64,000 nucleotides of DNA from Escherichia phage vB_EcoM_TH18. Shown here in pieces: positions 1-64,000 of this stretch. The position numbers and the translations under genes were made by a program. The stretch lies in the sequence record ON075799. The stretch is one strand, 5' to 3'. Every line of letters begins with the position of its first letter. The first letter of the stretch is position 1. The notes under the pieces are model-generated. The model did not search any database. It saw only the letters and a list, made by a program, of their open reading frames with translations, and had not been told where the DNA came from.

Positions 1-575
1 GCAAGTTTTGCAAAAGGTGTAAATCTTGTTAATTTTGATTTATTGGTTGGTGTAGGATCTTTTTCTACTGTAAATCCTTCCGCTATTAGTTCACGAGAGC
101 TTGTTAAAAATTCACTTATTCCTGCTTGTCCTGGGTCAACACTGAAAATTATGGTAACATCATCACCATCAAAATAAGCCTGTTTCTTAATGATAACATC
201 ACGTTCCCCAGCTTTTTTACAGAATCTCCCCTGCGTTTGAGTTGAATATCTACCATCATCAAAAAATTCAGGACAATAATCACCAGACAAATAGTAAAAG
301 CCATCATTGTCTTTACTTACCTTAACAGATGCTGTAAAGTCAGGATATCTGTTTCCAGATGTTCTTTCTGTACCTGCTTTATCATACGGACGAACAGATA
401 CAACACCGAGAGGTAAGCAGGGAACCTCTTTTAAATAAGATCTCTGGAAATAGTTTGCCCCTTCAGGTCTTGCGTTCCAGTTTCCATGCAATAACTGGGC
501 TTTTTCTACCTCTGGAAGACCTTCAAGGAATGCTAGATAATCTGGGTTATTCTCCAGCATGGGAGGATTATCGAA
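1..575 (-). CDS. terminase large subunit-like protein, 3' exon (partial, continues beyond window start)
   Basis: Minus-strand frame open from ~575 to position 1, translating DNPPMLENNPDYLAFLEGLPEVEKAQLLHGNWN...VTIIFSVDPGQAG; follows the putative intron 3' end; in-frame stop just upstream marks exon start. Confidence 0.5.
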
Positions 576-1570
576 TCCTTGTATTCAAGGTTGGACGCAA
601 CGCCAACCCCCGCACCACTACGTGCTGCTGCATGTCACCATGCAGAGTAGACTATATCACCACCCACACATAATGGGTGCTTCGCTTTTCGAACGCCATT
701 AGCTTGCGATCTACTCCCTTGCGGGATAGTCGTTGAACTACATTACCATTCATAGTTGTTTGAGATATAGATGTAAGTTTTTCTATCTTTTATTCTTCTA
801 ACAAGATTAAAACTAACACCCCATTTTTTAGATATCTTATTAATGCTTAGGATACCGTCTCTCAGATCTTCACATATCCCTATAACTTTGGATTCACTAA
901 TTCTGTTGGAAGAAGGAACCATCCTGAAATTAAACTCTTTAGAAATGTCTGGGTAGACTCTCCCAGCTTTGATACTACTAACCACAGTCTGCCCAATACC
1001 AAACATCTCACTGATATCCTTTACTCTAGCACCCTGCTCAAGTAATCTGCATATCTCAAGGGCAGTGTTATCATCAAGAGGCCTGTAACTGTTTACATAA
1101 GACTTCTTAAGCCCTATTTCATGTGCGTGATGTGTGCTTTCCTTTGCAGTTGTCCACTCAAGATTCCACGCTGCGTTATTAAGTTTGTTTCCATCTAAAT
1201 GGTTCACTTGAGTTTTTGTATCAGGGCTATCATTCTCGACAAAAGCAAAAGCAATAACCCTATGGACAAGAACTTGAAACTTTTTACCATCCTCACACAA
1301 CGTTAACATTGCATAGCCAGTTTTCTTATGGACATTAGGATGTAAAAATTTGTGGGAATACAAACTATAAATTCTTCCATCATACGTCGCACAATAATGG
1401 GAATACCCTAAAAATCCTAAATTTTTCATCTCAAACATTCTCCCTACTACAGTTTCGGAAAAGTAATTATAGCTGCTGATTGCCCTTATACAAAGGGTTT
1501 CCCAGCAATTAACGAAGTTATTCGACATGCATTACTGCATGAAGCCACTATTCTTTTAATGGTTGCGGAA
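576..1570 (-). mobile_element. putative group I intron carrying an HNH homing endonuclease ORF (boundaries approximate)
   Basis: Separates two coding segments of one ATPase gene; R-like (revcomp of gatagtcgtt ~725) and S-like (revcomp of agactatatc ~650) elements in correct order at the 3' end. Confidence 0.5.
743..1528 (-). CDS. HNH homing endonuclease (intron-encoded)
   Basis: 261 aa ORF with HNH motif HRVIAFAFVEN...VNHLDGNKLNN; sits inside the intervening sequence; start codon uncertain. Confidence 0.7.
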   Translation of the reverse strand: MSNNFVNCWETLCIRAISSYNYFSETVVGRMFEMKNLGFLGYSHYCATYDGRIYSLYSHKFLHPNVHKKTGYAMLTLCEDGKKFQVLVHRVIAFAFVENDSPDTKTQVNHLDGNKLNNAAWNLEWTTAKESTHHAHEIGLKKSYVNSYRPLDDNTALEICRLLEQGARVKDISEMFGIGQTVVSSIKAGRVYPDISKEFNFRMVPSSNRISESKVIGICEDLRDGILSINKISKKWGVSFNLVRRIKDRKTYIYISNNYEW

Positions 1571-1902
1571 ATGAAGGAAAATGAAAGCGGTTTAGGCTTT
1601 CTTTTCTCATCCTTGCCATCCCAATACTTTTCAATTAATTCTTGCTCTGAGTCACCCCAGATAAATTCTCCGTCACGTCTTATAAACCATCTAATCACCC
1701 CATCTCGTTCAGGTATAGGATATCCCTCATCGTCTAAATACCAAGAAATCAACTCCTTAATCTTATGATCTGGATCAGGGTTACAAGAGATAACCATCCT
1801 GCTCGGATATTTAGAGTTTGAACGTAGACGAGATATCAGATAATCTATCTGTGACCATGTGAATTGTGTTCCCTCATCAAAGCCGATGAAGGTATACTGC
1901 AA
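1486..1902 (-). CDS. terminase large subunit-like protein, central exon (Walker B region); ORF ends likely run into introns
   Basis: Translation FIGFDEGTQF (hhhhDE Walker B-like) ...IWGDSEQELIEKYWDG; no plausible own start; flanked by intron-like sequence. Confidence 0.5.
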   Translation of the reverse strand: MQYTFIGFDEGTQFTWSQIDYLISRLRSNSKYPSRMVISCNPDPDHKIKELISWYLDDEGYPIPERDGVIRWFIRRDGEFIWGDSEQELIEKYWDGKDEKRKPKPLSFSFISATIKRIVASCSNACRITSLIAGKPFV

Positions 1903-1904
1903 CT

Positions 1905-2160
1905 TATTGTCCCCTCAGTTCGCTACACTGAGGCGGTGTGCCAAGACACCCGCCACATGTTTCCATGTGGAACAGACTATATCTTCCATCCTTGGCGTGC
2001 CGTTTGGATCACCAATCGCTTGTGATTCTACTCTCCTACACTCATCGGAGATAGTCGTTACACCCAGATTTTATATTTCCATATTCTGTGGCACGGTATT
2101 TTCCCATAGGGAGTTCCACCGTTATAGGCACGAAGGGCAAGCTATTCACCCTGATGATCT
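1905..2160 (-). mobile_element. putative small group I intron, no ORF (boundaries approximate)
   Basis: ~250 nt non-coding insert between exons; same R-like (gatagtcgtt ~2052) and S-like (agactatatc ~1975) motifs as the other three intervening sequences. Confidence 0.45.
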
Positions 2161-3512
2161 AATTTGTTATTCTCATACTCCATGTGTCTCCACAACACCT
2201 TTGCCCCAGATGGGAAAATTGCTTCCAGAGCTTTCTCCCTGAACTTCGGCTTCCATTCCTTATCGAGTTGCAAATAAATACTTTTTGCTGTATCAAAAAG
2301 CCCACCTGCACCTGTCAATTGAGGTGTTGTCCTACGAAACATTATACATGCTGTCTGCGGGTCATCGACATAAGCAAGCGGCATCAATTGTAGGAGATAT
2401 GATTTTCCACTATTCCCAGTGACAACCACACAATCTTCTAGTCTGGTAACAAAGAAACCTGTTTGTGTTACAAAGCAGTATTTAAACCCATCCGTAGGTA
2501 TAAACTCTTTAAACTCAGCTTTTCTGTCTTTATTAGCCAGTGACCTTAATCCTTTTCCTCTAGCCATAATATTAACAGTATAACTGTCCTTTCCACTTCT
2601 TGTATCATGGTTTATGGTGGTATTATAACCAAGAGAAGATCCTACAAACTGAACAAAATCAGCGTTCATCTTATGGACAGTAAAATATCTACCTGTAAAG
2701 CTGTTATGTGTTTTACCGCCATATGGCTTACAAAAAGAACCATCCCAATGAAAAATCTCATCAAGTATTATCTCCAGTTGTTCATTTGAACACTGATAGT
2801 ATTTCTCTGTAAATTTTTTATCAGGATATTTAGGCCATACAATAACCTCGTACTGTTCCCCAGTGGTATATCTTTCACTGGGTTTTGATCCTCTATCTTC
2901 ATATCTTAATCCAAACTTTTTACAAAGTTCGATTAAGCGGTCATATTTACGCTTTTTAGCAAAGCGCATCTGTGTATAATTATCTTTCCCTTCTTTAACA
3001 ACTCTCCCATCAGCCATGACAGCAACCTGAAGCCGTAATTCCCCTTCTGTCATGTCTATCCCAGGACCATCATAGTTAAATGTAGTTATGAACTTACCTG
3101 TCCAACCTTTTTTAACAGAGTTGTTATGTCTTTCTGCCACTTCAGAAAAAGAAAGTGTTCTTGGCTGTGATTTATAGTCTGGTTTATAAATCACAGTATG
3201 TTCGTCAGATAGCTCTTGACAAATGCCATTACCTTCTATTCTTGTAAGTTTTTCGCAAGGGAGTTTAACAAACTCTAAAGGGGGGATAAATTTAGCCTCC
3301 CCAGTGGCTTTGTCATATTGCAGAATGTCCTGCCCTGACCATTCTGATATCTTAATCCAGCCAGATGGTGTCAACACCTCGTGGTCTTTAGACAAACACC
3401 CGGCGGCCCCACCAATTATTAGAATTTGGGCTTTACTCTCCAAAATCATTTTTTGCTTAGGACTGGCAGGTCCAAATACTTTACTCAAAAGACCTCCATA
3501 TTTTCTATTCAT
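2142..3512 (-). CDS. terminase large subunit-like protein, 5' exon, with in-frame intein
   Basis: N-terminus ...ILIIGGAAG then intein then SGKSYLLQLM: extein junction reconstitutes a GGAAGSGKS P-loop (Walker A). Confidence 0.6.
   Translation of the reverse strand: MNRKYGGLLSKVFGPASPKQKMILESKAQILIIGGAAGCLSKDHEVLTPSGWIKISEWSGQDILQYDKATGEAKFIPPLEFVKLPCEKLTRIEGNGICQELSDEHTVIYKPDYKSQPRTLSFSEVAERHNNSVKKGWTGKFITTFNYDGPGIDMTEGELRLQVAVMADGRVVKEGKDNYTQMRFAKKRKYDRLIELCKKFGLRYEDRGSKPSERYTTGEQYEVIVWPKYPDKKFTEKYYQCSNEQLEIILDEIFHWDGSFCKPYGGKTHNSFTGRYFTVHKMNADFVQFVGSSLGYNTTINHDTRSGKDSYTVNIMARGKGLRSLANKDRKAEFKEFIPTDGFKYCFVTQTGFFVTRLEDCVVVTGNSGKSYLLQLMPLAYVDDPQTACIMFRRTTPQLTGAGGLFDTAKSIYLQLDKEWKPKFREKALEAIFPSGAKVLWRHMEYENNKLDHQGE
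2412..3398 (-). mobile_element. putative intein with LAGLIDADG-type endonuclease domain (residues ~39-367)
   Basis: Begins CLSKDHEVLTP (block A-like), contains LQVAVMADGR and LEIILDEIFHWDGSF, ends ...VVVTGN before Ser+1; interrupts the P-loop. Confidence 0.6.
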
Positions 3513-3583
3513 ACCATAGAGGGTAGTTTACCACGAATAACGATAAAAATAAAGCCCTTATCATTAAATAAGGGCATTGTCAA

Positions 3584-3877
3584 CTATTTATCTGAAGTAA
3601 ATATTGTCTTTACATACTGTTGTAGCGTTCTTAATTTCATACGATCTTCAGCAGCCTTAATGTTGTTTTTCTTGATCACCTCTATAGCATCCGCATTACT
3701 AAGACCACCTGGCAATTTTTCAGGTTCTTTCGGTGGTATCATAGCTTCAGCGGGTGGTCTTGCTAAGATATCGCTTATTATGATCTCTTTTGCAACAGGA
3801 ACAACTCTCTCAGGCGGTGAAGTGCACCCTGTTAACATCAATAATAGAAAAGGAACCATGATGACACACTTTTTCAT
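3584..3877 (-). CDS. o-spanin-like outer-membrane lipoprotein
   Basis: Signal peptide with lipobox LTGC, proline-rich mature part; overlaps the upstream i-spanin-like gene by 4 nt. Confidence 0.55.
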   Translation of the reverse strand: MKKCVIMVPFLLLMLTGCTSPPERVVPVAKEIIISDILARPPAEAMIPPKEPEKLPGGLSNADAIEVIKKNNIKAAEDRMKLRTLQQYVKTIFTSDK

Positions 3878-4275
3878 TTCACCCCCAGACTATCGTTATA
3901 AATATCAACAAACTGGTTATCTAGGCAAACCTGTTTTCCTGCTTGTGTTTTGCTATAACTTTTAACCTTTTTATCAAGGTCTTCTTTCAGTTGGTTATTA
4001 ATTTCTCTCTCTTTCACCAACATGGTTGACAACTCATCGATCTTATCCTGCTGTTGTTTTTTAAAAGCGTTGTTGTGATCTCTAACTTGCTGGTTAATCC
4101 TCTCCCATTTAAGGTCAGTATCGCTGACACCTGCGTTGTAGGATGATGTTAACTGGTCATTATACCAATGCTTTATCTCCACAACACCCCAAACGAGCAT
4201 CACACAACACAAAACGACACCTATCTGTTTTATGTTCTTAGAAAAGAAAGTTAACAGCGTTTTAAACCATATCAT
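3874..4275 (-). CDS. i-spanin-like protein (N-terminal TM helix plus coiled coil)
   Basis: 133 aa; hydrophobic N-terminus (IGVVLCCVMLVWGVV) followed by charged heptad-rich region. Confidence 0.55.
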   Translation of the reverse strand: MIWFKTLLTFFSKNIKQIGVVLCCVMLVWGVVEIKHWYNDQLTSSYNAGVSDTDLKWERINQQVRDHNNAFKKQQQDKIDELSTMLVKEREINNQLKEDLDKKVKSYSKTQAGKQVCLDNQFVDIYNDSLGVK

Positions 4276-5609
4276 GATATATCACCATCACACTCAATAA
4301 TATTTTCAATCTTCAACGTTGTTTTTCTGTTTTCAGAAATACACAGACTATTAAAATTGCTAATATCGTACTGGATCTTAGATGTATCGCTTACAGAAAC
4401 CTCTAACAGAACTGCTCCAGGCTGATATATTGTAAACCCATAACTATCTCCCTCCCCGTTCTCACACAGAATTTTGTACTCTCCTCTTGCCTCCGCTTCA
4501 TCAACATAAAGTCTGAGAGTTGGAAAATTATTTGCTATATCTTCTTTGTGAAGCCCAACATGATGTTTATCTTTTGTTGGCATCATGAGATAGAAAACTT
4601 CCGCAGGACAAACTCCATATAGTTTTGTAAAATATTTCCTACCTGTTGCTTTTCTTAATCTTTGGAAAATACTGAACATATTAACTTTAGATACATCATT
4701 AAACGGCAACGGTTGCACAGGGGTAACATTTTTGTCTACCTGCTGGCAACAAGATTCTAATCTGTCTAGGAACTCAACCAAAGAATCAAGTGAAAACTGT
4801 TTTGTCTCATCAAAGATATCTGACAGTTTCATTCCGTACATCCCGCTAAGATGTGACTTTGCCGATTCCCAACTTTCTATCTGAAGGCTGGCAATAGCCA
4901 TAGCCAGTTTCATTGTCTCTTTTTTCGAAATTGTATAGCCACGAGATTTGTATTTTTCAGATCTCAAAAGTGATATAATCGGGTATTCAGTCTTATGATT
5001 TACAACTAAGACTCTTTGAGCAATATGTTTTAAGAAATTGCTATCAAATTCCCACACACCATCCTTGAAGTTAAAAGCGCCCATGTTGATTGTAAAATCA
5101 ACTTTGCTAAAGATATCTTCTGTTGTTTTGAACACATCCACAGCAACACACTGTAATACAGGATCCTGCCCAAAGTACAGCGTTACGCTCTTATCTGTCA
5201 CACCAACTCTGGTAAGATTTGGGAGATCATCTTCTTCAAGATGAAAATTTTCACATCTGGACAAAGGGTCTGTGAAACATAAATGCGTATCCTGCCCATT
5301 ATCAAGGTTATAAAAATACCTAAAAGTTCTTTTTTGATTTTCCCATCCGTTTGTCTGTGCGGTTAAATCATACTTTCCACTTAAAAGATTTTTATCCATC
5401 ATGTACGCAATGAATATCTCAAGATTTTCCCAAGATGGGAAATACAAATCAAGATCGTTGACTTTACTATTAGAGAACAAAGAGGTTATTGCCCCGCCAG
5501 CTATCTTAACATCCAGCTTCGACAATAAATCATAAACACCTTTTGGTATAAAAGAGCACAAAATGTCGTACTCTCTTTGAAAATCTTCTTTTTTGAAAAC
5601 ATGCAACAT
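4272..5609 (-). CDS. Pol-beta-superfamily nucleotidyltransferase-fold protein, function unknown
   Basis: Start refined to MLHVFKK (ATG at 5609); motif IAGGAITSLFSNSKVNDLDLYF fits the hG[GS]-x9-13-DhD nucleotidyltransferase signature; long C-terminal domain unassigned. Confidence 0.55.
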   Translation of the reverse strand: MLHVFKKEDFQREYDILCSFIPKGVYDLLSKLDVKIAGGAITSLFSNSKVNDLDLYFPSWENLEIFIAYMMDKNLLSGKYDLTAQTNGWENQKRTFRYFYNLDNGQDTHLCFTDPLSRCENFHLEEDDLPNLTRVGVTDKSVTLYFGQDPVLQCVAVDVFKTTEDIFSKVDFTINMGAFNFKDGVWEFDSNFLKHIAQRVLVVNHKTEYPIISLLRSEKYKSRGYTISKKETMKLAMAIASLQIESWESAKSHLSGMYGMKLSDIFDETKQFSLDSLVEFLDRLESCCQQVDKNVTPVQPLPFNDVSKVNMFSIFQRLRKATGRKYFTKLYGVCPAEVFYLMMPTKDKHHVGLHKEDIANNFPTLRLYVDEAEARGEYKILCENGEGDSYGFTIYQPGAVLLEVSVSDTSKIQYDISNFNSLCISENRKTTLKIENIIECDGDIS

Positions 5610-5660
5610 CTTAGCTATCCTTAAGTACAAAACAAGATGCGTAGAGACTAGCACATAAAG

Positions 5661-5682
5661 AAAAACCCCGCAAGAGGCGGGG
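5661..5682 (-). terminator. rho-independent terminator downstream of the tRNA cluster
   Basis: Hairpin ccccgc-aagag-gcgggg with A-run on plus strand (U-run on minus-strand transcript). Confidence 0.55.
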
Positions 5683-5814
5683 TTAGGCATAGGAGAGGAG
5701 ATTGATTGGATTATTATTATAGTTATTTGAGAAAAGTGGCGAAGGAACCTTTACATGTCGAGAGTGTCTTACCGTTTACTCAGCCACGACCCTCCTTAGT
5801 GTCCACTTTAATTC

Positions 5815-5893
5815 TGGTTGCGAGTATTGGAATCGAACCTGCAATCTTCAGGGTATGAACCTAACATGGTAAATCCATTTCCACCAATCTGCA
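5815..5893 (-). tRNA. degenerate tRNA-like element (anticodon-loop CAU; weak acceptor and T stems)
   Basis: Canonical T-loop GGTTCGATTCC, D stem and anticodon arm TTAGG-TTCATAC-CCTGA present, but T stem and acceptor have several mismatches. Confidence 0.3.
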
Positions 5894-5899
5894 ATAATT

Positions 5900-5975
5900 T
5901 GGTGTGACGGACAGGATTCGAACCTGTGACCACCTAGTCTTCAGCAAGGCACTCTACCAACTGAGTTACCGTCAC
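5900..5975 (-). tRNA. tRNA-Phe (anticodon GAA)
   Basis: Manual cloverleaf: acceptor GTGACGG/CCGTCAC, D arm ACTC/GAGT, anticodon loop CTGAAGA, T loop TTCGAAT, encoded CCA. Confidence 0.8.
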
Positions 5976-5980
5976 ATAAT

Positions 5981-6057
5981 TGGTGGGCGATGAGGGACTC
6001 GAACCCCCAAAATTCAGGTTCTAAGCCTGACATGTATACCAATTCCATCAATCGCCC
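5981..6057 (-). tRNA. tRNA with anticodon UAG (Leu-reading) but short variable arm
   Basis: Acceptor GGGCGAT/ATCGCCC, anticodon arm TCAGG-CTTAGAA-CCTGA, T arm GGGGG-TTCGAGT-CCCTC, CCA encoded; D stem has one mismatch. Confidence 0.55.
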
Positions 6058-6071
6058 ATCTATATTAACAG

Positions 6072-6263
6072 TTATGGTTTTCCACGATACACAGAAATAG
6101 TTTTCCCATTAGCATTGATAACATAAGCGGTCTGATCCTCAGACAAAAACACTTTTTGATCAATGCCGGAAATAGCTATAGACTTTTGATGAGCACAATA
6201 CCCAACAATTTTCCCACAAAAAATTTGTTCATCATTTGGAGAGACGACTTTAACTGTTAACAT
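6072..6263 (-). CDS. small hypothetical protein (63 aa) inside the tRNA cluster
   Basis: Start refined to MLTVKVV with RBS agagga 6 nt upstream; the longer ORF-track start would overlap tRNA-Pro. Confidence 0.45.
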   Translation of the reverse strand: MLTVKVVSPNDEQIFCGKIVGYCAHQKSIAISGIDQKVFLSEDQTAYVINANGKTISVYRGKP

Positions 6264-6305
6264 GGTATCCTCTGTACATTTCTGCTTTGATATGTTTATG
6301 TTTGT

Positions 6306-6383
6306 TGGTCTGTCCGGTTGGATTTGAACCAACGACCTGGTCATCCCAAGTGACCCGCGCTACCCAAGCTGCGCTACGGACAG
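6306..6383 (-). tRNA. tRNA-Pro (anticodon UGG)
   Basis: Perfect cloverleaf: acceptor CTGTCCG/CGGACAG, D arm GCGC/GCGC, anticodon arm GGTCA-CTTGGGA-TGACC, T loop TTCAAAT, CCA encoded. Confidence 0.85.
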
Positions 6384-6467
6384 AGAAATGTAGATTTTAA
6401 TTGTCCCAGAATCTACTAACTGGTATCGCTGGCTAGGTGATATCTGTGACTTGATTAAGTCAAGAAT

Positions 6468-6559
6468 TGGCGGTTCCTGAAGGATTCGAACCTTCGGTGG
6501 GGAGATTCATTCCCAACGGCTTAACAGGCCGTCACCATCGACCACTCGGTCAAAGAACC
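6468..6559 (-). tRNA. type II (long variable arm) tRNA with anticodon GUU; identity uncertain
   Basis: 92 nt; acceptor GGTTCTT/AGGAACC (one G-U), anticodon arm ACGGC-CTGTTAA-GCCGT, ~20 nt variable arm, T arm GAAGG-TTCGAAT-CCTTC, CCA encoded. Confidence 0.55.
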
Positions 6560-6568
6560 TGAATATTT

Positions 6569-6645
6569 TGGTGGATCTGGTTGGGGTCGAACCAACAATC
6601 TCTCGATTAAAAGTCGAGTGACTTAAACCATTTGGCTACAAATCC
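6569..6645 (-). tRNA. tRNA-Lys (anticodon UUU), weak D arm
   Basis: Acceptor GGATTTG/CAGATCC, anticodon arm CTCGA-CTTTTAA-TCGAG, T arm GTTGG-TTCGACC-CCAAC, CCA encoded; D stem poorly paired. Confidence 0.55.
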
Positions 6646-6663
6646 GTTAAATTATCTTTAAAA

Positions 6664-6691
6664 TAGCTAATTACTCGCACATAATTAGCTA
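6664..6691 (-). terminator. hairpin plus U-run (terminator-like) within tRNA cluster
   Basis: Inverted repeat tagctaatt...aattagcta followed on the minus strand by TTTTAAAGA. Confidence 0.3.
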
Positions 6692-6878
6692 TACGCAACA
6701 ACTCTCCAAGGAGAGCACACTAATGATCGATTACGATTATATGACTAAATTTAGACCATCATAAGTGTTTGGCTTACGCCAGTAAAGAGCGGACTGCTCT
6801 GGGGTATCGGTAAGATGGTTGCAGCCATCTACCGAAAAATCACACCAAGCAACTAAACAAGCTACATTAAAGATAACT

Positions 6879-6967
6879 TGGAGGAGGCTGACAGAATCGA
6901 ACTGTCACCATATCTCTACAGCGGGACTGGGTTCAAACCAGCTTGTGCACCATGCACCCCAGCCTCC
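6879..6967 (-). tRNA. tRNA-Ser (anticodon UGA), type II
   Basis: 89 nt; acceptor GGAGGCT/AGCCTCC, anticodon arm GCTGG-TTTGAAC-CCAGT, long variable arm, T arm GACAG-TTCGATT-CTGTC, CCA encoded. Confidence 0.7.
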
Positions 6968-7038
6968 AAAGATAGCCTCTGCCGAGGATATACACCCAAC
7001 AAAGGAGGCGCTCAGGTCAGAAGAAATCTGAGCCTTAA

Positions 7039-7132
7039 TGGAGGAAGATGCCAGACTTGAACTGGCACACCCATTTCTGGGTTACTATCTCCTTAGCAGG
7101 GAGATCCCTTACCAAATTAGGGTTAATCTTCC
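7039..7132 (-). tRNA. tRNA-Ser (anticodon GCU), type II
   Basis: 94 nt; acceptor GGAAGAT/ATCTTCC, 3-bp D stem, anticodon arm TCTCC-CTGCTAA-GGAGA, T arm GCCAG-TTCAAGT-CTGGC, CCA encoded. Confidence 0.75.
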
Positions 7133-7153
7133 AATACCTTAGTAATTAAAAAC

Positions 7154-7243
7154 TGGTGGAGAAGGAGAGAATCGAACTCTCAAGCCGTTTTACCAGTCAG
7201 CACATTTCCAATGTGCTTTCGTCGCCAATCGATTTGCTTCTCC
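7154..7243 (-). tRNA. tRNA-Ser (anticodon GGA), type II
   Basis: 90 nt; acceptor GGAGAAG/CTTCTCC, anticodon arm GCACA-TTGGAAA-TGTGC, long variable arm, T arm GAGAG-TTCGATT-CTCTC, CCA encoded. Confidence 0.65.
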
Positions 7244-7252
7244 GTTTTAACT

Positions 7253-7328
7253 TGGCAGGGGATGGTTGATTCGAACAACCGATCACGGGGTCAAAGCCCG
7301 TTGCATTAGGCCACTATGCTAATCCCCT
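7253..7328 (-). tRNA. tRNA-Gln (anticodon UUG)
   Basis: Perfect cloverleaf: acceptor AGGGGAT/ATCCCCT, D arm GCAT/ATGC, anticodon arm ACGGG-CTTTGAC-CCCGT, T loop TTCGAAT, CCA encoded. Confidence 0.85.
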
Positions 7329-7333
7329 TTTGC

Positions 7334-7410
7334 ACGAGAGTGAGGAATAGAACCTCTTAGTCACTGGTTTTGGAGGCCAGCCTTCACCCAGTGAAGTTAC
7401 GCTACTCTCA
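7334..7410 (-). tRNA. non-canonical tRNA-like element
   Basis: Good acceptor (TGAGAGT/ACTCTCG) and T-loop-like GGTTCTATTCC, but D and anticodon regions do not fold into standard arms; no encoded CCA. Confidence 0.3.
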
Positions 7411-7417
7411 TTAAAAA

Positions 7418-7975
7418 CTATTTTCGAAAAGGACTTATGAAAAATGCCAACATCACTCTCTCTCTTGAAAAAGCTCTGTCTTCAGGAACCACACTCTTCA
7501 GTTTCCAACCGACATAAATTCGCCAGTAAAATTGTTTTCCAAACAATCTAAAAGACGGGACAAACGCGAATACACCCCACGCATTGTCATTCCACATCAA
7601 CAAATAGCCTTGTTGGTTATCCTCCACATCAGAGCTTACATGGAGGTTTCCTTTCCACTTTGTCACAGATGTGATTTCACGTCCAAGTACGTGATAGGAG
7701 AAATTGTAGGCTTTATTTCTCCACAACCAAGCAACTCGTTGTAGGTAAACACCAAAACTTCCTATTTTACGGACTTCTTCCCATCTCTCTATGTGTCCTC
7801 TATCACCGTCTATAGGATTATCATATGTCTCCATCCACCTGAAAATATAAGGCAGATGCCCTGTCTTCTCATTATAGAACGGAACAACAAAAGGAGCCAG
7901 AATAACACAGAGAACCGACATAACTGGGTCAAGAGGTGCTAACAGGATCCACGATAAATATTTTAAGTATCTCAT
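7418..7975 (-). CDS. hypothetical protein (185 aa, hydrophobic N-terminus)
   Basis: ORF from six-frame track; start overlaps stop of upstream gene (ATGA). Confidence 0.5.
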   Translation of the reverse strand: MRYLKYLSWILLAPLDPVMSVLCVILAPFVVPFYNEKTGHLPYIFRWMETYDNPIDGDRGHIERWEEVRKIGSFGVYLQRVAWLWRNKAYNFSYHVLGREITSVTKWKGNLHVSSDVEDNQQGYLLMWNDNAWGVFAFVPSFRLFGKQFYWRIYVGWKLKSVVPEDRAFSRERVMLAFFISPFRK

Positions 7976-8202
7976 GCAGGATCAAGCCTAGATATAATGT
8001 ACTGGTTTAAATCTGAATATGGGAAGATACTTTCAAAGATAACCTGTTTAAATCTGAAGCCGCACAAACCGAAAAGTACCTTCTGACACTCACCAAAAGA
8101 GCAATCTTTACCAACTTTTATCACAACCGTATCGGCAATCTGCACACTTTCTATCTCTTTAGATTCATGATGCCGTACTATGATTACTTTAGAAACCATC
8201 AT
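7972..8202 (-). CDS. hypothetical protein (76 aa)
   Basis: ORF from six-frame track; translationally coupled to downstream gene. Confidence 0.45.
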   Translation of the reverse strand: MMVSKVIIVRHHESKEIESVQIADTVVIKVGKDCSFGECQKVLFGLCGFRFKQVIFESIFPYSDLNQYIISRLDPA

Positions 8203-8327
8203 ACTCGTCCATATTAAAGCCTTCTACTAAAGATAGTAGATGTCTAGGGTTGGACCGCAAACGCAACCCCATGGAATTTGTTACGGTCTTCAGTTGACCC
8301 AAGCGGATTTCATTGACATCTTTTAAC

Positions 8328-8402
8328 TGGAGCATCCAGAGGGTATCGAACCCTCGACTTCAGCTTGGAAGGCTGTAGTTTTCCCAATTAAACTATGGAT
8401 GC
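8328..8402 (-). tRNA. tRNA-Gly (anticodon UCC)
   Basis: Acceptor GCATCCA/TGGATGC, D arm GTTT/AAAC, anticodon arm (A)CAGC-CTTCCAA-GCTG, T arm GAGGG-TTCGATA-CCCTC, CCA encoded. Confidence 0.75.
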
Positions 8403-8407
8403 ATATT

Positions 8408-8483
8408 TGGTGGGAGTGGTAGGCTCTGCCCCTACGTCCTCTCGATTATCGGTCGAGCGATCTACTAACTGATCTACACTCCC
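8408..8483 (-). tRNA. tRNA-like cloverleaf with Ile-type anticodon GAU but non-canonical D and T loops and C at position 33
   Basis: All four stems perfectly paired, CCA encoded, but D loop AGTTAGTA lacks GG, T loop is GGCAGAG (no TTC), anticodon loop is CCGATAA. Confidence 0.5.
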
Positions 8484-8546
8484 AAACTGTACTGGCCCAA
8501 CAACCACGATTGGAGGGTATCGTCACACATCAAAGCCAGTACAGTT
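8484..8546. other. long perfect hairpin (13-bp stem, ~37-nt loop) between two tRNA genes
   Basis: aaactgtactggc (8484-8496) and gccagtacagttt (8534-8546) are exact reverse complements. Confidence 0.6.
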
Positions 8547-8551
8547 TTAGT

Positions 8552-8641
8552 TGGTGTGCCGTGATAGAGTCGAACTACCCGAGTCCCTTTCGAGACAGGA
8601 GATTTACAGTCTCCCCCGCTACCCCTACGGTCTAACGACAC
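8552..8641 (-). tRNA. tRNA-Tyr (anticodon GUA), type II
   Basis: 90 nt; acceptor GTGTCGT/ACGGCAC (one G-U), anticodon arm GGAGA-CTGTAAA-TCTCC, long variable arm, T loop TTCGACT, CCA encoded. Confidence 0.7.
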
Positions 8642-8642
8642 A

Positions 8643-8990
8643 TTAACCTTGTTTGAATTGAACAATATCCGTCGAGAACGGTTTAGCTGCCTTAATAGGT
8701 GCTTTTTCTGAGTTATCTTTTTCGAGTAACTCTTCGTTTTCCTCATCAAAGTAATCAGAAAGCATCTGCTCACCTTTCTCAATAACATAACGAGCTATAT
8801 TTTCTCTGATATTGTCTTTTGTATTCACATTCTTCATCAAATCCCTAAGAACCTGATGAGCTTCAGGAATCATTGCAATCAGATTCGTTTTTAAATCTAG
8901 GATATTTTTCTCTAACTGAATTGCATTAGATTCCTCTTTCAGAGGACGACCTTTTCCTCTTCTACGTTTTGTAAGCTGCTTAGTAGCCAT
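8643..8990 (-). CDS. hypothetical protein (116 aa, basic N-terminus)
   Basis: Start refined to MATKQLTKRRRGKG; the longer ORF-track N-terminus overlaps the tRNA cluster; sigma70-like promoter just upstream. Confidence 0.5.
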   Translation of the reverse strand: MATKQLTKRRRGKGRPLKEESNAIQLEKNILDLKTNLIAMIPEAHQVLRDLMKNVNTKDNIRENIARYVIEKGEQMLSDYFDEENEELLEKDNSEKAPIKAAKPFSTDIVQFKQG

Positions 8991-9009
8991 TTTAAAACCC
9001 CACTTAATG

Positions 9010-9039
9010 ATATTATCAAATAAAAACATATCTGTCAAG
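9010..9039 (-). promoter_or_regulatory. sigma70-like promoter (TTGACA, 18-nt spacer, TAATAT)
   Basis: Minus strand reads TTGACA...TAATAT shortly upstream of the ATG at 8990. Confidence 0.5.
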
Positions 9040-9075
9040 TGGTATTTTAACATATTTACCAAGAAATTGAAAGTT

Positions 9076-9152
9076 TGGAGCACGGTGTCGGACTTGAACC
9101 GACATATATCTGTTTTGCAGACAGATCCGTAACCAAATTCCAGCAACCGTGC
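9076..9152 (-). tRNA. tRNA-Cys (anticodon GCA)
   Basis: Acceptor GCACGGT/ACCGTGC, anticodon arm TCTGT-CTGCAAA-ACAGA, T arm GTCGG-TTCAAGT-CCGAC, CCA encoded; D stem weak. Confidence 0.65.
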
Positions 9153-9228
9153 AATAAGTACCCCAGGTAGAGAACCTATAGAGTGGGTCTTACGAGCCGC
9201 GCTGACGATTCTCAAGTTGGGGTTAATC

Positions 9229-9305
9229 TGGTCGAGGAGACAGGATTCGAACCTGTGACCTACGGCTTAGAAGGCCGCTGCTCTATCCAACTGAGCTACA
9301 CCCCG
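9229..9305 (-). tRNA. tRNA-Arg (anticodon UCU)
   Basis: D arm GCTC-AGTTGGATA-GAGC, anticodon arm GCGGC-CTTCTAA-GCCGT, T arm ACAGG-TTCGAAT-CCTGT, CCA encoded; acceptor has one mismatch. Confidence 0.7.
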
Positions 9306-9505
9306 AAAATAAGAATGCTTTATAGTGTATGGTTACTCAACCTCACTCCAACTTCCACAGTTGGTGCTCTACGAGCATGACTACGTTTGAAATCAACGTT
9401 GCGCACCGATAGCTTTCTCACGCATTGTATGCCTCATTCCCAACAAATGCTGATCAGACATTTATATCGAATAATATAAGCTAATACACTATAAAACAAA
9501 CTTGT

Positions 9506-9602
9506 GGCTGGGTGATGGAATCGAACCACCTATGTATTCAACGGCTTCCCCGTCTATTTTCAGGATTATAAATCCTCGCCCTTGCCAAAGGGCTTACCCA
9601 GC
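9506..9602 (-). tRNA. over-long (97 nt) tRNA-like element, anticodon arm ambiguous
   Basis: Perfect acceptor (GCTGGGT/ACCCAGC), D arm GCCC-TTTGGCAA-GGGC, T arm GGTGG-TTCGATT-CCATC; central region has only a 4-bp stem with loop TTTATAA and ~30 extra nt; no encoded CCA. Confidence 0.35.
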
Positions 9603-9604
9603 AT

Positions 9605-9679
9605 TGGTGCTCGCAGCAGGTTTCGAACCTGCAACCCCCTGCTTACAAGGCAGGTGCTCTACCGTTGAGCTATACGAGC
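9605..9679 (-). tRNA. tRNA-Thr (anticodon UGU)
   Basis: Acceptor GCTCGTA/TGCGAGC, D arm GCTC/GAGC, anticodon arm CCTGC-CTTGTAA-GCAGG, T arm GCAGG-TTCGAAA-CCTGC, CCA encoded. Confidence 0.85.
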
Positions 9680-10044
9680 AATAAGACATTGCTTCCGATT
9701 AACAGCCTTGAGGCTTTACAGACCATATCTTGTGAGCCATAACCTGTGCCAAGGATTTCAGATGATAAACGAAATTTTATCTTTCAAGAGTCAACTTTCA
9801 AGTTTCATCTTTTACATTTAACCATTGACCTTTATTGTATGAACTTTTACTTAGTGGAAACAACAAGGCATCTTCGTGTGCCTCGCTGCATCTATGTCCT
9901 GTATTATCCTCATACATATACGATACATGGTGGGGGATATTTAACCTCCAACCCCCAGGAGGCAAGATGATGTAAACTTCGTTAATCAAAAGCAATGTTT
10001 TAAATTTCAAAACAAAGGAACGATAATGATATTATCAGAGCCTT

Positions 10045-10692
10045 TTAGAGAGAGTGCTCAATCTCAATTTCTGTCTTAGCGTTTGACTCAGACAACGCAA
10101 AATCAACGTTAGACAAGAAATCTTCAATCTCTTCTTCAAGAGAACGAATCTTAGAAGCCAGTTCAAGAGGATCCACAACCGATGGTGTGTTCATCATTCG
10201 AATAGGAGCTTCCACAGTCTTAATCTGCTCTGCATCTGGCGCTTTATCACGTTGGATATATGGCGCTCTTGCATTTTCAAGTTTATCTTCCAGAGATTTT
10301 TCTTCTTTTGCCAGAAGAAGCTGTGCAGAAGCACGCTGTGCACAAAGTTTGTTTAACAACTCTTGTTTAAAGCAAATCGTCCGTTTGCGTTCGATTGCCT
10401 CAGCAACTGTCATAGACACATTACCAATTTTGACAATTGTCTCAGCATTAGACTTAACAATTTTTGCTTTCAGTTCATCACGCACTGCCAAGAGGTCTTG
10501 CAGACTTTGATAGTCGTTGATCGCAGATTTCTTAAAATCATCAACAGAGCCGATATAACCCGGAATCTTACAATTATTCTCAGTTCCTTTTGCAATCTTA
10601 ATACAATCAAGATTGTAGATACGCTTATTGATCTTATCTTCAATTTTAGAGATAGAAGCAAGTGCACGAGTTACGGAAATCTTAGTAGACAT
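10045..10692 (-). CDS. hypothetical protein (215 aa, charged coiled-coil-like)
   Basis: ORF from six-frame track; charged, heptad-like composition. Confidence 0.55.
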   Translation of the reverse strand: MSTKISVTRALASISKIEDKINKRIYNLDCIKIAKGTENNCKIPGYIGSVDDFKKSAINDYQSLQDLLAVRDELKAKIVKSNAETIVKIGNVSMTVAEAIERKRTICFKQELLNKLCAQRASAQLLLAKEEKSLEDKLENARAPYIQRDKAPDAEQIKTVEAPIRMMNTPSVVDPLELASKIRSLEEEIEDFLSNVDFALSESNAKTEIEIEHSL

Positions 10693-10765
10693 GCGATCTC
10701 TCCTATGTAAATCAGCTTTGATAAAGTAACTATCCAGAAAAACAAAAACTATGTCAAGAAAAATT

Positions 10766-10957
10766 TTAATCTTTTACAGCATCTTTTATAGAATCACAAA
10801 GATCTTGAACAACATCAGATGTCGGTGACAAAATCATCTCGTCGGCTGCTGCTATAGCATCTGATGCTAAATCAACAAACGGAGTTGTTACCGCAGAAGT
10901 CACTTCAACAGCCGTTATTGTTACTTCGCTTGCAATCTTAAGCAAAGATCCTATCAT
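10766..10957 (-). CDS. hypothetical small acidic protein (63 aa)
   Basis: ORF from six-frame track in an otherwise gene-free gap. Confidence 0.4.
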   Translation of the reverse strand: MIGSLLKIASEVTITAVEVTSAVTTPFVDLASDAIAAADEMILSPTSDVVQDLCDSIKDAVKD

Positions 10958-11033
10958 AATCTCAACCCTCCTGAATATCCGTGATTCCCTTTATTTAACG
11001 ACGCTGGCTCACGGTGGCACTCTCGTCAATAAA

Positions 11034-11357
11034 CTATTTTTTAGTTTTCTTACCGTTTTCTACAGAAATGCTTGTTTTCTGTTTCGCTTCTCGTTCGCGC
11101 TTTGTTTTCCCAGTGCGAATACGATATGAAGCAGAAATAACTTCACCACCAATGACACGAGACACAGATTCGTAATACATTTCAGTATTACCGTCTTCAT
11201 CTTTGCGTTTTTTCAGAACTGCTACAGTTTGCGTTTTACCACCAAGGCGCACATCGTGCGGTGCAGAATGTGTCTGCGTGGATTTTGATCCAAACTGAAA
11301 AGGTTGCTTTATCGCCTCGATAGCTGACACCTTTTTAGCAGACTGTTTCTTAGCCAT
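11034..11357 (-). CDS. hypothetical basic protein (107 aa)
   Basis: Start refined to MAKKQSAKK with strong RBS ggagga upstream; lysine/arginine-rich. Confidence 0.55.
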   Translation of the reverse strand: MAKKQSAKKVSAIEAIKQPFQFGSKSTQTHSAPHDVRLGGKTQTVAVLKKRKDEDGNTEMYYESVSRVIGGEVISASYRIRTGKTKREREAKQKTSISVENGKKTKK

Positions 11358-11408
11358 TAAGTTTTCTCCTCCGAAAACAATAAACATAGTTTATTTCGTG
11401 TGCCACAT

Positions 11409-11485
11409 TTGGTGGCCCCTGCTGGACTTGAACCAGCGACCAAGCGATTATGAGTCACCTGCTCTATCCAACTGAGCTAAGGGGC
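11409..11485 (-). tRNA. tRNA-Met (anticodon CAU; initiator/elongator/Ile2 not distinguished)
   Basis: Acceptor GGCCCCT/AGGGGCC, D arm GCTC-AGTTGGATA-GAGC, anticodon loop CTCATAA, T arm GCTGG-TTCAAGT-CCAGC, CCA encoded. Confidence 0.8.
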
Positions 11486-11818
11486 CGAATCTCTTAATAT
11501 GAGATGATATTATCCTGTATGATCTACATTGTCAAGAGATATTTTAAAATTTTATACATCCCAGTTTTCTTCTTGATAACAACCTTCCCCGAATCCAACT
11601 TCTTTTTCAAAATCAATACCTTTTTTCATACATTCCTCACATTAACAGATATTGTTTTCAAACTCAAAACGTAAAATACGAACTCTGTCAATACACTGCT
11701 GTAATCTACAAAGCAACAACTCAACTTGTTTATGCGTCTCTTCAGTATACGTTTTGGTCATCTTGCTTTTCTCCGTGATCTTTTCATTGCAGCTTCTGCA
11801 CGTCTTTGTTTACGATTT

Positions 11819-12067
11819 TTAGATGGTTGTTCTAAGGATCCTGATAACGTACTTTGTTGTGCTAATCCCTTCGATGGGGTAGAAATAATATAATCCCCCT
11901 TCTTCACCGAACGATGCAATATATTTCCAGGATTCAATTCCAAAACCAGTTGTAGAAAAAGCGACATCATCCGCTTCTTCAAGCGCATCATCATGTGTTT
12001 TATGGAAAGACTCATGTTCTACGTACTCCCCGTTATCAGACTTAAGAACCATTTTTAATTTAAACAT
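11819..12067 (-). CDS. hypothetical acidic protein (82 aa)
   Basis: ORF from six-frame track with ggtga RBS-like sequence upstream; preferred over the overlapping frame 11758..12015. Confidence 0.45.
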   Translation of the reverse strand: MFKLKMVLKSDNGEYVEHESFHKTHDDALEEADDVAFSTTGFGIESWKYIASFGEEGGLYYFYPIEGISTTKYVIRILRTTI

Positions 12068-12135
12068 AACAAATCACCACTAATTTTATTTTTATCTTGT
12101 TATTAGATCTTATCAGTGGTGTTTATTTTTGTCAA

Positions 12136-12342
12136 TTAAACTATTCCAAAAGCCTTGACACCACGCTCGTATTCTGCTACTGCAAGCTCATGAGGAGAAA
12201 GGTCACATGAGGCATCCTTGCAAAGACCGACTTCGATGTAATGTTCTTCTAGTCCATCAAGGATATCTGGCTCCCACGCTTTTTTCATGTCTGGATGGAC
12301 TGATGCACGATTTCTATCGTACTTCGCTACGAGATTTCTCAA
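12136..12342 (-). CDS. hypothetical protein (68 aa)
   Basis: ORF from six-frame track, downstream of the nadV terminator. Confidence 0.45.
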   Translation of the reverse strand: MRNLVAKYDRNRASVHPDMKKAWEPDILDGLEEHYIEVGLCKDASCDLSPHELAVAEYERGVKAFGIV

Positions 12343-12354
12343 AACATTCTCCTC

Positions 12355-12382
12355 AAAATAAAAACCCCTCCATGTGGAGGGG
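12355..12382 (-). terminator. rho-independent terminator after nadV
   Basis: Hairpin cccctcca/tggagggg preceded on the plus strand by an A-run (U-run on the minus transcript). Confidence 0.55.
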
Positions 12383-12395
12383 AATGATTATGGTG

Positions 12396-14111
12396 TTAAA
12401 GCTGTGATAAGGCTCTTTGGCGAATTTCTTCAAGATCCTCATCCACAAGCAGCTTACCATTAACAAAAACTGTTCTAAGCTCGTTATCATGGTCAGATAC
12501 TTGGTTAATACCAAGATTATCTACCAGCTTCAACTCGCCATCATCACCACGAATAACTTTAACAAAACCTTTCGCAGATTTCTTCCCAAGATCAGTCTTA
12601 GGCTCTTTTACGACCATTACTTGTCTGCCATCAATCACAGCACCAGTAGCTTTTACAGCCATCCCAAGAGAATCACGGGTTGTATATTGCGTTGTATAAG
12701 ACCCTACACCAAACACAATGTTACTGGAAGCAAACCCTCGTTCTTCAAGGCGCTCAAAGATCTCTTTAGCACGGGAGATTGTGATAGAGTCTCCGTAGAT
12801 TAAACCAACATGGCTATCAAGAACTTTGTAACCCAAAGAGTTTACACTACCACCAAAGATTTCCCACAAGCATTGTACAGCACCCTTAACTTCCTCTTTT
12901 GTCAGATAATTTGTAAATTCATCACCTGTCAAAGATTTCCAATCTACGAGGTTGCCTTCCGAATCTCGCATCCATGAAGTGTCTCTGGACATCTCGTATA
13001 AAGTGACATATTTGCCATTTTTAAACAGCACAGCATCCATGTCACAGCACTGCCCCGTTGCCCATTCTTCCTGAGAGCACACGCGATAACCAGCAATGAT
13101 GTGCTCTGGGATCCCACTGTCAGGTCGGAAGACCAGCTTGCCATCACGAGACATAATCTCATCTTTCAGGATTTTTGCTGCCTGTGTAATGATTGCCCAA
13201 AAATCATAGCTGTCAGCGACGTATGAAGCATAACCTGATGGGAAAATCTCTGTCACATAACGCTTTAAGAACTCAACTTCAGCACGAAAACGTGCTTCAT
13301 CAAGCGGCATATCAGGATTTTCCTGCTGGATACGCTCAACAATAAAACCAATGTTCGTTGTCGCTACGCTATGCTCAGATGCGGGAATAGACCCAGCAAC
13401 AAAGCGACCTTTCATGTTGTAATAGCGATTTGCGTAAACAATCGCTGGAATTGTATCTGTGCCCATTGAGCTAATCAGTTGCCCAAATTCGCTCTGTGCT
13501 GCGTCATGTGTTCCAGCTTCACCACGGTATGCAAAACAATGGTTCTGGAAAGGAACATGATCGTTGTTATCACATGTTTTCTTTGCCCACAGTTCTGATA
13601 GTTTACGGTATTGCCAGAAAGTCGTTGCCGTGGTAATTGTCTTCCAAGTCTCCGATGAGATCACGCTCTCAAGGAAGTTCGGCAGCCAGTAAAAATCAGG
13701 ATGCGTGTTCTGAATCGTGAACATGGGAACCTGAACAGGAACAAGAGTTCCTTCAGGCAAAGCCCTAATTTCAATTGGGAGATAACCAAGGTCATGCAAT
13801 TTCTCAAAACCCCAAGTTTCAACAGCATCCTTCCCAATGCTCAAATCACAAATCTCTTTGTAATCCTGAATCGCCTTTTCTTTCGGTAAAGCGAAGAAAT
13901 TATTATTAAACATGTCGATCAGGAACCACTTGATAAATCCCTGAAGACCTGCAAACATCACACGATGGTCATCATCTGCAAAGTGTACAAAGTGTTTCAC
14001 ATTGCGTGGGGTCATGTTGTCTTGAACAAACTGTGAACGTCTATCGTACATCGAGATGTGACTTGGTTTATAAAAATCTGCGAACAGCAATGGACTTTCT
14101 TTGTGAAGCAT
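12396..14111 (-). CDS. nadV: nicotinamide phosphoribosyltransferase (NAMPT/NadV family)
   Basis: 571 aa; overall resemblance to the NAMPT family by eye (not searched); adjacent to a PRPP synthetase gene. Confidence 0.7.
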   Translation of the reverse strand: MLHKESPLLFADFYKPSHISMYDRRSQFVQDNMTPRNVKHFVHFADDDHRVMFAGLQGFIKWFLIDMFNNNFFALPKEKAIQDYKEICDLSIGKDAVETWGFEKLHDLGYLPIEIRALPEGTLVPVQVPMFTIQNTHPDFYWLPNFLESVISSETWKTITTATTFWQYRKLSELWAKKTCDNNDHVPFQNHCFAYRGEAGTHDAAQSEFGQLISSMGTDTIPAIVYANRYYNMKGRFVAGSIPASEHSVATTNIGFIVERIQQENPDMPLDEARFRAEVEFLKRYVTEIFPSGYASYVADSYDFWAIITQAAKILKDEIMSRDGKLVFRPDSGIPEHIIAGYRVCSQEEWATGQCCDMDAVLFKNGKYVTLYEMSRDTSWMRDSEGNLVDWKSLTGDEFTNYLTKEEVKGAVQCLWEIFGGSVNSLGYKVLDSHVGLIYGDSITISRAKEIFERLEERGFASSNIVFGVGSYTTQYTTRDSLGMAVKATGAVIDGRQVMVVKEPKTDLGKKSAKGFVKVIRGDDGELKLVDNLGINQVSDHDNELRTVFVNGKLLVDEDLEEIRQRALSQL

Positions 14112-14174
14112 GATCTCAACCCTCCAACCTAAAAGCGTATTTTTTCACTAAAACGTATCTTTGTCAAGATGTAA

Positions 14175-14984
14175 TTAAAAATTTTCTGTCCAGTCGTAGT
14201 ACGCATAGATTTCGTCAACGCCACCGTTGAGAATAAATTCTTTCCCACGAGAGAAAATCCCATGCGTGACATACAAGATAACACGTTTAGCACCAGCAGC
14301 TTTCAAGGCTTGAGCTAAGTTTGTAAACGTAAACCCACCATCGCAGATATCATCAACAATCAGGCACATCTTCCCATCGACATCACCAAACACTGTTGTG
14401 CCTGTGATTGCCCCTGTTCCCACATCACGGATTTTACCAGCTTCAACCACAGATAGTTCCAAGGCATCAGCTACCTTCTGGGTCTTCTTGCGTGCACCTG
14501 CATCTGGAGCAACCAACACAAGCGATTCGTCCGTAAGCAGATCAAAATCAAACTTCATGTTCAAGAACAATTCAGTCTGAGAACGAATTTTCACGTTATC
14601 AAGCAGTGCTGCGGATACGTCACTGTGTGGGTCATCGACGATGACTTTGTGGAAACCCAGCGAGTTAATCATTGTGGCAAAGACTTTCACCGACAGAGCT
14701 TCACCAGGGTTCATAACTCGGTCTTGTCGAGCATACGGGATGTACGGCAGGTGTAAAACCTTTTCCACACCAACATCCAAATTGCCAAGACGATTGACTG
14801 CATCAACAAGCAACGCAAGACACATCACATCTTGGGAGTGCTTAATGCGAGCGAAGATATCCACAAAACCAATCGAACCCTTAGGGATATAGTGCATATC
14901 GATCTTCACCTGCTCCTCACCACCACTGAAGGTAAAATGGTCAACTGGAACATGCAACTTGTTCAAACTCAAACGAATATTCAT
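14175..14984 (-). CDS. prs: ribose-phosphate pyrophosphokinase (PRPP synthetase)-like
   Basis: Motifs PYIPYARQDR, VAPDAGARKK and PRPP-binding LIVDDICDGGFT match the Prs family pattern. Confidence 0.7.
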   Translation of the reverse strand: MNIRLSLNKLHVPVDHFTFSGGEEQVKIDMHYIPKGSIGFVDIFARIKHSQDVMCLALLVDAVNRLGNLDVGVEKVLHLPYIPYARQDRVMNPGEALSVKVFATMINSLGFHKVIVDDPHSDVSAALLDNVKIRSQTELFLNMKFDFDLLTDESLVLVAPDAGARKKTQKVADALELSVVEAGKIRDVGTGAITGTTVFGDVDGKMCLIVDDICDGGFTFTNLAQALKAAGAKRVILYVTHGIFSRGKEFILNGGVDEIYAYYDWTENF

Positions 14985-15382
14985 GATTTATCTCCTCTAG
15001 CACGATTGACGATAATATAATTTCTTGGTTTCACGTTACCATCAGAATCCTGAAATCCTGATCTGACACGCCTGACATAACCAAAGCTCTCCATCCGAGA
15101 CAGAAATTCAGACACTTTGGTTCGTGAGTTTTCGTTCCACCCCAACAGACCACACAAGGATTGCTGTGACGGAAAGAATACCAGTTCCCCACCCAAGGGG
15201 TTCCGACTCTTGAAATACTCGTATCTCCACAACAAGCGTATCAGTCTTTGCAGATCGCTTGGTGATAACCGTTCATCAAAAACCCACTCTGTCGGCACAG
15301 CGATGTACGACCCAGCTTTCGGATTTACATGGAAACCCCCAACATTCGATTTCAAGGCAAACTCCGGTGTGTAATTCAACAC
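14981..15382 (-). CDS. hypothetical protein (133 aa)
   Basis: ORF from six-frame track; first minus-strand gene beside the AT-rich strand-switch region. Confidence 0.5.
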   Translation of the reverse strand: MLNYTPEFALKSNVGGFHVNPKAGSYIAVPTEWVFDERLSPSDLQRLIRLLWRYEYFKSRNPLGGELVFFPSQQSLCGLLGWNENSRTKVSEFLSRMESFGYVRRVRSGFQDSDGNVKPRNYIIVNRARGDKS

Positions 15383-15452
15383 CGAGAATGCTACTCATAA
15401 CACCACACAATGTCAACCCCTCCCATATGTCCCCATTTCAGGGACATTATGA

Positions 15453-15540
15453 TCTAATATAATATATATTATATAATATAATTTAATATAATACTACGTA
15501 TTATATATATTATAATATATATATATAATTTATATAAAAT
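15453..15540. repeat. AT-only low-complexity repeat tract (TA/ATA-type)
   Basis: ~90 nt of taatataatatatattatataatataatttaatataat... between divergent gene blocks. Confidence 0.8.
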
Positions 15541-15640
15541 ACACTAAGTCTTGAAGAATGTCAAGACTTGATTTTAAATATTTTTGTTGATATGATTCGA
15601 TTGAGTCGAATCGTATGGTTCGATGATTTCGAATCATAGA
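15541..15640. promoter_or_regulatory. cluster of palindromes at the divergent intergenic region
   Basis: agtcttga-agaatg-tcaagact, gattcga-ttgag-tcgaatc and atgattTCGAAtcat dyads next to the AT tract. Confidence 0.5.
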
Positions 15641-15976
15641 GTTCATGTTGTTTTGCCTGAAATCGTGAGTCGATGAGACTCTTCAGGCAATACGTGAGTG
15701 TGTAAGATGCTCACTGCGCTGATAGCTTGTGATCATCTAACCCTCATGAGCCATTCTGAGATAAACCCACATCAACAAACCCCACAGGTTTGTCTCTGTG
15801 TGTTAATCTCAATCATGGATTCGGGTTGTCACAAGTCACTATGTGACTCTGTGTGGGGATTTCGAATGTGTACCGGAGCATGGCGCACAGGACTGGTTCA
15901 TCTGTCCGTCTCAACTGGGGCGCGGCGGGGGTTAAGGTTTAGTTTTACGTTTTGTGTGGGTGTGGAGGAGAGTTTT

Positions 15977-16255
15977 ATGGCCTACGATGAAAATTCTATC
16001 CGGGTGCTGTCACCTGATGATATCAAACAACGATTTGACTGGGTACGCATCGGGGATTTGGTTCACGAATATAACTTACCTGTGGATTGGGTCAGACGTG
16101 GCTTTGAAGCGTGCTGGAGGTTAAACATCGAGCCTGATTATTTTATCAACAAGTACATCCTCAAGCAGGATGTTGAACCTGTACCTGATTTCGAGGTTGT
16201 TTTTAAAGAGATTGTTATGGAGTCTCGATTCAAGGATCAGGTATGCTCCAGGTAG
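15977..16255 (+). CDS. hypothetical protein (92 aa)
   Basis: Start refined to MAYDEN with RBS ggaggag 6 nt upstream. Confidence 0.55.
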   Translation: MAYDENSIRVLSPDDIKQRFDWVRIGDLVHEYNLPVDWVRRGFEACWRLNIEPDYFINKYILKQDVEPVPDFEVVFKEIVMESRFKDQVCSR

Positions 16256-16373
16256 TCTCAAAAACGCACCTGTGAATCAGATTTGCAAATGTAGTCCACA
16301 GATAGGTAAAAACATCAACGCAAATCGATTCTCCGCTGGATCTACAGAGTAAATTTTCAATTTTCGGAGAAAA

Positions 16374-16748
16374 ATGATGAAACGTACCATGACAGACAAA
16401 GAGCGCGAAATTGCCCTCCAGTTAGCAAGAGAAAAAAGAGAGCAACAAAAGCGAGAATGGGCTGCGCTGGCAGAAGCGGGAAAAATACGCCAACATTTCG
16501 CTGACGCTAATCACTGGGCAAGGCTCCGTAGTCAATACGGGATTACATCTCCGTACAAATTAGCTCCGGCAGAAAGTGATCATGGCATGAAAATTCTTAG
16601 ACGAACGATCAGACTGACCGGAGGATTCGAGTGGTTCAATGAGTCTTTCGGTATGGACATCAAGCAGTTTGTCAGAATGAACCCTACGTGGTCTGCATAC
16701 GCTATTCAGGGGGTAATCCTTGAAGAGTGGGATGATTATCAGAATTGA
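16374..16748 (+). CDS. hypothetical protein (124 aa)
   Basis: ORF from six-frame track with ggaga RBS. Confidence 0.55.
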   Translation: MMKRTMTDKEREIALQLAREKREQQKREWAALAEAGKIRQHFADANHWARLRSQYGITSPYKLAPAESDHGMKILRRTIRLTGGFEWFNESFGMDIKQFVRMNPTWSAYAIQGVILEEWDDYQN

Positions 16749-16841
16749 TTTTTGTTGTGTTTCTGGTAATCAACTGGTATGTTTATTACAGGGAGTGATA
16801 ACCACTCCCGTGTTACTTGTTTTATACAGGAGTATTAATAT

Positions 16842-17465
16842 ATGTCTTGGCCTTTTTTGATTTATCTTATTGATGTTCTTAGCACAGACGGGAAGTATGA
16901 AGGTTGGGGATTCTTGTTGTTTCTGTGTGTTATTGTATACATGCTGATGCGTATTCTTCCAAAGATCCTCGAAGAACCTAAGCTGGATATCTATCCAGGA
17001 CAAAACCTTGTTTTAGCACAAGACTGGTCACGATTTAAAGCCGGAGATGTTCTTGTTGTGAAGGATACTGCGGGTGGTGATGTTCTTCTTCGCCACGGGG
17101 AGGAATCACTTGGTTCTTGGGTGAGTAAGAGCATTTTACGAAAAGTGTGTAAACTTGATGAAAAACAAGGATATATCCCACAGCAAGATGCGATGGAAAC
17201 ACCGCGAAAGTTAACTGTGATTGCTATGGTTGTCTGTGTGATGGGTATTCTATACGCCAACTTCATGCCGCAGAAAGAGACTTCTTACAAGATGCTTGCT
17301 GCGTATGTTGGTCAAAACATTGTAGAATCTCCAAGGACTCAACAACTTGCGGATAGCACAATCAAGTATCTGGATGCCCAAATCAAGAAGTACACTCAAG
17401 AATTAGGTGATACTTCAGGAGTGGCGAGTAAGGATTCTAAGCCTGGTGAGAAGGTGAAAGAGTGA
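16842..17465 (+). CDS. hypothetical membrane protein (207 aa, 2-3 predicted TM segments)
   Basis: Hydrophobic stretches FLLFLCVIVYMLM and LTVIAMVVCVMGILYANF; aggag RBS. Confidence 0.55.
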   Translation: MSWPFLIYLIDVLSTDGKYEGWGFLLFLCVIVYMLMRILPKILEEPKLDIYPGQNLVLAQDWSRFKAGDVLVVKDTAGGDVLLRHGEESLGSWVSKSILRKVCKLDEKQGYIPQQDAMETPRKLTVIAMVVCVMGILYANFMPQKETSYKMLAAYVGQNIVESPRTQQLADSTIKYLDAQIKKYTQELGDTSGVASKDSKPGEKVKE

Positions 17466-17827
17466 TGGGAAAGTCATTTGAAACAAAACGAATAGCGTTG
17501 GACTTTGATGATACTTTCACGCTAGAGCCTGAGAGATGGTCACAATTTGTTGCTCTATTTGCAGCAAAGGATTCAGGTTGGTGTGTTAAATTTGTTACTT
17601 ATCGCTTCGATTCAGATGATAACTCTGATATCCAGTTTTGGGCTGAAAAACTAGGTATCGGAATAATTTATTGCAATGGTGTCCAGAAAGCACAAGTTTG
17701 TGCGGAACTTGGCTGGATCCCAGATGTGTGGATAGACGATTTTCCTGTTCTCATCCCTGTGAAACAACAACTACAGGGTATGCTTTTAGGGATAGAAAAT
17801 AACGAAGAAAAACATAATGTTAAGTAG
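17462..17827 (+). CDS. hypothetical protein (121 aa)
   Basis: ORF from six-frame track; start overlaps upstream stop (translational coupling). Confidence 0.5.
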   Translation: MMGKSFETKRIALDFDDTFTLEPERWSQFVALFAAKDSGWCVKFVTYRFDSDDNSDIQFWAEKLGIGIIYCNGVQKAQVCAELGWIPDVWIDDFPVLIPVKQQLQGMLLGIENNEEKHNVK

Positions 17828-18064
17828 TTTAAGGGGGAGTGTTGAGAAGCATTGCGTATTACAAATTCAAATGTTGGGAGAAACTCTATGATTTGAGCTA
17901 CCTTATTTTTGGGAATCTCCCTGTCACTGAAGACATTAAACACAAAATGTATCTTTCATACATGAAATACCGTCTCCACGAAAGAAAGAGTGGTTGATGA
18001 GAATGTTATAATGCCCTGTAGAGAGTGTCTACAGGGCTTTAATGCTTAATCACAGGACTTACCA

Positions 18065-18895
18065 ATGACAAGTATTTTACACACGACAGGTATTTTACCA
18101 CACTATCAGAAGGAATATTCTTTCCCTGATTTATCTGGGGATATGTTGCAAATATACGACAAAGTGCAAGGCGAAGTGTCGGAGCTACAATTTAGTTCAG
18201 ACCCTGATGATGAGCAAGAGTTTGATAAACAGATTTGTCGTGTAGAAAACGAGCTTATAGAGCTACAATCATTAGCCAAATCAACAGATATCGAAGACTT
18301 AAGGCGACACGTTGAGAATCTTGAAAATTTAGTGTTCGGGCTTTCGCAAGCTATTATAAACATTGGTGAAATTGCTAAAATTGCCTCTGACAAGTTGCCA
18401 GACAACACAGAAGATATTGAAGAAGCGTTGCAGAATATCTGCTATGAAGGAAGTTCTGCTCTCGGTTGTGAATGTAATCTAGGAAATGCTCTTGAAGAGC
18501 GTGGGTGGAACCTGTTCCAAAAAACTTTTGTTTATCGTGTTATTGGTGGTGAGTTTCCTCGGCTCATACAACTTAATGCCCTTTTTGGAAACAGCCAGGG
18601 TGATAATATTGCATTAGGTATTGATGGCTGGTTCTGTTTAAGAGGTAAAGAATTAGCATTTTGTTGTGGCGATGATGTGTTAATTCTCAATGCTTATAAA
18701 CCAGGTGTTGAAATAACAACAAAATTAAATGGTAAGTCCACTAAATTTCACACCAGAGAGTTGGAAGATATTTTCATGGACATATTTGATCCTACAGAAG
18801 ACGAAATTCTTATGTATGAAATGACCAGTGGAAAAAGATATGATATTTTGTCGTGGAGAAATATTTTTGGCAAGAAGAGAAAGCCTGTAGCGTGA
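18065..18895 (+). CDS. hypothetical acidic protein (276 aa)
   Basis: Long ORF from six-frame track on the plus strand. Confidence 0.55.
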   Translation: MTSILHTTGILPHYQKEYSFPDLSGDMLQIYDKVQGEVSELQFSSDPDDEQEFDKQICRVENELIELQSLAKSTDIEDLRRHVENLENLVFGLSQAIINIGEIAKIASDKLPDNTEDIEEALQNICYEGSSALGCECNLGNALEERGWNLFQKTFVYRVIGGEFPRLIQLNALFGNSQGDNIALGIDGWFCLRGKELAFCCGDDVLILNAYKPGVEITTKLNGKSTKFHTRELEDIFMDIFDPTEDEILMYEMTSGKRYDILSWRNIFGKKRKPVA

Positions 18896-19158
18896 TATTT
18901 TATCACTGATATTTGTTTTCCCTGTGATATTTTTGTCACAGGGAAAGTTTCAATAGTGGATATTTTCTTGATACTTTAAATTCCTACCAGAAATTTAAAT
19001 TCTGTAAATTTAGAAAACTATTACTTATAGGCGTTTCGACACAATTTTGTTATGAAAGCCTTGTTTTTATATAAAAACCTGTTTTAGCATGGGTGGTAGG
19101 ATCACACTCCATACTACCTTTATTCCTACAGATGAGCATCTCCATGTTCGAAAACTCG

Positions 19159-19370
19159 GTTCTCGATCGAAAATTCATTTTCCAGATCGTATTTGCTCCT
19201 TACGGAGAAAATTTTTTAGGGCTACAAGTTTCAGTTCTCGATCGGTTTTTCGATTTCAAAATCGTATTTGTTTTTTCTTGCGAAATTTTTCGCACGCTCA
19301 GTTCTCGATCGAGTTTTCAAAATCGAAATCGTATTTGCTCTATAGTGCGAAAAAATTTTTATGGGTATCA
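19159..19370. repeat. three tandem ~67-75 bp repeats with internal dyads
   Basis: Units begin gttctcgatcg at ~19159, 19234, 19301 and share ...atcgtatttg...gcgaaa; internal palindrome tgcgaaatttttcgca. Confidence 0.75.
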
Positions 19371-19742
19371 TAATTCTATCACACACTTAAACGCAAAGCA
19401 ACATAAAAATTTTTGTTGAATGATAATCATTCTCATTTGCAGAATGACAGGTAGGATCAGTGTCTTATCCTCCCCCGTTGACCATCGTCGCCGTAGTTTG
19501 AAGTTTATAGCCGTTCTCGGCTTATCTCTTTGTTAGAGATAGATTACCATAATTGATAAAGAAAGCAAGCGTTAATTGTAATCTTTACGTTTCTTTACAA
19601 ATTTATTTTAGACAAACTACCGGCGATCGACCTTCCAACCAGCGCCCTGGTATGTTAGCCCCGCCTTTACGCCGTGGGGATGGCGTTGCCTCTTCTGTAT
19701 GTTAGGCATTATAAGCCCAATCCCTGGGCTTGTCAAACATTT

Positions 19743-20006
19743 TTATTTATTTTCTTGCCAGGTTAGGACACCTAACCAGAAATGGCAATCACCTTTCGCC
19801 CATTGTGGTATATTGCTTTCTTTCCCACCTTCCCGCGCCCAGGAATAACCGCCCGTGTAACTTTGTAATTGATAACTATCCTCGACCTTATAATCTGACA
19901 GGTTGAGAACTGTTTCTACCTTTAAGCCTGTTGCGCTCGCTACCTGGTGGATAGTTCCCCCTTGCCAGCCTAACGCGTGCATAAGGTGCATTGTGGTAGT
20001 GGTCAT
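19743..20006 (-). CDS. hypothetical protein (87 aa)
   Basis: ORF from six-frame track with gagga RBS upstream on the minus strand; isolated between plus-strand blocks. Confidence 0.45.
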   Translation of the reverse strand: MTTTTMHLMHALGWQGGTIHQVASATGLKVETVLNLSDYKVEDSYQLQSYTGGYSWAREGGKESNIPQWAKGDCHFWLGVLTWQENK

Positions 20007-20102
20007 TTTTTCTATTCCTCTGTTAGTTGGTTGTCAGAATTGTATCTATAACCAACCAGGTTAGCAAGATAAATAAAAGAGAAAAATTTTTTAAAAATAC
20101 TA

Positions 20103-20131
20103 TTGACAGCTAGATAGTATAGGTCTACTAT
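20103..20131 (+). promoter_or_regulatory. sigma70-like promoter (TTGACA, 17-nt spacer, TACTAT)
   Basis: Consensus -35 and near-consensus -10 about 55 nt upstream of the ATG at 20186. Confidence 0.55.
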
Positions 20132-20185
20132 GTGCACATCAAGGCGATACACCGCCACCAACCAACCTAAAAGGGGTAAATCAAT

Positions 20186-20809
20186 ATGAAAACCATTGTT
20201 AACGCTGAGAATGTATCTTTCGATAAGTTGAACGACGCACAAAAAGAAAAAGCCATTGATCTTATTCGTGAGCGTGAAAGAGAAAGCGCCGATAATTTCT
20301 TTGCGGATAGTGTCATTGAAGACTATAAGAATGACATTTTACCAGAGTACGGGATCGATGACGCGGTTATCTATTGGTCAGGATTCTGGTCGCAAGGCGA
20401 CGGCGCATCTATCAGCACTGATCGCGTGGATATTGAAAAATTTTTAAGAAAAGTTAAATCTTTAACAAAATTTAGAGGTATCCGCAAACTATTTGATCTT
20501 GGTGAATATAGTCAGTTATACGCAAGCATTGAGCGGGATAATTACAGCCGCTACCATCATGAAAATACTGTTTCCGGTTACGTTGAAACTATGTATTGTG
20601 GTGATTTAACGGCAAAACAGGAAGATCTAGCCAATCAGCTTGAAAACTTGTTAACTGAAACGATCCGCGATCTGTCTTGTAAACTTTACAGAGATTTAGA
20701 ATCAGCCTATGATGACCAGTTTACAGATGAAGCCATCACCGAATCAATTGAAGCCAATGATTATCGTTTTGATATTGATGAAGATGGAGAAGTTTACGCT
20801 ATCGCTTAA
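20186..20809 (+). CDS. hypothetical acidic protein (207 aa)
   Basis: ORF with RBS aaaggggtaaatcaat-ATG and own promoter. Confidence 0.6.
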   Translation: MKTIVNAENVSFDKLNDAQKEKAIDLIRERERESADNFFADSVIEDYKNDILPEYGIDDAVIYWSGFWSQGDGASISTDRVDIEKFLRKVKSLTKFRGIRKLFDLGEYSQLYASIERDNYSRYHHENTVSGYVETMYCGDLTAKQEDLANQLENLLTETIRDLSCKLYRDLESAYDDQFTDEAITESIEANDYRFDIDEDGEVYAIA

Positions 20810-20896
20810 AAGTACTTGCATTCAGTTTTAAAATAGTATTATACTACTAAAACAGGACGGGGAACTGCTCCCCGTCACATTCAGGAGATCATCAAA

Positions 20897-21109
20897 ATGG
20901 CTAATATTCGCACCTTGTTAAAAAATGCAAAGCAAGTTTTATTTTCCGATCACGATTATTTCAATAAAGACATTACAGGCGTAAAGAATATCAAAGACGT
21001 AAAAAATGTCATGGGTATCTATTGCAATATGAAGCGAGTAGGCACATTTGGCAATAAAGTATTATATCAGGCAGGTGACTATAATTTTACTTTGACAATT
21101 ATTTCATAA
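20897..21109 (+). CDS. hypothetical protein (70 aa)
   Basis: ORF with RBS caggaga; GC hairpin in 5' UTR. Confidence 0.5.
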   Translation: MANIRTLLKNAKQVLFSDHDYFNKDITGVKNIKDVKNVMGIYCNMKRVGTFGNKVLYQAGDYNFTLTIIS

Positions 21110-21174
21110 AACCACTTGCAAAGTTATATAGCTCTGTTATACTACCAACATTGACAAACGAGAGGTAAATAAAA

Positions 21175-21531
21175 ATGGCAATCCAGGCAATCATGTTAGA
21201 ACTTACAGATTTCCGTAATACTGTAAAAAATTTATCTAAGAAACAGGTTGACAATATCATCAACGGATACCGTAGCAAGATTAAAGATCTTCCGCTTAAA
21301 CGCGATCAACATGCGGCTAATATGATGTTTAATGCTATGATTAAAAAGATGATCCAATGTGATCTTTCTCTGGCTTATGAATACGCTGGCGATCTCTTTG
21401 CAACGTATAACAAGCCCGTGCTAGGTATGAGCACCACGGAAGAATTACACGCCTTAAATCTGCGGCAAGATGCTTGGGATAATATGCACCGCGTTATGGT
21501 GTGGGTAGAAAGCGGTAAAATTTATCAATAA
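21175..21531 (+). CDS. hypothetical protein (118 aa)
   Basis: ORF with RBS gagaggtaaat. Confidence 0.55.
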   Translation: MAIQAIMLELTDFRNTVKNLSKKQVDNIINGYRSKIKDLPLKRDQHAANMMFNAMIKKMIQCDLSLAYEYAGDLFATYNKPVLGMSTTEELHALNLRQDAWDNMHRVMVWVESGKIYQ

Positions 21532-21586
21532 AAGTAGTTGACTTTTAGTTATGCCGTGATAGAATACACGGCATAGATAAGAGAAA
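21531..21586 (+). promoter_or_regulatory. promoter with dyad operator-like element, copy 1 of a 56-nt direct repeat
   Basis: TTGACT-17-TAGAAT with inverted repeat atgccgtg...cacggcat bracketing the -10; near-identical copy at 25765-25820. Confidence 0.6.
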
Positions 21587-21607
21587 CTACTTATCAGAGT
21601 TTAAAAG

Positions 21608-21826
21608 ATGAAAAATATTACGGGTAAAACCGAACTATTAAAGGCGCTTTCTGTTGGTGAGTCAGCTTTATGGGTATGTGAAAAAGATCGCCTACCATCG
21701 CGAGAGATGGCCTTATTTAAGGCTTTATCTCTGAAGCTGAAAATTAAATTATCCCAAAAATTAGCGGTTGTTGCCGCACCGAGGGAAACCGCTTTCAGTG
21801 TTGTAATGGTTAAACGGTTGGAGTAG
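21608..21826 (+). CDS. hypothetical protein (72 aa)
   Basis: ORF downstream of the repeat promoter; RBS weak. Confidence 0.45.
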   Translation: MKNITGKTELLKALSVGESALWVCEKDRLPSREMALFKALSLKLKIKLSQKLAVVAAPRETAFSVVMVKRLE

Positions 21827-21912
21827 AAAAAAATTAAAAATTATCTTGACAAGCAAAACAGCAAAAATTAAACTTACACACAGTTAAACAAACAATATTG
21901 ACGAGGTAAATC

Positions 21913-22284
21913 ATGAAACAGTTAACCGCTTCCCAAAAAACAATGATCCGTGAGTATGTTTTAAATTCTCTTTCTTTTGATCTTGAATCTGATCTCAAAC
22001 AAGATCAGATTCAAGAATTAAAAAACCGCTTTGAATCTGAATACTGGTACGATAGCAACAAGAAACGCTATCAAAATGATAAAGTACAAGGCCTTAAAAA
22101 CTGGCTACAAGGCTTGCCAAGCGGTGTTGATATTGATTTCACTTATTACGATATTGAGCAACGCCTTAAGGATTTTGGAATCATCACCGACACGACCAGA
22201 GAAAGCACCATTGAAAAATATGTTTCTGAGTGGTGGGATCTAGTAGCGCCGTTTTATGTGGGTCTGATCGTAAACTTAAAATAA
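21913..22284 (+). CDS. hypothetical protein (123 aa)
   Basis: ORF with RBS gaggtaaatc and upstream TTGACA-17-TAAACT. Confidence 0.55.
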   Translation: MKQLTASQKTMIREYVLNSLSFDLESDLKQDQIQELKNRFESEYWYDSNKKRYQNDKVQGLKNWLQGLPSGVDIDFTYYDIEQRLKDFGIITDTTRESTIEKYVSEWWDLVAPFYVGLIVNLK

Positions 22285-22361
22285 TTCTTGAAAACTGTTT
22301 TAAATTGGCTTAAATTAAAGGGGTGAATTTAATCACCCCCAACATGAAAGAGGTTAATCAA

Positions 22362-22673
22362 ATGAATACTTATTTTTCTACTCGTTCACTTGCACGCATT
22401 GCAGCGAAAGAAACAGGCGGTAAAGTTTTAGACAATGGCAAAGATTCACCGATCGGTAAACGTTGGCAGGTTATCCCCGGTTATGTTGTCGAAGCCTCCC
22501 AGGATACAGCAAAACAACGCGCGGAGATGGAAAATAAACCAGTAGTTACCTTATCCATCGGCAAGCGTAGCAATGTAGCGAATAAAGCCCGTAAGGCGCT
22601 TTATTACGCCATCAATTACGCAAGAAATAATAAAACTGTACCAGTTTATCATAAGCGTTCATTTAAGAAATAA
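22362..22673 (+). CDS. hypothetical basic protein (103 aa)
   Basis: Start refined to MNTYF (RBS agaggttaatcaa); ORF-track start is a GTG inside the 5' UTR hairpin. Confidence 0.5.
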   Translation: MNTYFSTRSLARIAAKETGGKVLDNGKDSPIGKRWQVIPGYVVEASQDTAKQRAEMENKPVVTLSIGKRSNVANKARKALYYAINYARNNKTVPVYHKRSFKK

Positions 22674-22743
22674 TTTTTAATTAGATAAAAAAGCGCCCTA
22701 GGAAATGGGCGCTAAACAAAAACACTTAAAGAGGTAAATTATT

Positions 22744-23094
22744 ATGACTAATATTGCAGAAGCTTTTCAAAAAGCTATCGAAAATAAAAACGCTGAGTTG
22801 TCTTTAACTTCTCTGGATTTTACGGATGTGTACGGTAACACTTATTTTGTTTATGAGCTTGCTTTTACTTGTCCTGAGTTAAAAACATGGGAAACGTTGC
22901 ATAAATCTCGCGAGCTGCAATATGGTTATGGCGATCATGTTCTTCATGTTGCAATGAAAGACCTTTCAACTATCGCCGAGGTAAAATCTGAGGCCGCATA
23001 TATTACCCGTTGGGCGCATGACAACGGCTTAAAAATTAGTGTCAACAAGCGCACCAATTGCCGGAAAAAAGATTTAAAACAGTTTATCGCTTGA
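22744..23094 (+). CDS. hypothetical protein (116 aa)
   Basis: ORF with RBS agaggtaaatt; GC hairpin in 5' UTR. Confidence 0.55.
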
Positions 23095-23119
23095 TCCTGT
23101 TAATCATCTTGGTGGTTGT

Positions 23120-23470
23120 ATGATTCAGTTTTATATAATCATCGCGGCGCTTGCAATTTACTTAGGATTGCACAAAAAAGTATTCAGGTTAATTCTCTGG
23201 TTTTATTACGAGTACAGGATCAGAATGGTTTTCCATTATATTGAATACTCTTTCCACGGTGAGAGATACCACACAAGGAGATCCGGCCCATTAAATGATC
23301 TTGAGGGAAACGGTTTAATCTGTGAGGTTAAAAAGCGTGGCGGGAAAATTCTTTACCACAAAGAGGGCACTTTTGATTATATTGATGAGGTGATTAATTT
23401 TAGGCAACAAGCCGTAAAAGATCACGCAAGCAAAATAATCAACGGCAGCTATAAACGCAAAGCGGGGTAA
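23120..23470 (+). CDS. hypothetical protein with N-terminal TM helix (116 aa)
   Basis: N-terminus MIQFYIIIAALAIYLGL hydrophobic. Confidence 0.5.
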   Translation: MIQFYIIIAALAIYLGLHKKVFRLILWFYYEYRIRMVFHYIEYSFHGERYHTRRSGPLNDLEGNGLICEVKKRGGKILYHKEGTFDYIDEVINFRQQAVKDHASKIINGSYKRKAG

Positions 23471-23471
23471 T

Positions 23472-23654
23472 ATGCGGAATTTTGAAAAAATTGTTAAAGC
23501 TAATCGCCTGGAATACGGGGAAACAGACGAAAAACGGGAACGGGTAGGCAAACGCCACAAGCCTAAAAAGGTTCCTAAATTGTGGTGCCCTGATAAATAC
23601 GACCACAAATTAAAACAACGCATCGCTGAAAAACAGCGATTAAATGCAAGATAA
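23472..23654 (+). CDS. hypothetical basic protein (60 aa)
   Basis: ORF immediately followed by a rho-independent terminator. Confidence 0.45.
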   Translation: MRNFEKIVKANRLEYGETDEKRERVGKRHKPKKVPKLWCPDKYDHKLKQRIAEKQRLNAR

Positions 23655-23660
23655 CAGACA

Positions 23661-23686
23661 AGGCCGGAACTATCCGGCCTTTTTAG
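23661..23686 (+). terminator. rho-independent terminator
   Basis: aggccgga-actat-ccggcct followed by TTTT. Confidence 0.7.
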
Positions 23687-23873
23687 CACCTAGTAGCGCC
23701 TGTAACGATTAAAAAGGCCAACGGTGGCATGATGCACCACAAAATAAAATAGCTCGTTAGAGAGTGTTTTAGAGGCCTTAAAATCGATCCGAAAAATATC
23801 TATAAAAATGCTTGCAATGCTTTCCCGCTATCGTTATAGTGTTCCCAACAAGCAAGCAAACGAGGTAACGGCA

Positions 23874-24011
23874 ATGATTGAGATTCTTAAAAATCCTATT
23901 TTGTGTGGTATGGTTGTTTCTGTGTCACTTCCGATCGTGCTGTTAGTCGTTAGCGAAATAGATGATTTTATTTTCAATAAAAGACTTGCCAACAAGTCAA
24001 AAACAAATTAA
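23874..24011 (+). CDS. small membrane peptide (45 aa)
   Basis: Start refined to MIEIL with RBS gaggtaacggca; hydrophobic core LCGMVVSVSLPIVLLVV. Confidence 0.4.
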   Translation: MIEILKNPILCGMVVSVSLPIVLLVVSEIDDFIFNKRLANKSKTN

Positions 24012-24048
24012 TATAGTACCAACATACTAACTAGCGAGGTGATTTAAT

Positions 24049-24267
24049 ATGTTTGGTTTTATTGTTCTATCTTGTTCTCTTTCTGTTACTGCTGCAAAGG
24101 TAGAATGTAACTACACTGTAAAAGAGACTTTTAATGATGAAAAGTCTTGCAATGTATACGAAAATAATTATAAACTAGGAGACGGGGAGCAGTTCGGGAT
24201 CTGTGATGAATTAAAGGACGGTATCAAGAAAGGCGATAAGCGCCCGATCTTGGTCCTGAAAAAATAA
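24049..24267 (+). CDS. small secreted or lipo-protein (72 aa)
   Basis: N-terminal hydrophobic segment MFGFIVLSCSLSVTAA; RBS gaggtga. Confidence 0.5.
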   Translation: MFGFIVLSCSLSVTAAKVECNYTVKETFNDEKSCNVYENNYKLGDGEQFGICDELKDGIKKGDKRPILVLKK

Positions 24268-24308
24268 TTTTTCTAATCATGTTGATCAATTTTTAAGAGG
24301 TGAATAAA

Positions 24309-24596
24309 ATGTTTGAAGTTTTCGCGGGTATGTGTTTTTATACAGCTTTGGCAATTCGTCAGTGTGATGATTATATCGTTGAATCATACGATGATCAGCT
24401 GACTTGCGAAATAGTCGCTAATGACTACGGCAAAAAAGATCGCTGGATTAATCCGGCTTGCATACCATCCCCAGAGGTAGAAGCCATGCCGGAAGGGGAA
24501 GAGGTATCAGATCCAGTTGTGGCGGTATCCTCCTTTTTCGTTGACAACCTGGACGCCCAAGAATTGATCGACATGTATGTAAAAAATCAAAAATAA
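24309..24596 (+). CDS. hypothetical acidic protein (95 aa)
   Basis: Start refined to MFEVF (RBS aagagg 8 nt upstream); ORF-track GTG start lies in the RBS. Confidence 0.5.
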   Translation: MFEVFAGMCFYTALAIRQCDDYIVESYDDQLTCEIVANDYGKKDRWINPACIPSPEVEAMPEGEEVSDPVVAVSSFFVDNLDAQELIDMYVKNQK

Positions 24597-24602
24597 CGCT
24601 TG

Positions 24603-24640
24603 ACGTTGATTTGTGCCGCTTTATAATAGGCGGCATAGGC
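24603..24640 (+). promoter_or_regulatory. sigma70-like promoter (TTGACG-17-TATAAT) with dyad around the -10
   Basis: Inverted repeat tgccgc...gcggca flanks TATAAT; shares CGGCATA motif with other promoters of this block. Confidence 0.5.
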
Positions 24641-24686
24641 AAGCGAAAGCGGATATAAATCTTAAACAAGTTAAGAGAGGTAAATC

Positions 24687-25007
24687 ATGGAACAAGCGAA
24701 TAAATTTTTCTTTCTGGCTGGGATCGTGGATAATGTGAAATGTGATTTCAAGCGTGAAAATGATAAGACGTTACTCACTTTCTGCGATATGCTTGATCAT
24801 GAGAATGCCGACACGTTACGAATCGAGATCCGCACGATAACCAATATCGACAATTTAAGCCGTTTAATTTATAAATCTCATTCTATAGCCTACAACCTGG
24901 AAACATCAACAAGCTGCCTCCAACAAGGAGAGAGCTTGCCCATTCTAAATAGTGCCGATGTATTTGGCGCGGTTGTTGCAATTGTAAATGATGTTTTTTC
25001 TCGTTGA
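24687..25007 (+). CDS. hypothetical protein (106 aa)
   Basis: ORF with RBS agagaggtaaatc. Confidence 0.55.
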   Translation: MEQANKFFFLAGIVDNVKCDFKRENDKTLLTFCDMLDHENADTLRIEIRTITNIDNLSRLIYKSHSIAYNLETSTSCLQQGESLPILNSADVFGAVVAIVNDVFSR

Positions 25008-25223
25008 TTGGTGTTAATATTATGTTAGAGAATATTGTGTTCTTGTGTGGTGTCGTTCTTGCTGTTGTGGTTGGCCTCCTGGCGACGATGGCGAATATTG
25101 TGATCTCAAACAACCTGGCAGGGTAAAAATTTTTAAAAATAGTATTGACATACTTGCGGCATATGGTATTATTTACCACATGAAGGGGCAAGATTGACTT
25201 GCCTCACTAACGAAAGGTAAATA

Positions 25224-25493
25224 ATGATGAACATTTCTAAAACTACTTTTAACTTTGCTAAAAAGCGCGGTATTGAGCTTGAGCTGATCGAAGCGGATGA
25301 TCGCTTGGTCCTGGCTTTTTATGAGGCTAAAAATGAATGTGAATGGATGTTCTCTTATAATGTTAATCATGATTGCCTAACATGGCGCGGCAATATCTAT
25401 CTTTCAAACGAAGTAAAAGAGGAGTTACCCGCCACGATCACGACTGAGAAAAAACTACGTGAGGTTATTGATTTCATCTCTAAAAATATCTAA
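25224..25493 (+). CDS. hypothetical protein (89 aa)
   Basis: ORF with RBS aaaggtaaat and TTGACA-17-TATTAT promoter upstream. Confidence 0.55.
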   Translation: MMNISKTTFNFAKKRGIELELIEADDRLVLAFYEAKNECEWMFSYNVNHDCLTWRGNIYLSNEVKEELPATITTEKKLREVIDFISKNI

Positions 25494-25540
25494 GATTACA
25501 TGAAAAGGGGCGAAAGCCCCTACCGAAGAAGGTAATAAAA

Positions 25541-25765
25541 ATGGATAAAGTAACAAAGATTGAGCATGAGGTAATTGACTTGGCACGGGCCAACAAGCCA
25601 TTTGATAAGATTTATTCTAAGGAGAATAAAGAGATCTTGAAAGACCTAACGCAAGGTCAAAAAGATGGCTTGCGCCGCTTATATCGTGAGGCGTATGACT
25701 ATTTTCGTTGGTGGGAAATAGAAGAGGCTAACGCGAAAATAGAAGGCCTAGAAAATTTAGTATAA
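25541..25765 (+). CDS. hypothetical protein (74 aa)
   Basis: ORF with RBS gaaggtaat; GC hairpin ggggcgaaagcccc in 5' UTR. Confidence 0.5.
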   Translation: MDKVTKIEHEVIDLARANKPFDKIYSKENKEILKDLTQGQKDGLRRLYREAYDYFRWWEIEEANAKIEGLENLV

Positions 25766-25820
25766 AAGTAGTTGACTTTTAGTTATGCCGTGATAGAATG
25801 CACGGCATAGATAAGAGAGA
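25765..25820 (+). promoter_or_regulatory. promoter with dyad operator-like element, copy 2 of the 56-nt direct repeat
   Basis: Differs from the 21531-21586 copy by a single base (tagaatG vs tagaatA). Confidence 0.6.
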
Positions 25821-25860
25821 CGGCACAAGCCATTGATTAAACTTAAAGAGGTAAATTATT

Positions 25861-26262
25861 ATGAATACTTACAAAACTGTTTTTAATTTCGACAATTTCA
25901 AAGCTATCTGCGACGACCAGATCGGCAAGTGCCGTAAAGAAAAAGGATTCTATAAATCTTATAAGTTGATTGCGGTTGTTGATGAAGAGATCACCGAAGT
26001 GGCAACGCTCAACCTGTACCACACTAACGCTACTAATTACGCTTGCTTATGGATGCACTGGGCCAATATTAAAGGTTGGGATCATGGCTATGTTGGCGGG
26101 AAAGCAAGCGGATACGGTTACAACAGGGAGGAGGCCGCGATCCATGTCGCAGCTAATAAACTCGGTATCACTGGCAACTGGTTTAACGGTGAACAATTGT
26201 TAGATGCAATGGCACGTAATTTTGATATGAAAGGCGCGAAGGTTATCTGCTGCAACGCGTGA
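25861..26262 (+). CDS. hypothetical protein (133 aa)
   Basis: ORF with RBS agaggtaaatt downstream of repeat promoter copy 2. Confidence 0.55.
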   Translation: MNTYKTVFNFDNFKAICDDQIGKCRKEKGFYKSYKLIAVVDEEITEVATLNLYHTNATNYACLWMHWANIKGWDHGYVGGKASGYGYNREEAAIHVAANKLGITGNWFNGEQLLDAMARNFDMKGAKVICCNA

Positions 26263-26309
26263 TCACTCAATAGCGGGGAATATTCCCCGCTTATAGATAG
26301 GGCATAATC

Positions 26310-26768
26310 ATGATTTACGATCTTAAATATTACGACGAATTGAGTATTGCAGCACAATTAACCGCCCGTGTCAATATTATAGCAGACCTGGAAAATCACC
26401 ATAGAAAGCGCATAGTCCAGACTATAGCCAGTTTTAAAAATGATCCTCATAAAGTGATTAATGACACGAAGCACATTCAACGCCTCATAAACGGCGCAAA
26501 GACGCTTTATAGTGTACGTCATTACGGGGATGATTACCTTATAAAGTTTATTCGTGATAATCGTTTGATCTTTACCCCTGGTGGTAGCTATATAACCTAT
26601 AGCGACGGCTTTATGATGATTATTGGAGGTAAGGAATACACCCCCACGGCCTCACAACAAAAAGCATTGAGAGAGCTTTATATAGCCATTAATGAGCGTG
26701 GTCAATCATATCATGATTGGTTATATAGAATGCACCACAAAATAAAAATTTTTATGATTCCCGCTTGA
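26310..26768 (+). CDS. hypothetical protein (152 aa)
   Basis: ORF from six-frame track; GC hairpin agcgggga...tccccgct upstream. Confidence 0.5.
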   Translation: MIYDLKYYDELSIAAQLTARVNIIADLENHHRKRIVQTIASFKNDPHKVINDTKHIQRLINGAKTLYSVRHYGDDYLIKFIRDNRLIFTPGGSYITYSDGFMMIIGGKEYTPTASQQKALRELYIAINERGQSYHDWLYRMHHKIKIFMIPA

Positions 26769-26846
26769 CACCTACATAAAAACGCCTTATTATCTATCTC
26801 ATAAGGCGGGGAGCGGTTCCCCGCCACACTTAAGAGGTAAATAATC

Positions 26847-27236
26847 ATGCGTAACCTGGTTCATGTTTCCAACGTTGAAAAATTCCAATCTTTACAGGCT
26901 ATCGTAAACGATACAGCGCCTTTTATCGTTAAAGGCTTGATTGCCAGAATGCAACAGAAAAAACCTGAAATCTGGGCTAATTATTGCCTTGATAATGATG
27001 ATCAGGCTGCCGCTTTCATGGTTGGCGAACTGCTGGGAAGTGTAGGGAACATGCTACCGGAAAACATCGCAGAAGAGATCACCTACCGTTATAATATGGC
27101 GATAACTTATCAGGAAGTCGCACAATTTAACCTGATGGATGACGACGAACAACAGGATCAGGAAATTTTCTGGGAGTATGCCGACCGCCAAGCCGTTTTT
27201 GATGAGCGGTTAGAGATGTACTATAACGAATGGTAA
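26847..27236 (+). CDS. hypothetical acidic protein (129 aa)
   Basis: ORF with RBS agaggtaaat; promoter TTGACA-17-TTATTA with dyad cgccttat/ataaggcg. Confidence 0.55.
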   Translation: MRNLVHVSNVEKFQSLQAIVNDTAPFIVKGLIARMQQKKPEIWANYCLDNDDQAAAFMVGELLGSVGNMLPENIAEEITYRYNMAITYQEVAQFNLMDDDEQQDQEIFWEYADRQAVFDERLEMYYNEW

Positions 27237-27332
27237 TAAACAGGCCGCTAATATGCGGCCTTTAATTTTTCTATTGACAATATCGCACTAACCTTTAAAA
27301 TGTTCTTTGTTAAGTATCTTTAAAGGTGTAAC

Positions 27333-27512
27333 ATGTTCCAATCAATCATTGATATTCTATCAGTCGCTAATAACGTGATGAACGTAATTACAATGATTAA
27401 ACTTGTTGCGTGGTTTGTTTCCGGGGATTATCGCTATATTAAATGGCGCAAGCCAACCATAAAAGACGTAGTGAAGATCTCATTTGAAGCAATGACAGAA
27501 TATTATCTATAA
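27333..27512 (+). CDS. hypothetical small protein (59 aa), not in ORF track (<60 aa)
   Basis: ATG at 27333 with RBS aaaggtg; translation MFQSIIDILSVANN... Confidence 0.4.
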   Translation: MFQSIIDILSVANNVMNVITMIKLVAWFVSGDYRYIKWRKPTIKDVVKISFEAMTEYYL

Positions 27513-27868
27513 CGATTATTTTTTGTTGACATCCAAAAGATTTTTCAATACCATTGATCACATAAGGGCGGCAATGATGCTGCCCACAACTGAAAGAGAA
27601 ATCACCATGGCGCTTAAAAAACTAACAAGTAATACACGTTGGGATGAAATCGGCGGGGAAGTATACATTTTTACCCGTAAACCAGGTGACCAAAAATGAT
27701 CAAAGGCTTTTACTTGCCACCCTGCAACCATAGACCTGATAAAAAGGGAAGGTTTACGCGAAGCAGTAGCAAGAAGTTTACTGATCCCTTATAAAAAATA
27801 GTTTGAAATTAATTTCACTATTGATAAAATATTATATAAAACTTTAACCTAAAAAGGGGTAAATTAAT

Positions 27869-28069
27869 ATGAAACGTTTTACTTATGGTGTGGTTGATGG
27901 TTATGTATCTAACCGTTTTTACAATACCGAGCGTGGTGCTAAAAATGCGGCTACCCGTGAACATGGCAATAGTGTAAATTTACAAGTTGGCTATATTAGC
28001 AAAATTAGCGGTATGTTTATTCCGGTTGCTCAACGCGGCATGTATTGCATAAACTGGATGCCAATGTAA
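27869..28069 (+). CDS. hypothetical protein (66 aa)
   Basis: ORF with RBS aaaggggtaaat. Confidence 0.5.
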   Translation: MKRFTYGVVDGYVSNRFYNTERGAKNAATREHGNSVNLQVGYISKISGMFIPVAQRGMYCINWMPM

Positions 28070-28084
28070 AAAGGAGTAATAAAA

Positions 28085-28276
28085 ATGGATGTATCACAAG
28101 TTAGAAAGGTATTAGCAGCGTTACGCTATCACAATCATAGCAAGGTGAAGAATGATCCTGATTATGTTGATTCAAGTCTGGAGGAAGACACCTTGCAAGC
28201 TATAAGCCATATGCAGGAATTGCTTAAGCGTATGACAGAGAAGAACAGATCTGACTATATAGGTGACGAGATCTAA
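28085..28276 (+). CDS. hypothetical protein (63 aa)
   Basis: ORF with RBS aaaggagtaat. Confidence 0.5.
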   Translation: MDVSQVRKVLAALRYHNHSKVKNDPDYVDSSLEEDTLQAISHMQELLKRMTEKNRSDYIGDEI

Positions 28277-28372
28277 TCTTTACAATCTCGCCTATTGACA
28301 CCGGATCACGCTTACATTATTATCTATCTTGTAGGGCAAGCAATACCGCAAGCCCACAAAGAGGACAATAAA

Positions 28373-28741
28373 ATGAGCAAATCAGCAATTAAAGCACTTG
28401 AAAAAGCGCAAAAAGTGATCGCTACTTCCACCACTGGCGCAAGTATTAATCTGATCGCTTACTTGGAAGATGAAACTATCCGTAAAAATTGGCGTAATAC
28501 TGATTTGCTGGCTTGCTTATTGATTAATAGTGTTGCTAATGCTTTCCAGTGTGAAACAGCCGAGAGCCTGGAAGAAAACTTGTTTGACAATATGGATCAA
28601 GCCATTGAAACCTATATCCAATCAAATCTGGATAGCTGGAACAGTAAAACATGGCCCGACAGCTTACGCGATACAACTGACCAACTGATCCGCCTTGCGG
28701 TGATGGTTGAACGCGATAACGTTTACAGCCGCACAAAGTAA
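28373..28741 (+). CDS. hypothetical protein (122 aa)
   Basis: Start refined to MSKSAIK with RBS aagagga; promoter TTGACA-17-TATTAT upstream. Confidence 0.55.
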   Translation: MSKSAIKALEKAQKVIATSTTGASINLIAYLEDETIRKNWRNTDLLACLLINSVANAFQCETAESLEENLFDNMDQAIETYIQSNLDSWNSKTWPDSLRDTTDQLIRLAVMVERDNVYSRTK

Positions 28742-28750
28742 GATAGTACA

Positions 28751-28779
28751 AAGGGCGCTTAATGCGCCCTTTCTTTTTG
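28751..28779 (+). terminator. strong rho-independent terminator closing the plus-strand block
   Basis: aagggcgc-ttaa-tgcgccctt followed by TTCTTTTT. Confidence 0.75.
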
Positions 28780-29165
28780 CCCTAACAAACATGATAAGTT
28801 TTATCTATCAAAACACCACACAGAAAGAAAGTGAATAAAACGCGGTATCGAGCTAAACGAGGGTGGGCAATACAACGGCAAGGCTAAACAATTAAGGCTG
28901 TTATAACGCGATTTAGGCCGCTTAAAATCGATCCCCACCACAAACAACACCCACAAAATGACCAAAACGACACAACATGACTTAAATGATAACCATTCCC
29001 AACAACATAAGCATTTTTATGCAATTTGAGTGAATATCTATTTAAATGATAATGACTCTCAACAACAAACTAACACGACCGAAGCGATTCAATCGCCTAC
29101 CACAAAATTAATCACTTGTAAAGAGTAATTTGAAAAAAGCTGCGTAGGTGGCGCGACCGTAGGGA

Positions 29166-29440
29166 GCGACACAATAACGCAGTAGTAGCCCCTCACCCCT
29201 CCTTCCAGTCGCCCCCGGTATCGGGGCAGCGTTATTGTGTCGCTAAGCGACAACGCGTTAACAATTTTGCAAGATTTTATTAATACTTTAACTGTTATAA
29301 TTTTATTGCAAAATTGTTAACCTACTGCGTTATTGTGTCACGTAGTGATTAGTTACATATGTAACTAACAGCTATCACTGCAAAATTGTGTCACGTAGTG
29401 ATTAGCTGAGAATCAGCTAACCCGTAAAACGGGCTAAATT
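29166..29440. repeat. cluster of inverted and direct repeats flanking an AT-rich core (candidate origin or regulatory hub)
   Basis: gcgacacaataacgcagtag at 29166-29185 with reverse-complement copies at 29229-29243 and 29321-29340; 16-bp dyad 29257-29272/29306-29321; direct repeat attgtgtcacgtagtgattag at 29332 and 29385; palindromes gttacatatgtaac and agctgagaatcagct. Confidence 0.7.
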
Positions 29441-30604
29441 GTGTCCGGTACGGATGAGATAATCTCTCATTAATCCCCGATTATTACGCAGTAAATCACC
29501 ATGAATCACCTGTTTTTAACCCTGTTATTGTGTTCTTGCCCAGGGATAACCGCTTACTATGCGGTTAAATGCTGTATAGTCGCTACGCGATTAAGCGCGA
29601 TGCGCTTAACCTGCAAAGCAGGCTTCTAAGTGCCTGAAATGCCAGATCAATTTGGTCACTGCGTGATCATGATTGCGACAATAATTTGCTTATGATTTGC
29701 TATTTATTTGTTTGTAGTTGGTTATAGTTGTTATGGTTTGTTTGTTAATAGTTGCTATAATTTTGCTTTATTTGATTTTATTTGTTAAACACCCTTTTAT
29801 CATTCCTCTTACATTTTCGCAATATTTATTTTTGTTATCGTTTTCCCTCATTTCATTTCGTTATTGAAAACAAGAATTATTATCAATGCGCCTTAACAGG
29901 CTGACAGGTCTGTTAGTGGGCTAGCTCTCTGTGTGGTTATGTGTCGGCTGTTATTGTTAGCTTGCTTATTGTTGTGTGGTGTATGTACCAGTTAACTAGT
30001 ACATTGTGTGGTGCGCATAACGTGTATTATGTTAAATCGCTAAGCCCACAAATCAGGTGACTTGTCAATAACAATAAGTGCTGTGTGCGGTAGGTCTGAC
30101 CTATCAGTGTGCCCCTTTGTTGTGTGGTGCTTCCAATGGCTGGTCTGCCTGCTGTCTGTGCTGCGTCAGGAATCGAGGGGACTCGATCGCAATAGCTGTA
30201 AGATATTTTGTAAAGATTCGTAGTTTTTCTTGACACCCACAATCGTCTGCCTAACCCTTCAGAGATAAATACTTCAGAGATTTATCTGGGCTTTTTACCC
30301 TTCAGGTATAGAGACGTGTGTTTTATCCCTCACTTCTGAGATAAAGCCGTAGATATTTTCACTCTTCACATCATGTGCAAGTTAATACATGTATGTCTTT
30401 ACAGACGGGGTGGGGTAACAATCAGGAAGTGGTCTGGCAGTGATAACGCACTGGATAAAAGCTCTGTGTGGATTGTCGATGATATTTGTGTGTGTGGGAA
30501 ATGCTGATAGGCAAGAGATAAGACACTTGTCTCCGGCAGGGGTGGGGTGTGGAAAAGAAATGGGCCTGTCCGACCCATTGTGTTACAGAGATGAAACGCC
30601 TATC

Positions 30605-30856
30605 TCACCATTGACCAGGTAAGCCAATATCAAGGCCAAATTCGTGACATTCATCCCAGTCAAGACTTTGATTCCAGTTTGTAACTGTTTGCTCTGTGTG
30701 GTGGGTGTGTGATGCTCTCTGTGACTGCTTGGGCATCTTTTTTGTCTGGGATTTCCCGAAGAGAGGTGTGTTGTCATTAAGTCTTCCGGCAGCCTTTTCA
30801 CCCTTTTTGACTTGTCTCCCACGGGCATTCCACTGCTCCAGTGTCCTGTAACACAT
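30605..30856 (-). CDS. possible small basic protein (83 aa)
   Basis: ORF with aggaga RBS ~9 nt upstream; lies in an otherwise low-complexity non-coding region. Confidence 0.3.
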   Translation of the reverse strand: MCYRTLEQWNARGRQVKKGEKAAGRLNDNTPLFGKSQTKKMPKQSQRASHTHHTEQTVTNWNQSLDWDECHEFGLDIGLPGQW

Positions 30857-31247
30857 AAAATGATTCTCCTGTAATATCTGGTGTGGGAATGATAGTGGAG
30901 AATGTCAGTCGTGTCAAGTAGGTTGCTCAGAGGCGCTATTATAAAAATTTTTTGGTGGCTTTCTGGGGCTTGTTGTGGGACTGTAAACAAGCTGTGGAGC
31001 CAGATGTGACGGGGCTTTCAGCCATGTTGTGTGTTGATAGCAAATAAGGATAAAATAATCAATATAAATGCGGATAAATGTTGTTTTATTGCGGTTGTGT
31101 GACTAGTGTGTCAATTCTTGATAGGCTATGTCTTGTACATATTTTGTACAATTGTGTGGTGTGTGGAGTTTGGGTGGCAATTCCCCAGACGGGGTAGGGT
31201 AGGTTATGGTGGGGAGCAGGGGCATGGTTAGCCCCATATGATCAGGG

Positions 31248-31565
31248 TTATGCGTCTGTTTGTTTGAACTGGTCTTTTGAACGTATTATATAGCTGCATC
31301 CGTATTTTCTTAGCCAGACAAGTTCCCATGGACTATCACTCAGGTTCTTCCTGTTTATCTCTTTTAGCTGGGCAACCGCATCGTCCCATGATGTGACTTC
31401 GAGATAACCGATAAGACAGTCCTCTCCAAAATCTCCGTAATCAAATGTGCATCTGACCTTGGCGATAAACTCTGTTTGTGGGCTTGTTGGTTTTACAAAA
31501 GCCCGGTGAAAGATTTGTTCTGTGCAGTGCTCATTAACCCATCTGATTTGTGTGGTCATAATCAC
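31248..31565 (-). CDS. hypothetical protein (105 aa)
   Basis: ORF from six-frame track; last gene of the minus-strand block. Confidence 0.55.
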   Translation of the reverse strand: MIMTTQIRWVNEHCTEQIFHRAFVKPTSPQTEFIAKVRCTFDYGDFGEDCLIGYLEVTSWDDAVAQLKEINRKNLSDSPWELVWLRKYGCSYIIRSKDQFKQTDA

Positions 31566-31568
31566 CCC

Positions 31569-32192
31569 TCATCGTATAATTTCGCCTCGGAAAACTGTCT
31601 CTTGCTCCTGAAGATGCCTTGTCATGTAGTCTTTGATCCGATCATCAACCCATTTAATACGTTCTGGGTTGGTGTGGCAATTAGCGTTGGTACTTTCCAA
31701 CCAGTAAGCCGCCTGGTCCGTGGCGAATGGAAAATTCAATGGACGACCCGCAGCTACGAATTGTGCTTGCATCTCCCGAAGTAAGTTATCCCTTTCTCGC
31801 CATGACCAGCGCCATTCTGCATAAGCCTTCAGATTGTTTTTCAGGCCTGTCTGTGTTGAAAACTTATACCCTAAATATTTGTCAGGGTCATTAAGCCATT
31901 TCTGGTAAGCCGTGTAAAACTCATACAGTTTTTCACTTGAAACTTTTATCTTTGTTGCCTGTGTGGGTGGCAGAGGCAGATATCTCCAGTGTGTTGGTTC
32001 ACACACAATACGCGTGTCATCGTGGTAAGCATACTGAAACACACCTTGCCCAATATGAGCACCAACAAACATTTCTTTAGTGTCTGAACAGAACACCAGA
32101 ACATCTACAAAATCTTGTGGTAACTTATCGGAACACATTGCCCATGTATCTTGATGATAGGTTTTTAATTCCGCAAAAAATTTATTTTCCAT
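31569..32192 (-). CDS. hypothetical protein (207 aa)
   Basis: Start refined to MENKFF with gagggtg RBS. Confidence 0.55.
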   Translation of the reverse strand: MENKFFAELKTYHQDTWAMCSDKLPQDFVDVLVFCSDTKEMFVGAHIGQGVFQYAYHDDTRIVCEPTHWRYLPLPPTQATKIKVSSEKLYEFYTAYQKWLNDPDKYLGYKFSTQTGLKNNLKAYAEWRWSWRERDNLLREMQAQFVAAGRPLNFPFATDQAAYWLESTNANCHTNPERIKWVDDRIKDYMTRHLQEQETVFRGEIIR

Positions 32193-32194
32193 AC

Positions 32195-32383
32195 CTACAC
32201 CCTCAAAAATAAGGAAAACAGACAGGCAATCCCACCGAATACACTGACGCAACTTAGAAGAATACCCCTGAGCCTTTTCCAACCTTTAACAGAGGCACTT
32301 TCCCAGAGTCCACTGACTGCCAATACGAAATTGGCAATCCCAAGAAAGGCTAGTAGTAAATTTAATAGTATATCCATTATCGG
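32195..32383 (-). CDS. small membrane protein (~62 aa)
   Basis: Two hydrophobic segments; start ambiguous (overlaps upstream gene). Confidence 0.35.
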   Translation of the reverse strand, partial: PIMDILLNLLLAFLGIANFVLAVSGLWESASVKGWKRLRGILLSCVSVFGGIACLFSLFLRV

Positions 32384-32385
32384 CA

Positions 32386-32742
32386 TCACCCAAACCACAT
32401 TACTATCCCCAGTACCACGAAAAGAAACCCAAGTAAACAAAAGGAGGTCATTCTCTCTTTCTTTTTAAACTCTTTTGTTGGGTTGTAATTTTCCTGTTTT
32501 AATACAAGGTTCTCATCATACCAAGTAATCCGTTGCCCGTTCAGGTTATAATACCGCTTATGAAGCTGCACAGCTTTTTTGGCAATATCTCCTGTTGGGT
32601 ATGGGTTTGAGTACATGGCATCGCCATCATCTGAAACTACTGTTTGATTTATCGCATTACCATCGTAGTACACTTCCCAGCAGGATTTAGTTATAACCCC
32701 ATCAACCATGTCTTCTATGTGGTATATATTGTACTTGCTCAT
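32386..32742 (-). CDS. hypothetical protein with C-terminal TM anchor (118 aa)
   Basis: C-terminus FCLLGFLFVVLGIVMWFG hydrophobic. Confidence 0.5.
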   Translation of the reverse strand: MSKYNIYHIEDMVDGVITKSCWEVYYDGNAINQTVVSDDGDAMYSNPYPTGDIAKKAVQLHKRYYNLNGQRITWYDENLVLKQENYNPTKEFKKKERMTSFCLLGFLFVVLGIVMWFG

Positions 32743-33092
32743 ACGTACTCTTTTATCTCCTGGATTGCATCTTTCGATAGCCAGTTATCAACAGGAATAC
32801 TACTGAAATCCTTGTGCCCCTCCCTATGGTCAAGGGGACATATATCCTCTGGCACTTTAAAATGAATGCCTTCGATATCGTAATAGTTTCCGTCTATAAG
32901 GGTATAGACGTGTCCTTGTATCCTGCTATAGCATATTTGTGCTTGTGGAAAAATGTGTTTAAGTACTAATGCCACCTGGTAGCACTTTCCATTCTGACCA
33001 ACCCACACACTATCTACTTGTGGTGGGAAAATATCTCTGATTTTTCTTATCAAAGATGTTATATGGTTCTCTACACAACCTGCCATACTCAT
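32739..33092 (-). CDS. hypothetical protein (117 aa)
   Basis: ORF from six-frame track; coupled overlaps with neighbours. Confidence 0.5.
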   Translation of the reverse strand: MSMAGCVENHITSLIRKIRDIFPPQVDSVWVGQNGKCYQVALVLKHIFPQAQICYSRIQGHVYTLIDGNYYDIEGIHFKVPEDICPLDHREGHKDFSSIPVDNWLSKDAIQEIKEYV

Positions 33093-33385
33093 CGCCTTGT
33101 TTTTAGCAGTGCCTTGAAAAATTTTCTCGCTGCTTTTTCTGCTTGCCCCTTACGAGAAAACTCATTCTCTCTGAATCTCCATTTCCCAGTGTCCTCGTCC
33201 TTCCAGACTTCTGTGTCAAGGAAATCAAGGATAGTCATCTTGTCTATGTACATAGTGCTTGGAATCATTCCAATATCCTCATCTGTAAACCAGTATTTTA
33301 TAACTCCGTTATAGACTTCTCGGAGGTACTCTCTACGATCATTACCAGAAATCATATTTTTCCCTGATAGCTGCTCCCAGTCCAA
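33089..33385 (-). CDS. hypothetical protein (98 aa)
   Basis: ORF from six-frame track. Confidence 0.5.
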   Translation of the reverse strand: MDWEQLSGKNMISGNDRREYLREVYNGVIKYWFTDEDIGMIPSTMYIDKMTILDFLDTEVWKDEDTGKWRFRENEFSRKGQAEKAARKFFKALLKTRR

Positions 33386-33527
33386 TACCGATAGCTAATA
33401 ATACTGCCACAGTGATCAACCAAAAGAGATAAGCATTGCCAAAAATGGTTGTTGGAAACACAACAATGAACAAAACAAGCAGTACGACAGGAACCCCGAT
33501 ACACAAATTCTTCAGCACTTCCTTCAT
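33342..33527 (-). CDS. small membrane protein (61 aa, two TM helices)
   Basis: Sequence almost entirely hydrophobic (VVLLVLFIVVF...LITVAVLLAIGIGLGAAI). Confidence 0.5.
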   Translation of the reverse strand: MKEVLKNLCIGVPVVLLVLFIVVFPTTIFGNAYLFWLITVAVLLAIGIGLGAAIREKYDFW

Positions 33528-33529
33528 AA

Positions 33530-33820
33530 TTACAAACTATCCTCTTTCTTTGGTAAAGGTTTAAAGCATGGCGGTAATTCACCACCTAACGACCAACGTA
33601 GAAGATAATTATATCCTGGAAGTCTCTTGATACCGCCTTCTCCTTTATACACCCACGGAACAAGCGTAGATTCAAATTTTCTCTTGCCTGTCTTTGACTC
33701 ATACAATAGCCACATACCTTTGGTATTGGTTCCTGTATCCGTCCAGTTTATCTGCCACTCTGATGTTCCCACTAATTCGAAATTGTCTGTTTCTTTCTTT
33801 TTCTTAAACCATCCAAACAT
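33530..33820 (-). CDS. hypothetical protein (~96 aa)
   Basis: Start tentatively MFGWFKKKK; ORF from six-frame track. Confidence 0.45.
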   Translation of the reverse strand: MFGWFKKKKETDNFELVGTSEWQINWTDTGTNTKGMWLLYESKTGKRKFESTLVPWVYKGEGGIKRLPGYNYLLRWSLGGELPPCFKPLPKKEDSL

Positions 33821-33977
33821 TACTCTATCCTTACTGATACATATCGCCATGTTCTTTTGTAATATTCTACAGTTTCCTTCAGTTTGTCAAGAGGTACTTT
33901 GGTTTTCAACACCCACCAGTTTCCCAAGTATTCGGCAGAACATGCACTCATCCTGCCACATATGGTATACGTTGCCA

Positions 33978-34178
33978 CTACATCCTCCACGTTAGTTTCT
34001 GAGCGATCTCTAACAAGGCATCTATCTTGTGCATATACTCTTTCCTTTTCTCACTACCAGGAGGGAATTGGTCTCTCGTTTGCATCAAGGTTTTTATCTC
34101 TTCAGACAGATGATTAAGGATTTCAACGCGCTCACGTTTTCGACCTAGTTGCTCAATTTCTTTATCACGACAATTCAT
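33978..34178 (-). CDS. hypothetical protein (66 aa)
   Basis: ORF from six-frame track; divergent from the plus-strand gene at 34258. Confidence 0.45.
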   Translation of the reverse strand: MNCRDKEIEQLGRKRERVEILNHLSEEIKTLMQTRDQFPPGSEKRKEYMHKIDALLEIAQKLTWRM

Positions 34179-34194
34179 AATACACCCTACAGTG

Positions 34195-34223
34195 TTGTCA
34201 AACTATGAGAGTATGATAATATA
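34195..34223 (+). promoter_or_regulatory. sigma70-like promoter (TTGTCA, ~16-nt spacer, TAATAT)
   Basis: Upstream of the lone plus-strand gene starting at 34258. Confidence 0.45.
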
Positions 34224-34257
34224 TGGTGCAACAACTTACAATAGCAGGAGACGATTT

Positions 34258-34539
34258 ATGACTGTAAAAATCCCTAAAGGTGGCAGACCAGATAGAAATG
34301 CATGTGACATGCGTGTAAGGGTAGGGAGAATGTGTCTAATTTATGGAATAACTTATCCACCAATGGTGCGACTTAATGGTAAAATATGTAAGGTCATCGA
34401 CATACCAAAAGATAACACAACACGCTTCTTGTGCAAGGTCAAAGATGAAGAGAAGGTTTTTAACATCCCACACAAAAACCTAACAGTTTTGGATCTTAAT
34501 GACAACATTGTTATCTCTAAATACCGTTGTATAAGCTAA
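34258..34539 (+). CDS. hypothetical protein (93 aa), lone plus-strand gene within the minus-strand block
   Basis: Start refined to MTVKIPKGG with RBS aggag; own promoter and terminator. Confidence 0.5.
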   Translation: MTVKIPKGGRPDRNACDMRVRVGRMCLIYGITYPPMVRLNGKICKVIDIPKDNTTRFLCKVKDEEKVFNIPHKNLTVLDLNDNIVISKYRCIS

Positions 34540-34542
34540 CAT

Positions 34543-34566
34543 AAAAGCCCCGCATGGGGCTTTTAT
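34543..34566. terminator. bidirectional rho-independent terminator
   Basis: aaaagccccg-cat-ggggctttt with A-run and T-run on either side, between convergent genes. Confidence 0.7.
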
Positions 34567-34568
34567 GT

Positions 34569-35309
34569 TTATTCAAAATCATCAACACCACTATCGGTAA
34601 GGTTTTCTCTGCTTGAAGGTTTTGTCGAAAGAACTTGCTCAAGCAGAGAGGAAAATTTCTGCAAATTACTTACAGAAGAAGTACCTGCTGCCATGGCAAG
34701 CATATCCACTTCTTTTTCGGTAGGTTGAGCCCAGTCTAGAAACATCTCTTTCATGTACAACGTTGATGACCCTATTGGTGTGGCGAGGTCAACCCTATCA
34801 GCATAGATCCAGAAAAGAACCTCTTTCTCTATACATACACACAAAGCAGCACCCAACGAGTATCCTGTAACGATGGATGGATATCTTGCAACGAGGATCT
34901 CGACATTCAGGTCATCCCAGTGAAATACAACACCCAAATACTTCATACCCACAATGTCTTCCACTGCGGGTTTTAGCTCCTCATGGGAAGAAAGGGAGTC
35001 ATAGTTAATATTCTTTATGAATTTAAGAACGTCTTGGCGGTTGTAGGCACAATCGTTATCACCTTGCTTCCAATAACCCCAAAATGAAGTCGATAAATTC
35101 AACCAAAAACTTGCAGTTGTCCCTAATGTCTCAGCCAGTTTTTCAGCCACATCTTCTGATACTTCTTCCATGTTATAAAGGATGGTTCTCAACTTATTTA
35201 CCGGTATACCAGATTTGTCGGCAAGATCATCCACACACCAACCTAATGGATCTAGATATTCGTGGATAATAACCTCACCTGGTGATACTGGTGCTCTTTC
35301 TTTTAACAT
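34569..35309 (-). CDS. HTH (XRE/HigA-like) DNA-binding domain fused to an unknown C-terminal domain
   Basis: Start refined to MLKERAP; N-terminus PGEVIIHEYLDPLGWCVDDLADKSGIPVNKLRTIL resembles HigA/XRE HTH; ~180 aa C-terminal part unassigned. Confidence 0.55.
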   Translation of the reverse strand: MLKERAPVSPGEVIIHEYLDPLGWCVDDLADKSGIPVNKLRTILYNMEEVSEDVAEKLAETLGTTASFWLNLSTSFWGYWKQGDNDCAYNRQDVLKFIKNINYDSLSSHEELKPAVEDIVGMKYLGVVFHWDDLNVEILVARYPSIVTGYSLGAALCVCIEKEVLFWIYADRVDLATPIGSSTLYMKEMFLDWAQPTEKEVDMLAMAAGTSSVSNLQKFSSLLEQVLSTKPSSRENLTDSGVDDFE

Positions 35310-35365
35310 TCTTGCTCCTCTATCTATATCAGAAAACCCTGCAAAGCAGCAGGGTTCTGTCACTC

Positions 35366-35569
35366 TTAACACTTAGGTGAGCATTTATCGCACGAACATG
35401 AAATTCCGTGGAAACACAATCCTGTCCCGTCTTTCTTGACCCCTGTTCCACCACACTGGGGACAACTATCGTGTAAACATTTTGTTTTTGTTGTCTCCTC
35501 TTTATCTTTATTAAAGAGGTTTTTCATAATCATTTTCTGTTGTTCAATCGTAAACATTTGCGTCCCCAA
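35366..35569 (-). CDS. small Cys-rich (zinc-binding-like) protein (67 aa)
   Basis: CPQCGG...CFHGISCSCDKCSPKC cysteine pattern. Confidence 0.5.
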   Translation of the reverse strand: MGTQMFTIEQQKMIMKNLFNKDKEETTKTKCLHDSCPQCGGTGVKKDGTGLCFHGISCSCDKCSPKC

Positions 35570-35850
35570 AATCTTTCAAGTGCTTCTGCCTCTTCCATGT
35601 TCGGGAAGATACCGTAGAAACAGAACTTACCTTTAGAGAAGTACGGAATAAATACCCGCCCATCACTGGTTTCAAACATCTTATCAAAATTTGGTAGCTT
35701 CAGGTGTGATTTTATAGCCTCTTTAATACTTTTATCCCATTGATGCTGCCATTTACAGGCTTTTAGGTATTCACTAATATTGTAAGAACCTACTCTCCTC
35801 AAAATACTGGTGAGAAACTTTTTGTTTTTACGAATAATCTTCTTTTTCAC
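35530..35850 (-). CDS. hypothetical protein (106 aa), paralog of the next gene
   Basis: N-terminus MKKKIIRKNKKFLTSIL similar to MKKKLARRNKLFLSKSL of 35828..36133. Confidence 0.5.
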   Translation of the reverse strand: MKKKIIRKNKKFLTSILRRVGSYNISEYLKACKWQHQWDKSIKEAIKSHLKLPNFDKMFETSDGRVFIPYFSKGKFCFYGIFPNMEEAEALERFWGRKCLRLNNRK

Positions 35851-36133
35851 TCAAAAGCCTCATTTCTTCAAACTGCTCTGGTGTCAATAAACTTGTTCCT
35901 ACACGACTGCCATTACCACACATAAGAGGTACGGCAATCATATGGCTATCCTTTTCTGCATTACCTAAATCAAGGTACTCCCCATAACGTTTGATAAGTC
36001 GAATGCTCATTTTTGAATTAGCTAAAGCCCTTGTGTTATAGAGATAATCCTCAAGGTACAAATGTAGATCGTTTGCCACCTTTAAAGATTTTGATAAGAA
36101 TAATTTATTACGCCGTGCCAGTTTTTTCTTCAT
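35828..36133 (-). CDS. hypothetical protein (101 aa), paralog of the previous gene
   Basis: Shared N-terminal basic motif with 35530..35850. Confidence 0.5.
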   Translation of the reverse strand: MKKKLARRNKLFLSKSLKVANDLHLYLEDYLYNTRALANSKMSIRLIKRYGEYLDLGNAEKDSHMIAVPLMCGNGSRVGTSLLTPEQFEEMRLLSEKEDYS

Positions 36134-36326
36134 ACACCCCTCGCTTGTGCCTGTACATTGCCAGAGGCCATACAGAACTCACTATAAAGCATTTCCATGC
36201 CCAACCCCATGCAGTTTTTGGTGCATAGACCTGTTCAAGTGTTTTACTATTCTCCATCTCTGCGGTATGCACAAACCATACCGCAATATACAATGTAACT
36301 GTAATGTAGATAAAGCTATTAATCAT
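36108..36326 (-). CDS. small membrane protein (72 aa)
   Basis: Two hydrophobic segments (FIYITVTLYIAVWFV; CFIVSSVWPLAM). Confidence 0.45.
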   Translation of the reverse strand: MINSFIYITVTLYIAVWFVHTAEMENSKTLEQVYAPKTAWGWAWKCFIVSSVWPLAMYRHKRGVYEEKTGTA

Positions 36327-37380
36327 TCATCTTATCCCAACACATTTGTTGCGCTGTCATCAAGACGTCAGCAGCAAAATCAAGGTCTGTTGACTTCGGT
36401 AAATGCGTGCTCTTGTACAGAGTGTTACGAATATAATCATCCTTCTCTTCTGCCCAAGCCAAGAGCTTCTCCAAAGACCATGCACCATTCCTGATTGCAA
36501 GAAGCTCCTGAGCATCAGGTCTTTTTACTAAGACTTTACCTTCTGCTAGGATCTCCTCAGCCATACGCATCAATCTTACCAAATGGAGAGCATGTTTGCA
36601 ATCGTACCCGTACTTTTCTTCTAAGTCATGCCGAACCAGATTTCTGTTTTTAACCCATGCCCAGTAGTTCTTATGTTTTTCCTTTGCTTGTTTATGCTCC
36701 TCTGCCAGATATTTAACAATTAAAATTGGCTTACGTCTCTTATCCTCGTCAGAGAACTGCTCGTAAGGAACTTTACGAATAGAACCATCAGAGTTAAACA
36801 AGCCAGCATTGTCGTGTGTTCCGATCACGCCATAGATATTATCACCCATGGGTAAAAAGACACACAACTTGTTAAGATCATCCAACATTTTCTGGAAGTC
36901 TTTGTGTTTTGTAAGATTATCATCCATCCACGAGTGTGTCAAGCGCATGAACTCTTTTTGTGTTGGTTGCTCTTTAGGTTGCGGGTTATTAATCCATTTA
37001 TTATGGCCTTTGATACGCTTAAGTTGCGCCATCGCATACCCAGAAAAAGTAAAAGCAACTTTGCTGGATAGGAGTTTTGGCGCTTGCTCGCGTAGGTACT
37101 CGTAAACATCTGAAGTTTGCAGAATGTCACCTCTATCAACAAACATAAGCTCGATGATGTTTGGGTTCATATCAACGAACAACTTCATGTAGTTTGTTAG
37201 CTCATACAGCTTACCATCCTCTTCATCAATAAGGGTCATTTCTCTGTCAACGAAAAATGGGGTAAGAATGCTTTTAGGCTCTGCACAATAAATTCCGCGA
37301 ATATCCACATCGGATGTTGGTAAGTTAGTTCCATATGCAATGCTGCCGGAGTAACAGCGCATTAGTTCTAGTTTCTTCAT
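36319..37380 (-). CDS. Pol-beta-superfamily nucleotidyltransferase, function unknown
   Basis: N-terminal signature YSGSIAYGTNLPTSDVDIRGIY (GS-x9-13-DhD) typical of minimal and cGAS/DncV-like nucleotidyltransferases; 353 aa. Confidence 0.6.
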   Translation of the reverse strand: MKKLELMRCYSGSIAYGTNLPTSDVDIRGIYCAEPKSILTPFFVDREMTLIDEEDGKLYELTNYMKLFVDMNPNIIELMFVDRGDILQTSDVYEYLREQAPKLLSSKVAFTFSGYAMAQLKRIKGHNKWINNPQPKEQPTQKEFMRLTHSWMDDNLTKHKDFQKMLDDLNKLCVFLPMGDNIYGVIGTHDNAGLFNSDGSIRKVPYEQFSDEDKRRKPILIVKYLAEEHKQAKEKHKNYWAWVKNRNLVRHDLEEKYGYDCKHALHLVRLMRMAEEILAEGKVLVKRPDAQELLAIRNGAWSLEKLLAWAEEKDDYIRNTLYKSTHLPKSTDLDFAADVLMTAQQMCWDKMND

Positions 37381-37739
37381 TCTCGTACCTTTGTGCTTTT
37401 TCTTACATTATCCCAAAAATCAAGGATATTTTGGTATCGGATCTTGTCTTCCATATATTCAGCCTCATCACGAAGATCGCATACATGGTCTATTAAGGCA
37501 CACACTTCATTATAGTGTTCTGTATCACTTGTGATGTGCTTAATCATACAAGATCCTGCTTTCCACTTTGAAAGTGAGTATCTCAGATTATCATCTTTCT
37601 CTGTGGGGGACGCGTCAACTAATATTTTTGCCTTATTGCCTTTTATCTTTTGTACCACCCCTCTGCGCAATTCATTATTACCCCAATAGATAAATACTGT
37701 ATCGCCAACAAACAGTTTTGTTCCGCTTGCGTCTCTCAT
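37377..37739 (-). CDS. hypothetical protein (120 aa)
   Basis: ORF from six-frame track; coupled to the nucleotidyltransferase gene (overlapping stop/start). Confidence 0.5.
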   Translation of the reverse strand: MRDASGTKLFVGDTVFIYWGNNELRRGVVQKIKGNKAKILVDASPTEKDDNLRYSLSKWKAGSCMIKHITSDTEHYNEVCALIDHVCDLRDEAEYMEDKIRYQNILDFWDNVRKSTKVRE

Positions 37740-37740
37740 T

Positions 37741-38085
37741 TTAAGACCCTAGTAAGAAGAAATAATAAATGGTTATTGCTGCAAAGTAAGTAATCCCGCT
37801 CAATAACCCAAACCAACATTGCTTGGCAGTATAAACTTTCTCTGACAAAAGATTATTCCCTGCTACAATATGCCTACACAACCAAACTCCCATCAAGAAT
37901 CCACCTATTAAGCCACCCGTCGGAGGTGTTAACATGGTGATCATTGCAAGACCTTCAAGCAAAGAGAATATTAAAAAACATGGGAATGCTTTTCTTTTAC
38001 ATTTAAAACCTTTTCCATCGACACAAACTTTGGCTAGGCTTGCTATGCAAAAGACCGTCCAAAGCACATACAATGTATAAACCAT
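37741..38085 (-). CDS. membrane protein (114 aa, 3-4 TM helices)
   Basis: Highly hydrophobic throughout. Confidence 0.5.
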   Translation of the reverse strand: MVYTLYVLWTVFCIASLAKVCVDGKGFKCKRKAFPCFLIFSLLEGLAMITMLTPPTGGLIGGFLMGVWLCRHIVAGNNLLSEKVYTAKQCWFGLLSGITYFAAITIYYFFLLGS

Positions 38086-38149
38086 AATCCACTTAACCTT
38101 CGAATGTTAACCTCTCCTATTCTATCAGAGAGGTTTCAAAAATGATCTA

Positions 38150-38647
38150 CTACTCACCTTTTAGCTTAAAACTTTTCAACGTTTTGATAAAGTCTTTCTC
38201 TGCTGGTGTGTAAGTGTGAACTAAACCTGTTTCTTCACAGGTGTAGGTATCATTAACCTCCATTGCATGTTGAGGGATAAATGTACCTTCAGGAACAGGC
38301 TTATATTCTGGGTTGTAGATAAACTCCGGCAGCACAACAGCCACAGCAGTCATTGCTCCATTCAAGGCTTCCTCTTCTTCACGCCACCAAGCATATGGAT
38401 AAGTTTTGAGAGGCATAAGTTGAGCAAGAAAATCTTGGAGTACTGACTGATAACCACCATTTAAAATAATGATGGTCTTATCTTTTTCTCTCCAACATTT
38501 CAACCAGTGGTGTGCGGTTAACTCCTCTGGCGCTCCTGCTGGTTGGTCATACCATGTCATGAGTTCCGCAATAGCATGTGCCGATTGGATACCTGCATGG
38601 ATACCGGAGATATACTGATTAACAACACAATACATTCTTGTTTTCAT
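38150..38647 (-). CDS. hypothetical protein (165 aa)
   Basis: ORF from six-frame track. Confidence 0.5.
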   Translation of the reverse strand: MKTRMYCVVNQYISGIHAGIQSAHAIAELMTWYDQPAGAPEELTAHHWLKCWREKDKTIIILNGGYQSVLQDFLAQLMPLKTYPYAWWREEEEALNGAMTAVAVVLPEFIYNPEYKPVPEGTFIPQHAMEVNDTYTCEETGLVHTYTPAEKDFIKTLKSFKLKGE

Positions 38648-38862
38648 TTTTCTTTCTTCCTAAAGATTATTCTATCTTCACTAAAAATTTCCTGTAACCC
38701 AGCAGCTATCAGTGCAAATATTGCTACCCACCATACAACTAACAGGAGTACCCCAACAAGCAAATCTCTACCTGTGATCTGTTGCTCAACCCTGTAGGTA
38801 ATAATAAAGAAAGCTACGGATACTAAAGCACCAACAAAGAAGTAGATAAACACTTCAGTCAT
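38644..38862 (-). CDS. small membrane protein (~73 aa)
   Basis: Start refined to MTEVFIYFF (ggaga RBS) to remove the frame overlap with the upstream gene. Confidence 0.45.
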   Translation of the reverse strand: MTEVFIYFFVGALVSVAFFIITYRVEQQITGRDLLVGVLLLVVWWVAIFALIAAGLQEIFSEDRIIFRKKEK

Positions 38863-39173
38863 TATCTCTTTTCTCCAAGTACCTTTTTTACCATAAGGGC
38901 CACAACGTAAATTCCCACAAGACAAATCCAGAATGTGAAAATAATAGGTAAAAGCATTACCGCAAGCGTTATAAACAGTGGTCCTGCAACAGTGACGAAT
39001 GCTGTTCCAAGCAACAACAAAAATACTACATATCTAACCGTTTCATCCACCTTCTTAAGATACACACCTAAACACACAGAAGACAATAGGAATGATAGAA
39101 TGGACAGCAACAGATACCAATTATCAATGAAAATGACAATTGGACTAGCAACATTTTCTAACCACCACATCAT
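38862..39173 (-). CDS. membrane protein (103 aa, 3 TM helices)
   Basis: Hydrophobic throughout. Confidence 0.5.
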   Translation of the reverse strand: MMWWLENVASPIVIFIDNWYLLLSILSFLLSSVCLGVYLKKVDETVRYVVFLLLLGTAFVTVAGPLFITLAVMLLPIIFTFWICLVGIYVVALMVKKVLGEKR

Positions 39174-39187
39174 ATATTCATACCTCT

Positions 39188-40432
39188 TTAGAATAACATA
39201 TCCCTGCTAATTGCTTTACGAATAGCATCAATACGGGCTACTCGCACAGCTTCACCAATCTCTTTACCCTTCTTACCTTTTTCCAGAAGAGGGTTTGTGA
39301 TAGCTTTAGAATCAACTTTTGTCATAGCGTCATAGGCTTCCAACAAAATATGACCTTGAAGGTAAGGTTTATGCCTAAAATCACCACCTCTTCCTTTAGC
39401 ATCACAATAACATGCATCTGCAAGTGTGTAAACCTTCATTTTCTGATCAGCTTGTCCAGCAGCTTCAAATATTTTCATGATGCTTTTTGGTTTCAAACCG
39501 TTGTTACCATCTGTGGGAGAGATGGCGTGCACTTTTGTGTGATTTTCTGCAACATATTTTGCCGTGTCACGATAGATATTATAAATCTTTAACCTTTCGC
39601 ACAAAGATTGGATAACATCCGCACCAGCTTTTTCATGACCATGCAAATTACCATTGTTCTTGTAAGTTACAGCTTTGCCAAAATCATGGCAAAGCACAGC
39701 AAACTTGGTCAGTGGATCAGCTTCTAATTCATCGGCAACCCGTAACGCTAGAATTGTATGAGTGTAAGCATCCCCTTCTGGGTGGTGTTCTTTAGGTTGT
39801 TGTACACGACGCAGGGCTTCCAGTTCAGGAAGCTCGCCAATACGTCCCATATTGACAGCAAAAGATCTGAAATAATCACTCTTTAAGGCTTTCAACATTT
39901 CATTCCATTTACGCTCGGCGCTTATTTCTGCCAAAGAGTGTCGGTTGTCATAAGCCAGTTTAAAAGTCTCTGGGTGGATATGCCATTCTTCCCCAAGCTG
40001 GGCTTTAAATCTAAACAGGCGTAGAATACGTAACGGGTCTTCAATAAATGCCTGTGATGTATGACGTAATGTTTTAAGTCCTAAATCAACCTGGCCACCA
40101 AAAGGATCAATAATCTCACCACTGTCAACATCCATCGCCATGGAGTTGATGGTTAGATCTCTACGTGCCAAATCCTCTTCCAGAGTTACATCTGGGCTAA
40201 AGCATACCTCAAATCCTTTATGGCCTTCGCCTGTTTTTCTTTCTGTGCGTGCAAGAGCGTACTCTTCTTTTGTTTCTGGGTGAAGATAAACTGGAAAAGA
40301 TGCGCCAACTTGTGTGAACCCTCTTTTCAACATCTCTTCATGCGTAGCTCCAACAACAACATAATCACGGTCTGATAATTCACGACCCAATAATTTATCT
40401 CTAACCGCCCCACCTACCAAATATACCTTCAT
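39188..40432 (-). CDS. cca: tRNA nucleotidyltransferase (CCA-adding enzyme) with HD domain
   Basis: Start MKVYLVGGAVRDKLLG...DRDYVVVG (class II head) and HD-domain region; ATGA overlap with upstream stop. Confidence 0.85.
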   Translation of the reverse strand: MKVYLVGGAVRDKLLGRELSDRDYVVVGATHEEMLKRGFTQVGASFPVYLHPETKEEYALARTERKTGEGHKGFEVCFSPDVTLEEDLARRDLTINSMAMDVDSGEIIDPFGGQVDLGLKTLRHTSQAFIEDPLRILRLFRFKAQLGEEWHIHPETFKLAYDNRHSLAEISAERKWNEMLKALKSDYFRSFAVNMGRIGELPELEALRRVQQPKEHHPEGDAYTHTILALRVADELEADPLTKFAVLCHDFGKAVTYKNNGNLHGHEKAGADVIQSLCERLKIYNIYRDTAKYVAENHTKVHAISPTDGNNGLKPKSIMKIFEAAGQADQKMKVYTLADACYCDAKGRGGDFRHKPYLQGHILLEAYDAMTKVDSKAITNPLLEKGKKGKEIGEAVRVARIDAIRKAISRDMLF

Positions 40433-40701
40433 TTCTTCACCCACATGTTCATATAATTAACAATATCTTTTATGGTTCTCTTGCCGTCCAGTGGATAAAC
40501 CATGTCATCGCTCATCCCACCGTGTTTTAGCATTGCTACCAGCCTAGTATATACCCCTTTTGGTCTTTTGCAAGTTCTTTTCTTCCATTTATGACCGTCT
40601 GGGGAGTACTCCTTATCTTCAAGAGAGATATGAAGTATATCTCCTATAAACTCTTTTGCCTGTGTGCTGTAAAGTGGACGGTAGAATATGTAGAATTTCA
40701 T
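40429..40701 (-). CDS. hypothetical protein (~90 aa)
   Basis: Start tentatively MKFYIFYRPLY; stop overlaps cca start. Confidence 0.45.
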   Translation of the reverse strand: MKFYIFYRPLYSTQAKEFIGDILHISLEDKEYSPDGHKWKKRTCKRPKGVYTRLVAMLKHGGMSDDMVYPLDGKRTIKDIVNYMNMWVKK

Positions 40702-40760
40702 CGCTTGCTCCTTTGTTGTAATAACAATACCAGTGCAAGCCACCTGTGTCAACACATAAA

Positions 40761-40785
40761 GAAAAACCCGCTAAAAAGCGGGTTA
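40761..40785 (-). terminator. rho-independent terminator (hairpin usable in both directions)
   Basis: aacccgc-taaaaa-gcgggtt flanked by A/T runs. Confidence 0.6.
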
Positions 40786-40790
40786 ATCTC

Positions 40791-41072
40791 TTACCATGTT
40801 ACAAATATGTTTATAGATGTGCCTTGTTTTGTTGGTTGATAGCTAATAATATCCACCATGAAACCACCACCACGAAGATCGCCAACAATATGAGGCAGGT
40901 AATCACCCATTTCCTCCGGGAACTGTAGTGACATACCCATTCCAAATAGACCTTTCTTTGCACATTGGCTTATCCCGTTTACTATCTGGTCGTACAGTTC
41001 CACCAGAGATTTTGGGGTATCCTTCTTTGACTTGTTCGCTATCTCTCTCATTTTGCTGGCGACATTTGCCAT
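40791..41072 (-). CDS. hypothetical protein (93 aa)
   Basis: Strong RBS aagaggtaaaga upstream; overlaps the 3' end of the methyltransferase ORF in another frame. Confidence 0.5.
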   Translation of the reverse strand: MANVASKMREIANKSKKDTPKSLVELYDQIVNGISQCAKKGLFGMGMSLQFPEEMGDYLPHIVGDLRGGGFMVDIISYQPTKQGTSINIFVTW

Positions 41073-41583
41073 CTTTACCTCTTAAAAAATAGAAAGGCTT
41101 CAAATTAAGGGTGTTCTTTTTGTCCCACACATACCATGCATACCCGCTTCCATCTGTCTTACCATCCTCTGTAAAAGATGGTCTTTGAGAAAGTACAAGC
41201 AGAGATGTTGGGGGATTATCTTGCCACCACTCCCACCTTTTCATACTTTCAAGAAAACCAAGACGTAGAAGCATGATAACGACATCAGCATCACGTAGAG
41301 CTTTCTCAACAAACTCTTGAGCCAGTGAGTATGGAGGGTTAGAGATTATGATGTCTGTGTGATTATACTCTGTTGTCAGATAATCAACACCTTGGCGTAT
41401 TTCTCCCCAAGCACTTCCGATTGGTAGAAAATTATAAATCCTACCGGAAGCTCTGCACGGCTCCATATATTTCTTTTTCATATCTATGGGGATGACTTCC
41501 AACAGGGCTTCAACAGCCCATACTGGGGTTTCATACGTGTCGTACTCTCTCCGATCACCCTTCCTTTTCAGAGGTGCTACCAT
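40903..41583 (-). CDS. DNA N6-adenine methyltransferase
   Basis: Motif IV DIIISNPPY; the last ~55 residues are low-complexity and overlap the next gene, so the true 3' end is uncertain. Confidence 0.65.
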   Translation of the reverse strand: MVAPLKRKGDRREYDTYETPVWAVEALLEVIPIDMKKKYMEPCRASGRIYNFLPIGSAWGEIRQGVDYLTTEYNHTDIIISNPPYSLAQEFVEKALRDADVVIMLLRLGFLESMKRWEWWQDNPPTSLLVLSQRPSFTEDGKTDGSGYAWYVWDKKNTLNLKPFYFLRGKDGKCRQQNERDSEQVKEGYPKISGGTVRPDSKRDKPMCKERSIWNGYVTTVPGGNG

Positions 41584-42530
41584 CAGTTACCAACCTTTTC
41601 GATAGTTTCTTTCAAAATATCTTCGGAAACACTAAGAATTTGATTCAGTAGAATGTCTCTTTTGTGTGGTATTACTCTGGTCTCATTCTCACCATATTGC
41701 AGGTTGTTTAATTGCGCAAGAATTTCTTTTAGCTCGTCAACGTTAAAACCATCAAAATCACGGTCGTTCAAAGTTGACATATTGAAACTAAAATTCTCGC
41801 CACCAACGGTAATGTTCATAAGCATTTCTTGTACCTCACCCTTAGGAACGGCATCTATGTTTTTGGGTGTGACATTCTTAACCACTGTTGTTTTTGTGGT
41901 TTTTAGGCCAGTTACATACCGCAAACCTTGCTGTTCTCTTCGGATATTCTCTTTATCCAGTAAAGCGGCTTCAGTGCGTACCAAAATATCTTCTTCTGTC
42001 AGCCAAACTTCCCCACCACCTTTAATGGTTTCCATTTCTTCAGGTGTTAGCACATCCTTATAGAAATGATCGAAGACACGATCAAAGTAGTCTTTTTGGA
42101 ACACAGCTTGGCGGTAAATGTTGGATCCGTCCCCGCCTATCCAACCCTGATAGTTATGGAACATAAAAATTGTCAATGGTGAGACAGTTCTGCGCTCACA
42201 TGCCAACCATAATACTGTTCCTGCTGAACACACTTGGCCTTCTGCATGAACAATAACCATGGCCTGACTTTCTCGGATGGCGCTAACGTATGCCATAGCA
42301 ATAGCAACATCCCCACCCAATGTATTTATAATAATGCGTACTGTATCCTCTGGATTGGCTGCACGAATTGTTTGTAATCGCTCTTGGTGGTCTTCCAACC
42401 AATGCATCTCATTAACGTATATGACATGATTATTAGCATGAGCACGATATGTAAAAACGTTAGCAGTCTCTACACGGTTAACATTAAAACCATTATTCAG
42501 TTTTTGCATTACAACCTTCTCCGTTTTCAA
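41583..42530 (-). CDS. ClpP-family (S14) serine protease-like protein
   Basis: TLGGDVAIAMAYVSAI and GQVCSAGTVL resemble the ClpP fold and active-site serine region; 315 aa. Confidence 0.55.
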   Translation of the reverse strand: MKTEKVVMQKLNNGFNVNRVETANVFTYRAHANNHVIYVNEMHWLEDHQERLQTIRAANPEDTVRIIINTLGGDVAIAMAYVSAIRESQAMVIVHAEGQVCSAGTVLWLACERRTVSPLTIFMFHNYQGWIGGDGSNIYRQAVFQKDYFDRVFDHFYKDVLTPEEMETIKGGGEVWLTEEDILVRTEAALLDKENIRREQQGLRYVTGLKTTKTTVVKNVTPKNIDAVPKGEVQEMLMNITVGGENFSFNMSTLNDRDFDGFNVDELKEILAQLNNLQYGENETRVIPHKRDILLNQILSVSEDILKETIEKVGN

Positions 42531-42990
42531 TGAGGATGCCCCTCAAAATATGACTATTACTCAAAAGCCAATCTATGTTTATGCCACACTCCTCATCAAC
42601 AATAACTTTGTCGCTGTACATGGAGCACCGGATAACTCTACGGGCATATTCAGCCGCTATAGCTGCTTGGTGTATAATTGTAAACCTATCGAGATCTTTT
42701 TTAGCAAGATAAATGAACTTAGATTTGCCATTCATACAGATAAGGTGCTCTAGCAACTCAATTCTGTTAGAGAACATCAATTCGGCATCCCTCTTAGCAG
42801 CACTTTCAGAATAAAACATACTAGCCAAGAAGCCTTTATTAACAATTCTCAAAGAATTAGCTACTGTGATCATATATCTATTATAAAGCTCAGTAGCCAT
42901 CTCTTCAAACACGTCAGGCTCTACAACCCCACAATTCTGTAACTTTACCAAGGTATCGTTTGTTAAGACACTGTAGACAGTACTTTTCAT
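42493..42990 (-). CDS. hypothetical protein (165 aa)
   Basis: ORF from six-frame track. Confidence 0.5.
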   Translation of the reverse strand: MKSTVYSVLTNDTLVKLQNCGVVEPDVFEEMATELYNRYMITVANSLRIVNKGFLASMFYSESAAKRDAELMFSNRIELLEHLICMNGKSKFIYLAKKDLDRFTIIHQAAIAAEYARRVIRCSMYSDKVIVDEECGINIDWLLSNSHILRGILIENGEGCNAKTE

Positions 42991-42996
42991 TGTCCC

Positions 42997-43326
42997 CTAC
43001 CTAGCAATTAAATATCGTATCTTTCCGTCATCTTCCTGATACCCGACATCTACAACATAGTATTCTCCAACATCAGGAATCAACAACTTATCCCCAACTT
43101 CATACTCTTTTTGGGTATGATACACCATTGACTCTGTAAAATATTTGTACTTATTTGTATCGTTAATGTTGCATGAAACTTCCATTTCTCCGCTCTTGTT
43201 GAGGATAAGAATATCCTCACCATTCTTTTTTCCAACCACATAACCGCCAGCCAATGTCTTGACCAAGCACAGTGTTTTATTGAGTTTGTCTTGGAACTTT
43301 GGCAAAAGAGTCCTCCATCTTGTCAA
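42997..43326 (-). CDS. hypothetical protein (109 aa)
   Basis: ORF from six-frame track. Confidence 0.5.
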   Translation of the reverse strand: MTRWRTLLPKFQDKLNKTLCLVKTLAGGYVVGKKNGEDILILNKSGEMEVSCNINDTNKYKYFTESMVYHTQKEYEVGDKLLIPDVGEYYVVDVGYQEDDGKIRYLIAR

Positions 43327-43921
43327 GGAAAGTTTTTAGGAGTTTTATTCTTTCTGGTGTGTTAAGATTAAGAGTTTTAATCCCTTTCATTTTGGCAAGG
43401 TTGACAGCAGTGGCTGTACCTCCTTTCGGGTTTCCGTTCTTATCTTCTTTTGCAAAGTAAAGCACAAAGGAAGATGGCTTTGGGTTGTTAATATTCACTC
43501 CCAATACTTGATGCACATTCCTGGAATGTAGAGCAAATGCTGCTCTGTTTCTCAGCAATGCTTGTGGGTTTGGATGCACCTTTTGTACTAACTCATTTCG
43601 GTATTCCATTTGCTCGATATACAGATGGTTAATATATTGTAAGTCATAATCCCAGTTATCGTACAAATCAGCTTCTTTATCACCAAAACCTTTCCATGGT
43701 ATGTAAATTTCTGCGAGTCTGTTACCATACAACATCTTTGTTTTATCGTCAAGGCTATTGAAATATCGCTGCATCCCTCTCTGGAACGCTGCATCGGCTC
43801 CTTCTGCCTTACCGCTCCGCAATGTAAACCCTAACCCAGCCAGTCTAAAAGCAGCGTCTTCCATGACGCTGATAACTTCTGGGGGTGTTTCACGAGAACC
43901 TACCCCAGTATAATAACGCAT
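43277..43921 (-). CDS. Rossmann-fold protein of the DprA/LOG-like (SLOG) type
   Basis: N-terminal YTGVGSRETP...SGKAEGADAAFQRG motif. Confidence 0.5.
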   Translation of the reverse strand: MRYYTGVGSRETPPEVISVMEDAAFRLAGLGFTLRSGKAEGADAAFQRGMQRYFNSLDDKTKMLYGNRLAEIYIPWKGFGDKEADLYDNWDYDLQYINHLYIEQMEYRNELVQKVHPNPQALLRNRAAFALHSRNVHQVLGVNINNPKPSSFVLYFAKEDKNGNPKGGTATAVNLAKMKGIKTLNLNTPERIKLLKTFLDKMEDSFAKVPRQTQ

Positions 43922-43929
43922 AAACCCCC

Positions 43930-44715
43930 TTATGATGCCATTGGTGTGTAAATACCTTTATCTCTGTCTTTCAACAATCCCTTGGCGATCTCCTTGACAA
44001 CACCACCACGGACTACATCCTGTAGTTGATTAAATTGAACAATACCCACACCAGAAATATTATGTCTGTGGAGAAAATCTTCAACCCATTCCAAACCAGA
44101 GACACCACGTATATCTTTTTGACTTTCATCCCCCATGATGACAAGAGTGCAATTATCTGAAATGCGAGTTACAATACTCAGCATTTCTTCTGGAGTGCTT
44201 TGTTGTGCCTCGTCAATCAGCAGGAAGCTGTTTTCATCAAACGATCTTCCTCTAATACTTTCCAACTCTTGCACCTCGATACGTCCATGCAATCCATCTT
44301 TCAATGAATTGTAATACGCCCCATCACCCATTCTTTTACGAATTGTGTCGAGCATATTTCTTACGTAAGGATATAGTTTCTCCAGAGTAGAACCAGGTTT
44401 GAAGCCTGAGGTCTTTCCCGTTTGCACATATGGTCTTGCCACAATGATTTTATCTATCTCATTTTTCCTGAGAAGATCAGCAGCATATGCAGAGGCGAGA
44501 TATGTCTTTCCTGTTCCAAAGATCCCTTTTGCTATAATGATGTTACAGGTCTTAAGTTTTTGGAGGTAATCTTGTTGCTTTCTATTCATGGCAACAAGTG
44601 CTGGGGCGCTGTTTCTATCTTCATCAAACTTAGGATTGTATTTCATCTTTCTTTCAGCGCGTGCTTTCTTCCTTGCGGCAAGTTTCAAAGCACGCGTCTC
44701 TTTACTTCTTCCCAT
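43930..44715 (-). CDS. phoH: PhoH-like ATPase
   Basis: Walker A GIFGTGKTYLA and Walker B LLIDEAQ in PhoH-typical context. Confidence 0.85.
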   Translation of the reverse strand: MGRSKETRALKLAARKKARAERKMKYNPKFDEDRNSAPALVAMNRKQQDYLQKLKTCNIIIAKGIFGTGKTYLASAYAADLLRKNEIDKIIVARPYVQTGKTSGFKPGSTLEKLYPYVRNMLDTIRKRMGDGAYYNSLKDGLHGRIEVQELESIRGRSFDENSFLLIDEAQQSTPEEMLSIVTRISDNCTLVIMGDESQKDIRGVSGLEWVEDFLHRHNISGVGIVQFNQLQDVVRGGVVKEIAKGLLKDRDKGIYTPMAS

Positions 44716-44727
44716 CAGAGGGTCTCC

Positions 44728-45432
44728 TTAAGAGTTCAGAACAGATTTAGCTTTATTATAGTATGCAGTTCTTTCAGACAGATGGTTTGTCCCACCATTC
44801 ACAAGTTTTGTTATTTTTACAATATCATCAGCATCACAAGCTGCATTAATATTCCTAGATTGCCAGTACCAACCAGCACTTAATACAGCATATTCCGGCT
44901 GCTCAAGAAGCTCTGGGTGATTAATCAAATCTATGCCTAGAGCTTTGCCACAATCTCTGTAATTGGCATAACCTGTAATCTGGATAAGGCCTCTTCCTTT
45001 ATACTTTGCCCCATCACCATCTTTTTCCGGTGTATTGCCGAGTTTTTTTGCTAGGCTACCTGTGTCATACTTGTCAAAATAGGAATCATTCCCAAGTTCC
45101 CTAACATATTTAAATTCAGCAGATTCAACCCCTATCTGGGATAGGAAACCAGCTATCCTGTTTGTGGTGTTTATATTTGTCTTTGAGAATAGCTCATTCA
45201 GAGGCTCAAGAAATTTAGAATTTCTGTTGGCTTTCGCACCTGTAGGAAAGATCTTATCTAGTTGCGATTGTGTTAGTAGTGTATTCCCCCCGTTTGTTGA
45301 GTTAGCTTTCTGTATGCATTTTTCCAATGCGGATTTAGTGGCGGGGCCATATATTCCATCAGCCCCTGATTTTCCTACACTAAAACCACCATTTATCAGC
45401 ATACGTTGAATTTCGGCTATCGCAGAGTTCAT
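44728..45432 (-). CDS. endolysin: peptidoglycan-binding domain plus GH19-type lysozyme/chitinase domain
   Basis: N-terminal ...GADGIYGPATKSAL (PG-binding-like) and C-terminal GRGLIQITGYANY (GH19 signature). Confidence 0.8.
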   Translation of the reverse strand: MNSAIAEIQRMLINGGFSVGKSGADGIYGPATKSALEKCIQKANSTNGGNTLLTQSQLDKIFPTGAKANRNSKFLEPLNELFSKTNINTTNRIAGFLSQIGVESAEFKYVRELGNDSYFDKYDTGSLAKKLGNTPEKDGDGAKYKGRGLIQITGYANYRDCGKALGIDLINHPELLEQPEYAVLSAGWYWQSRNINAACDADDIVKITKLVNGGTNHLSERTAYYNKAKSVLNS

Positions 45433-45447
45433 TTTCCCTCTTCTGTG

Positions 45448-45906
45448 TTAGCCCTCTCCAATTGCCTCACTAAAAGCTGTTTGAAAACTGGAAGCAACTC
45501 CAGCAAGTTTAATCGTAATTCTTTCTTGATAAATTGCATACGCTAGCTCATCTGGCGAGAGAGCTTCTTTCAAATGACCAGCCATTACACCCATTACTTT
45601 CTCAAGTGTATCTTCAGATAACATCTTCTTGAGCCGTTTCTGGGCTGTGTTTAACTCTTTCTCAAGAGTTGGATTAGAGTCTTTCTTAGCTTGCGCTTTC
45701 ATCATCTTCATGGAATCAATCATTAACTGAGTGTCCTCAGTCACCTGATTAATCAATCTTGGGAAGATCAATTCTGCGAAAATATAGGCCAACTCTTGAT
45801 GAGTTTTAAGGAGTAAACTATCAATCGCTAGTTTTGGTGCGTACAAGTTTTCTTCATTAATGATATCTGCCATGATATTATCCTCTACGGGTTGCTCGTG
45901 CTGCAT
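45448..45906 (-). CDS. hypothetical protein (152 aa)
   Basis: ORF from six-frame track. Confidence 0.5.
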   Translation of the reverse strand: MQHEQPVEDNIMADIINEENLYAPKLAIDSLLLKTHQELAYIFAELIFPRLINQVTEDTQLMIDSMKMMKAQAKKDSNPTLEKELNTAQKRLKKMLSEDTLEKVMGVMAGHLKEALSPDELAYAIYQERITIKLAGVASSFQTAFSEAIGEG

Positions 45907-46024
45907 TATCAGCCATTACCTGAAACAATTCCTCTTCGGTAATTTTTCTTTTCTTGCGTTTTCCACTGCGCAGCGCCAGCGCAAGCTCTTTTTCATATGC
46001 TTTTCGTAGAGTTTTCTTACTCAT
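45878..46024 (-). CDS. possible small basic protein (48 aa), not in ORF track
   Basis: ATG directly after nrdG stop with RBS aggaga; MSKKTLRKAYEKELALALRSGKRKKRK... Confidence 0.35.
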   Translation of the reverse strand: MSKKTLRKAYEKELALALRSGKRKKRKITEEELFQVMADNAARATRRG

Positions 46025-46498
46025 TTAAATCTCCTCTTTCCACAAACCATCTTTTTTAACCCACATTTTTTGGTTATCAGAACCCCTGAACCTTTTGGTT
46101 GTAGGCTTAGACATATCATACTTACCATCTATAACAATGTCAACAAGATTTTTAATACTTTCAGGTATTTCTTCAAATAAATATCCTGTCCACAGCCAAA
46201 TGTCTTTATCATCTCCGTAAACTGACCGTACCTTTAAAATAATCTTTATAACACCATCAATATTTTGTGGATCAAGTGGTTCCCCACCTAAAATTGAGAG
46301 TCCTTTTATTTGCTTACGTGCCAAATCCTTTATAATTCTATCTAAGTGTTCGTCTGTAAACATTTCACCATAGCTATATGACCAAGCTCTTTGGTTAAAG
46401 CATCCGCGACAACAATGACCACATCCGCTAACCCAGAGGGAGCATCGCACTCCCTCCCCGTTGATCATATCTGTTGGTTCATAACCGCAGAAATTCAT
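46025..46498 (-). CDS. nrdG: anaerobic ribonucleotide reductase activating protein
   Basis: Cys cluster SGCGHCCRGCFN typical of the NrdG glycyl-radical activase; adjacent to nrdD. Confidence 0.85.
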   Translation of the reverse strand: MNFCGYEPTDMINGEGVRCSLWVSGCGHCCRGCFNQRAWSYSYGEMFTDEHLDRIIKDLARKQIKGLSILGGEPLDPQNIDGVIKIILKVRSVYGDDKDIWLWTGYLFEEIPESIKNLVDIVIDGKYDMSKPTTKRFRGSDNQKMWVKKDGLWKEEI

Positions 46499-46875
46499 GT
46501 ATGTTTCACTCTCTCTACAACTTCTTGCATCTTACCCTTGTTATAAGGACGGCTGTTTGGAGCAGACAAATATCCAGACACACGTCTAATCACACTTATT
46601 GTTTCTTCATCATGATTGCCACAAGAAGGGCACTCGAATCCCTTAGCTGTGGCCTTGAACTCACCAGAGAAACCACACTCGTAACATCTATCTACAGGCT
46701 GATTTATACCAAAATAAGGGATGTGTTCATATCCATAATCCACTAAGGCTTCCAACGCTTGCATGTTGTTTCTTAGATTAGGAACTTCCACATAACCTAT
46801 GTTACCACCATTGCTTATCTCAGCAAACCCACATTCATAATCCCATTTGGAGAATGGATCAGACGTTTTCCACAC
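46495..46875 (-). CDS. nrdD: anaerobic ribonucleotide reductase NrdD, 3' exon (glycyl-radical and zinc-ribbon region)
   Basis: CYECGFSGEF...CPSCGNHD zinc ribbon and RRVSGYL glycyl-radical motif. Confidence 0.75.
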   Translation of the reverse strand: MWKTSDPFSKWDYECGFAEISNGGNIGYVEVPNLRNNMQALEALVDYGYEHIPYFGINQPVDRCYECGFSGEFKATAKGFECPSCGNHDEETISVIRRVSGYLSAPNSRPYNKGKMQEVVERVKHT

Positions 46876-46879
46876 TGGT

Positions 46880-47240
46880 TGATGAAACGAGTTTGTCAGA
46901 TAATCTCTTTCGATTAATCCTGGGTATGCTTCTTTAAGTTTTGTGGCAAATTTATAACACAGAGATTCTGCCGATGTACCGCTGCTTTCGCAGTATTTTC
47001 ACGGACTAGACTATATCACGATCTTGTGACCACTCACAAGACCCTCCACATTTCGCCATTCAAGGCTACTCTACTCGCTTCTTCACATCAGGTGAAGCTG
47101 ATGCTATGCTTTCGATAGTCGTTAGAGACAATCTCTTGCCTACGGGGTTAGCTCTGCCCCAACAGGGTTTAGCCTTTCTTACCAGCTTATTGTTTATTCA
47201 GCTATGCCCGTTTAGTGGAGTTATTCGACAACCATCACTG
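46880..47240 (-). mobile_element. putative group I intron in nrdD (no ORF; boundaries approximate)
   Basis: ~360 nt non-coding insert between nrdD segments; R-like gatagtcgtt (~47120) and S-like agactatatc (~47003) elements. Confidence 0.5.
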
Positions 47241-47753
47241 GTTGAAGGCCCAATTGTGTTTAGGCGTGCCATATAGGCTAAATGCTAAACCACTTCGCTC
47301 TTTAAAATCAGCACAAATATCCTTCATATATTTCAAGATATTCATTGCCATCTCTTTACGAACTGGTTCGCCATACAAAATTTCAACTGCTTCATAAAGA
47401 CCCACATAGCCAATACTGATTGATGCGTAGCCATTAAAGAAGAGTTTACTAATCTTTTCATCAGGTCCGAGCCGTGCAATAGCCCCCTCCATAAACATTG
47501 TGGGATTCTGGGATGCTTTTACATCCATCAATCTACCGACTCTAACCATGTGCGCTTTATACGCCATTTCCATGTGCTTTTCAAGCAATTCGGTAAACAG
47601 AGTTTTCTTAGATTTTGCTTCTGCTGCAATCATAGGTAAGTTTAGAGAGACAACACCAAGATTGAATCTACCATCATATTTCTCACCATGTTCTGTTGCA
47701 TAATAAGATAAGAAACTTCTACACATTATGTTCGAAGTGGTTCGCAAGGCCAC
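47235..47753 (-). CDS. nrdD: anaerobic ribonucleotide reductase NrdD, central exon (ORF ends extend into introns)
   Basis: In-frame segment between two intron-like inserts, assigned to nrdD by position; true exon limits likely ~47245-47725. Confidence 0.6.
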   Translation of the reverse strand: MALRTTSNIMCRSFLSYYATEHGEKYDGRFNLGVVSLNLPMIAAEAKSKKTLFTELLEKHMEMAYKAHMVRVGRLMDVKASQNPTMFMEGAIARLGPDEKISKLFFNGYASISIGYVGLYEAVEILYGEPVRKEMAMNILKYMKDICADFKERSGLAFSLYGTPKHNWAFNQ

Positions 47754-47985
47754 TCCCGCACCACTACGTGCTGCTGCATGTCACCATGCAGACCAGACCA
47801 TATCTTCATGCTTAAAGCATGTCTGCCGTTTGGGGTGTCATCAGCTTACACTCTACATCCCTACATTCATCAGGATTGGTCGTTAGGCATTTACGGTTGA
47901 TACCGATTTAGCACGGGATTCCCTCCATAGAGGATTCCCCCGTTTAGGCAGATTTTACATGAGCAGTTATAGTTTACCCATGCTT
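47726..47985 (-). mobile_element. putative group I intron in nrdD (no ORF; boundaries approximate)
   Basis: Non-coding insert with a 38-nt block (47755-47792) identical to one in the terminase intron (609-646); S-like agaccatatc and R-like ggtcgtta elements. Confidence 0.5.
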
Positions 47986-49142
47986 GTAACACGCCCGTCT
48001 GAAGAACCTGTTACCTTTTTATTCAACGGTACAGATATGAAATCTGGATAAATCCTTTCAACACAACACTCCATGGCTAATTGCTTTAAGTCGTAGTTGG
48101 GATCGCCAGGTTTCATGTTTACACCATCTTCCAAGAAGAAGATAACTTTTGGAAAAACAGGTGTGACTTTGTCTTTGCCAAGTCCGTTTTTGTGAACAAG
48201 AAGATAATTCTTTGTAATCATTCTCCCAAAATAGGAAGTATCAAGCCCAAGACTCAAGGTGATAAATGGGCATTGACCGTTAGCACTCATCAAGGTATTT
48301 ACCTGATAAAGCAATGTCTGCATAGCATCGTAAACATCTTTTTCCGTCATCTGCATAGCTACACCTTCTGGGTCTGGCAGCCATTGCTCCTGACAAAATT
48401 TTAGATTTTTATCGTAACTTGCCTTGGCATATTGTTTTAATCCTTCATCAATATGGGTGTATGACTGACCACCATATTGAACCGAAGAAACTGATTGGGA
48501 TATCTGGCTAAGAATGGTACAGGCAACACCTATCGATTTCGGCTTTTCTATTTTTGCATTGCCAATTTTAAAACCGTTCTCCAACATATCCCTATAATTT
48601 ACAAGACTGCAATTAGTTAATGGGCTTATCAAATAATCTAAGTCATGTATATGACCATAACCATTTGTATGCCATTCAGCCAATTCTTTTGGTAGAATTT
48701 GAGTTAGTGAGACGTGCTTGCTAAGGATACCCGCGAGAAGATCACGATGGCTACTAACCACCCCACTTGGTTTATTAGCGTTTTCTTTAGTAAATTCATC
48801 GGCAGTTTGTTCTAAGAATCCCGTAATATCTGCAAACAGTTTTCCTTTACCTTCCCTAACGTTATCACGCGTTTTACGATATTCAATATACGCCCGTGCA
48901 GCGTTCTTGAGGTCAAGATCCATTAGTGAATCTTCCACAATGCGGTGAATATCACAAACAGCCACTTTCTCTTGCGGTGGTTCTGATTTTTCCAGAGTTT
49001 CATAGGCTTGCTCGCCAACTGCACACGCCAGAGGATATGATTTCTCACCATAACCAGCAGCAATTAAAGCGGCTTCTGCCGCTTTAATAACTTTCACACC
49101 ATCATAATCTTCTTCACGCCCATCACGTTTAACAACTTTCAT
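47967..49142 (-). CDS. nrdD: anaerobic ribonucleotide reductase NrdD, 5' exon (N-terminal region)
   Basis: N-terminus MKVVKRDGREEDYDGVKVIKAAEAA (ATP-cone-like); ORF 3' end likely runs a few codons into the intron. Confidence 0.75.
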   Translation of the reverse strand: MKVVKRDGREEDYDGVKVIKAAEAALIAAGYGEKSYPLACAVGEQAYETLEKSEPPQEKVAVCDIHRIVEDSLMDLDLKNAARAYIEYRKTRDNVREGKGKLFADITGFLEQTADEFTKENANKPSGVVSSHRDLLAGILSKHVSLTQILPKELAEWHTNGYGHIHDLDYLISPLTNCSLVNYRDMLENGFKIGNAKIEKPKSIGVACTILSQISQSVSSVQYGGQSYTHIDEGLKQYAKASYDKNLKFCQEQWLPDPEGVAMQMTEKDVYDAMQTLLYQVNTLMSANGQCPFITLSLGLDTSYFGRMITKNYLLVHKNGLGKDKVTPVFPKVIFFLEDGVNMKPGDPNYDLKQLAMECCVERIYPDFISVPLNKKVTGSSDGRVTSMGKL

Positions 49143-49145
49143 TGT

Positions 49146-49415
49146 TTATTCCCCCAGTTCAGTATTAATAAACGCAATAAATTCATCTGCCGTGCCAACA
49201 TATACAGTATCGACACCGCACTCATAAAAAATCCGTGGGACTGTTTTTGGGATAACAGGAGAGCATTTTAAGACCAATTCCTCTTTGGTGAAATCTTCTC
49301 CTAATTTCTTATAGATAAAGTTAAGTCCTTTTTGTTTTGCAAACTCTTTTGCTCTTACACAATGAGGGCAATTATCTTTCCCATAAATTACAAACGTGCA
49401 TTCTTTAAAGTTCAT
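49146..49415 (-). CDS. glutaredoxin/thioredoxin-like redoxin
   Basis: Start refined to MNFKECTFVIYGKDNCPHC (CxxC active site); next to nrdB. Confidence 0.7.
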   Translation of the reverse strand: MNFKECTFVIYGKDNCPHCVRAKEFAKQKGLNFIYKKLGEDFTKEELVLKCSPVIPKTVPRIFYECGVDTVYVGTADEFIAFINTELGE

Positions 49416-49416
49416 C

Positions 49417-50505
49417 TTAAAAATCCCAGATTTCTTCTTCTGCATCATTCACCGTTGTGTTAACACGATAGTCTGTGTTGGACATTTCTTGGTTAGCCGT
49501 CTGCTGCAATGCAGGATTCATCCATACTTGCATTAACGGTAAAGGGTCTTTGGAAGGAGGGTTGAAGTCCCTATCAAATCCAAAATGGTCATAGATAGGA
49601 GCACAATTATAATCAACCCACTCTTTCAGCAATGATTCGTTAAGGCCAATGATTGCCCTACCATCACTGAAGATATAGTGACTCCAACTATACTCTTTAA
49701 ATCTAACTTCGTCAAGAATTTCTTTCAATTCATGTTTGATGGCATTAAAGCTGTTCAACCATACAGGATCTTCTAACAGAATTTCAATAATTGCAAAGTC
49801 GTTTTTTGTATGGAGAATCTCATCAAGCATTATTTTTTGCACAAGCTGTGCAACTTGAACAAAAATCCCCTGTTCCGCTAGAGCAAATGTGCACGCAAAA
49901 CTGGATATGAACTCTATGGCCTCTAGGCCAAGCAGAGCAAACATAGCTCTCAGAATACCTCTACGGATATCTTCTTTATCTATAGAAGCAGGATCCAGTC
50001 TGTATTTAGCACCAAGAACTTCTAGTTCACGCATATATTTGACAATGACACCAGATCTGTTTAAAACTTCTTGGTTGTTTTGTACTTCTTCAATAATTTC
50101 TCGTGCATTTGGCAAACACTGTCTGACAATTTCTGAGTATGTCAAAGCATGAAGCACTTCGATTTCTGCCTGTTTCATCATCAAAGCGTATAATTCACTG
50201 TTTGTGATGAATGGGGCAAATAAACAGATAATTGATTGCGCTGCAACACTATCAGCTTCCCATTGCCACATCAAAGTTTGCACCATAACATCATAGGTTG
50301 ATTTACTGCATGTAGCAAAATCTGAAATTGATTGTACTAAATCAACTTCGTCTTCTGACCAGTCTTGCTCTTTTTGTTTTTTATACAAATCGAAAAGTTT
50401 TGGGTATTTTTTATTAATGGAGTCATACATCCCCATCTGCTGACCAAGAAACAGAGGGTAATCCCCAGTTTTATGTGCTGTGTTTTCTGTATTGAATAAT
50501 GCCAT
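49417..50505 (-). CDS. nrdB: ribonucleotide reductase small subunit (class I beta)
   Basis: 362 aa; assigned by overall resemblance to the R2 family and position directly downstream of nrdA. Confidence 0.85.
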   Translation of the reverse strand: MALFNTENTAHKTGDYPLFLGQQMGMYDSINKKYPKLFDLYKKQKEQDWSEDEVDLVQSISDFATCSKSTYDVMVQTLMWQWEADSVAAQSIICLFAPFITNSELYALMMKQAEIEVLHALTYSEIVRQCLPNAREIIEEVQNNQEVLNRSGVIVKYMRELEVLGAKYRLDPASIDKEDIRRGILRAMFALLGLEAIEFISSFACTFALAEQGIFVQVAQLVQKIMLDEILHTKNDFAIIEILLEDPVWLNSFNAIKHELKEILDEVRFKEYSWSHYIFSDGRAIIGLNESLLKEWVDYNCAPIYDHFGFDRDFNPPSKDPLPLMQVWMNPALQQTANQEMSNTDYRVNTTVNDAEEEIWDF

Positions 50506-50516
50506 TTAAACCTCGA

Positions 50517-50539
50517 TGAAAAAGGGGCTTTCGCCCCTT
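50517..50539 (-). terminator. hairpin plus U-run between nrdA and nrdB (terminator/attenuator-like)
   Basis: aaaggggc-tttc-gcccctt; on the minus strand followed by TTTTTCATCGAGG and the nrdB RBS. Confidence 0.5.
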
Positions 50540-50545
50540 AATAAA

Positions 50546-52861
50546 TTACAATGCACAACTCTCGCAGTACGGATCTTCAACTGAACTGTCTGCAATCAAA
50601 GGATAGTTCTTTTTAGTTTCTTCCTCAGCTTGTCTCTTCGCGTGAAGTTCCGCTGTCAAGGAATCACCAGCACCAACCTTAGAATTTAGATAGTACCACG
50701 TTTTCATACCCACTTTTGTTGCTTTGATAAGATACCCTAGCTGCTCTTTCATAGAAATCTTACCATCTTTTTGTTTGGTGTAATCAAGGTAGAGATCTGC
50801 ACTGATCGTCTGCCCAGTAAATTTCTGGAATAGAGCATAGATATCTATCATGTCATTTGTTGGTGTATCCCAAGCAGATGTGTAGTAATCTTTTAATTCT
50901 TCATAATCAGGGACAATAAAAAGAACCTGACCTTGAGGTGATTTTTTAAAGATCACATGATCACGAACAGGGTATATACCATTTGTTGTGTTTGTTGCCA
51001 AAGACGAACTTTCGTTCGGCATGTAGGCTTCCAGCACACTGTTCCTTATTCCACCAAAATCAATAATCTCCTTGCGTAATGACTCCCAATCCTGTTTGAG
51101 TGTGGGATCCTCCACCACACTATCAATCGCCTTATTATAGGTATCGATCGGTAGCCAGCCAGACGGGTATTTTGTTTTACCAATCCACTCACAAACACCA
51201 CGTTCTTTAGCTAACCGCAGACTTGCCTTATGAAGGCTGTAGCTGTGCAATTCAGCTAAATCATGTACCAACTGTTTGCTCTCAGGAGAACCATAAGGAA
51301 CTCTATGTGTCGCAATATAATGTGCCACGTTTGTGATGCCAACACCAATAGACCTGCGTTTTTTAACTGTACTCTCCATATTTTCATACGGATAGGTCAT
51401 GATATCCATCACGTTGTCAATCATGAGTACGGTATAGTATGCCACATCTTCATATTCTTCTGGTTTAACTCTGCCAGCAACCAACGAGGCCAAGAAGCAC
51501 AAAGCAACTTCACCATCTTCAGCATCATACTTGAAGAGGTTACGCATATCTGAATAACCTTTTGTTGGGAGTGATATCTCACAACACAGATTGCTTGAAT
51601 AAATAATTTCCTTAAATGGGGTGTGTCTATTCATCTCGTCAGTCCAGTAAACATAAAGTCTACCAGTTTCTGTACGCTGGGTAATTATCTCTATTGCCAA
51701 ATCTCTTGCCTTAATCCAAGTTTTTGGAATAGAAGCATCTTTGGCAATCTTATCAACTTCAGAGTCAAACTCCTCCATTGTCATAGTGAACATCCCATCA
51801 TGGAGTTGTGGGGCATCTTTATAAGATACCAGCATCCAATCCAAGTTTTTCGCAACACGATTGACAAAAGATTTGTTAATACCAACGGAATAATCCATTG
51901 TGTTAATTCGCTTAGATGTCACAGTCATAGGGTTACGTAAGCGAATTAATTCATCAATTTGTGGATCAAGAGCTAAGAAAGAAACTGTTGCTGAACCACC
52001 TCTGGACTGTTGCCTATTCTCTTTTACCCCAGCATCAATACCACGATAGTAAGGTAGTTTGCCCATATGCTTGATTGTGTTCCCTCTAACACCATCACCA
52101 ATAGAGCGAGATGCTAGATAATAACCAATACCAGCTTGATTAACAGTCATCGTATATGCAACTTCTCGTGCAACACCGATGGATTTAGCTGTATCGTCTG
52201 CCTTGATTACACAACATGAAGCATATCCTGTTTTTCCGGTACGAAGCCCGTTAAGGTATGGTGTCGGGGCGTTAATCTTAAGATCAGACAAATATGTGTA
52301 CAATTTTGTCACATCTTTAATACGACGAGCCTTGGGCATATTCTTCATAACTGCCATTGCCATCCCCATAAACATCATCTGCGGGGATTCAAAAAGGATG
52401 TCATTAACAGCGTCCTTAATACCGTACTTATCACGGAACTGTTTCAATACAGCATACCCATAAGACAGGTCTTTACTATGGTCGATAACAGCTTCTAATG
52501 CTGTTAGTTCCAAACCTGTGTATTTCATATCTTCCCAATAGCCTGAATCAACCATACGGTGATAGAAATTTGGCAAACTAGGAATTTTTGTGAACCCACC
52601 AAAGGCTTCTTTATAAATCTGCCCGACTAAAACTCTACCAGCCATCCGTGCATGTGCTTCATCTTTACGGCTAATACACGCATCTATAATAGCTTGGTTA
52701 ACTTCTTTTGTTGTGCAACCATCATATAATCTTCTATATGCGTCAAGAGCAATGTGTGACCAGTTGCCGTTGCCATCATCACCAAAAATGGCAGCTTTGT
52801 TAAGACGCTCAGGATCGAACACTACCTCTGACCCATCGCTTTTAATAACTTTAGTAATCAA
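50546..52861 (-). CDS. nrdA: ribonucleotide reductase large subunit (class I alpha)
   Basis: 771 aa; ATP cone VIKSDGSEVVFDPERLNKA and catalytic region NLCCEISLPT. Confidence 0.9.
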   Translation of the reverse strand: MITKVIKSDGSEVVFDPERLNKAAIFGDDGNGNWSHIALDAYRRLYDGCTTKEVNQAIIDACISRKDEAHARMAGRVLVGQIYKEAFGGFTKIPSLPNFYHRMVDSGYWEDMKYTGLELTALEAVIDHSKDLSYGYAVLKQFRDKYGIKDAVNDILFESPQMMFMGMAMAVMKNMPKARRIKDVTKLYTYLSDLKINAPTPYLNGLRTGKTGYASCCVIKADDTAKSIGVAREVAYTMTVNQAGIGYYLASRSIGDGVRGNTIKHMGKLPYYRGIDAGVKENRQQSRGGSATVSFLALDPQIDELIRLRNPMTVTSKRINTMDYSVGINKSFVNRVAKNLDWMLVSYKDAPQLHDGMFTMTMEEFDSEVDKIAKDASIPKTWIKARDLAIEIITQRTETGRLYVYWTDEMNRHTPFKEIIYSSNLCCEISLPTKGYSDMRNLFKYDAEDGEVALCFLASLVAGRVKPEEYEDVAYYTVLMIDNVMDIMTYPYENMESTVKKRRSIGVGITNVAHYIATHRVPYGSPESKQLVHDLAELHSYSLHKASLRLAKERGVCEWIGKTKYPSGWLPIDTYNKAIDSVVEDPTLKQDWESLRKEIIDFGGIRNSVLEAYMPNESSSLATNTTNGIYPVRDHVIFKKSPQGQVLFIVPDYEELKDYYTSAWDTPTNDMIDIYALFQKFTGQTISADLYLDYTKQKDGKISMKEQLGYLIKATKVGMKTWYYLNSKVGAGDSLTAELHAKRQAEEETKKNYPLIADSSVEDPYCESCAL

Positions 52862-53136
52862 ACATTCTCCTTCTCTTCTACATCATATCTAGCCAAAAAT
52901 AAAGCAGCTTCATCATTAAGATCTTCTTTTAAAGAGTCTCTATCATCTGCAAGGATATTAATTACTTTTCCTGTGTATGCGTCATAATAAACATCATCAT
53001 ACATCTTGCTATCATCTGTAAGATCATTAAAATATAACCACCCAGCATAATGATATTTATCATCAAAACCGCGATCTTTCCATTTGGTCTTTTCTCGTGC
53101 CATTAATCCCCCAGACCAAACATATCGCCAAGCCAT
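52858..53136 (-). CDS. hypothetical protein (92 aa)
   Basis: ORF from six-frame track; coupled to nrdA. Confidence 0.5.
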   Translation of the reverse strand: MAWRYVWSGGLMAREKTKWKDRGFDDKYHYAGWLYFNDLTDDSKMYDDVYYDAYTGKVINILADDRDSLKEDLNDEAALFLARYDVEEKENV

Positions 53137-53579
53137 GATTCATCTTTAGAATCAAAGTTAATATCTAAACTCTGCTTTCTTTCTCCACGCTTTGTGTATT
53201 TTCTGACATTGACTTTTTCTGTCACAGGAAGATCATACGGAAGATCAATAACAAATTCCATATCCTTTTCTGAATACATTTCTACATCAAGAATATCTAT
53301 GCCATTATAAATTCCTGCGTATGGATAATCATTCCTCATATCACCTACAAAAATTGTTGTTTTTCTATAGGTTGATGGGTAGTTGGCACAACGAACATTC
53401 TTGTTGTGTAGCATTGTAATATGTTTAGGAAGTCCATCAGCATCACTGACTTGGAATCCAATAGCATACAACGCAGCACGAAGTTGATTTTCTTCTTTAA
53501 TATTAAAACCGGGGATTGTGCGAAGAAAGTCCAGCGTCACAGAAATATGCTGTGTAGGTTTACGTTTTGTTTTTTTCAT
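53103..53579 (-). CDS. hypothetical protein (158 aa)
   Basis: ORF from six-frame track, downstream of a sigma70-like promoter. Confidence 0.5.
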   Translation of the reverse strand: MKKTKRKPTQHISVTLDFLRTIPGFNIKEENQLRAALYAIGFQVSDADGLPKHITMLHNKNVRCANYPSTYRKTTIFVGDMRNDYPYAGIYNGIDILDVEMYSEKDMEFVIDLPYDLPVTEKVNVRKYTKRGERKQSLDINFDSKDESWLGDMFGLGD

Positions 53580-53638
53580 ATATTCTCCACCACATTTGCA
53601 AACTAGGGGACAAATAGCCCCCTATACATCATGCAAAC

Positions 53639-53668
53639 ATAATATGTATTTTTATTAAATTTGTCAAC
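53639..53668 (-). promoter_or_regulatory. sigma70-like promoter (TTGACA, ~18-nt spacer, TATTAT)
   Basis: Consensus hexamers on the minus strand ~50 nt upstream of the ATG at 53579; GC hairpin in the UTR. Confidence 0.55.
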
Positions 53669-55553
53669 CTGCCACAACATTGTTGGGAACTAGTTGGCGG
53701 TATTGTACCCACCCACGTAGATTTCCTGACCACATGTTTCCCTTTCTATCCATATGCGTCACGCCGTCACTTGCCTGTCCATCCCACCACAATGAAGCCT
53801 CATTCTCCAACATAGGTGTTGCAACATGCTCAAAAGGAGAGGCGTGTACCTTATCACCACTTGTTAACTTTTTATAGATATCAAGGGCTTTATCCTTAGT
53901 GTTGTTAAGCACGCGATAAGAGACTTGTGCACAACAAGACACAGAAATAGCAATTGCCTCATCAACACGTAGCATCACAGGTTCGTTGTTTTCGTCTAAA
54001 ACACAATACCCCTGAAATTCTCCAACACCCTCACCAACCTCAACTGTGTAGAGGTGCGCTACATATGGGGTGTGCCACTGCCCAGGTTCTAATGGTTCAG
54101 GTACAGACTCATCCACAGCTTGTTTCATGAGAGATGCTAGTTTATGGATCGTCGGGTCCGCATCTCCATCTTCGCGCAGATGGAAAAAATTATTCCAATC
54201 CGTAGCAGTAACAACAGTTTTCATCCTCTGGAACGGTTCCAGTAAGCGATTTGCCACCTGCTTGTGGTATCCAGCTTGTGAGTATGCTTCGGCAAAACGT
54301 GATGCACTTAAAGCCGCCAATTGCCACCAATCCTCTGGGGAATATCCAGCATCTATTTCAGCATTGTGATTACCATCATCTTGCATACCAGGTTTATTCT
54401 TACCAAATTGAACAGGCATGGCAGGATTTTTTCGTACTTGCTCAATCATCTTAGAGATTGGAATTGCTCTGCTACTCATGGCATTCCTGCTAAACAGTCT
54501 ATGCGTCATAAGTTCACAGTTCCCACTGATAAATACGACACCTTCCCTTCGAACAACCACGTAGGAGGTGTCTACACTTACACAATACACCTTCCCTACA
54601 TAGTCCTCATACTCGAAGATATCTTTATCCTGCCTTAGACTAATGTAGTTCGTAACTTTAAATGAGCATTTATACAGAGAGCCATACTTACGAATATTCA
54701 CAGAGTCACCATTCAGGTGAGCTAACACCTGAATTTGGTTAATCAGTGTTTTGGATGTGGTGTTATACTCCATGTTGTCAATATTGCCGTCTGAGAGTAG
54801 CAATGCTCTCTTAAATAAGCGGTACTGCTCCTTATTTAACCCTCTGATATATTTTGGTAATTTTTTCTCCCCTTCTCCAGTGTAACATGCTTCTGTTAAT
54901 GGGTTTTTATTAAAACTGATAACTATATCGTCCCCATATATAGAGGTGCTATATTCGTATCCACACTCTTCAAGGATACGTGTAACTTCCTGTACCTTCC
55001 GAGACTTTTTAAAGTGGAAGTTTGCCTTATTCCCCTTTTCTGGGGTATGCCCATCAGCAGCAAACCAAACACAAAATTCAATCTCCGCATCAGAAAGGTC
55101 ACACTTTGCATCCATTACCCCAGACTGCTCGATACGTAATGTTCCATAGTCTCCTACAAGTTCCTCAGCAAGAATCGTCTTACTTACAAATTTACCCCCA
55201 GTGGTCCTTTTTTTTTTCGTAAGGACTCGATGCTTGTCTGTAACAAGCATGGGGAACTTCTTCTTGTTCAGAGATACCATCCGATGACGACCTTCGTTCT
55301 CTATGTGTGCGGATGGGGTTACAAAGCTAATAGCTCCTGTTGTATCATCATACTGTGCTACCTTAGCATTGAGTGCAAATACTTCCCTGAAAGATCTGAA
55401 CTCTGGCAATTCCGAGTTAATCTGACTGAGTATCTCTGTCTTCTCGTCAAAGCAGTGAATAATGCGAGGGTATTCCAACTCAAAAGTGGTAATTCTGATA
55501 CCTTGTGGGGAAATACTGTCAGCTACGATATGTACAGAAATCTGATTATTCAT
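53664..55553 (-). CDS. thyX: ThyX-like (flavin-dependent thymidylate synthase family) protein containing an in-frame intein
   Basis: Extein motifs ELMTHRLFSRNAMSSR (RHR-x7-S-x-R spacing), NFFHLR and SPFEH; 312-aa insert with intein and LAGLIDADG features. Confidence 0.55.
   Translation of the reverse strand: MNNQISVHIVADSISPQGIRITTFELEYPRIIHCFDEKTEILSQINSELPEFRSFREVFALNAKVAQYDDTTGAISFVTPSAHIENEGRHRMVSLNKKKFPMLVTDKHRVLTKKKRTTGGKFVSKTILAEELVGDYGTLRIEQSGVMDAKCDLSDAEIEFCVWFAADGHTPEKGNKANFHFKKSRKVQEVTRILEECGYEYSTSIYGDDIVISFNKNPLTEACYTGEGEKKLPKYIRGLNKEQYRLFKRALLLSDGNIDNMEYNTTSKTLINQIQVLAHLNGDSVNIRKYGSLYKCSFKVTNYISLRQDKDIFEYEDYVGKVYCVSVDTSYVVVRREGVVFISGNCELMTHRLFSRNAMSSRAIPISKMIEQVRKNPAMPVQFGKNKPGMQDDGNHNAEIDAGYSPEDWWQLAALSASRFAEAYSQAGYHKQVANRLLEPFQRMKTVVTATDWNNFFHLREDGDADPTIHKLASLMKQAVDESVPEPLEPGQWHTPYVAHLYTVEVGEGVGEFQGYCVLDENNEPVMLRVDEAIAISVSCCAQVSYRVLNNTKDKALDIYKKLTSGDKVHASPFEHVATPMLENEASLWWDGQASDGVTHMDRKGNMWSGNLRGWVQYRQLVPNNVVAG
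54519..55454 (-). mobile_element. putative intein with LAGLIDADG-type endonuclease domain (residues ~34-345)
   Basis: Begins CFDEKTEIL, block-B-like VTDKHRVLT, LAGLIDADG-like FCVWFAADGHT and FKRALLLSDGNID, ends ...VVFISGN before Cys+1. Confidence 0.6.
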
Positions 55554-55873
55554 TATAAAGCCCCTTCCAGTTTCTTTAGAAAGTCATCTTTAAAACTATC
55601 TACCAGTTTCATATATTCTTCTGCAATCATATCCTCAATAATCCCACGGCGTTCAGAATATTTTTTATCGAAGGAGATCATTTCTTCGATTTCTTCTGCG
55701 GTGAAGATTTTTAAGTGCATATCGTTAATAATTTTAGTAACAAATTCCTCTGTGATACCCAGATCTTCAATTGTGATCCCTGTTCCTTCAAGGCCAAGGA
55801 TAGGGATGATTTTACCTGCACGAGCAATCATTTCAGTCTTAAGGTATTCAAAAGATTCTTTTTTCAACATCAT
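55553..55873 (-). CDS. hypothetical acidic protein (106 aa)
   Basis: ORF from six-frame track; stop overlaps the next start (TAATG). Confidence 0.5.
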   Translation of the reverse strand: MMLKKESFEYLKTEMIARAGKIIPILGLEGTGITIEDLGITEEFVTKIINDMHLKIFTAEEIEEMISFDKKYSERRGIIEDMIAEEYMKLVDSFKDDFLKKLEGAL

Positions 55874-56067
55874 CTTCCTCTCTTTTTTATCTTGAACTTT
55901 GTTTGTGGATCCATGCCAGCTTTAAAAACAAGATATCTTGTAAGAATATCGTTACACATATCGCTGGTAGCTTTAAAAGATATTAAGAAGTCTCCACTCT
56001 CTGTGAAAACTTCTACCCAATCTCCATATTTTACTACAAAATCACCTTTTGTGCATCGTCTAATCAT
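55870..56067 (-). CDS. hypothetical protein (65 aa)
   Basis: ORF from six-frame track. Confidence 0.45.
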   Translation of the reverse strand: MIRRCTKGDFVVKYGDWVEVFTESGDFLISFKATSDMCNDILTRYLVFKAGMDPQTKFKIKKRGR

Positions 56068-56669
56068 GCTATATCTAAAACAAAATCACGTATTGTATAC
56101 CAATCATCTGTTTCAAGGTCTAGGGATGTCTTTAATTCTTCAGACTGATCGTAAGGTGTTTTAAATTTAATTTTAATAACCTCTGGACCAAACTGATTAA
56201 GGAACTCATTCCTATCATCAATAATAACATCAACATCTACCCCAGCTTTATGCTTTGTTGCATAGAAAGCATGACCGGAACCAGGCTCTAGGCTGAAAAA
56301 CTCTTCTGTTTCTCTTTTTAGAAAGCGCACTTTAGATGAAAAATGACCTTTCATGCAATAAGAGACAAAATGATTAAAATGACCAGCTTTAGCCCATGCA
56401 GCCACGGCTTCCACTGCACCGGGGAGAGGTTTCAACTTATCGTAAAGATAAGGATCCTCCCAAAATTCATAAGGACTAAGCTGATGCACCTTCGCAGGTG
56501 GGAAATACTTAGAAACATTGTAATACAGCATACCTTGTGGATTAGGTGGTGGTAATGATAAATCCATTTTAACACCATAAACCTTTTCCAACCACTCAAT
56601 CCAAGGTGTTCCAGAGTCAACAAATGTCAAATCCACATCAATTCCGATCTTAAGCCTGTTCATCCTCAC
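56064..56669 (-). CDS. HAD-family phosphatase (5'-nucleotidase/deoxyribonucleotidase-like)
   Basis: N-terminal motif IGIDVDLTF (DxDxT HAD motif I). Confidence 0.55.
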   Translation of the reverse strand: MRMNRLKIGIDVDLTFVDSGTPWIEWLEKVYGVKMDLSLPPPNPQGMLYYNVSKYFPPAKVHQLSPYEFWEDPYLYDKLKPLPGAVEAVAAWAKAGHFNHFVSYCMKGHFSSKVRFLKRETEEFFSLEPGSGHAFYATKHKAGVDVDVIIDDRNEFLNQFGPEVIKIKFKTPYDQSEELKTSLDLETDDWYTIRDFVLDIA

Positions 56670-57274
56670 TTCACCTCACCAAGACCAGTTACTGAAAAAA
56701 CGAACCACTTATGGATTGATTTGGCACACTCTTCCATCTTACCATCAATATTCTCGAAATCTCTTTCGTACCCTCGGATCCCGTCTAAACAGAGCCAATT
56801 ACGACTATCATTGCCCCAGTCGCAACCTTCTCTGTGAATACGTGCCAAGAAGAATTTACCGCCAGTTTCATAGGCATAGTTGGAAAGCTCAAGAATCTCT
56901 TCTTTAAAACCACCATCTGAAAAAACAACCAACCACGCTTCTTGATAATTTTTCTTTAAGTTCTCTACAGCAGCTTTGCCAAATGCATTCTCACCGAAAA
57001 TTGGTTTAATCACATTCTCTGAACAATGGATCATCCATTCTCGTGGTGAAACATGCTTTCCATCAATTTGCAGGTAAGGGCACGGTTTTTCTTTGTATCT
57101 ACGGTCATAAAGACTGTTCCATAAATCTTTTGAAACTCCAGAAGACCTAACAGCAACTTCAAAAAGCAATTTCTTCACTTCTTCGTGAAAAACACCAGAA
57201 ATATTCTCACACAAATAAGAGCAAATAGCGTCTTTTCCAGCACCAGGTGGTGCATTTAAAACAAGAATATGCAT
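56666..57274 (-). CDS. P-loop kinase (deoxynucleoside monophosphate kinase-like)
   Basis: N-terminal Walker A ILVLNAPPGAGKD; size and context fit a phage dNMP kinase. Confidence 0.55.
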   Translation of the reverse strand: MHILVLNAPPGAGKDAICSYLCENISGVFHEEVKKLLFEVAVRSSGVSKDLWNSLYDRRYKEKPCPYLQIDGKHVSPREWMIHCSENVIKPIFGENAFGKAAVENLKKNYQEAWLVVFSDGGFKEEILELSNYAYETGGKFFLARIHREGCDWGNDSRNWLCLDGIRGYERDFENIDGKMEECAKSIHKWFVFSVTGLGEVK

Positions 57275-57288
57275 TCAATCTCCAACAA

Positions 57289-58263
57289 TCAGATGATATT
57301 GACAAGAGTATTAGCCATCTCTTCTTTGGTGCGGATATTACGTCTATCACGCATAACAGATCCGCAACATTCGCAACGGTAAGCCTGGAATTTTGATAAA
57401 TATGTTGTCCCTACCTTACCATCCATAACTGACAAATTATCAGAATTGCATCTTACGCAACGAAGCCCCACATTATCATCCGGCTCATTAAAAAGCGTAA
57501 CGTTAGGATGTTTTTTCATAAAAGGTCTTACTTTAAGGTAAATACCTTCCAGTGTTGGAATATCACCAATATTATAGTACTCCATTTCCTCAAACGCCTT
57601 AACATCTCCGTGGCAGCATCGTTTCCACAAAGAGATCCCTTCGTGGTGTCTTTTACGAGCTTCCAGTTGAAAGTAGTTACACGCAGCTTCTAAGGAGTTA
57701 GAAGGTAATGAAAAAGCATTCTTTAACTCAGCAAGAGTATCAATAACAATATATGGCGAGGGGGGGTTCATACCATGAAAAGCAAATCTTTGGTTTGCCC
57801 AACCCTTATCAAATTTAGCATTATGTGCAATAAAAATATCACACTCATCCAGAATATGCCACAAATCTTCCACAAGCTCTCTGTCATTATGGATATCTGT
57901 TTTAAATGTTTCGTAGTCAGGTAATTTACGACTTAATATTGCGGGGTTGTCTAACCACTTTCCTGCCCATGTTAACATATATGGTTCGCTCTCTACGTGG
58001 GACGGAGAGATGTTTTCTTTAACTCTTCTAAAAACCCAAGCCAATGTTGGTGCTACTTCCACATCACCAAGAAAAATCTTTGCCCCTGGTTTTTTAGTTA
58101 GGACTTCGACAATCTGTTTTGATGCCCCAGCATTCTGAGCGTGAGCTTTAAGAACTAACCTGATATGGGACTCTTTGCTTTCTTTTCCCAGATACCGACG
58201 AGCTATTTCTCTGTTGCTCAAGCCTTTAGATTTTAACTCTAGAATTTCTTCTGCACTAAGCAT
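57289..58263 (-). CDS. DEDD-family 3'-5' exonuclease with N-terminal HTH-like and C-terminal zinc-ribbon segments
   Basis: Exo motifs IFLGDVEV (DxE) and IAHNAKFD (H-x4-D); C-terminal CVRCN...CECCGS. Confidence 0.65.
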   Translation of the reverse strand: MLSAEEILELKSKGLSNREIARRYLGKESKESHIRLVLKAHAQNAGASKQIVEVLTKKPGAKIFLGDVEVAPTLAWVFRRVKENISPSHVESEPYMLTWAGKWLDNPAILSRKLPDYETFKTDIHNDRELVEDLWHILDECDIFIAHNAKFDKGWANQRFAFHGMNPPSPYIVIDTLAELKNAFSLPSNSLEAACNYFQLEARKRHHEGISLWKRCCHGDVKAFEEMEYYNIGDIPTLEGIYLKVRPFMKKHPNVTLFNEPDDNVGLRCVRCNSDNLSVMDGKVGTTYLSKFQAYRCECCGSVMRDRRNIRTKEEMANTLVNII

Positions 58264-58475
58264 TACACCTCTCTAACAAACTCGATGATATCGTTAACAG
58301 CAAAATCACGGACATCACCCTTGTCGATATCGTATGCCCTCATTAACCATTGGGGTTTTTTGTGATAAGGGGTCGTTCCAAACCACAATTTTGGGTCTAA
58401 AACATTCCTGTACCCACACTTACCTTTCCAGTTTTTATAATAAAAACGTAGAGGGTTATTCAAATCTTCAGCCAA
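58263..58475 (-). CDS. hypothetical protein (70 aa)
   Basis: ORF from six-frame track. Confidence 0.45.
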   Translation of the reverse strand: MAEDLNNPLRFYYKNWKGKCGYRNVLDPKLWFGTTPYHKKPQWLMRAYDIDKGDVRDFAVNDIIEFVREV

Positions 58476-58755
58476 ACTTCTCCTCCGTCTGCCTCACAAA
58501 TTCCTTCAAATACAAGATGATACTATCCTGCTTCTTAGCAGTTGAAGGAATGTCTAATCCAAGGTCTTGTTTTGCTCTTTCGATAATCTTTTCATTAGAG
58601 CATCTTCTTAAGAATTTTAGCATGTCATCCTTATATGAGGGATGTAATGGGTAACTGCTAAAATCCCTCTCAAGATAATCTGCAAGGTTTCTTAATGCTG
58701 TAGACAAAGATGTTTCTGTGTGAAGTGACACATACTTCATCCAAGCCTTCAACAC
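58468..58755 (-). CDS. hypothetical protein (95 aa)
   Basis: ORF from six-frame track. Confidence 0.45.
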   Translation of the reverse strand: MLKAWMKYVSLHTETSLSTALRNLADYLERDFSSYPLHPSYKDDMLKFLRRCSNEKIIERAKQDLGLDIPSTAKKQDSIILYLKEFVRQTEEKFG

Positions 58756-58979
58756 GTAACCTTCGAAAGTGTTAACACACTGACTAAGGACTCCACGGCA
58801 TTTTCCTTCAAAATGGTCATGATCAAGACAAGGGTTGCGAAGTGGCTCACCTAAAACAGGATCAAGACCATTCTGGTCTAAGATCAGATATTCTCTAAAC
58901 TCAGCTATTTGCTTAGGATTTTTTAACCAGAGACTATCGTTGAGAGGGACGCTTACTGCTTTCTTCCTTGGCTTACGTT

Positions 58980-59609
58980 TTACTTTCTGTTGTTTTTGTC
59001 TTTTTCTTGGGATAATTCCTCCAAGAATTTTTTACCTATTAGGTAAGCATCAGCATAATCGGATTTACCAGCAGCCAATGTAATACCATCTAACCAACCA
59101 GGACAAACACAATCAACAGCTCGTATCATGTGTGATTTTTCCATCTTTACTTTACGAGATGAGTATACCTTTTTCCCAGTCTTTTTGTCAAGTCTTTCTT
59201 TAACTATTTCTCTATCTTTTTCTGGGAGTAAGTTTCTGGCAAAAGACTTTAGAGAAGTTGGTGGTATTTTATGTATATTATCAAGCCACTCAGGTGATTT
59301 ATCACATAAGGCATAGACAATGCAATGGAACAAACCTGCCAAATCACGCGTCGCATTCCCTACAGATCCGAAACTCAAATCCTCCATCACATACTTATCT
59401 ATCTTGTACTTATCAACTAATTCCAAGATCTTTTGAACTATGTGTCTGATTTGTTCGTAGACTGTATCGTAATAAACGACATCTTTATTTTTCTTAGACC
59501 TGCTGGAGTTAGATCCTGTTCTAATCATCTCTCTATATATGGGAACACCATGCTCCCATATAACAACAGCGCAGTGGGAGATTGACTGGTCAACCGACAT
59601 CAGTCGCAT
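58980..59609 (-). CDS. RuvC-like Holliday junction resolvase
   Basis: N-terminal MSVDQSISHCAVVIWE, central VMEDLSFG...NATRDLAGL and C-terminal DYADAYLIG resemble RuvC catalytic motifs. Confidence 0.6.
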   Translation of the reverse strand: MRLMSVDQSISHCAVVIWEHGVPIYREMIRTGSNSSRSKKNKDVVYYDTVYEQIRHIVQKILELVDKYKIDKYVMEDLSFGSVGNATRDLAGLFHCIVYALCDKSPEWLDNIHKIPPTSLKSFARNLLPEKDREIVKERLDKKTGKKVYSSRKVKMEKSHMIRAVDCVCPGWLDGITLAAGKSDYADAYLIGKKFLEELSQEKDKNNRK

Positions 59610-59919
59610 CTAAACCCCCGCCAAAATCTTCAACAGCCTGATCTTTAAATAAAACTAAACCACATTCTAAATCACCATGCAACACACTTGTCAGAAGAAC
59701 TAGTCTTTCTCCTTCTACCAACTCACAATCTTCTAAAATCTGTGCAGCAAACATTTTATCCTTGTTTATAAAATCATCCTTAAAAAGGATATGATCACCA
59801 TTCTCATCTTCTACTAATTTCCACTGCCCTGTACCAACCAAGAACTTCGGTTTCAAAGACGATACAGAAAGTGCTTGGGAGTCCCTCATCACAGCTTCTA
59901 TAATCATCACATCTATCAT
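59590..59919 (-). CDS. hypothetical protein (109 aa)
   Basis: ORF from six-frame track. Confidence 0.5.
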   Translation of the reverse strand: MIDVMIIEAVMRDSQALSVSSLKPKFLVGTGQWKLVEDENGDHILFKDDFINKDKMFAAQILEDCELVEGERLVLLTSVLHGDLECGLVLFKDQAVEDFGGGLDATDVG

Positions 59920-61049
59920 AGTACCCCTACCCTTTTCAATTCTGTTGCTAGTGTTGTTTTATCATTGGGGTGTCTTTTCATGTAAACCATCTGGAAAATT
60001 ACAGATGCCCATTGACCAGCACTCATCTTTTTAAGGCTTCCATCCCAAGATGTAAATTCAACCCCGTTTGGAAACCATGCCTTATACTGGTCAACAATTG
60101 CTTCCCACATCTCTTTTTCTGTTCCAAGATGCCCGATCAAATTGAAAGCCGCAGTATCCCCAAATCTTCCGTTTATATCAAAGCACTGGTATGGCTTAAT
60201 ATTGTCAGAAATATCACCACAAAGCATCTGATAACCGAAGAACTTTTTGCCCCAGCCTTTAATCTTACTACCTTCCATCCATATTTCACCCATTGAGTCA
60301 TCAATCAGCATTGGGGTTGGATGTTTCCACTGCTTCTCCCCGTTATCGCGCATCGTATCAAATAGCAGACCTGGTGTTCCTTTCTGATCCTTATCGAAGG
60401 ATGCTATCAAGAAATTAAACTTACCTGTCTTCTTATAATTTTCCCACCCTGTGTACATTAGTACGGATAAGTAATCATCTGCTTCAACACCATTGATGAC
60501 TTTTGCATTGTACTTCTTCTTAACGTAATCTCGCGTTTCCTGTAAAAGCAACGGCCTGAGTAGATCTTCCCTATTACCTTTATATCTTTCTGGGGCAGGA
60601 AGCATAAGACGGAAATTATTCTCGCCACCAAGAACACCAACACCTTGCTTGCTGCTAATTTCAAGATGATCAAAAATAGCATTAATCTTCATTTTTAGGA
60701 GATGCAAGCAATTCTCAACAGGCTCTGGTGTTTGGATATCCTCAACAAGGAAGTCTTCCCTCGTCCATGGTGTAAATGATTTTCCTGCGGCCTTCGCTTT
60801 CATTTCCATATTAGCATTTTGGTCTTTTAGCCAACCGCCTACAACTTTTTTTGTTGATCCCCAAAACTCTGTGCGATTACGAAACTCTTTAGATTTCCCA
60901 GATTTAATATGCGTCGCTCGGATGGTTCTTTTTTCAGAGCCAGCAGCCGATACGTAACATGTTTGATCTAAATCCAAGACAATTACACAATCATTTGTGA
61001 TTTTATCTTTCCAGTTTTTATCGTATGGATACCCCACAACACCTCTCAA
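59916..61049 (-). CDS. 5'-3' exonuclease / flap endonuclease (FEN family)
   Basis: N-terminal VIVLDLDQT and the hallmark GVEADDYLSVL motif. Confidence 0.7.
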   Translation of the reverse strand: MRGVVGYPYDKNWKDKITNDCVIVLDLDQTCYVSAAGSEKRTIRATHIKSGKSKEFRNRTEFWGSTKKVVGGWLKDQNANMEMKAKAAGKSFTPWTREDFLVEDIQTPEPVENCLHLLKMKINAIFDHLEISSKQGVGVLGGENNFRLMLPAPERYKGNREDLLRPLLLQETRDYVKKKYNAKVINGVEADDYLSVLMYTGWENYKKTGKFNFLIASFDKDQKGTPGLLFDTMRDNGEKQWKHPTPMLIDDSMGEIWMEGSKIKGWGKKFFGYQMLCGDISDNIKPYQCFDINGRFGDTAAFNLIGHLGTEKEMWEAIVDQYKAWFPNGVEFTSWDGSLKKMSAGQWASVIFQMVYMKRHPNDKTTLATELKRVGVL

Positions 61050-61483
61050 GTATTACCTAAATAATCTTTCAAATAGCTAACGTCAAGTTCCCATTCCTGA
61101 CGCTTACTTCTCTCACGATACAAAGCAAATGCATCTTCAACATATTTTTCGGCTACATGTTGGGGGATGTTGTTGACTTTCATGAAATGCTTCAAAGCTA
61201 TATGCCCTCTACCTCGTAAACTAGCCAAACCGATATGTTTAACTTCGTGACACGATGGACATAGTGCAATAAGACCTTTCAGGGTGATCTTACCATCTTC
61301 AAAATCCCACACCTCGTGGCATTCAACAGGGTGTTTATGCCCTTTCCCTCCGCAGATTTCACATTTGTAACCTGCCTCTACATAACATTTCTTTCTTACC
61401 TTGTCCCATTCTGATTTTGATAAGTAAGAACGTAGATTGTTGAACCATGCCGTTTTAGGTACTAGCTCAATAGTTAATTTCAT
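61046..61483 (-). CDS. zinc-binding HNH-like protein (145 aa)
   Basis: CEICGGKGHKHPVECHEVWDF and CPSCHEVKH motifs. Confidence 0.45.
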   Translation of the reverse strand: MKLTIELVPKTAWFNNLRSYLSKSEWDKVRKKCYVEAGYKCEICGGKGHKHPVECHEVWDFEDGKITLKGLIALCPSCHEVKHIGLASLRGRGHIALKHFMKVNNIPQHVAEKYVEDAFALYRERSKRQEWELDVSYLKDYLGNT

Positions 61484-61661
61484 TCTTATTTCTCCCGAAG
61501 TACATATGCAAAATTCTCATCCAACTAGGCATTGGTAAAAGAGCCAGTAGAGAACATATCATTAATGCCTTCAAATCATAATCTTGGCAAACAAGCCATC
61601 CAATGCTTACCAAACATAAAGACAGGATAAAACTTAACAACATTATTAACATATTTTTCAT
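61467..61661 (-). CDS. small membrane protein (64 aa)
   Basis: Hydrophobic segments LIMLLSFILSLCLVSIGWL. Confidence 0.45.
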   Translation of the reverse strand: MKNMLIMLLSFILSLCLVSIGWLVCQDYDLKALMICSLLALLPMPSWMRILHMYFGRNKNEINY

Positions 61662-61681
61662 AACAATCTATGTTCTATGTT

Positions 61682-61879
61682 TTAATGAAAGGTTCTTTTT
61701 GATGGGCAGCTTCCAGCACCTTCTTTAACCACTGCTTCTGTTCTATGCCCGTCGCTATAGATACAGACTTTGGAATCACCATCACGATATTCTGCCTCAA
61801 GGCTCAAGGTGTTTGTGGTAGAAATTGCTAGAGGACTAAACAGAAGTGATGAGAAGAGGATAATGTTTTTAGCTTTCAT
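61682..61879 (-). CDS. small secreted protein (~65 aa)
   Basis: Start refined to MKAKNIILFSSLLFSPLAIS (signal-peptide-like). Confidence 0.45.
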   Translation of the reverse strand: MKAKNIILFSSLLFSPLAISTTNTLSLEAEYRDGDSKVCIYSDGHRTEAVVKEGAGSCPSKRTFH

Positions 61880-61892
61880 TTTTACCACCTTT

Positions 61893-61920
61893 GAAAAAGC
61901 CCGATGAAAGCTCATCGGGC
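61893..61920 (-). terminator. rho-independent terminator after the SPFH gene
   Basis: gcccgatga-aagc-tcatcgggc preceded on the plus strand by gaaaaa (U-run on the minus transcript). Confidence 0.65.
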
Positions 61921-61933
61921 ATACGGTATATTA

Positions 61934-62824
61934 TTACTTACCTGTAGGTAATGTTACAAACGGGGCTTGTGCTCCACTAGTCATATACACAGGTGTTACA
62001 CCATTCCATTTATTAATTGCTTCAAGCTGCATAATCTCTGGATTTTTACGCAGGGCAGCACCACGTAATTCAATAGACTCTGCATCACCTTTGGCAATCA
62101 GAATTTTGGCATCTGCCTCGCCTTGTGCCTGTAGACGTTTAGACTCAGCCTCACCACGAGCAGCCTCGATACGTTTCTGAGCTTCAGCTTTCACTTGCTG
62201 AATTTCGTTTTCACGAAGCAGTGCTTTTTGGGTTGCTTCGATCTTAGCATTGATGGAAGCCGTCACCTGTGGTGGATACACCAGATCGTCTGTATAAGAC
62301 AGCTTCACAAGCACAATACCAACAGGATCAAGTTTTTGTTTCAGATGCTTGGTTACACGCTCAAGCAGTTGTGTTTTTCCATCTCCAGCTAGTGTACCGA
62401 TATCCATTGAACCAGCTTCCTTGATCAAGGCATCAGAGATATTCTGGCGAATATTTACCTCTGTAATTTCTTGCACACCTTTACGGTACGTCTGGAAAAT
62501 AGTTGTTACTTTAGAACGATCAACATAATATTCAACACCAATTTTCGCAGAAACTGTCATAGAGTCTTTTGTCTGGAAATTGAATGGTTGATCATAGTTA
62601 TGCAACTGGTTAAAAGTCGGGAACTGATAAATCTCTTCGTTCCAAGTCAGCCAGTATTTACCTACCCCAACTTCTTGTTGTTGGACACCTTTTTCATCGC
62701 CGTACAGGTCAACTTTAACGCCAACGTAACCTGCTGGAACGGTTGCACGCTCACAACCTGTCAGACCAATTGCAGAGACTGCAAGAATACCTGCAAAAAT
62801 AACTCGTTTAATAGATTTAAACAT
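61934..62824 (-). CDS. SPFH/band-7 (stomatin/prohibitin/HflC-like) domain lipoprotein
   Basis: Signal peptide with lipobox LTGC, SPFH-like core, C-terminal coiled coil QKALLRENEIQQVKAEAQKRIEAARGEAESKRLQAQGEADAK. Confidence 0.7.
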   Translation of the reverse strand: MFKSIKRVIFAGILAVSAIGLTGCERATVPAGYVGVKVDLYGDEKGVQQQEVGVGKYWLTWNEEIYQFPTFNQLHNYDQPFNFQTKDSMTVSAKIGVEYYVDRSKVTTIFQTYRKGVQEITEVNIRQNISDALIKEAGSMDIGTLAGDGKTQLLERVTKHLKQKLDPVGIVLVKLSYTDDLVYPPQVTASINAKIEATQKALLRENEIQQVKAEAQKRIEAARGEAESKRLQAQGEADAKILIAKGDAESIELRGAALRKNPEIMQLEAINKWNGVTPVYMTSGAQAPFVTLPTGK

Positions 62825-62837
62825 TAAAACAATCTCC

Positions 62838-63050
62838 TTACTTTTTACGTTTCCCAGTCTTCTTCTTAGAAGACTTGCCTAAGAATACCTTACGCCCCCA
62901 GACAAAAATAATCATCGGAGACACAAGCAACATTGCAAATCCACACACTACCATCAGTGTGTCTTTTGCAGACAGCATTGTTGGCACTACAAATCCAATA
63001 ATGACACAGATAAAAACAAGAATACCAACGCAATTTAAATACGTCTTCAC
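62838..63050 (-). CDS. small membrane protein with basic C-tail (70 aa)
   Basis: Two TM-like segments then KSSKKKTGKRKK. Confidence 0.5.
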   Translation of the reverse strand: MKTYLNCVGILVFICVIIGFVVPTMLSAKDTLMVVCGFAMLLVSPMIIFVWGRKVFLGKSSKKKTGKRKK

Positions 63051-63052
63051 AA

Positions 63053-63370
63053 TTATCCCTCACTACCAAACAAAATATCCACCTCAGCCATTTGTTCGAT
63101 CTTCTCTTCAAGATCTTTACGTTTCTTTCCTGCTTGGTATTGTCGATCAAACAGAGCATTGATCATGGCATTAATAAATTTAGGATCGTAGCCGTGACTT
63201 TCTTTTTCTACTGAAACGATATCTTTAAGCATGTCACCTGCGTCTTTTTGCATGATGCGAGCTTCAACACCTTCCAAGATAACTTTTTTCAGTCGATCGC
63301 ACTCGACAGGATCAGAAGGTAAAGTATTTTTCAGTTCAATTTTTGTTTTAGGCATACGTGGCATTTTCAT
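63053..63370 (-). CDS. hypothetical protein (105 aa)
   Basis: ORF from six-frame track. Confidence 0.5.
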   Translation of the reverse strand: MKMPRMPKTKIELKNTLPSDPVECDRLKKVILEGVEARIMQKDAGDMLKDIVSVEKESHGYDPKFINAMINALFDRQYQAGKKRKDLEEKIEQMAEVDILFGSEG

Positions 63371-63428
63371 CTCCTCTGTCTACGTATAAATTTAATTATA
63401 AAATTTTTATATGGTTTGTCAAGGGGTG

Positions 63429-63635
63429 TTAAAGAAAATCTACACCAACCAAATCACCATCACAACGAGCAATATTATCTGCCACACTGCTAAGTTCATA
63501 GACATAGCAAGTATGAGCATATTTCTTAGCTCCACCCCAACGACGCTTCACAACAAAGCGTACAACACACTTCTGAAACAGTGTTTCTGTACCACCGCGT
63601 TGTTCTATCTTCTTGATAATATCTTCGATATTCAC
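63429..63635 (-). CDS. hypothetical protein (68 aa)
   Basis: ORF from six-frame track; hairpin agcccctcataaggggct downstream. Confidence 0.45.
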   Translation of the reverse strand: MNIEDIIKKIEQRGGTETLFQKCVVRFVVKRRWGGAKKYAHTCYVYELSSVADNIARCDGDLVGVDFL

Positions 63636-63690
63636 TTTTCACCACACTTCCAAAACAAGCCCCTCATAAGGGGCTATTGTTATAGATTGA

Positions 63691-63993
63691 TTATACTTTA
63701 ATAATTGGTTCAACAAAGGTAATTGGTTTCATAATTTTACCATTGCCATCCATAAAAGCAACACGTTCACCGACCTGAGCATGGATTACAGAATTATAAC
63801 GCCCTTTTGAACGGCGTTCAATCTCTTTACATTCAAACTCCAACATCTCAAGTTCTTTATCCTTGTAGTCAGGATATTTAACAAGTAGTTGTGTGATTGT
63901 TGGGAATTTAGAGTCGTTGGAATTAAGAACCTCTTCCATATTGTATCCAAGATTGATATCCAAATTATAGCATAAAGCCACAACTTGTTTCAA
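63691..63993 (-). CDS. hypothetical protein (100 aa)
   Basis: ORF from six-frame track near window end. Confidence 0.45.
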   Translation of the reverse strand: MKQVVALCYNLDINLGYNMEEVLNSNDSKFPTITQLLVKYPDYKDKELEMLEFECKEIERRSKGRYNSVIHAQVGERVAFMDGNGKIMKPITFVEPIIKV

Positions 63994-64000
63994 AATCTCT

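Follow-up and report, generated by a model that had tools for sequence, protein, structure and literature searches.

In Escherichia phage vB_EcoM_TH18 (sequence record ON075799), nrdD is very probably one gene with two group I (IA) introns, each lacking an ORF and each from a lineage of its own; splicing would produce a 701-aa NrdD. The analysis establishes the continuity of the gene, the exact junctions, the RNA family membership of the inserts and covariation within them. The window, by which we mean the whole stretch of 64,000 nucleotides that was analysed, is identical throughout to Escherichia phage 18-1-2 (Vequintavirinae), and three independently deposited phage records share identical sequence at the nrdD region. 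In the ORF list, minus-strand nrdD is broken into three ORFs, at 47967-49142, 47235-47753 and 46495-46875, and these match successive stretches of the Pfam NRDD profile (1-263, together with an ATP-cone; 263-415; and 415-562, together with Gly_radical). Because they cover consecutive parts of one profile, the ORFs represent adjacent pieces of one NrdD rather than chance or unrelated fragments. The GenBank record of the identical phage annotates three separate nrdD CDSs and zero introns. A preliminary description of this DNA had already proposed three nrdD exons and two introns, and the consecutive NRDD parts and gap-free joined frame bear this out. The segments that it gave are found exactly at their coordinates, which are ORF limits rather than exon limits; its use of ORF limits also explains why its boundaries were off and why its insert sizes of about 260 and 360 nt must be replaced by 252 nt (47975..47724) and 290 nt (47261..46972). 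The features of the locus are as follows.

46025..46498, minus strand: nrdG, the activating radical-SAM enzyme (Pfam Fer4_12 and Radical_SAM)
46495..46971, minus strand: nrdD exon 3, 477 nt including the stop, 158 codons plus stop (Pfam NRDD 415-562 and Gly_radical)
46972..47261, minus strand: intron 2, 290 nt, ORF-less group I (IA), Herelleviridae type (leave-one-out model R1 and covariation)
47262..47723, minus strand: nrdD exon 2, 462 nt, 154 codons (Pfam NRDD 263-415; alignments to T4 and KE22 NrdD)
47724..47975, minus strand: intron 1, 252 nt, ORF-less group I (IA) (RF00028 match)
47976..49142, minus strand: nrdD exon 1, 1167 nt, 389 codons, encoding the ATP-cone and the N-terminal half of the barrel (Pfam NRDD 1-263)
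49146..49448, minus strand: glutaredoxin-like gene immediately upstream of nrdD (Pfam Glutaredoxin)
49417-50505, further upstream of nrdD: nrdB (GenBank annotation of the identical record)

The exon/intron boundaries were set by gap-free alignment to the uninterrupted NrdD of KE22. The joined exons encode 701 aa with 79% identity to this contiguous protein from end to end, with no gap at residues 389/390 or 543/544, and precise excision of both introns restores the reading frame of the host gene, as the preliminary description's reading of the segments as parts of one NrdD had implied. Exon 1 ends in AGC ATG GGT (S-M-G). Exon 2 begins TGT AGA AGT (C-R-S-F-L, containing the finger-loop Cys) and closes with GGC ACG CCT (G-T-P), and exon 3, which begins GCA GAA TCT (A-E-S-L-C-Y), carries RRVSGYL as its glycyl-radical loop as well as a Cys4 zinc ribbon. 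The predicted ligated junctions are AGCATGGGT followed directly by TGTAGAAGT for exons 1 and 2, and GGCACGCCT followed by GCAGAATCT for exons 2 and 3. The catalytic motifs TNC, MGC, RRVSGYL and the Cys4 ribbon are all intact in the joined protein. The RF00028 alignment wrongly placed P1 of intron 1 within exon 1. The junction that it suggested (48002/48001 with 47774/47773) keeps the frame but inserts 9 residues that T4 NrdD lacks; from the comparison with the uninterrupted KE22 protein we adopted 47976/47975 and 47724/47723 instead, and with this correction the joined protein also aligns with T4 NrdD.

Intron 1 matches the Rfam group I model RF00028 over the full length of the model with 79.8 bits (gathering score 50, E=1.2e-18). 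Its P1 pairs exon nucleotides CAUGGGU (47982-47976) with the guide GCUCAUG (47964-47958) at 7/7 positions, leaving a U.G pair at the splice site, and its terminal G lies at 47724. Helices P3, P4-P6, P8 and P9 are seen in the Rfam alignment, P7 is formed by GACCA/UGGUC, the S element GATATGGTC lies at 47804-47796, and a 47-nt insertion occupies the place of P7.1/P7.2. The intron directly precedes the codon for the finger-loop (radical) cysteine, between G389 and C390, and the flanking exon context at this site (site B) is identical in all homologues. A hairpin at P6a (47905-47894) sits where relatives carry an HNH ORF, and intron 1 is thus the endonuclease-free form of an intron that often carries an HNH homing endonuclease in P6a. 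According to the ORF list, neither insert contains a sense-strand ORF of homing-endonuclease size.

Intron 2 is not found by RF00028, either in the scan of the whole window or, at E<=10, in searches of 2.8 kb and of 316 nt around it; intron 1 exceeds the gathering threshold of this model whereas intron 2 does not. The same model matched only one of six fetched relatives of intron 2, the phiEF24C copy, at 36.6 bits and below gathering, which suggests that the Rfam miss reflects limited sensitivity of a single group I model for this subfamily and is not counter-evidence. A leave-one-out covariance model (R1), spanning the core from P3 to P7' and built only from three Herelleviridae phage introns without intron 2, finds intron 2 with 128.4 bits (E=5.5e-33, model positions 1-233 of 233). 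This score falls inside the 78-157 bits that the model gives to bona fide family members and well clear of the 17-46 bits of T4-type introns. The expectation that both inserts are small, ORF-less group I elements detectable by covariance models was therefore correct for both, through RF00028 in the case of intron 1 and, since RF00028 misses it, through R1 and covariation in the case of intron 2.

The helices of intron 2 were derived by hand and all of them hold in four homologues. P1 pairs exon GCCU (47265-47262) with GGGC (47251-47248), giving only 4 contiguous base pairs, and it covaries with the exon context in the relatives of the intron (CCCU/GGGG, ACGGU/GCCGU). Next come P2 (47244-47229), capped by a GUGA loop, the P3-to-P7' core (47223-47008) and the terminal G at 46972. 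P7.1 (UCG...CAUCAG/CUGAUG...CGA) and P7.2 (GCC/GGC) show compensatory changes in relatives. Testing the group I helices of this family, including the P3/P7 pseudoknot, on four sequences in an alignment fitted to the model, we found 93.1% of cells paired, compared with 32-43% in slid controls, and both-sided (compensatory) change in 21 of 48 pairs, with P7 (GACUA/UAGUC) invariant; none of 500 shuffles reached the observed values. A MAFFT alignment had misregistered the P6, P7.1 and P7.2 hairpins and was replaced by the model-guided one, and the Moonbeam and iF6 introns, in which an ORF breaks the core downstream of P7.1, were for that reason not used for the 3' helices. The sequence GATATAGTC at 47017-47009 recurs as exact copies within the terminase inserts, at 650-658 and 1975-1983, in agreement with the earlier remark that the nrdD inserts carry the same R/S-like motifs as inserts in the terminase gene.

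Both introns thus contain a conserved core (P3-P4-P5-P6 and P7-P8) with the P3/P7 pseudoknot and R/S-type sequences at J6/7-P7 and J8/7-P7', and in both the U preceding the 5' splice site wobbles with a guide G and the intron ends in G. By eye, neither has a convincing P10. Extra P7.1/P7.2 elements between P7 and P3' define subgroup IA in the classification of Michel and Westhof; intron 2 has P7.1/P7.2, intron 1 has the 47-nt insertion in this place, and the T4 homologue is annotated as group IA. We infer that both introns splice in vivo. Each would fold within the pre-mRNA to a P3-P9 catalytic core, exogenous guanosine would attack after the U of the P1 U.G pair (...CAUGGGU or ...GCCU), and the freed 5' exon would then attack after the terminal G of the intron, generating a ligated message for the complete 701-aa NrdD. 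Indirect support comes from RT-PCR, by which introns of related Vequintavirinae have been found to splice (PMC7344957), and from the annotation of a spliced nrdD variant in phi92.

A decaying pseudogene, with inserts that are junk or leftovers unable to splice any more, would account for the three fragments in the GenBank record, and the lack of a homing endonuclease in either intron, the short P1 of intron 2 and its failure to match Rfam could be read in the same way. We regard this as quite improbable. Frameshift pseudogenisation, which the preliminary description had named as a possible refutation, was looked for, and the exons contain neither a frameshift nor a stop and retain every catalytic motif. 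Moreover, the introns have lost none of their core helices, in which compensatory changes distinguish them from their relatives, the identical sequence recurs in the three independent deposits, and translation of nrdG is coupled to the stop codon of nrdD, which its ATG overlaps (ATGA). Slightly less probable still is a NrdD that, without any RNA splicing, is translated as two or three separate chains which then assemble. There is precedent for such an arrangement in the NrdA of Aeromonas phage Aeh1, which is split by mobE (cited in PMC3653736 and PMC7344957), and GTG or ATG codons do occur near the annotated fragment starts. However, the GTG at 47753 falls within the 3' tail of intron 1, and that at 46875 is 96 nt into exon 3, so that conserved residues would be lost. 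It is also implausible that the chain would be broken in the middle of the barrel, right at the finger-loop Cys, and the inserts have genuine ribozyme folds, unlike an intergenic spacer that holds an endonuclease gene.

Any other kind of intervening element, such as an intein, a group II intron or a small transposon (MITE/IS), is exceedingly improbable. In favour of an intein is a possible one, seen by eye only, in the terminase gene elsewhere in the window; the suspected intein in the terminase N-terminal ORF gave no Pfam match. The inserts in nrdD cannot be inteins because translation would meet an in-frame stop 2 codons past the 5' splice site in intron 1 and 8 codons past it in intron 2. 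No group II or other Rfam family matches the inserts and they contain no ORF, which speaks against a group II intron, and a transposon is at odds with the absence of terminal inverted repeats and target duplications and with the exactly continuous exon sequence.

By sequence, intron 1 is related to the group IA intron of T4 nrdD (sunY), which sits at another site. The two share the host gene and a homologous RNA core (76.7% identity over intron 1 positions 12-203), their guides are identical (GCUCAUG) and their 3' ends are similar; the T4 intron itself scores 105 bits on RF00028. The T4 intron is 1033 nt long, carries the I-TevII (GIY-YIG) ORF in its 3' part and lies inside codon Y180, corresponding to Y278 of the window protein, whereas the 252-nt, ORF-less intron 1 lies about 110 codons downstream at the equivalent of T4 G289/C290. 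Intron 1 thus has neither the nrdD site nor the I-TevII ORF that define the T4 family, yet the RNA homology is still clear. Counterparts occur in phi92 and in the phi92-like and rV5-like phages phiWec187, JEP1 and navn, whose introns occupy the same site with identical flanks (AGCATGGGT before the intron, AACATAATG at its end and TGTAGAAGT after it) and have 78-89% identity to intron 1. That of phi92, annotated as a 'spliced variant' (gp192A), is 279 nt long and 78% identical to full-length intron 1, and those of phiWec187, JEP1 and navn are about 770 nt long and split by an HNH endonuclease ORF in P6a. All four phages lack the second intron at 543/544.

Two introns in nrdD are not unique. The preliminary view that two would be unusual was overstated: phage RNR genes with several introns have been published (PMC3653736), and in the best 60 tblastn hits nrdD is in three pieces in no fewer than seven further records, JEP1, navn, phita32 and 241Ecol014PP among them. 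Several rV5-like records have two nrdD introns, at partly different sites. The insertion of intron 2 at the conserved TP/AE motif (residues 543/544), like its occurrence in a coliphage, has been seen only in this phage lineage. An IMG/VR scan gave no match to an intron-2-specific 20-mer, none of the IMG/VR relatives of exon 3 carried an intron-2-like element, and the 34 matches to the exon 2/intron 2 junction in a metagenome scan were all chance, with no intron recognized by R1.

Model and alignment evidence places intron 2 in a Herelleviridae-type family of small group I introns. Similar small introns interrupt the terminase genes of phiEF24C, Stau2, iF6 and Moonbeam and the DNA polymerase genes of SPO1-like and Enterococcus phages, and one is present in Bacillus phage LY2. 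They share with intron 2 the GNRA-loop P2, the UAAACGGGCAUAGC-type P4-P5 domain, P7.1/P7.2, P8 and P9 and are collinear over the full length; BLAST gives only about 68-79% nucleotide identity, all of it in the 5' half. These relatives reside in terminase and DNA polymerase genes of Gram-positive phages, whereas intron 2 resides in nrdD of an E. coli phage. The DNA polymerase intron of coliphage Av-05 carries a P7-P7.1 module 98% identical to that of intron 2.

One scenario for the arrival of the introns, which we consider unlikely, is that the two record ectopic, endonuclease-independent movement, the core of intron 1 by reverse splicing and intron 2 by import across phyla and later patching. 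The T4-type core is present at two nrdD sites in different phage groups with the same guide, and the two exon targets of the guide (GCUCAUG), namely UAUGAGU and CAUGGGU, are each among only one to three positions in their gene that can pair 7/7 with it; few such targets together with an unchanged guide are what reverse-splicing-guided transposition would predict. Intron 2 would be an import from the Gram-positive-phage family that entered a coliphage nrdD at a site not occupied before and was later patched by recombination with a resident DNA polymerase intron, a step proposed on the basis of the 98% identical P7.1 module.

Introns in phage nucleotide-metabolism genes are well known, and the novelty here lies in the details only. 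Phage nrdD gains the insertion site TP/AE, bringing the total to at least four; a T4-type core is seen at a second nrdD site with its guide unchanged, a Herelleviridae-type intron in a phage of a Gram-negative host, and signs that introns resident together have recombined in patches. Such observations help to trace how group I introns without an endonuclease spread. They also have value for annotation, because public records that list three 'NrdD' fragments without introns, and an Rfam model that misses one of the two, mean that automated pipelines will keep mis-calling such genes. The established picture of phage RNR genes as hot spots for self-splicing elements at the most conserved codons is unchanged. 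Twort nrdE (two introns), Brochothrix A9 nrdE (three introns and an intein) and SPbeta bnrdE/F are multi-intron phage RNR genes with several independent group I introns at highly conserved, functionally critical codons (PMC3653736). Those genes encode class Ib enzymes of Gram-positive phages, whereas the gene described here is the class III nrdD of a coliphage.

The three open reading frames that the preliminary description had assigned to one anaerobic (class III) ribonucleotide reductase (RNR) gene, nrdD, are present at 47967-49142, 47235-47753 and 46495-46875, and they match consecutive stretches of the Pfam NRDD profile (positions 1-263, with an ATP-cone ahead of them; 263-415; and 415-562 plus the glycyl-radical domain), indicating that they are neighbouring parts of a single gene. 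Salmonella phage KE22 has an uninterrupted NrdD, our alignment reference for the junctions; it reads ...VTGSSDGKVTSMGCRSFLSHY... and ...FSLYGTPAESLCYRF..., which fixes the exon and intron limits as follows.

Exon 1: 49142..47976, minus strand
Intron 1: 47975..47724, minus strand, 252 nt
Exon 2: 47723..47262, minus strand
Intron 2: 47261..46972, minus strand, 290 nt
Exon 3: 46971..46495, minus strand

The inserts had been put at ~260 and ~360 nt. Placing junction 1 by the Rfam alignment also kept the frame, but left nine residues too many relative to T4 NrdD and was rejected. Joined, the exons give a 2106-nt coding sequence whose 701-aa product aligns with KE22 NrdD over its full length at 79% identity, all gaps being well away from the two junctions (residues 389|390 and 543|544), and retains the motifs TNC, MGC and RRVSGYL and the Cys4 ribbon. 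The upstream frame meets a stop two codons (intron 1) or eight codons (intron 2) beyond the 5′ splice site, which excludes inteins as the nature of the inserts. Junction 2 falls within the conserved TPAE motif. Junction 1 directly precedes the Cys aligned with T4 C290, the conserved cysteine of the finger loop, at which catalysis begins. What the finger-loop Cys and a nearby Met do in general has been set out (PMC4493059).

The proposal that both inserts are group I introns held directly for intron 1, which scores 79.8 bits on RF00028, Rfam's group I intron model (gathering score 50). Its identity is 76.7% to the T4 nrdD intron core and, over the full length of intron 1, 78% to the phi92 intron; the phi92 record itself annotates a "spliced variant" for nrdD. 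Homologues in phiWec187, JEP1 and navn carry an HNH ORF in place of the P6a hairpin (intron 1 positions 70-83), and the exon context AGCATGGGT|AAACTATAACTGCTCATG...AACATAATG|TGTAGAAGT is common to all these copies and the window. P1 is CAUGGGU/GCUCAUG, with 7/7 base pairs and U.G at the splice site. The T4 intron differs in length (1033 nt), in carrying I-TevII and in position: it lies inside codon Y180 (GCT TAT GAG T|AT GAA; 2187|2188 in the T4 comparison sequence, L017), equivalent to window residue Y278, whereas intron 1 lies at 47976|47975. Both use the guide GCUCAUG, on exon targets that are nearly the same (UAUGAGU in T4, CAUGGGU here). Full 7/7 pairing with this guide is possible at only one position of T4 nrdD and at three of the window nrdD, and each intron occupies one of them. 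Phage groups differ in which nrdD codon holds the homologous T4-type core: it is Y180 in T4 and the finger-loop G|C site in the phages with intron 1.

For intron 2, an Rfam search of the insert gave no match, and its assignment came instead from a dedicated model. By BLAST, the full-length intron occurs only in three identical records, and its 5′ half shows 68-79% similarity to inserts from Herelleviridae phages that infect Bacillus, Enterococcus, Staphylococcus, Listeria, Lactobacillus and Brochothrix, located in terminase, DNA-polymerase and other genes. Four ORF-less members are collinear along their whole length: intron 2 and the introns of phiEF24C TerL, Stau2 TerL and Bacillus phage LY2. 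R1, a covariance model derived from the P3-to-P7′ core of the three introns of Gram-positive phages alone, scored 128.4 bits (E=5.5e-33) on window 47223..47008 and covered all 233 model positions; other family members scored 78-157 bits, versus 17-46 bits for T4-type introns including intron 1. The group I structure, written out by hand, comprises P1 (GCCU/GGGC), P2 (six base pairs, GUGA loop), P3 (CUCCAC/GUGGAG), a P4-P5 three-way domain plus P6, P7 (GACUA/UAGUC), P7.1 and P7.2, P8 (10 base pairs), P9 with a GAAA-capped hairpin, and a terminal G. In a model-guided alignment, limited to four sequences and fitted to the model, and with the P7 pseudoknot added, standard pairs filled 93.1% of cells versus 32-43% with partners slid, 21/48 pairs showed both-sided changes, and 0/500 shuffles attained any observed measure. 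P1 covaries with the differing exon contexts of the relatives, of which that in phiEF24C scores 36.6 bits on RF00028 and that in Moonbeam carries a group I intron annotation.

The explanation that fits best is a conventional one: nrdD contains two group I (IA) ribozymes, whose splicing we infer; sequence comparison provides strong evidence for their identity and boundaries. Both introns would leave the pre-mRNA by guanosine-initiated transesterification, and their removal would yield one functional NrdD. Because neither has an endonuclease gene, the introns are either what remains of mobile forms (HNH-bearing versions of intron 1 exist at its site) or passengers spread by flanking-exon recombination. 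Positions 172-233 of intron 1 (the P7′-P9 part; window 47744-47805) share 90% identity with the 3′ end of one of the window's terminase introns (596-658). Positions 139-196 of intron 2 (P7-P7.1; window 47066-47123) share 98% identity with the DNA-polymerase intron of Av-05 (L069:2501-2558), which is HNH-containing, has a P4-P6 domain of another type and is otherwise unrelated; their identity to the DNA-polymerase intron of rV5-like phages is 84%. These patches suggest patchwise recombination among co-resident introns.

The terminase large-subunit gene (window 1-3512, minus strand) is itself heavily interrupted.

628-819: sub-threshold RF00028 match, 32 bits
746-1528: HNH_3 endonuclease ORF inside one terminase insert
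1361-1568: sub-threshold RF00028 match, 21 bits
1489-1902: middle TerL exon piece, matches Terminase_6N
1953-2203: sub-threshold RF00028 match, 34 bits

Its N-terminal ORF (2145-3512) reads ...GGAAG|CLSKDHEV...VVVTGN|SGKSY... and looks like an intein within the Walker A motif; a Pfam search of the putative intein gave no match. For rV5, published work already describes the terminase introns and a TerL in three segments with a homing endonuclease (PMC3606486).

Across 46000-49500 the window matches Escherichia phage 18-1-2 (OK136181.1; Vequintavirinae, Avunavirus) at 100% identity, as it does two sister records, 19-1-2 and 24-2-1; the next closest NrdD proteins are only ~77% identical. The minus-strand order is nrdA, nrdB, a glutaredoxin-like gene, nrdD and nrdG, and 13 tRNA genes cluster at 5903-11486 (minus strand). 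GenBank gives the region in 18-1-2 as three separate "class III RNR large subunit" CDSs, and nrdD is entered without an intron as three or four CDSs across OK136181.1, OK181860.1 and OK181862.1; the introns and the joined gene merit correction in public annotation. Many "Campylobacter phage" records (MG065635-MG065690) behaved in every search as rV5-like or phi92-like coliphage genomes, and their host labels look doubtful.

Phage nrdD is interrupted at a minimum of four sites (window numbering).

Y278: T4
289|290: JEP1, navn
389|390: window, phi92, phiWec187, JEP1, navn
543|544: window phage only

Within the sequences searched, site 543|544 and a Herelleviridae-type intron there in a coliphage are specific to this phage lineage; the exact-pattern scans among these searches would miss diverged copies. 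In JEP1 (L005, ~1662-2458) and navn (L006, ~1662-1918), the first insertion, at 289|290 in an rV5-like nrdD, lies eleven codons downstream of the T4 site, matches RF00028 weakly (30 bits, navn), contains a 178-aa ORF in JEP1, and is a third intron lineage in nrdD; the second is the intron 1 homologue. Three IMG/VR gut contigs (L021, L030 and L032; ~813-960) hold distant nrdD genes, 35-40% identical in exon 3, with group I-like R1 matches upstream at the distance of the finger-loop site, which suggests that this site is used widely. Two introns had been considered unusual for nrdD, but at least seven other records among the best 60 NrdD matches have the gene in three pieces. The split nrdD is correct as a finding, and the arrangement is of a kind already known in phages: split RNR genes are classic, nrdD is the one split most often, and multi-intron examples include nrdE of Twort and Brochothrix A9 (PMC3653736). 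In CB7 (Vequintavirinae), RT-PCR shows splicing of the introns of TerL, nrdA and nrdB and of both introns of DNA polymerase (PMC7344957).

Follow-up and report, generated by a model that had tools for sequence, protein, structure and literature searches.

What use does a phage make of an SPFH/Band-7 lipoprotein, and with which other genes does that protein work? Phage SPFH proteins have been noticed since 2006. Our search of the literature on their experimental function returned speculation only. A phage paper of 2026 called the presence of an SPFH gene in phage genomes unclear (PMC13239085). We addressed the question in a 64,000-nucleotide stretch of DNA from Escherichia phage vB_EcoM_TH18 (ON075799), hereafter the window. 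It is 100% identical to Escherichia phage 18-1-2 (OK136181.1, Vequintavirinae), in which the gene is listed as a 'hypothetical protein', and the phage origin stated in the preliminary description is thereby confirmed. The gene and the parts of its product are arranged as follows.

61934..62824, minus strand: SPFH/Band-7 lipoprotein gene, 296 aa, ATG start, with the stop codon within the coordinates
62753..62824, minus strand: predicted lipoprotein signal peptide (aa 1-23) and lipobox Cys24 (L-T-G-C), from the sequence, a lipobox scan and family anchor statistics
62180..62743, minus strand: Band_7/SPFH domain (aa 28-215), from Pfam and the AF2 model
62045..62272, minus strand: one long helix (aa 185-260) that corresponds to the 'wall' of SPFH cages, predicted from the AF2 model and Foldseek
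61937..62011, minus strand: C-terminal tail (aa 272-296), from the alignment and the AF2 model

The N-terminus of the protein reads MFKSIKRVIFAGILAVSAIGLTGC-ERA and splits into a basic n-region (MFKSIKR), a hydrophobic h-region (VIFAGILAVSAIG) and the lipobox LTGC ending in Cys24, as the preliminary description had claimed. This is the arrangement by which we recognised a lipobox, namely a basic n-region, a hydrophobic h-region and the motif [LVI][ASTVI][GAS]C within the first ~35 residues. When all ORF starts in the window were scanned, the SPFH ORF was the only match to the strict pattern, and relaxing the pattern brought in the o-spanin at 3584..3877 together with two chance-looking matches. 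Cys24 precedes the start of the Band_7 match by 4 residues, the position of an N-terminal anchor. The Pfam search proposed earlier as a check on the stomatin/prohibitin-like core returned PF01145 Band_7 (E 2.4e-20) with 73.7 bits, about three times the gathering cutoff of 23.6; residues 28-215 correspond to profile positions 2-176 of 176, so that the full profile is covered. The lack of such a match had been named in advance as what would refute the claim, and the claim therefore stands. Band_7 is the sole Pfam match of the protein, and a protease domain is absent. The profile of PHROG 200 ('lipoprotein') matches residues 2-294 with an E value of 2.4e-87 and 294.5 bits.

In the AlphaFold2 (AF2) monomer model, which has a mean pLDDT of 81.8, the SPFH domain consists of strands at residues 26-101 and 170-177 and helices at 103-165. 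It is followed by an uninterrupted helix of 76 residues (185-260) rich in A, E, K and Q, a helix at 262-271 and a disordered tail, of which residues 277-296 have a pLDDT below 50. Four tail residues, W273, G275, P278 and P288, are invariant among 72 homologues, and on this alignment the tail is a candidate cap or oligomerisation segment. The 'long C-terminal coiled coil' described earlier stands as a long helix; the term coiled coil is only loosely right, because this helix forms the cage wall in solved SPFH cages. Foldseek comparison of the predicted fold gave full-length matches to prohibitin, HflK/C, stomatin, erlin, QmcA and flotillin with E values from 1e-14 to 1e-8, including prohibitin 8rrh (1e-14), HflC and HflK in 7vhq (2e-14 and 7e-13) and QmcA 8z5g (1.6e-9); the core thus resembles cage protomers, as expected of an SPFH protein. 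All of these matches have been solved as cage or ring complexes. The model predicts that the phage protein has the full protomer architecture of cage-forming SPFH proteins, with an anchor, an SPFH domain, a wall helix, a short second helix and a conserved tail. A tblastn search of the whole window with the protein returned only the gene itself, and no second SPFH gene.

On sequence grounds, the SPFH gene is the third and last gene of a three-gene early unit that runs from promoter to terminator. The other features of the unit and its downstream neighbour are listed below.

63395..63422, minus strand: sigma-70 promoter heading the three-gene unit (TTGACA-16 nt-TATAAT, 12/12 matches), from the sequence
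63053..63370, minus strand: first gene of the unit, 105 aa, PHROG 639 'transcriptional regulator' (E 6.8e-19)
62838..63050, minus strand: partner gene for a 70-aa two-TM hairpin, a predicted inner-membrane protein, PHROG 1130 'membrane protein' (E 3.9e-20)
62834..62839, minus strand: Shine-Dalgarno AAGGAG for the SPFH gene, from the sequence
61899..61920, minus strand: intrinsic terminator hairpin ending the unit, from the sequence
61682..61879, minus strand: gene past the terminator, its 65-aa product having two Cys and a signal peptide, PHROG 4641, syntenic in Salmonella phage PVP-SE1

The terminator that had been attributed to this gene is present as a hairpin at 61920..61899, GCCCGATGA-GCTT-TCATCGGGC followed by TTTTTC, with a GCTT loop and a 9-bp stem containing 6 G-C pairs; it begins 14 nt past the SPFH stop codon, just beyond 61934-62824. 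Terminator-like sites number 7 in the 2.4-kb region against 1.6 expected. The ORF, lipobox, Band_7 core, long helix and terminator are no chance features. The preliminary description had overlooked the third-gene position in the unit, the conserved small partner and the membership of a common, already annotated family. The roles it proposed, namely superinfection exclusion, lysis timing or membrane remodelling, are speculative, and the literature yielded no experimental support for them.

An early expression of the unit is indicated by the 12/12 sigma-70 promoter with its terminator bracket, by an annotated promoter at the syntenic site of PVP-SE1, upstream of its gene 115, and by the early-operon position of the pair in temperate relatives. 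Of these, P88 has the pair between cox and gene A, a Salmonella prophage has it flanked by the genes for DNA polymerase A and the ssDNA-binding protein, and lambdoids have it in the nin-like region; all of these places belong to early lytic or replication operons. The 105-aa regulator-like protein shares 75% amino acid identity with PVP-SE1 gene 115 and has a weak, non-significant PDB match to UPF0335 (6cfx, E 0.14). Although co-transcribed here, its gene adjoins the SPFH gene in Vequintavirinae only, and we therefore place it outside the core module.

The gene directly upstream of the SPFH gene has a much wider association. Of 93 related loci, 89 have a small hydrophobic ORF ahead of the SPFH gene; 82 of these ORFs are two-TM, and in 76 loci the ORF overlaps the SPFH start by exactly 4 nt. 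An HMM built from 5 seeds matched, in 74 of 84 related loci, an ORF that ends where the SPFH gene starts, and 9 of the 10 loci without an HMM match have a two-TM ORF of 64 aa that is divergent but shares the loop motif. These wider counts rest on the small HMM run over fetched SPFH loci; a single-sequence tblastn with the partner reached Vequintavirinae only (68 records), and a word-indexed protein search reached 5 close relatives only. Partner homologues lie directly upstream of the SPFH gene in the P2-like P88, in lambdoid prophages, in the N4-like Pastis and in P1-like phage-plasmids. In Kuttervirus PhiSH19, a small, unannotated two-TM ORF overlaps the SPFH start, but its loop is different and basic. 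The PhiSH19 'superinfection exclusion protein' was considered as the SPFH partner and rejected, being acidic, with no obvious hydrophobic segment and not adjacent. In Erwinia phage M7, the position directly upstream of the SPFH gene holds no gene for a membrane protein. In Vequintavirinae, the two genes do not overlap, the gap being 13 nt here and about 140-158 nt in relatives; the AAGGAG of the SPFH gene, 9 nt before its ATG, overlaps the TAA stop of the partner gene (TAAGGAG). Judged from gene order and sequence, the 70-aa two-TM protein is a conserved, near-universal and often unannotated partner that almost always accompanies the SPFH gene, which is the new point of this analysis.

Both termini of the partner are predicted to be cytoplasmic, the C-tail carries a net charge of +10, and the conserved loop VPTMLSAKDT is predicted to be periplasmic. 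The AF2 model, built on a shallow alignment, is a two-helix hairpin of low confidence (pLDDT 62.7). The partner family has no Pfam, NCBIfam or PADLOC match. An NfeD identity was rejected, since no NfeD or other significant match was found in Pfam, NCBIfam or PADLOC and the 70-aa hairpin is too short for an OB fold.

Export and a lipobox at Cys24 would place the entire mature part of the SPFH protein in the periplasm, as in HflK/C, and leave the question of which membrane holds it. The residue at +2 after Cys24 is Glu, whereas the canonical retention signal is Asp. As summarised in PMC5727369, Asp at +2 is the Lol-avoidance signal, and Glu at +2 is reported to interact differently with phosphatidylethanolamine. 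With Glu instead of Asp, the Lol system of E. coli might route the lipoprotein to the outer membrane, away from its partner. Across the family, D, G, W, F and Y jointly account for about half of the +2 residues, and Asp at +2 (CDRVEPG) occurs in the copies examined from two E. coli phage-plasmids and Erwinia phage Pastis. We nevertheless place the assembly at the inner membrane, because the partner, as a two-TM helical protein, must sit there. The lipobox is kept in about two thirds of related N-termini; the Cys is absent in ~30 of ~98 distinct N-termini, and these have a signal-anchor or a plain signal peptide and the same partner. Among the Cys-less relatives, some may carry a signal peptide that is cleaved off instead of a TM anchor, which makes the inner-membrane argument weaker.

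The same residue bears on a different reading, in which the protein would be an outer-membrane or vesicle lipoprotein acting on the host's environment, as a lysogenic-conversion or virulence factor, by analogy with Pasteurella multocida PM0222. By the classical E. coli rule, as summarised in PMC5727369, Glu at +2 would confer no inner-membrane retention, and PM0222 is a prophage-encoded, HflK/C-like SPFH protein of 25-35 kDa that is found in OMVs, signals via TLR1/2 and is needed for virulence (PMC9872710). However, the present phage is a Vequintavirinae myovirus, no lysogeny gene was seen near the locus, the SPFH gene shares the expression of early lytic genes, and the product of the obligate neighbouring gene sits in the inner membrane. 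We regard this reading as very improbable.

The small size and basic tail of the partner also raise the question of lysis. The 70-aa protein could be a class II holin-like or antiholin-like protein that an SPFH cage confines or releases to set or delay lysis. The partner has the gross features of a class II holin (65-70 aa, two TM, N-in/C-in, highly basic C-terminus), such proteins have been proposed as holins in the related Certrevirus genus (PMC7344957), and the Kayvirus SPFH gene mbpS lies beside the holin-like mbpV inside the lysis region (PMC7150955). The genomic context points elsewhere: in this phage, as among its P2-like, lambdoid and P1-like relatives, the pair belongs to early or replication operons and does not occupy the place of a lysis cassette; the promoter is of the early type, with a consensus sigma-70 sequence; and the spanins of this phage are 58 kb distant, beside the terminase. 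We therefore hold a lysis-timing device to be improbable. The spanin genes are as follows.

3874..4275: canonical i-spanin, PHROG 4297 (E 1.8e-47), beside the terminase
3584..3877: canonical o-spanin, PHROG 1267 (E 1e-21), beside the terminase

The order of a membrane protein followed by a lipoprotein superficially resembles Rz/Rz1, and several homologues are labelled 'serine protease', so that a spanin pair or a protease might be read into the locus. We dismiss both as next to impossible. The canonical spanins sit at 3584..4275, the same terminase-side position at which the spanins of rV5 and PVP-SE1 have been published (PMC7344957). The features of i- and o-spanin are distributed the wrong way round in the pair, as the TM protein has no periplasmic domain and the lipoprotein is a folded 30-kDa SPFH protein. 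The 'serine protease' annotation of relatives fails for want of a protease domain in Pfam.

How much the phage depends on the gene can be gauged from its distribution and its rate of change. Relatives of the SPFH protein occur in 564 phage records and in 737 of 5,426 complete E. coli genomes (about one in seven), in temperate and virulent phages alike. Its membership of PHROG 200 and its many relatives make it a common, already annotated kind of phage gene; the NCBI pipeline names the family 'SPFH domain-containing protein'. The protein is 90.5% identical to the lipoprotein of PVP-SE1, in which the whole block is syntenic, and 47% identical to that of P88. Compared with PVP-SE1, the other proteins of the block are less similar: exonuclease 82%, HNH 77%, regulator 75%, secreted protein 70% and the fast-evolving partner 52%. 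The dN of the SPFH gene against PVP-SE1 is 0.058, the lowest in the block (flap exonuclease, 0.126), its pS is 0.70, with synonymous sites near saturation, and its dN/dS is ~0.03. When 12 kb of replication and nucleotide-metabolism genes served as a megablast query, no part of the block except the SPFH gene matched Seunavirus phages, at 80-83% nucleotide identity. Recent horizontal acquisition was considered as the cause of this nucleotide conservation and rejected; purifying selection is the better explanation, because the block is syntenic with PVP-SE1 and the synonymous sites are near saturation. The pS of the gene is slightly low against the values of 0.75-0.93 with which it compares, which leaves a little room for exchange. 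Its GC content is marginally above that of the flanks. Av-05, which among named relatives comes closest across the first 20 kb of the window, gave no megablast match to 52000-64000, for which absence and divergence or incompleteness are both possible. By these comparisons of sequence, the SPFH/partner module is accessory and not core, yet strong purifying selection acts on it in this phage lineage. Since the SPFH gene evolves more slowly than the surrounding replication genes, it is clearly useful in a virulent lineage.

An accessory envelope gene expressed early may suggest superinfection exclusion, in which an early periplasmic assembly would block the DNA entry or envelope penetration of later phages, for example if it covered an entry factor in the inner membrane or sequestered it. 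T4 Imm and Sp, and the lipoproteins T5 Llp and phi80 Cor, are analogues in timing and location. The early sigma-70 promoter, the combination of a predicted periplasmic lipoprotein with a small inner-membrane protein, and the position of the gene within a cluster of small envelope proteins are consistent with such a barrier, as are the spread of the gene across temperate and virulent phages and its accessory character (the PVP-SE1 annotation gives rV5 homologues for the neighbours and none for the SPFH gene). However, neither protein is tied by PHROG, Pfam or PADLOC to a known exclusion or defence family, temperate relatives carry the pair in lytic early operons, without prophage expression, and the very slow evolution of the SPFH protein is unlike that of an arms-race gene. 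A dome would cover a small fraction of the membrane, so exclusion would need a specific client. We judge a role in exclusion unlikely on the whole. A known anti-phage defence was also sought in PADLOC-DB 2.0 and rejected, the SPFH protein giving a spurious SspF fragment (E 1.3e-3) and its three neighbours none.

On balance, we favour the view that the locus is a two-gene envelope module from which a homo-oligomeric, HflK/C- or prohibitin-like periplasmic dome on the inner membrane would be built, together with the partner, early in infection. The unit would be read in the order sigma-70 promoter, 105-aa regulator-like protein, 70-aa two-TM protein, SPFH lipoprotein and terminator, and the 296-aa SPFH protein, with its predicted lipobox at Cys24, would be exported. 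As the window contains a single SPFH gene, the protein, which was modelled as a monomer, would probably assemble as a homo-oligomer and arch as a dome over the inner membrane on its periplasmic face. The two-TM partner, linked to it through translation, would join the dome in roughly equimolar amount; its conserved periplasmic loop may dock beneath the SPFH domains, and the dome would fence off a patch of membrane. Cages of this kind around membrane clients are documented for HflK/C-FtsH and QmcA/YbbK-YbbJ, as summarised in PMC13086221, and for stomatin with aquaporin-1 as client (PMC12407830). The client and the physiological role of the module we infer purely: our best guess is that the fenced patch might hold or shield inner-membrane proteins during infection, either the partner or host clients such as FtsH-type membrane proteases, and might thereby keep the envelope and the turnover of membrane proteins favourable to phage development.

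A bolder and rather doubtful extension is that the partner and the SPFH protein constitute an undescribed, phage-borne, NfeD-independent cage system that acts early, captures a specific host inner-membrane target and serves as a general device of host takeover or counter-defence. The target could be a factor for DNA entry, quality control of the FtsH type or an abortive-infection effector that acts on the membrane, and such a system may be common to myo-, sipho- and podoviruses, prophages and phage-plasmids. Taken alone, the SPFH gene is ordinary, its family being widespread and held in a curated phage orthologue group; together with the two-TM partner, it makes a concrete two-component system. 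Solving its role would tell what phages use membrane-microdomain cages for, and would give the SPFH field a minimal, homo-oligomeric model that faces the periplasm.

The early envelope module can be compared with several known systems. E. coli HflK and HflC, like the phage protein, have an N-terminal membrane anchor and a periplasmic SPFH domain and helix; HflC (7vhq) is among its best PDB matches (sequence E 3.6e-4, fold 2e-14), and HflK is its best NCBIfam match. However, HflK/C is a hetero-oligomer of two paralogues with TM anchors, whereas the phage has one gene and a predicted lipid anchor, and the small two-TM partner has no counterpart in HflK/C. Orthology to HflK/HflC was rejected on the single gene copy and on NCBIfam scores far below cutoff (HflK, TIGR01933, 43.7 against 159.4 bits; HflC, TIGR01932, 22.6 against 134.4), and with these scores there is no sequence evidence for a link of the phage protein to FtsH.

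Prohibitin PHB1/PHB2 is the top structural match (8rrh, E 1e-14), with the same size (about 270-300 aa) and the same architecture, and in the mitochondrial inner membrane it faces a compartment topologically equivalent to the periplasm, as the phage protein would. It differs in being a eukaryotic heteromer with a TM or hydrophobic anchor, and the sequence identity is ~20%. In SPFH-NfeD operons, such as E. coli QmcA(YbbK)-YbbJ and YqiK-YqiJ, Bacillus/Staphylococcus FloA-NfeD and Pyrococcus PH1511-PH1510, the SPFH gene likewise lies beside a gene for a small membrane protein that is probably stoichiometric, and QmcA-YbbJ is a cage of 26 heterodimers, as summarised in PMC13086221. QmcA (8z5g, fold E 1.6e-9) faces the cytoplasm, whereas the phage protein is predicted to face the periplasm.

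Among phages, Kayvirus MbpS (SPFH) and MbpV (a small, holin-like TM protein with a basic tail) form a similar pairing whose function has only been speculated upon, but they belong to a phage of a Gram-positive host and are encoded among the lysis genes, and MbpV spans the membrane with one TM segment (PMC7150955). The closest systems are the members of PHROG 200, which include PVP-SE1 gene 118, the proteins of Escherichia phage 4MG and Klebsiella BIS47, gp12 of Escherichia phage P88, the 'SPFH domain-containing lipoprotein' of Aeromonas phage Gekk3-15 and the 'putative band 7 lipoprotein' of Caulobacter CcrSwift. These phage lipoproteins are direct homologues without substantive difference, having in common with the present protein the lipobox, the Band_7 core, the long helix and the small TM gene upstream.

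By its sequence elements, the SPFH gene belongs to an early-type three-gene unit read by host RNA polymerase and is not a stand-alone gene. The unit and its boundaries are as follows:

63675..63658, scoring on both strands: bidirectional terminator, a symmetric GC-rich hairpin (AGCCCCTTATGAGGGGCT) just upstream of the unit
between this terminator and the promoter, minus strand: 68-aa open reading frame
63422..63395, minus strand: perfect sigma-70 promoter, TTGACA-16-TATAAT
63053..63370, minus strand: first gene of the unit, 105-aa protein, phrog_639 'transcriptional regulator'
62838..63050, minus strand: 70-aa membrane protein (the partner), phrog_1130
61934..62824, minus strand: SPFH open reading frame, ATG start, 296 aa
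61920..61899, minus strand: terminator-like hairpin GCCCGATGA-GCTT-TCATCGGGC followed by TTTTTC, 14 nt after the SPFH stop

The hairpin at 63658..63675 is predicted to insulate the unit from the preceding genes. The Shine-Dalgarno AAGGAG of the SPFH gene overlaps the TAA stop of the partner gene, and in Salmonella phage PVP-SE1 a promoter is annotated at the site syntenic with the unit promoter. The 105-aa protein has no Pfam family, and its sole PDB match, to UPF0335 proteins (6cfx), was not significant (E 0.14); we take UPF0335 to be the GapR-type nucleoid-protein family, and the 105-aa protein may be a small DNA-binding protein. Past the SPFH terminator (within 61467..61879, minus strand) lie a 65-aa secreted protein with two cysteines (phrog_4641), syntenic in PVP-SE1, and a 64-aa open reading frame with no family match, whose hydrophobic stretches suggest two transmembrane segments. 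With these two tiny putative envelope proteins, the early region would carry a cluster of four.

The preliminary description had proposed a phage-encoded SPFH/band-7 lipoprotein with a lipobox signal peptide, a long C-terminal coiled coil, and its own terminator, and all the elements it noticed are real, the terminator being the hairpin at 61920..61899. Pfam Band_7 (PF01145) matched residues 28-215 over essentially the full profile (E 2.4e-20, 73.7 bits, compared with a gathering score of 23.6 bits); the lack of a Band_7 match, named there as the contrary outcome, did not occur. The protein also matched phrog_200 'lipoprotein' in PHROGs over residues 2-294 (E 2.4e-87). Reading the protein as a protease was refuted on the Pfam domain evidence. 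The N-terminus, MFKSIKRVIFAGILAVSAIGLTGC-ERATVPAG, comprises a basic n-region, a hydrophobic h-region, and the lipobox L-T-G-C with Cys24. Among all possible ORF starts in the 64-kb window, the SPFH open reading frame was the sole match to a strict lipobox pattern, and a relaxed pattern added the o-spanin and two chance-looking matches. The spanins form a canonical pair at 3584..4275, which refutes a spanin reading of the SPFH pair:

3874..4275, minus strand: i-spanin, 133 aa, phrog_4297
3584..3877, minus strand: o-spanin, 97 aa, phrog_1267, proline-rich, lipobox LTGC followed by Thr

The stop and start of these two genes overlap by 4 nt, and the pair adjoins the terminase instead of sitting in a lysis cassette. 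Matching GenBank records split the large terminase (2142..3512, minus strand, and the terminase pieces beside it) into three pieces, with an HNH homing endonuclease in addition, which suggests a terminase gene interrupted by an intein or homing endonuclease.

An AlphaFold2 model built from a 72-sequence alignment (mean pLDDT 81.8) consists of a signal-peptide helix, an alpha/beta SPFH domain (26-177), an unbroken A/E/K/Q-rich helix of 76 residues (185-260), and a short helix (262-271). The tail is of low confidence in this monomer model (pLDDT below 50 for 277-296), yet it contains W273, G275, P278, and P288, which are invariant across the alignment. In Foldseek searches against the PDB, the model matched protomers of solved SPFH cages over their full length: prohibitin (8rrh, E 1e-14), HflC (7vhq_G, E 2e-14), HflK (7vhq_E, E 7e-13), stomatin (E about 1e-12), erlin (E about 1e-11), QmcA (8z5g, E 1.6e-9), and flotillin (E about 1e-9). 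When only sequence was compared, HflC (E 3.6e-4) and QmcA were the closest chains of solved structure. The proposed coiled coil thus holds as one long helix, and these matches recast it as the probable wall helix of an SPFH cage protomer. Since the lipobox Cys lies four residues ahead of the Band_7 match, the whole mature protein is predicted to be periplasmic, like HflK/C. The window carries one SPFH gene only, so any SPFH assembly would be homo-oligomeric.

The partner contains two hydrophobic helices, the loop VPTMLSAKDT, and a C-terminal tail of net charge +10; by the positive-inside rule, both termini are predicted to be cytoplasmic and the loop periplasmic. A shallow AF2 run gave a two-helix hairpin of low confidence. 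In elements not related to one another (P2-like P88, a lambdoid Klebsiella prophage, PVP-SE1, and the N4-like Erwinia phage Pastis), the gene directly before SPFH encodes a homologue with the loop motif P-x-[ML]-[ILV]-S-x-[KR]-D-[TS]. We searched 84 fetched viral loci with a partner HMM made from five seeds, and in 74 of them a partner ORF ends at the SPFH start; nine of the ten misses have a divergent 64-aa two-TM ORF (loop IPTMLNSSN, ATGA overlap), and the tenth is a truncated SPFH gene. A small hydrophobic ORF precedes the SPFH gene in 89 of 93 loci, with two TM segments in 82 of these 89 and an exact 4-nt overlap with the SPFH start in 76 of them. The pairing is kept for the Cys-less SPFH variants of lambdoid prophages and recurs in a Salmonella prophage and, partly unannotated, in P1-like and RepA-type E. 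coli phage-plasmids. The exceptions are Pseudomonas PaCe, with the partner two genes upstream, Erwinia M7, with no membrane-protein gene directly upstream, and Caulobacter and Bacillus phages, with other small membrane proteins there. Overlapping two-TM genes are unannotated in Pastis (fetched locus L005, 2313..2516), the P1-like E. coli phage-plasmid NZ_CP027590.1 (L096, 2230..2466), and the Kuttervirus Salmonella phage PhiSH19 (L098, 1932..2150, minus strand; 72 aa, 4-nt overlap, a different, basic loop), which looks like a systematic annotation gap. The partner matched no family in Pfam, NCBIfam, or PADLOC, and its reading as an NfeD protein was rejected for want of an NfeD match in these searches. 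The partner looks holin-like, and in Kayvirus the mbpV-mbpS pair adjoins lysis genes (PMC7150955); both hint at a lysis-timing role for the SPFH pair here, but the gene position and promoter type of the unit speak against it.

The two-TM helical partner is predicted to reside in the inner membrane. Of about 98 different SPFH-family N-termini, some 30 are without the Cys and carry a signal-anchor, possibly a plain signal peptide; the other 68 or so have a lipobox whose +2 residue is E in 25, D in 18, G in about 10, S in 5, and N, R, W, F, H, or Y in a few. The copies examined in two E. coli phage-plasmids and in Pastis have Asp there (CDRVEPG), a Lol-avoidance signal (PMC5727369). The inner-membrane partner, the Cys-less anchors, and the Asp +2 copies together suggest that the family usually sits on the periplasmic side of the inner membrane. 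The window protein has Glu at +2, which acts differently from Asp (PMC5727369), so its own destination is uncertain. An outer-membrane or vesicle role, modelled on Pasteurella PM0222 (PMC9872710), would fit this Glu but clashes with both the lytic-gene context and the inner-membrane partner.

Escherichia phage 18-1-2 (OK136181.1; Vequintavirinae, record genus Avunavirus) matches the region at 100% identity, which bears out the phage origin; that record labels the gene 'hypothetical protein'. Window position 15447/15448 joins the end of scaffold OK136180.1 to the start of OK136181.1, so the window does not represent a single continuous stretch of natural DNA. Escherichia phage Av-05 is 94% identical to the first 20 kb and gave no megablast match to the 12-kb replication region (52000..64000); mosaicism of the phage or an incomplete Av-05 record (120.9 kb) could account for this. 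The block of regulator, two-TM protein, lipoprotein, small secreted protein, HNH endonuclease, and flap exonuclease is syntenic with PVP-SE1, and SPFH is its most conserved gene.

Divergence of block genes from PVP-SE1 (amino acid identity; dN)
SPFH: 90.5%; 0.058
Exonuclease: 82%; 0.126
HNH endonuclease: 77%; 0.164
Regulator: 75%; 0.177
Secreted protein: 70%; 0.33
Partner: 52%; 0.50

With synonymous sites near saturation (pS 0.70), the SPFH gene is evidently under strong purifying selection, and when 12 kb of genes for replication and nucleotide metabolism were queried by megablast, it alone within the block matched Seunavirus phages. Such slow evolution misfits an arms-race gene, and superinfection exclusion, which also lacks homology support, is an unlikely role; PADLOC found no defence family. 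The gene is apparently accessory, because the PVP-SE1 annotation cites rV5 homologues for its neighbours and not for it.

The gene evidently belongs to a known, widely annotated phage family. SPFH genes of phages were on record by 2006, in the T4-like phages RB43, 44RR, and Aeh1 (PMC1524935). By tblastn, the protein occurs in 564 phage records, including phages of Pseudomonas, Staphylococcus, Erwinia, Bacillus, Klebsiella, Escherichia, Burkholderia, and Caulobacter as well as haloarchaeal viruses, under labels such as 'lipoprotein', 'prohibitin family protein', 'band 7 protein', and, wrongly, 'serine protease'. When 1.84 billion cluster representatives were searched exhaustively with phmmer, 198 clusters matched with E<=1e-30 and 3,208 with E<=1e-3; the protein thus falls in a distinct subfamily of moderate size. 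Among complete E. coli genomes, 737 of 5,426 matched the P88 version of the module. Roughly half of its places are on plasmids (about 90-110 kb where sampled), and PGAP labels the gene 'SPFH domain-containing protein'. In NZ_CP027590.1 (L096, 39424-45197), the pair is flanked by tRNA genes and dnaB (ban), a place where phage P1 presumably carries other accessory genes.

Temperate relatives carry the pair in their early lytic operons or their replication operons, which argues for a role in lytic growth rather than in the lysogen. We found no experiment on a phage SPFH protein in the literature; authors have suggested that such proteins influence lysogeny, in analogy to HflK/C (PMC8540360), assist Sec-dependent export (PMC7150955), or take part in adsorption or DNA entry (PMC13239085), and the last, a 2026 paper, calls the reason for the gene in phages unclear. 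What is new is the early three-gene unit, the near-universal two-TM partner often missed by annotators, and the unusually strong constraint, which turn 'a phage SPFH gene' into a defined, directly testable two-component system. The early unit encodes a predicted exported lipobox protein with the complete architecture of an SPFH cage protomer, paired with a small putative inner-membrane hairpin protein. We propose that the lipobox protein would assemble into a homo-oligomeric dome over this partner, on the periplasmic side of the inner membrane. Speculatively, the dome might shield or sequester inner-membrane proteins during infection, keeping the envelope and membrane-protein turnover favourable for the phage. 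The proposed dome over its partner would resemble HflK/C over FtsH, the QmcA-YbbJ cage of 26 heterodimers (PMC13086221), or stomatin over aquaporin-1 (PMC12407830).
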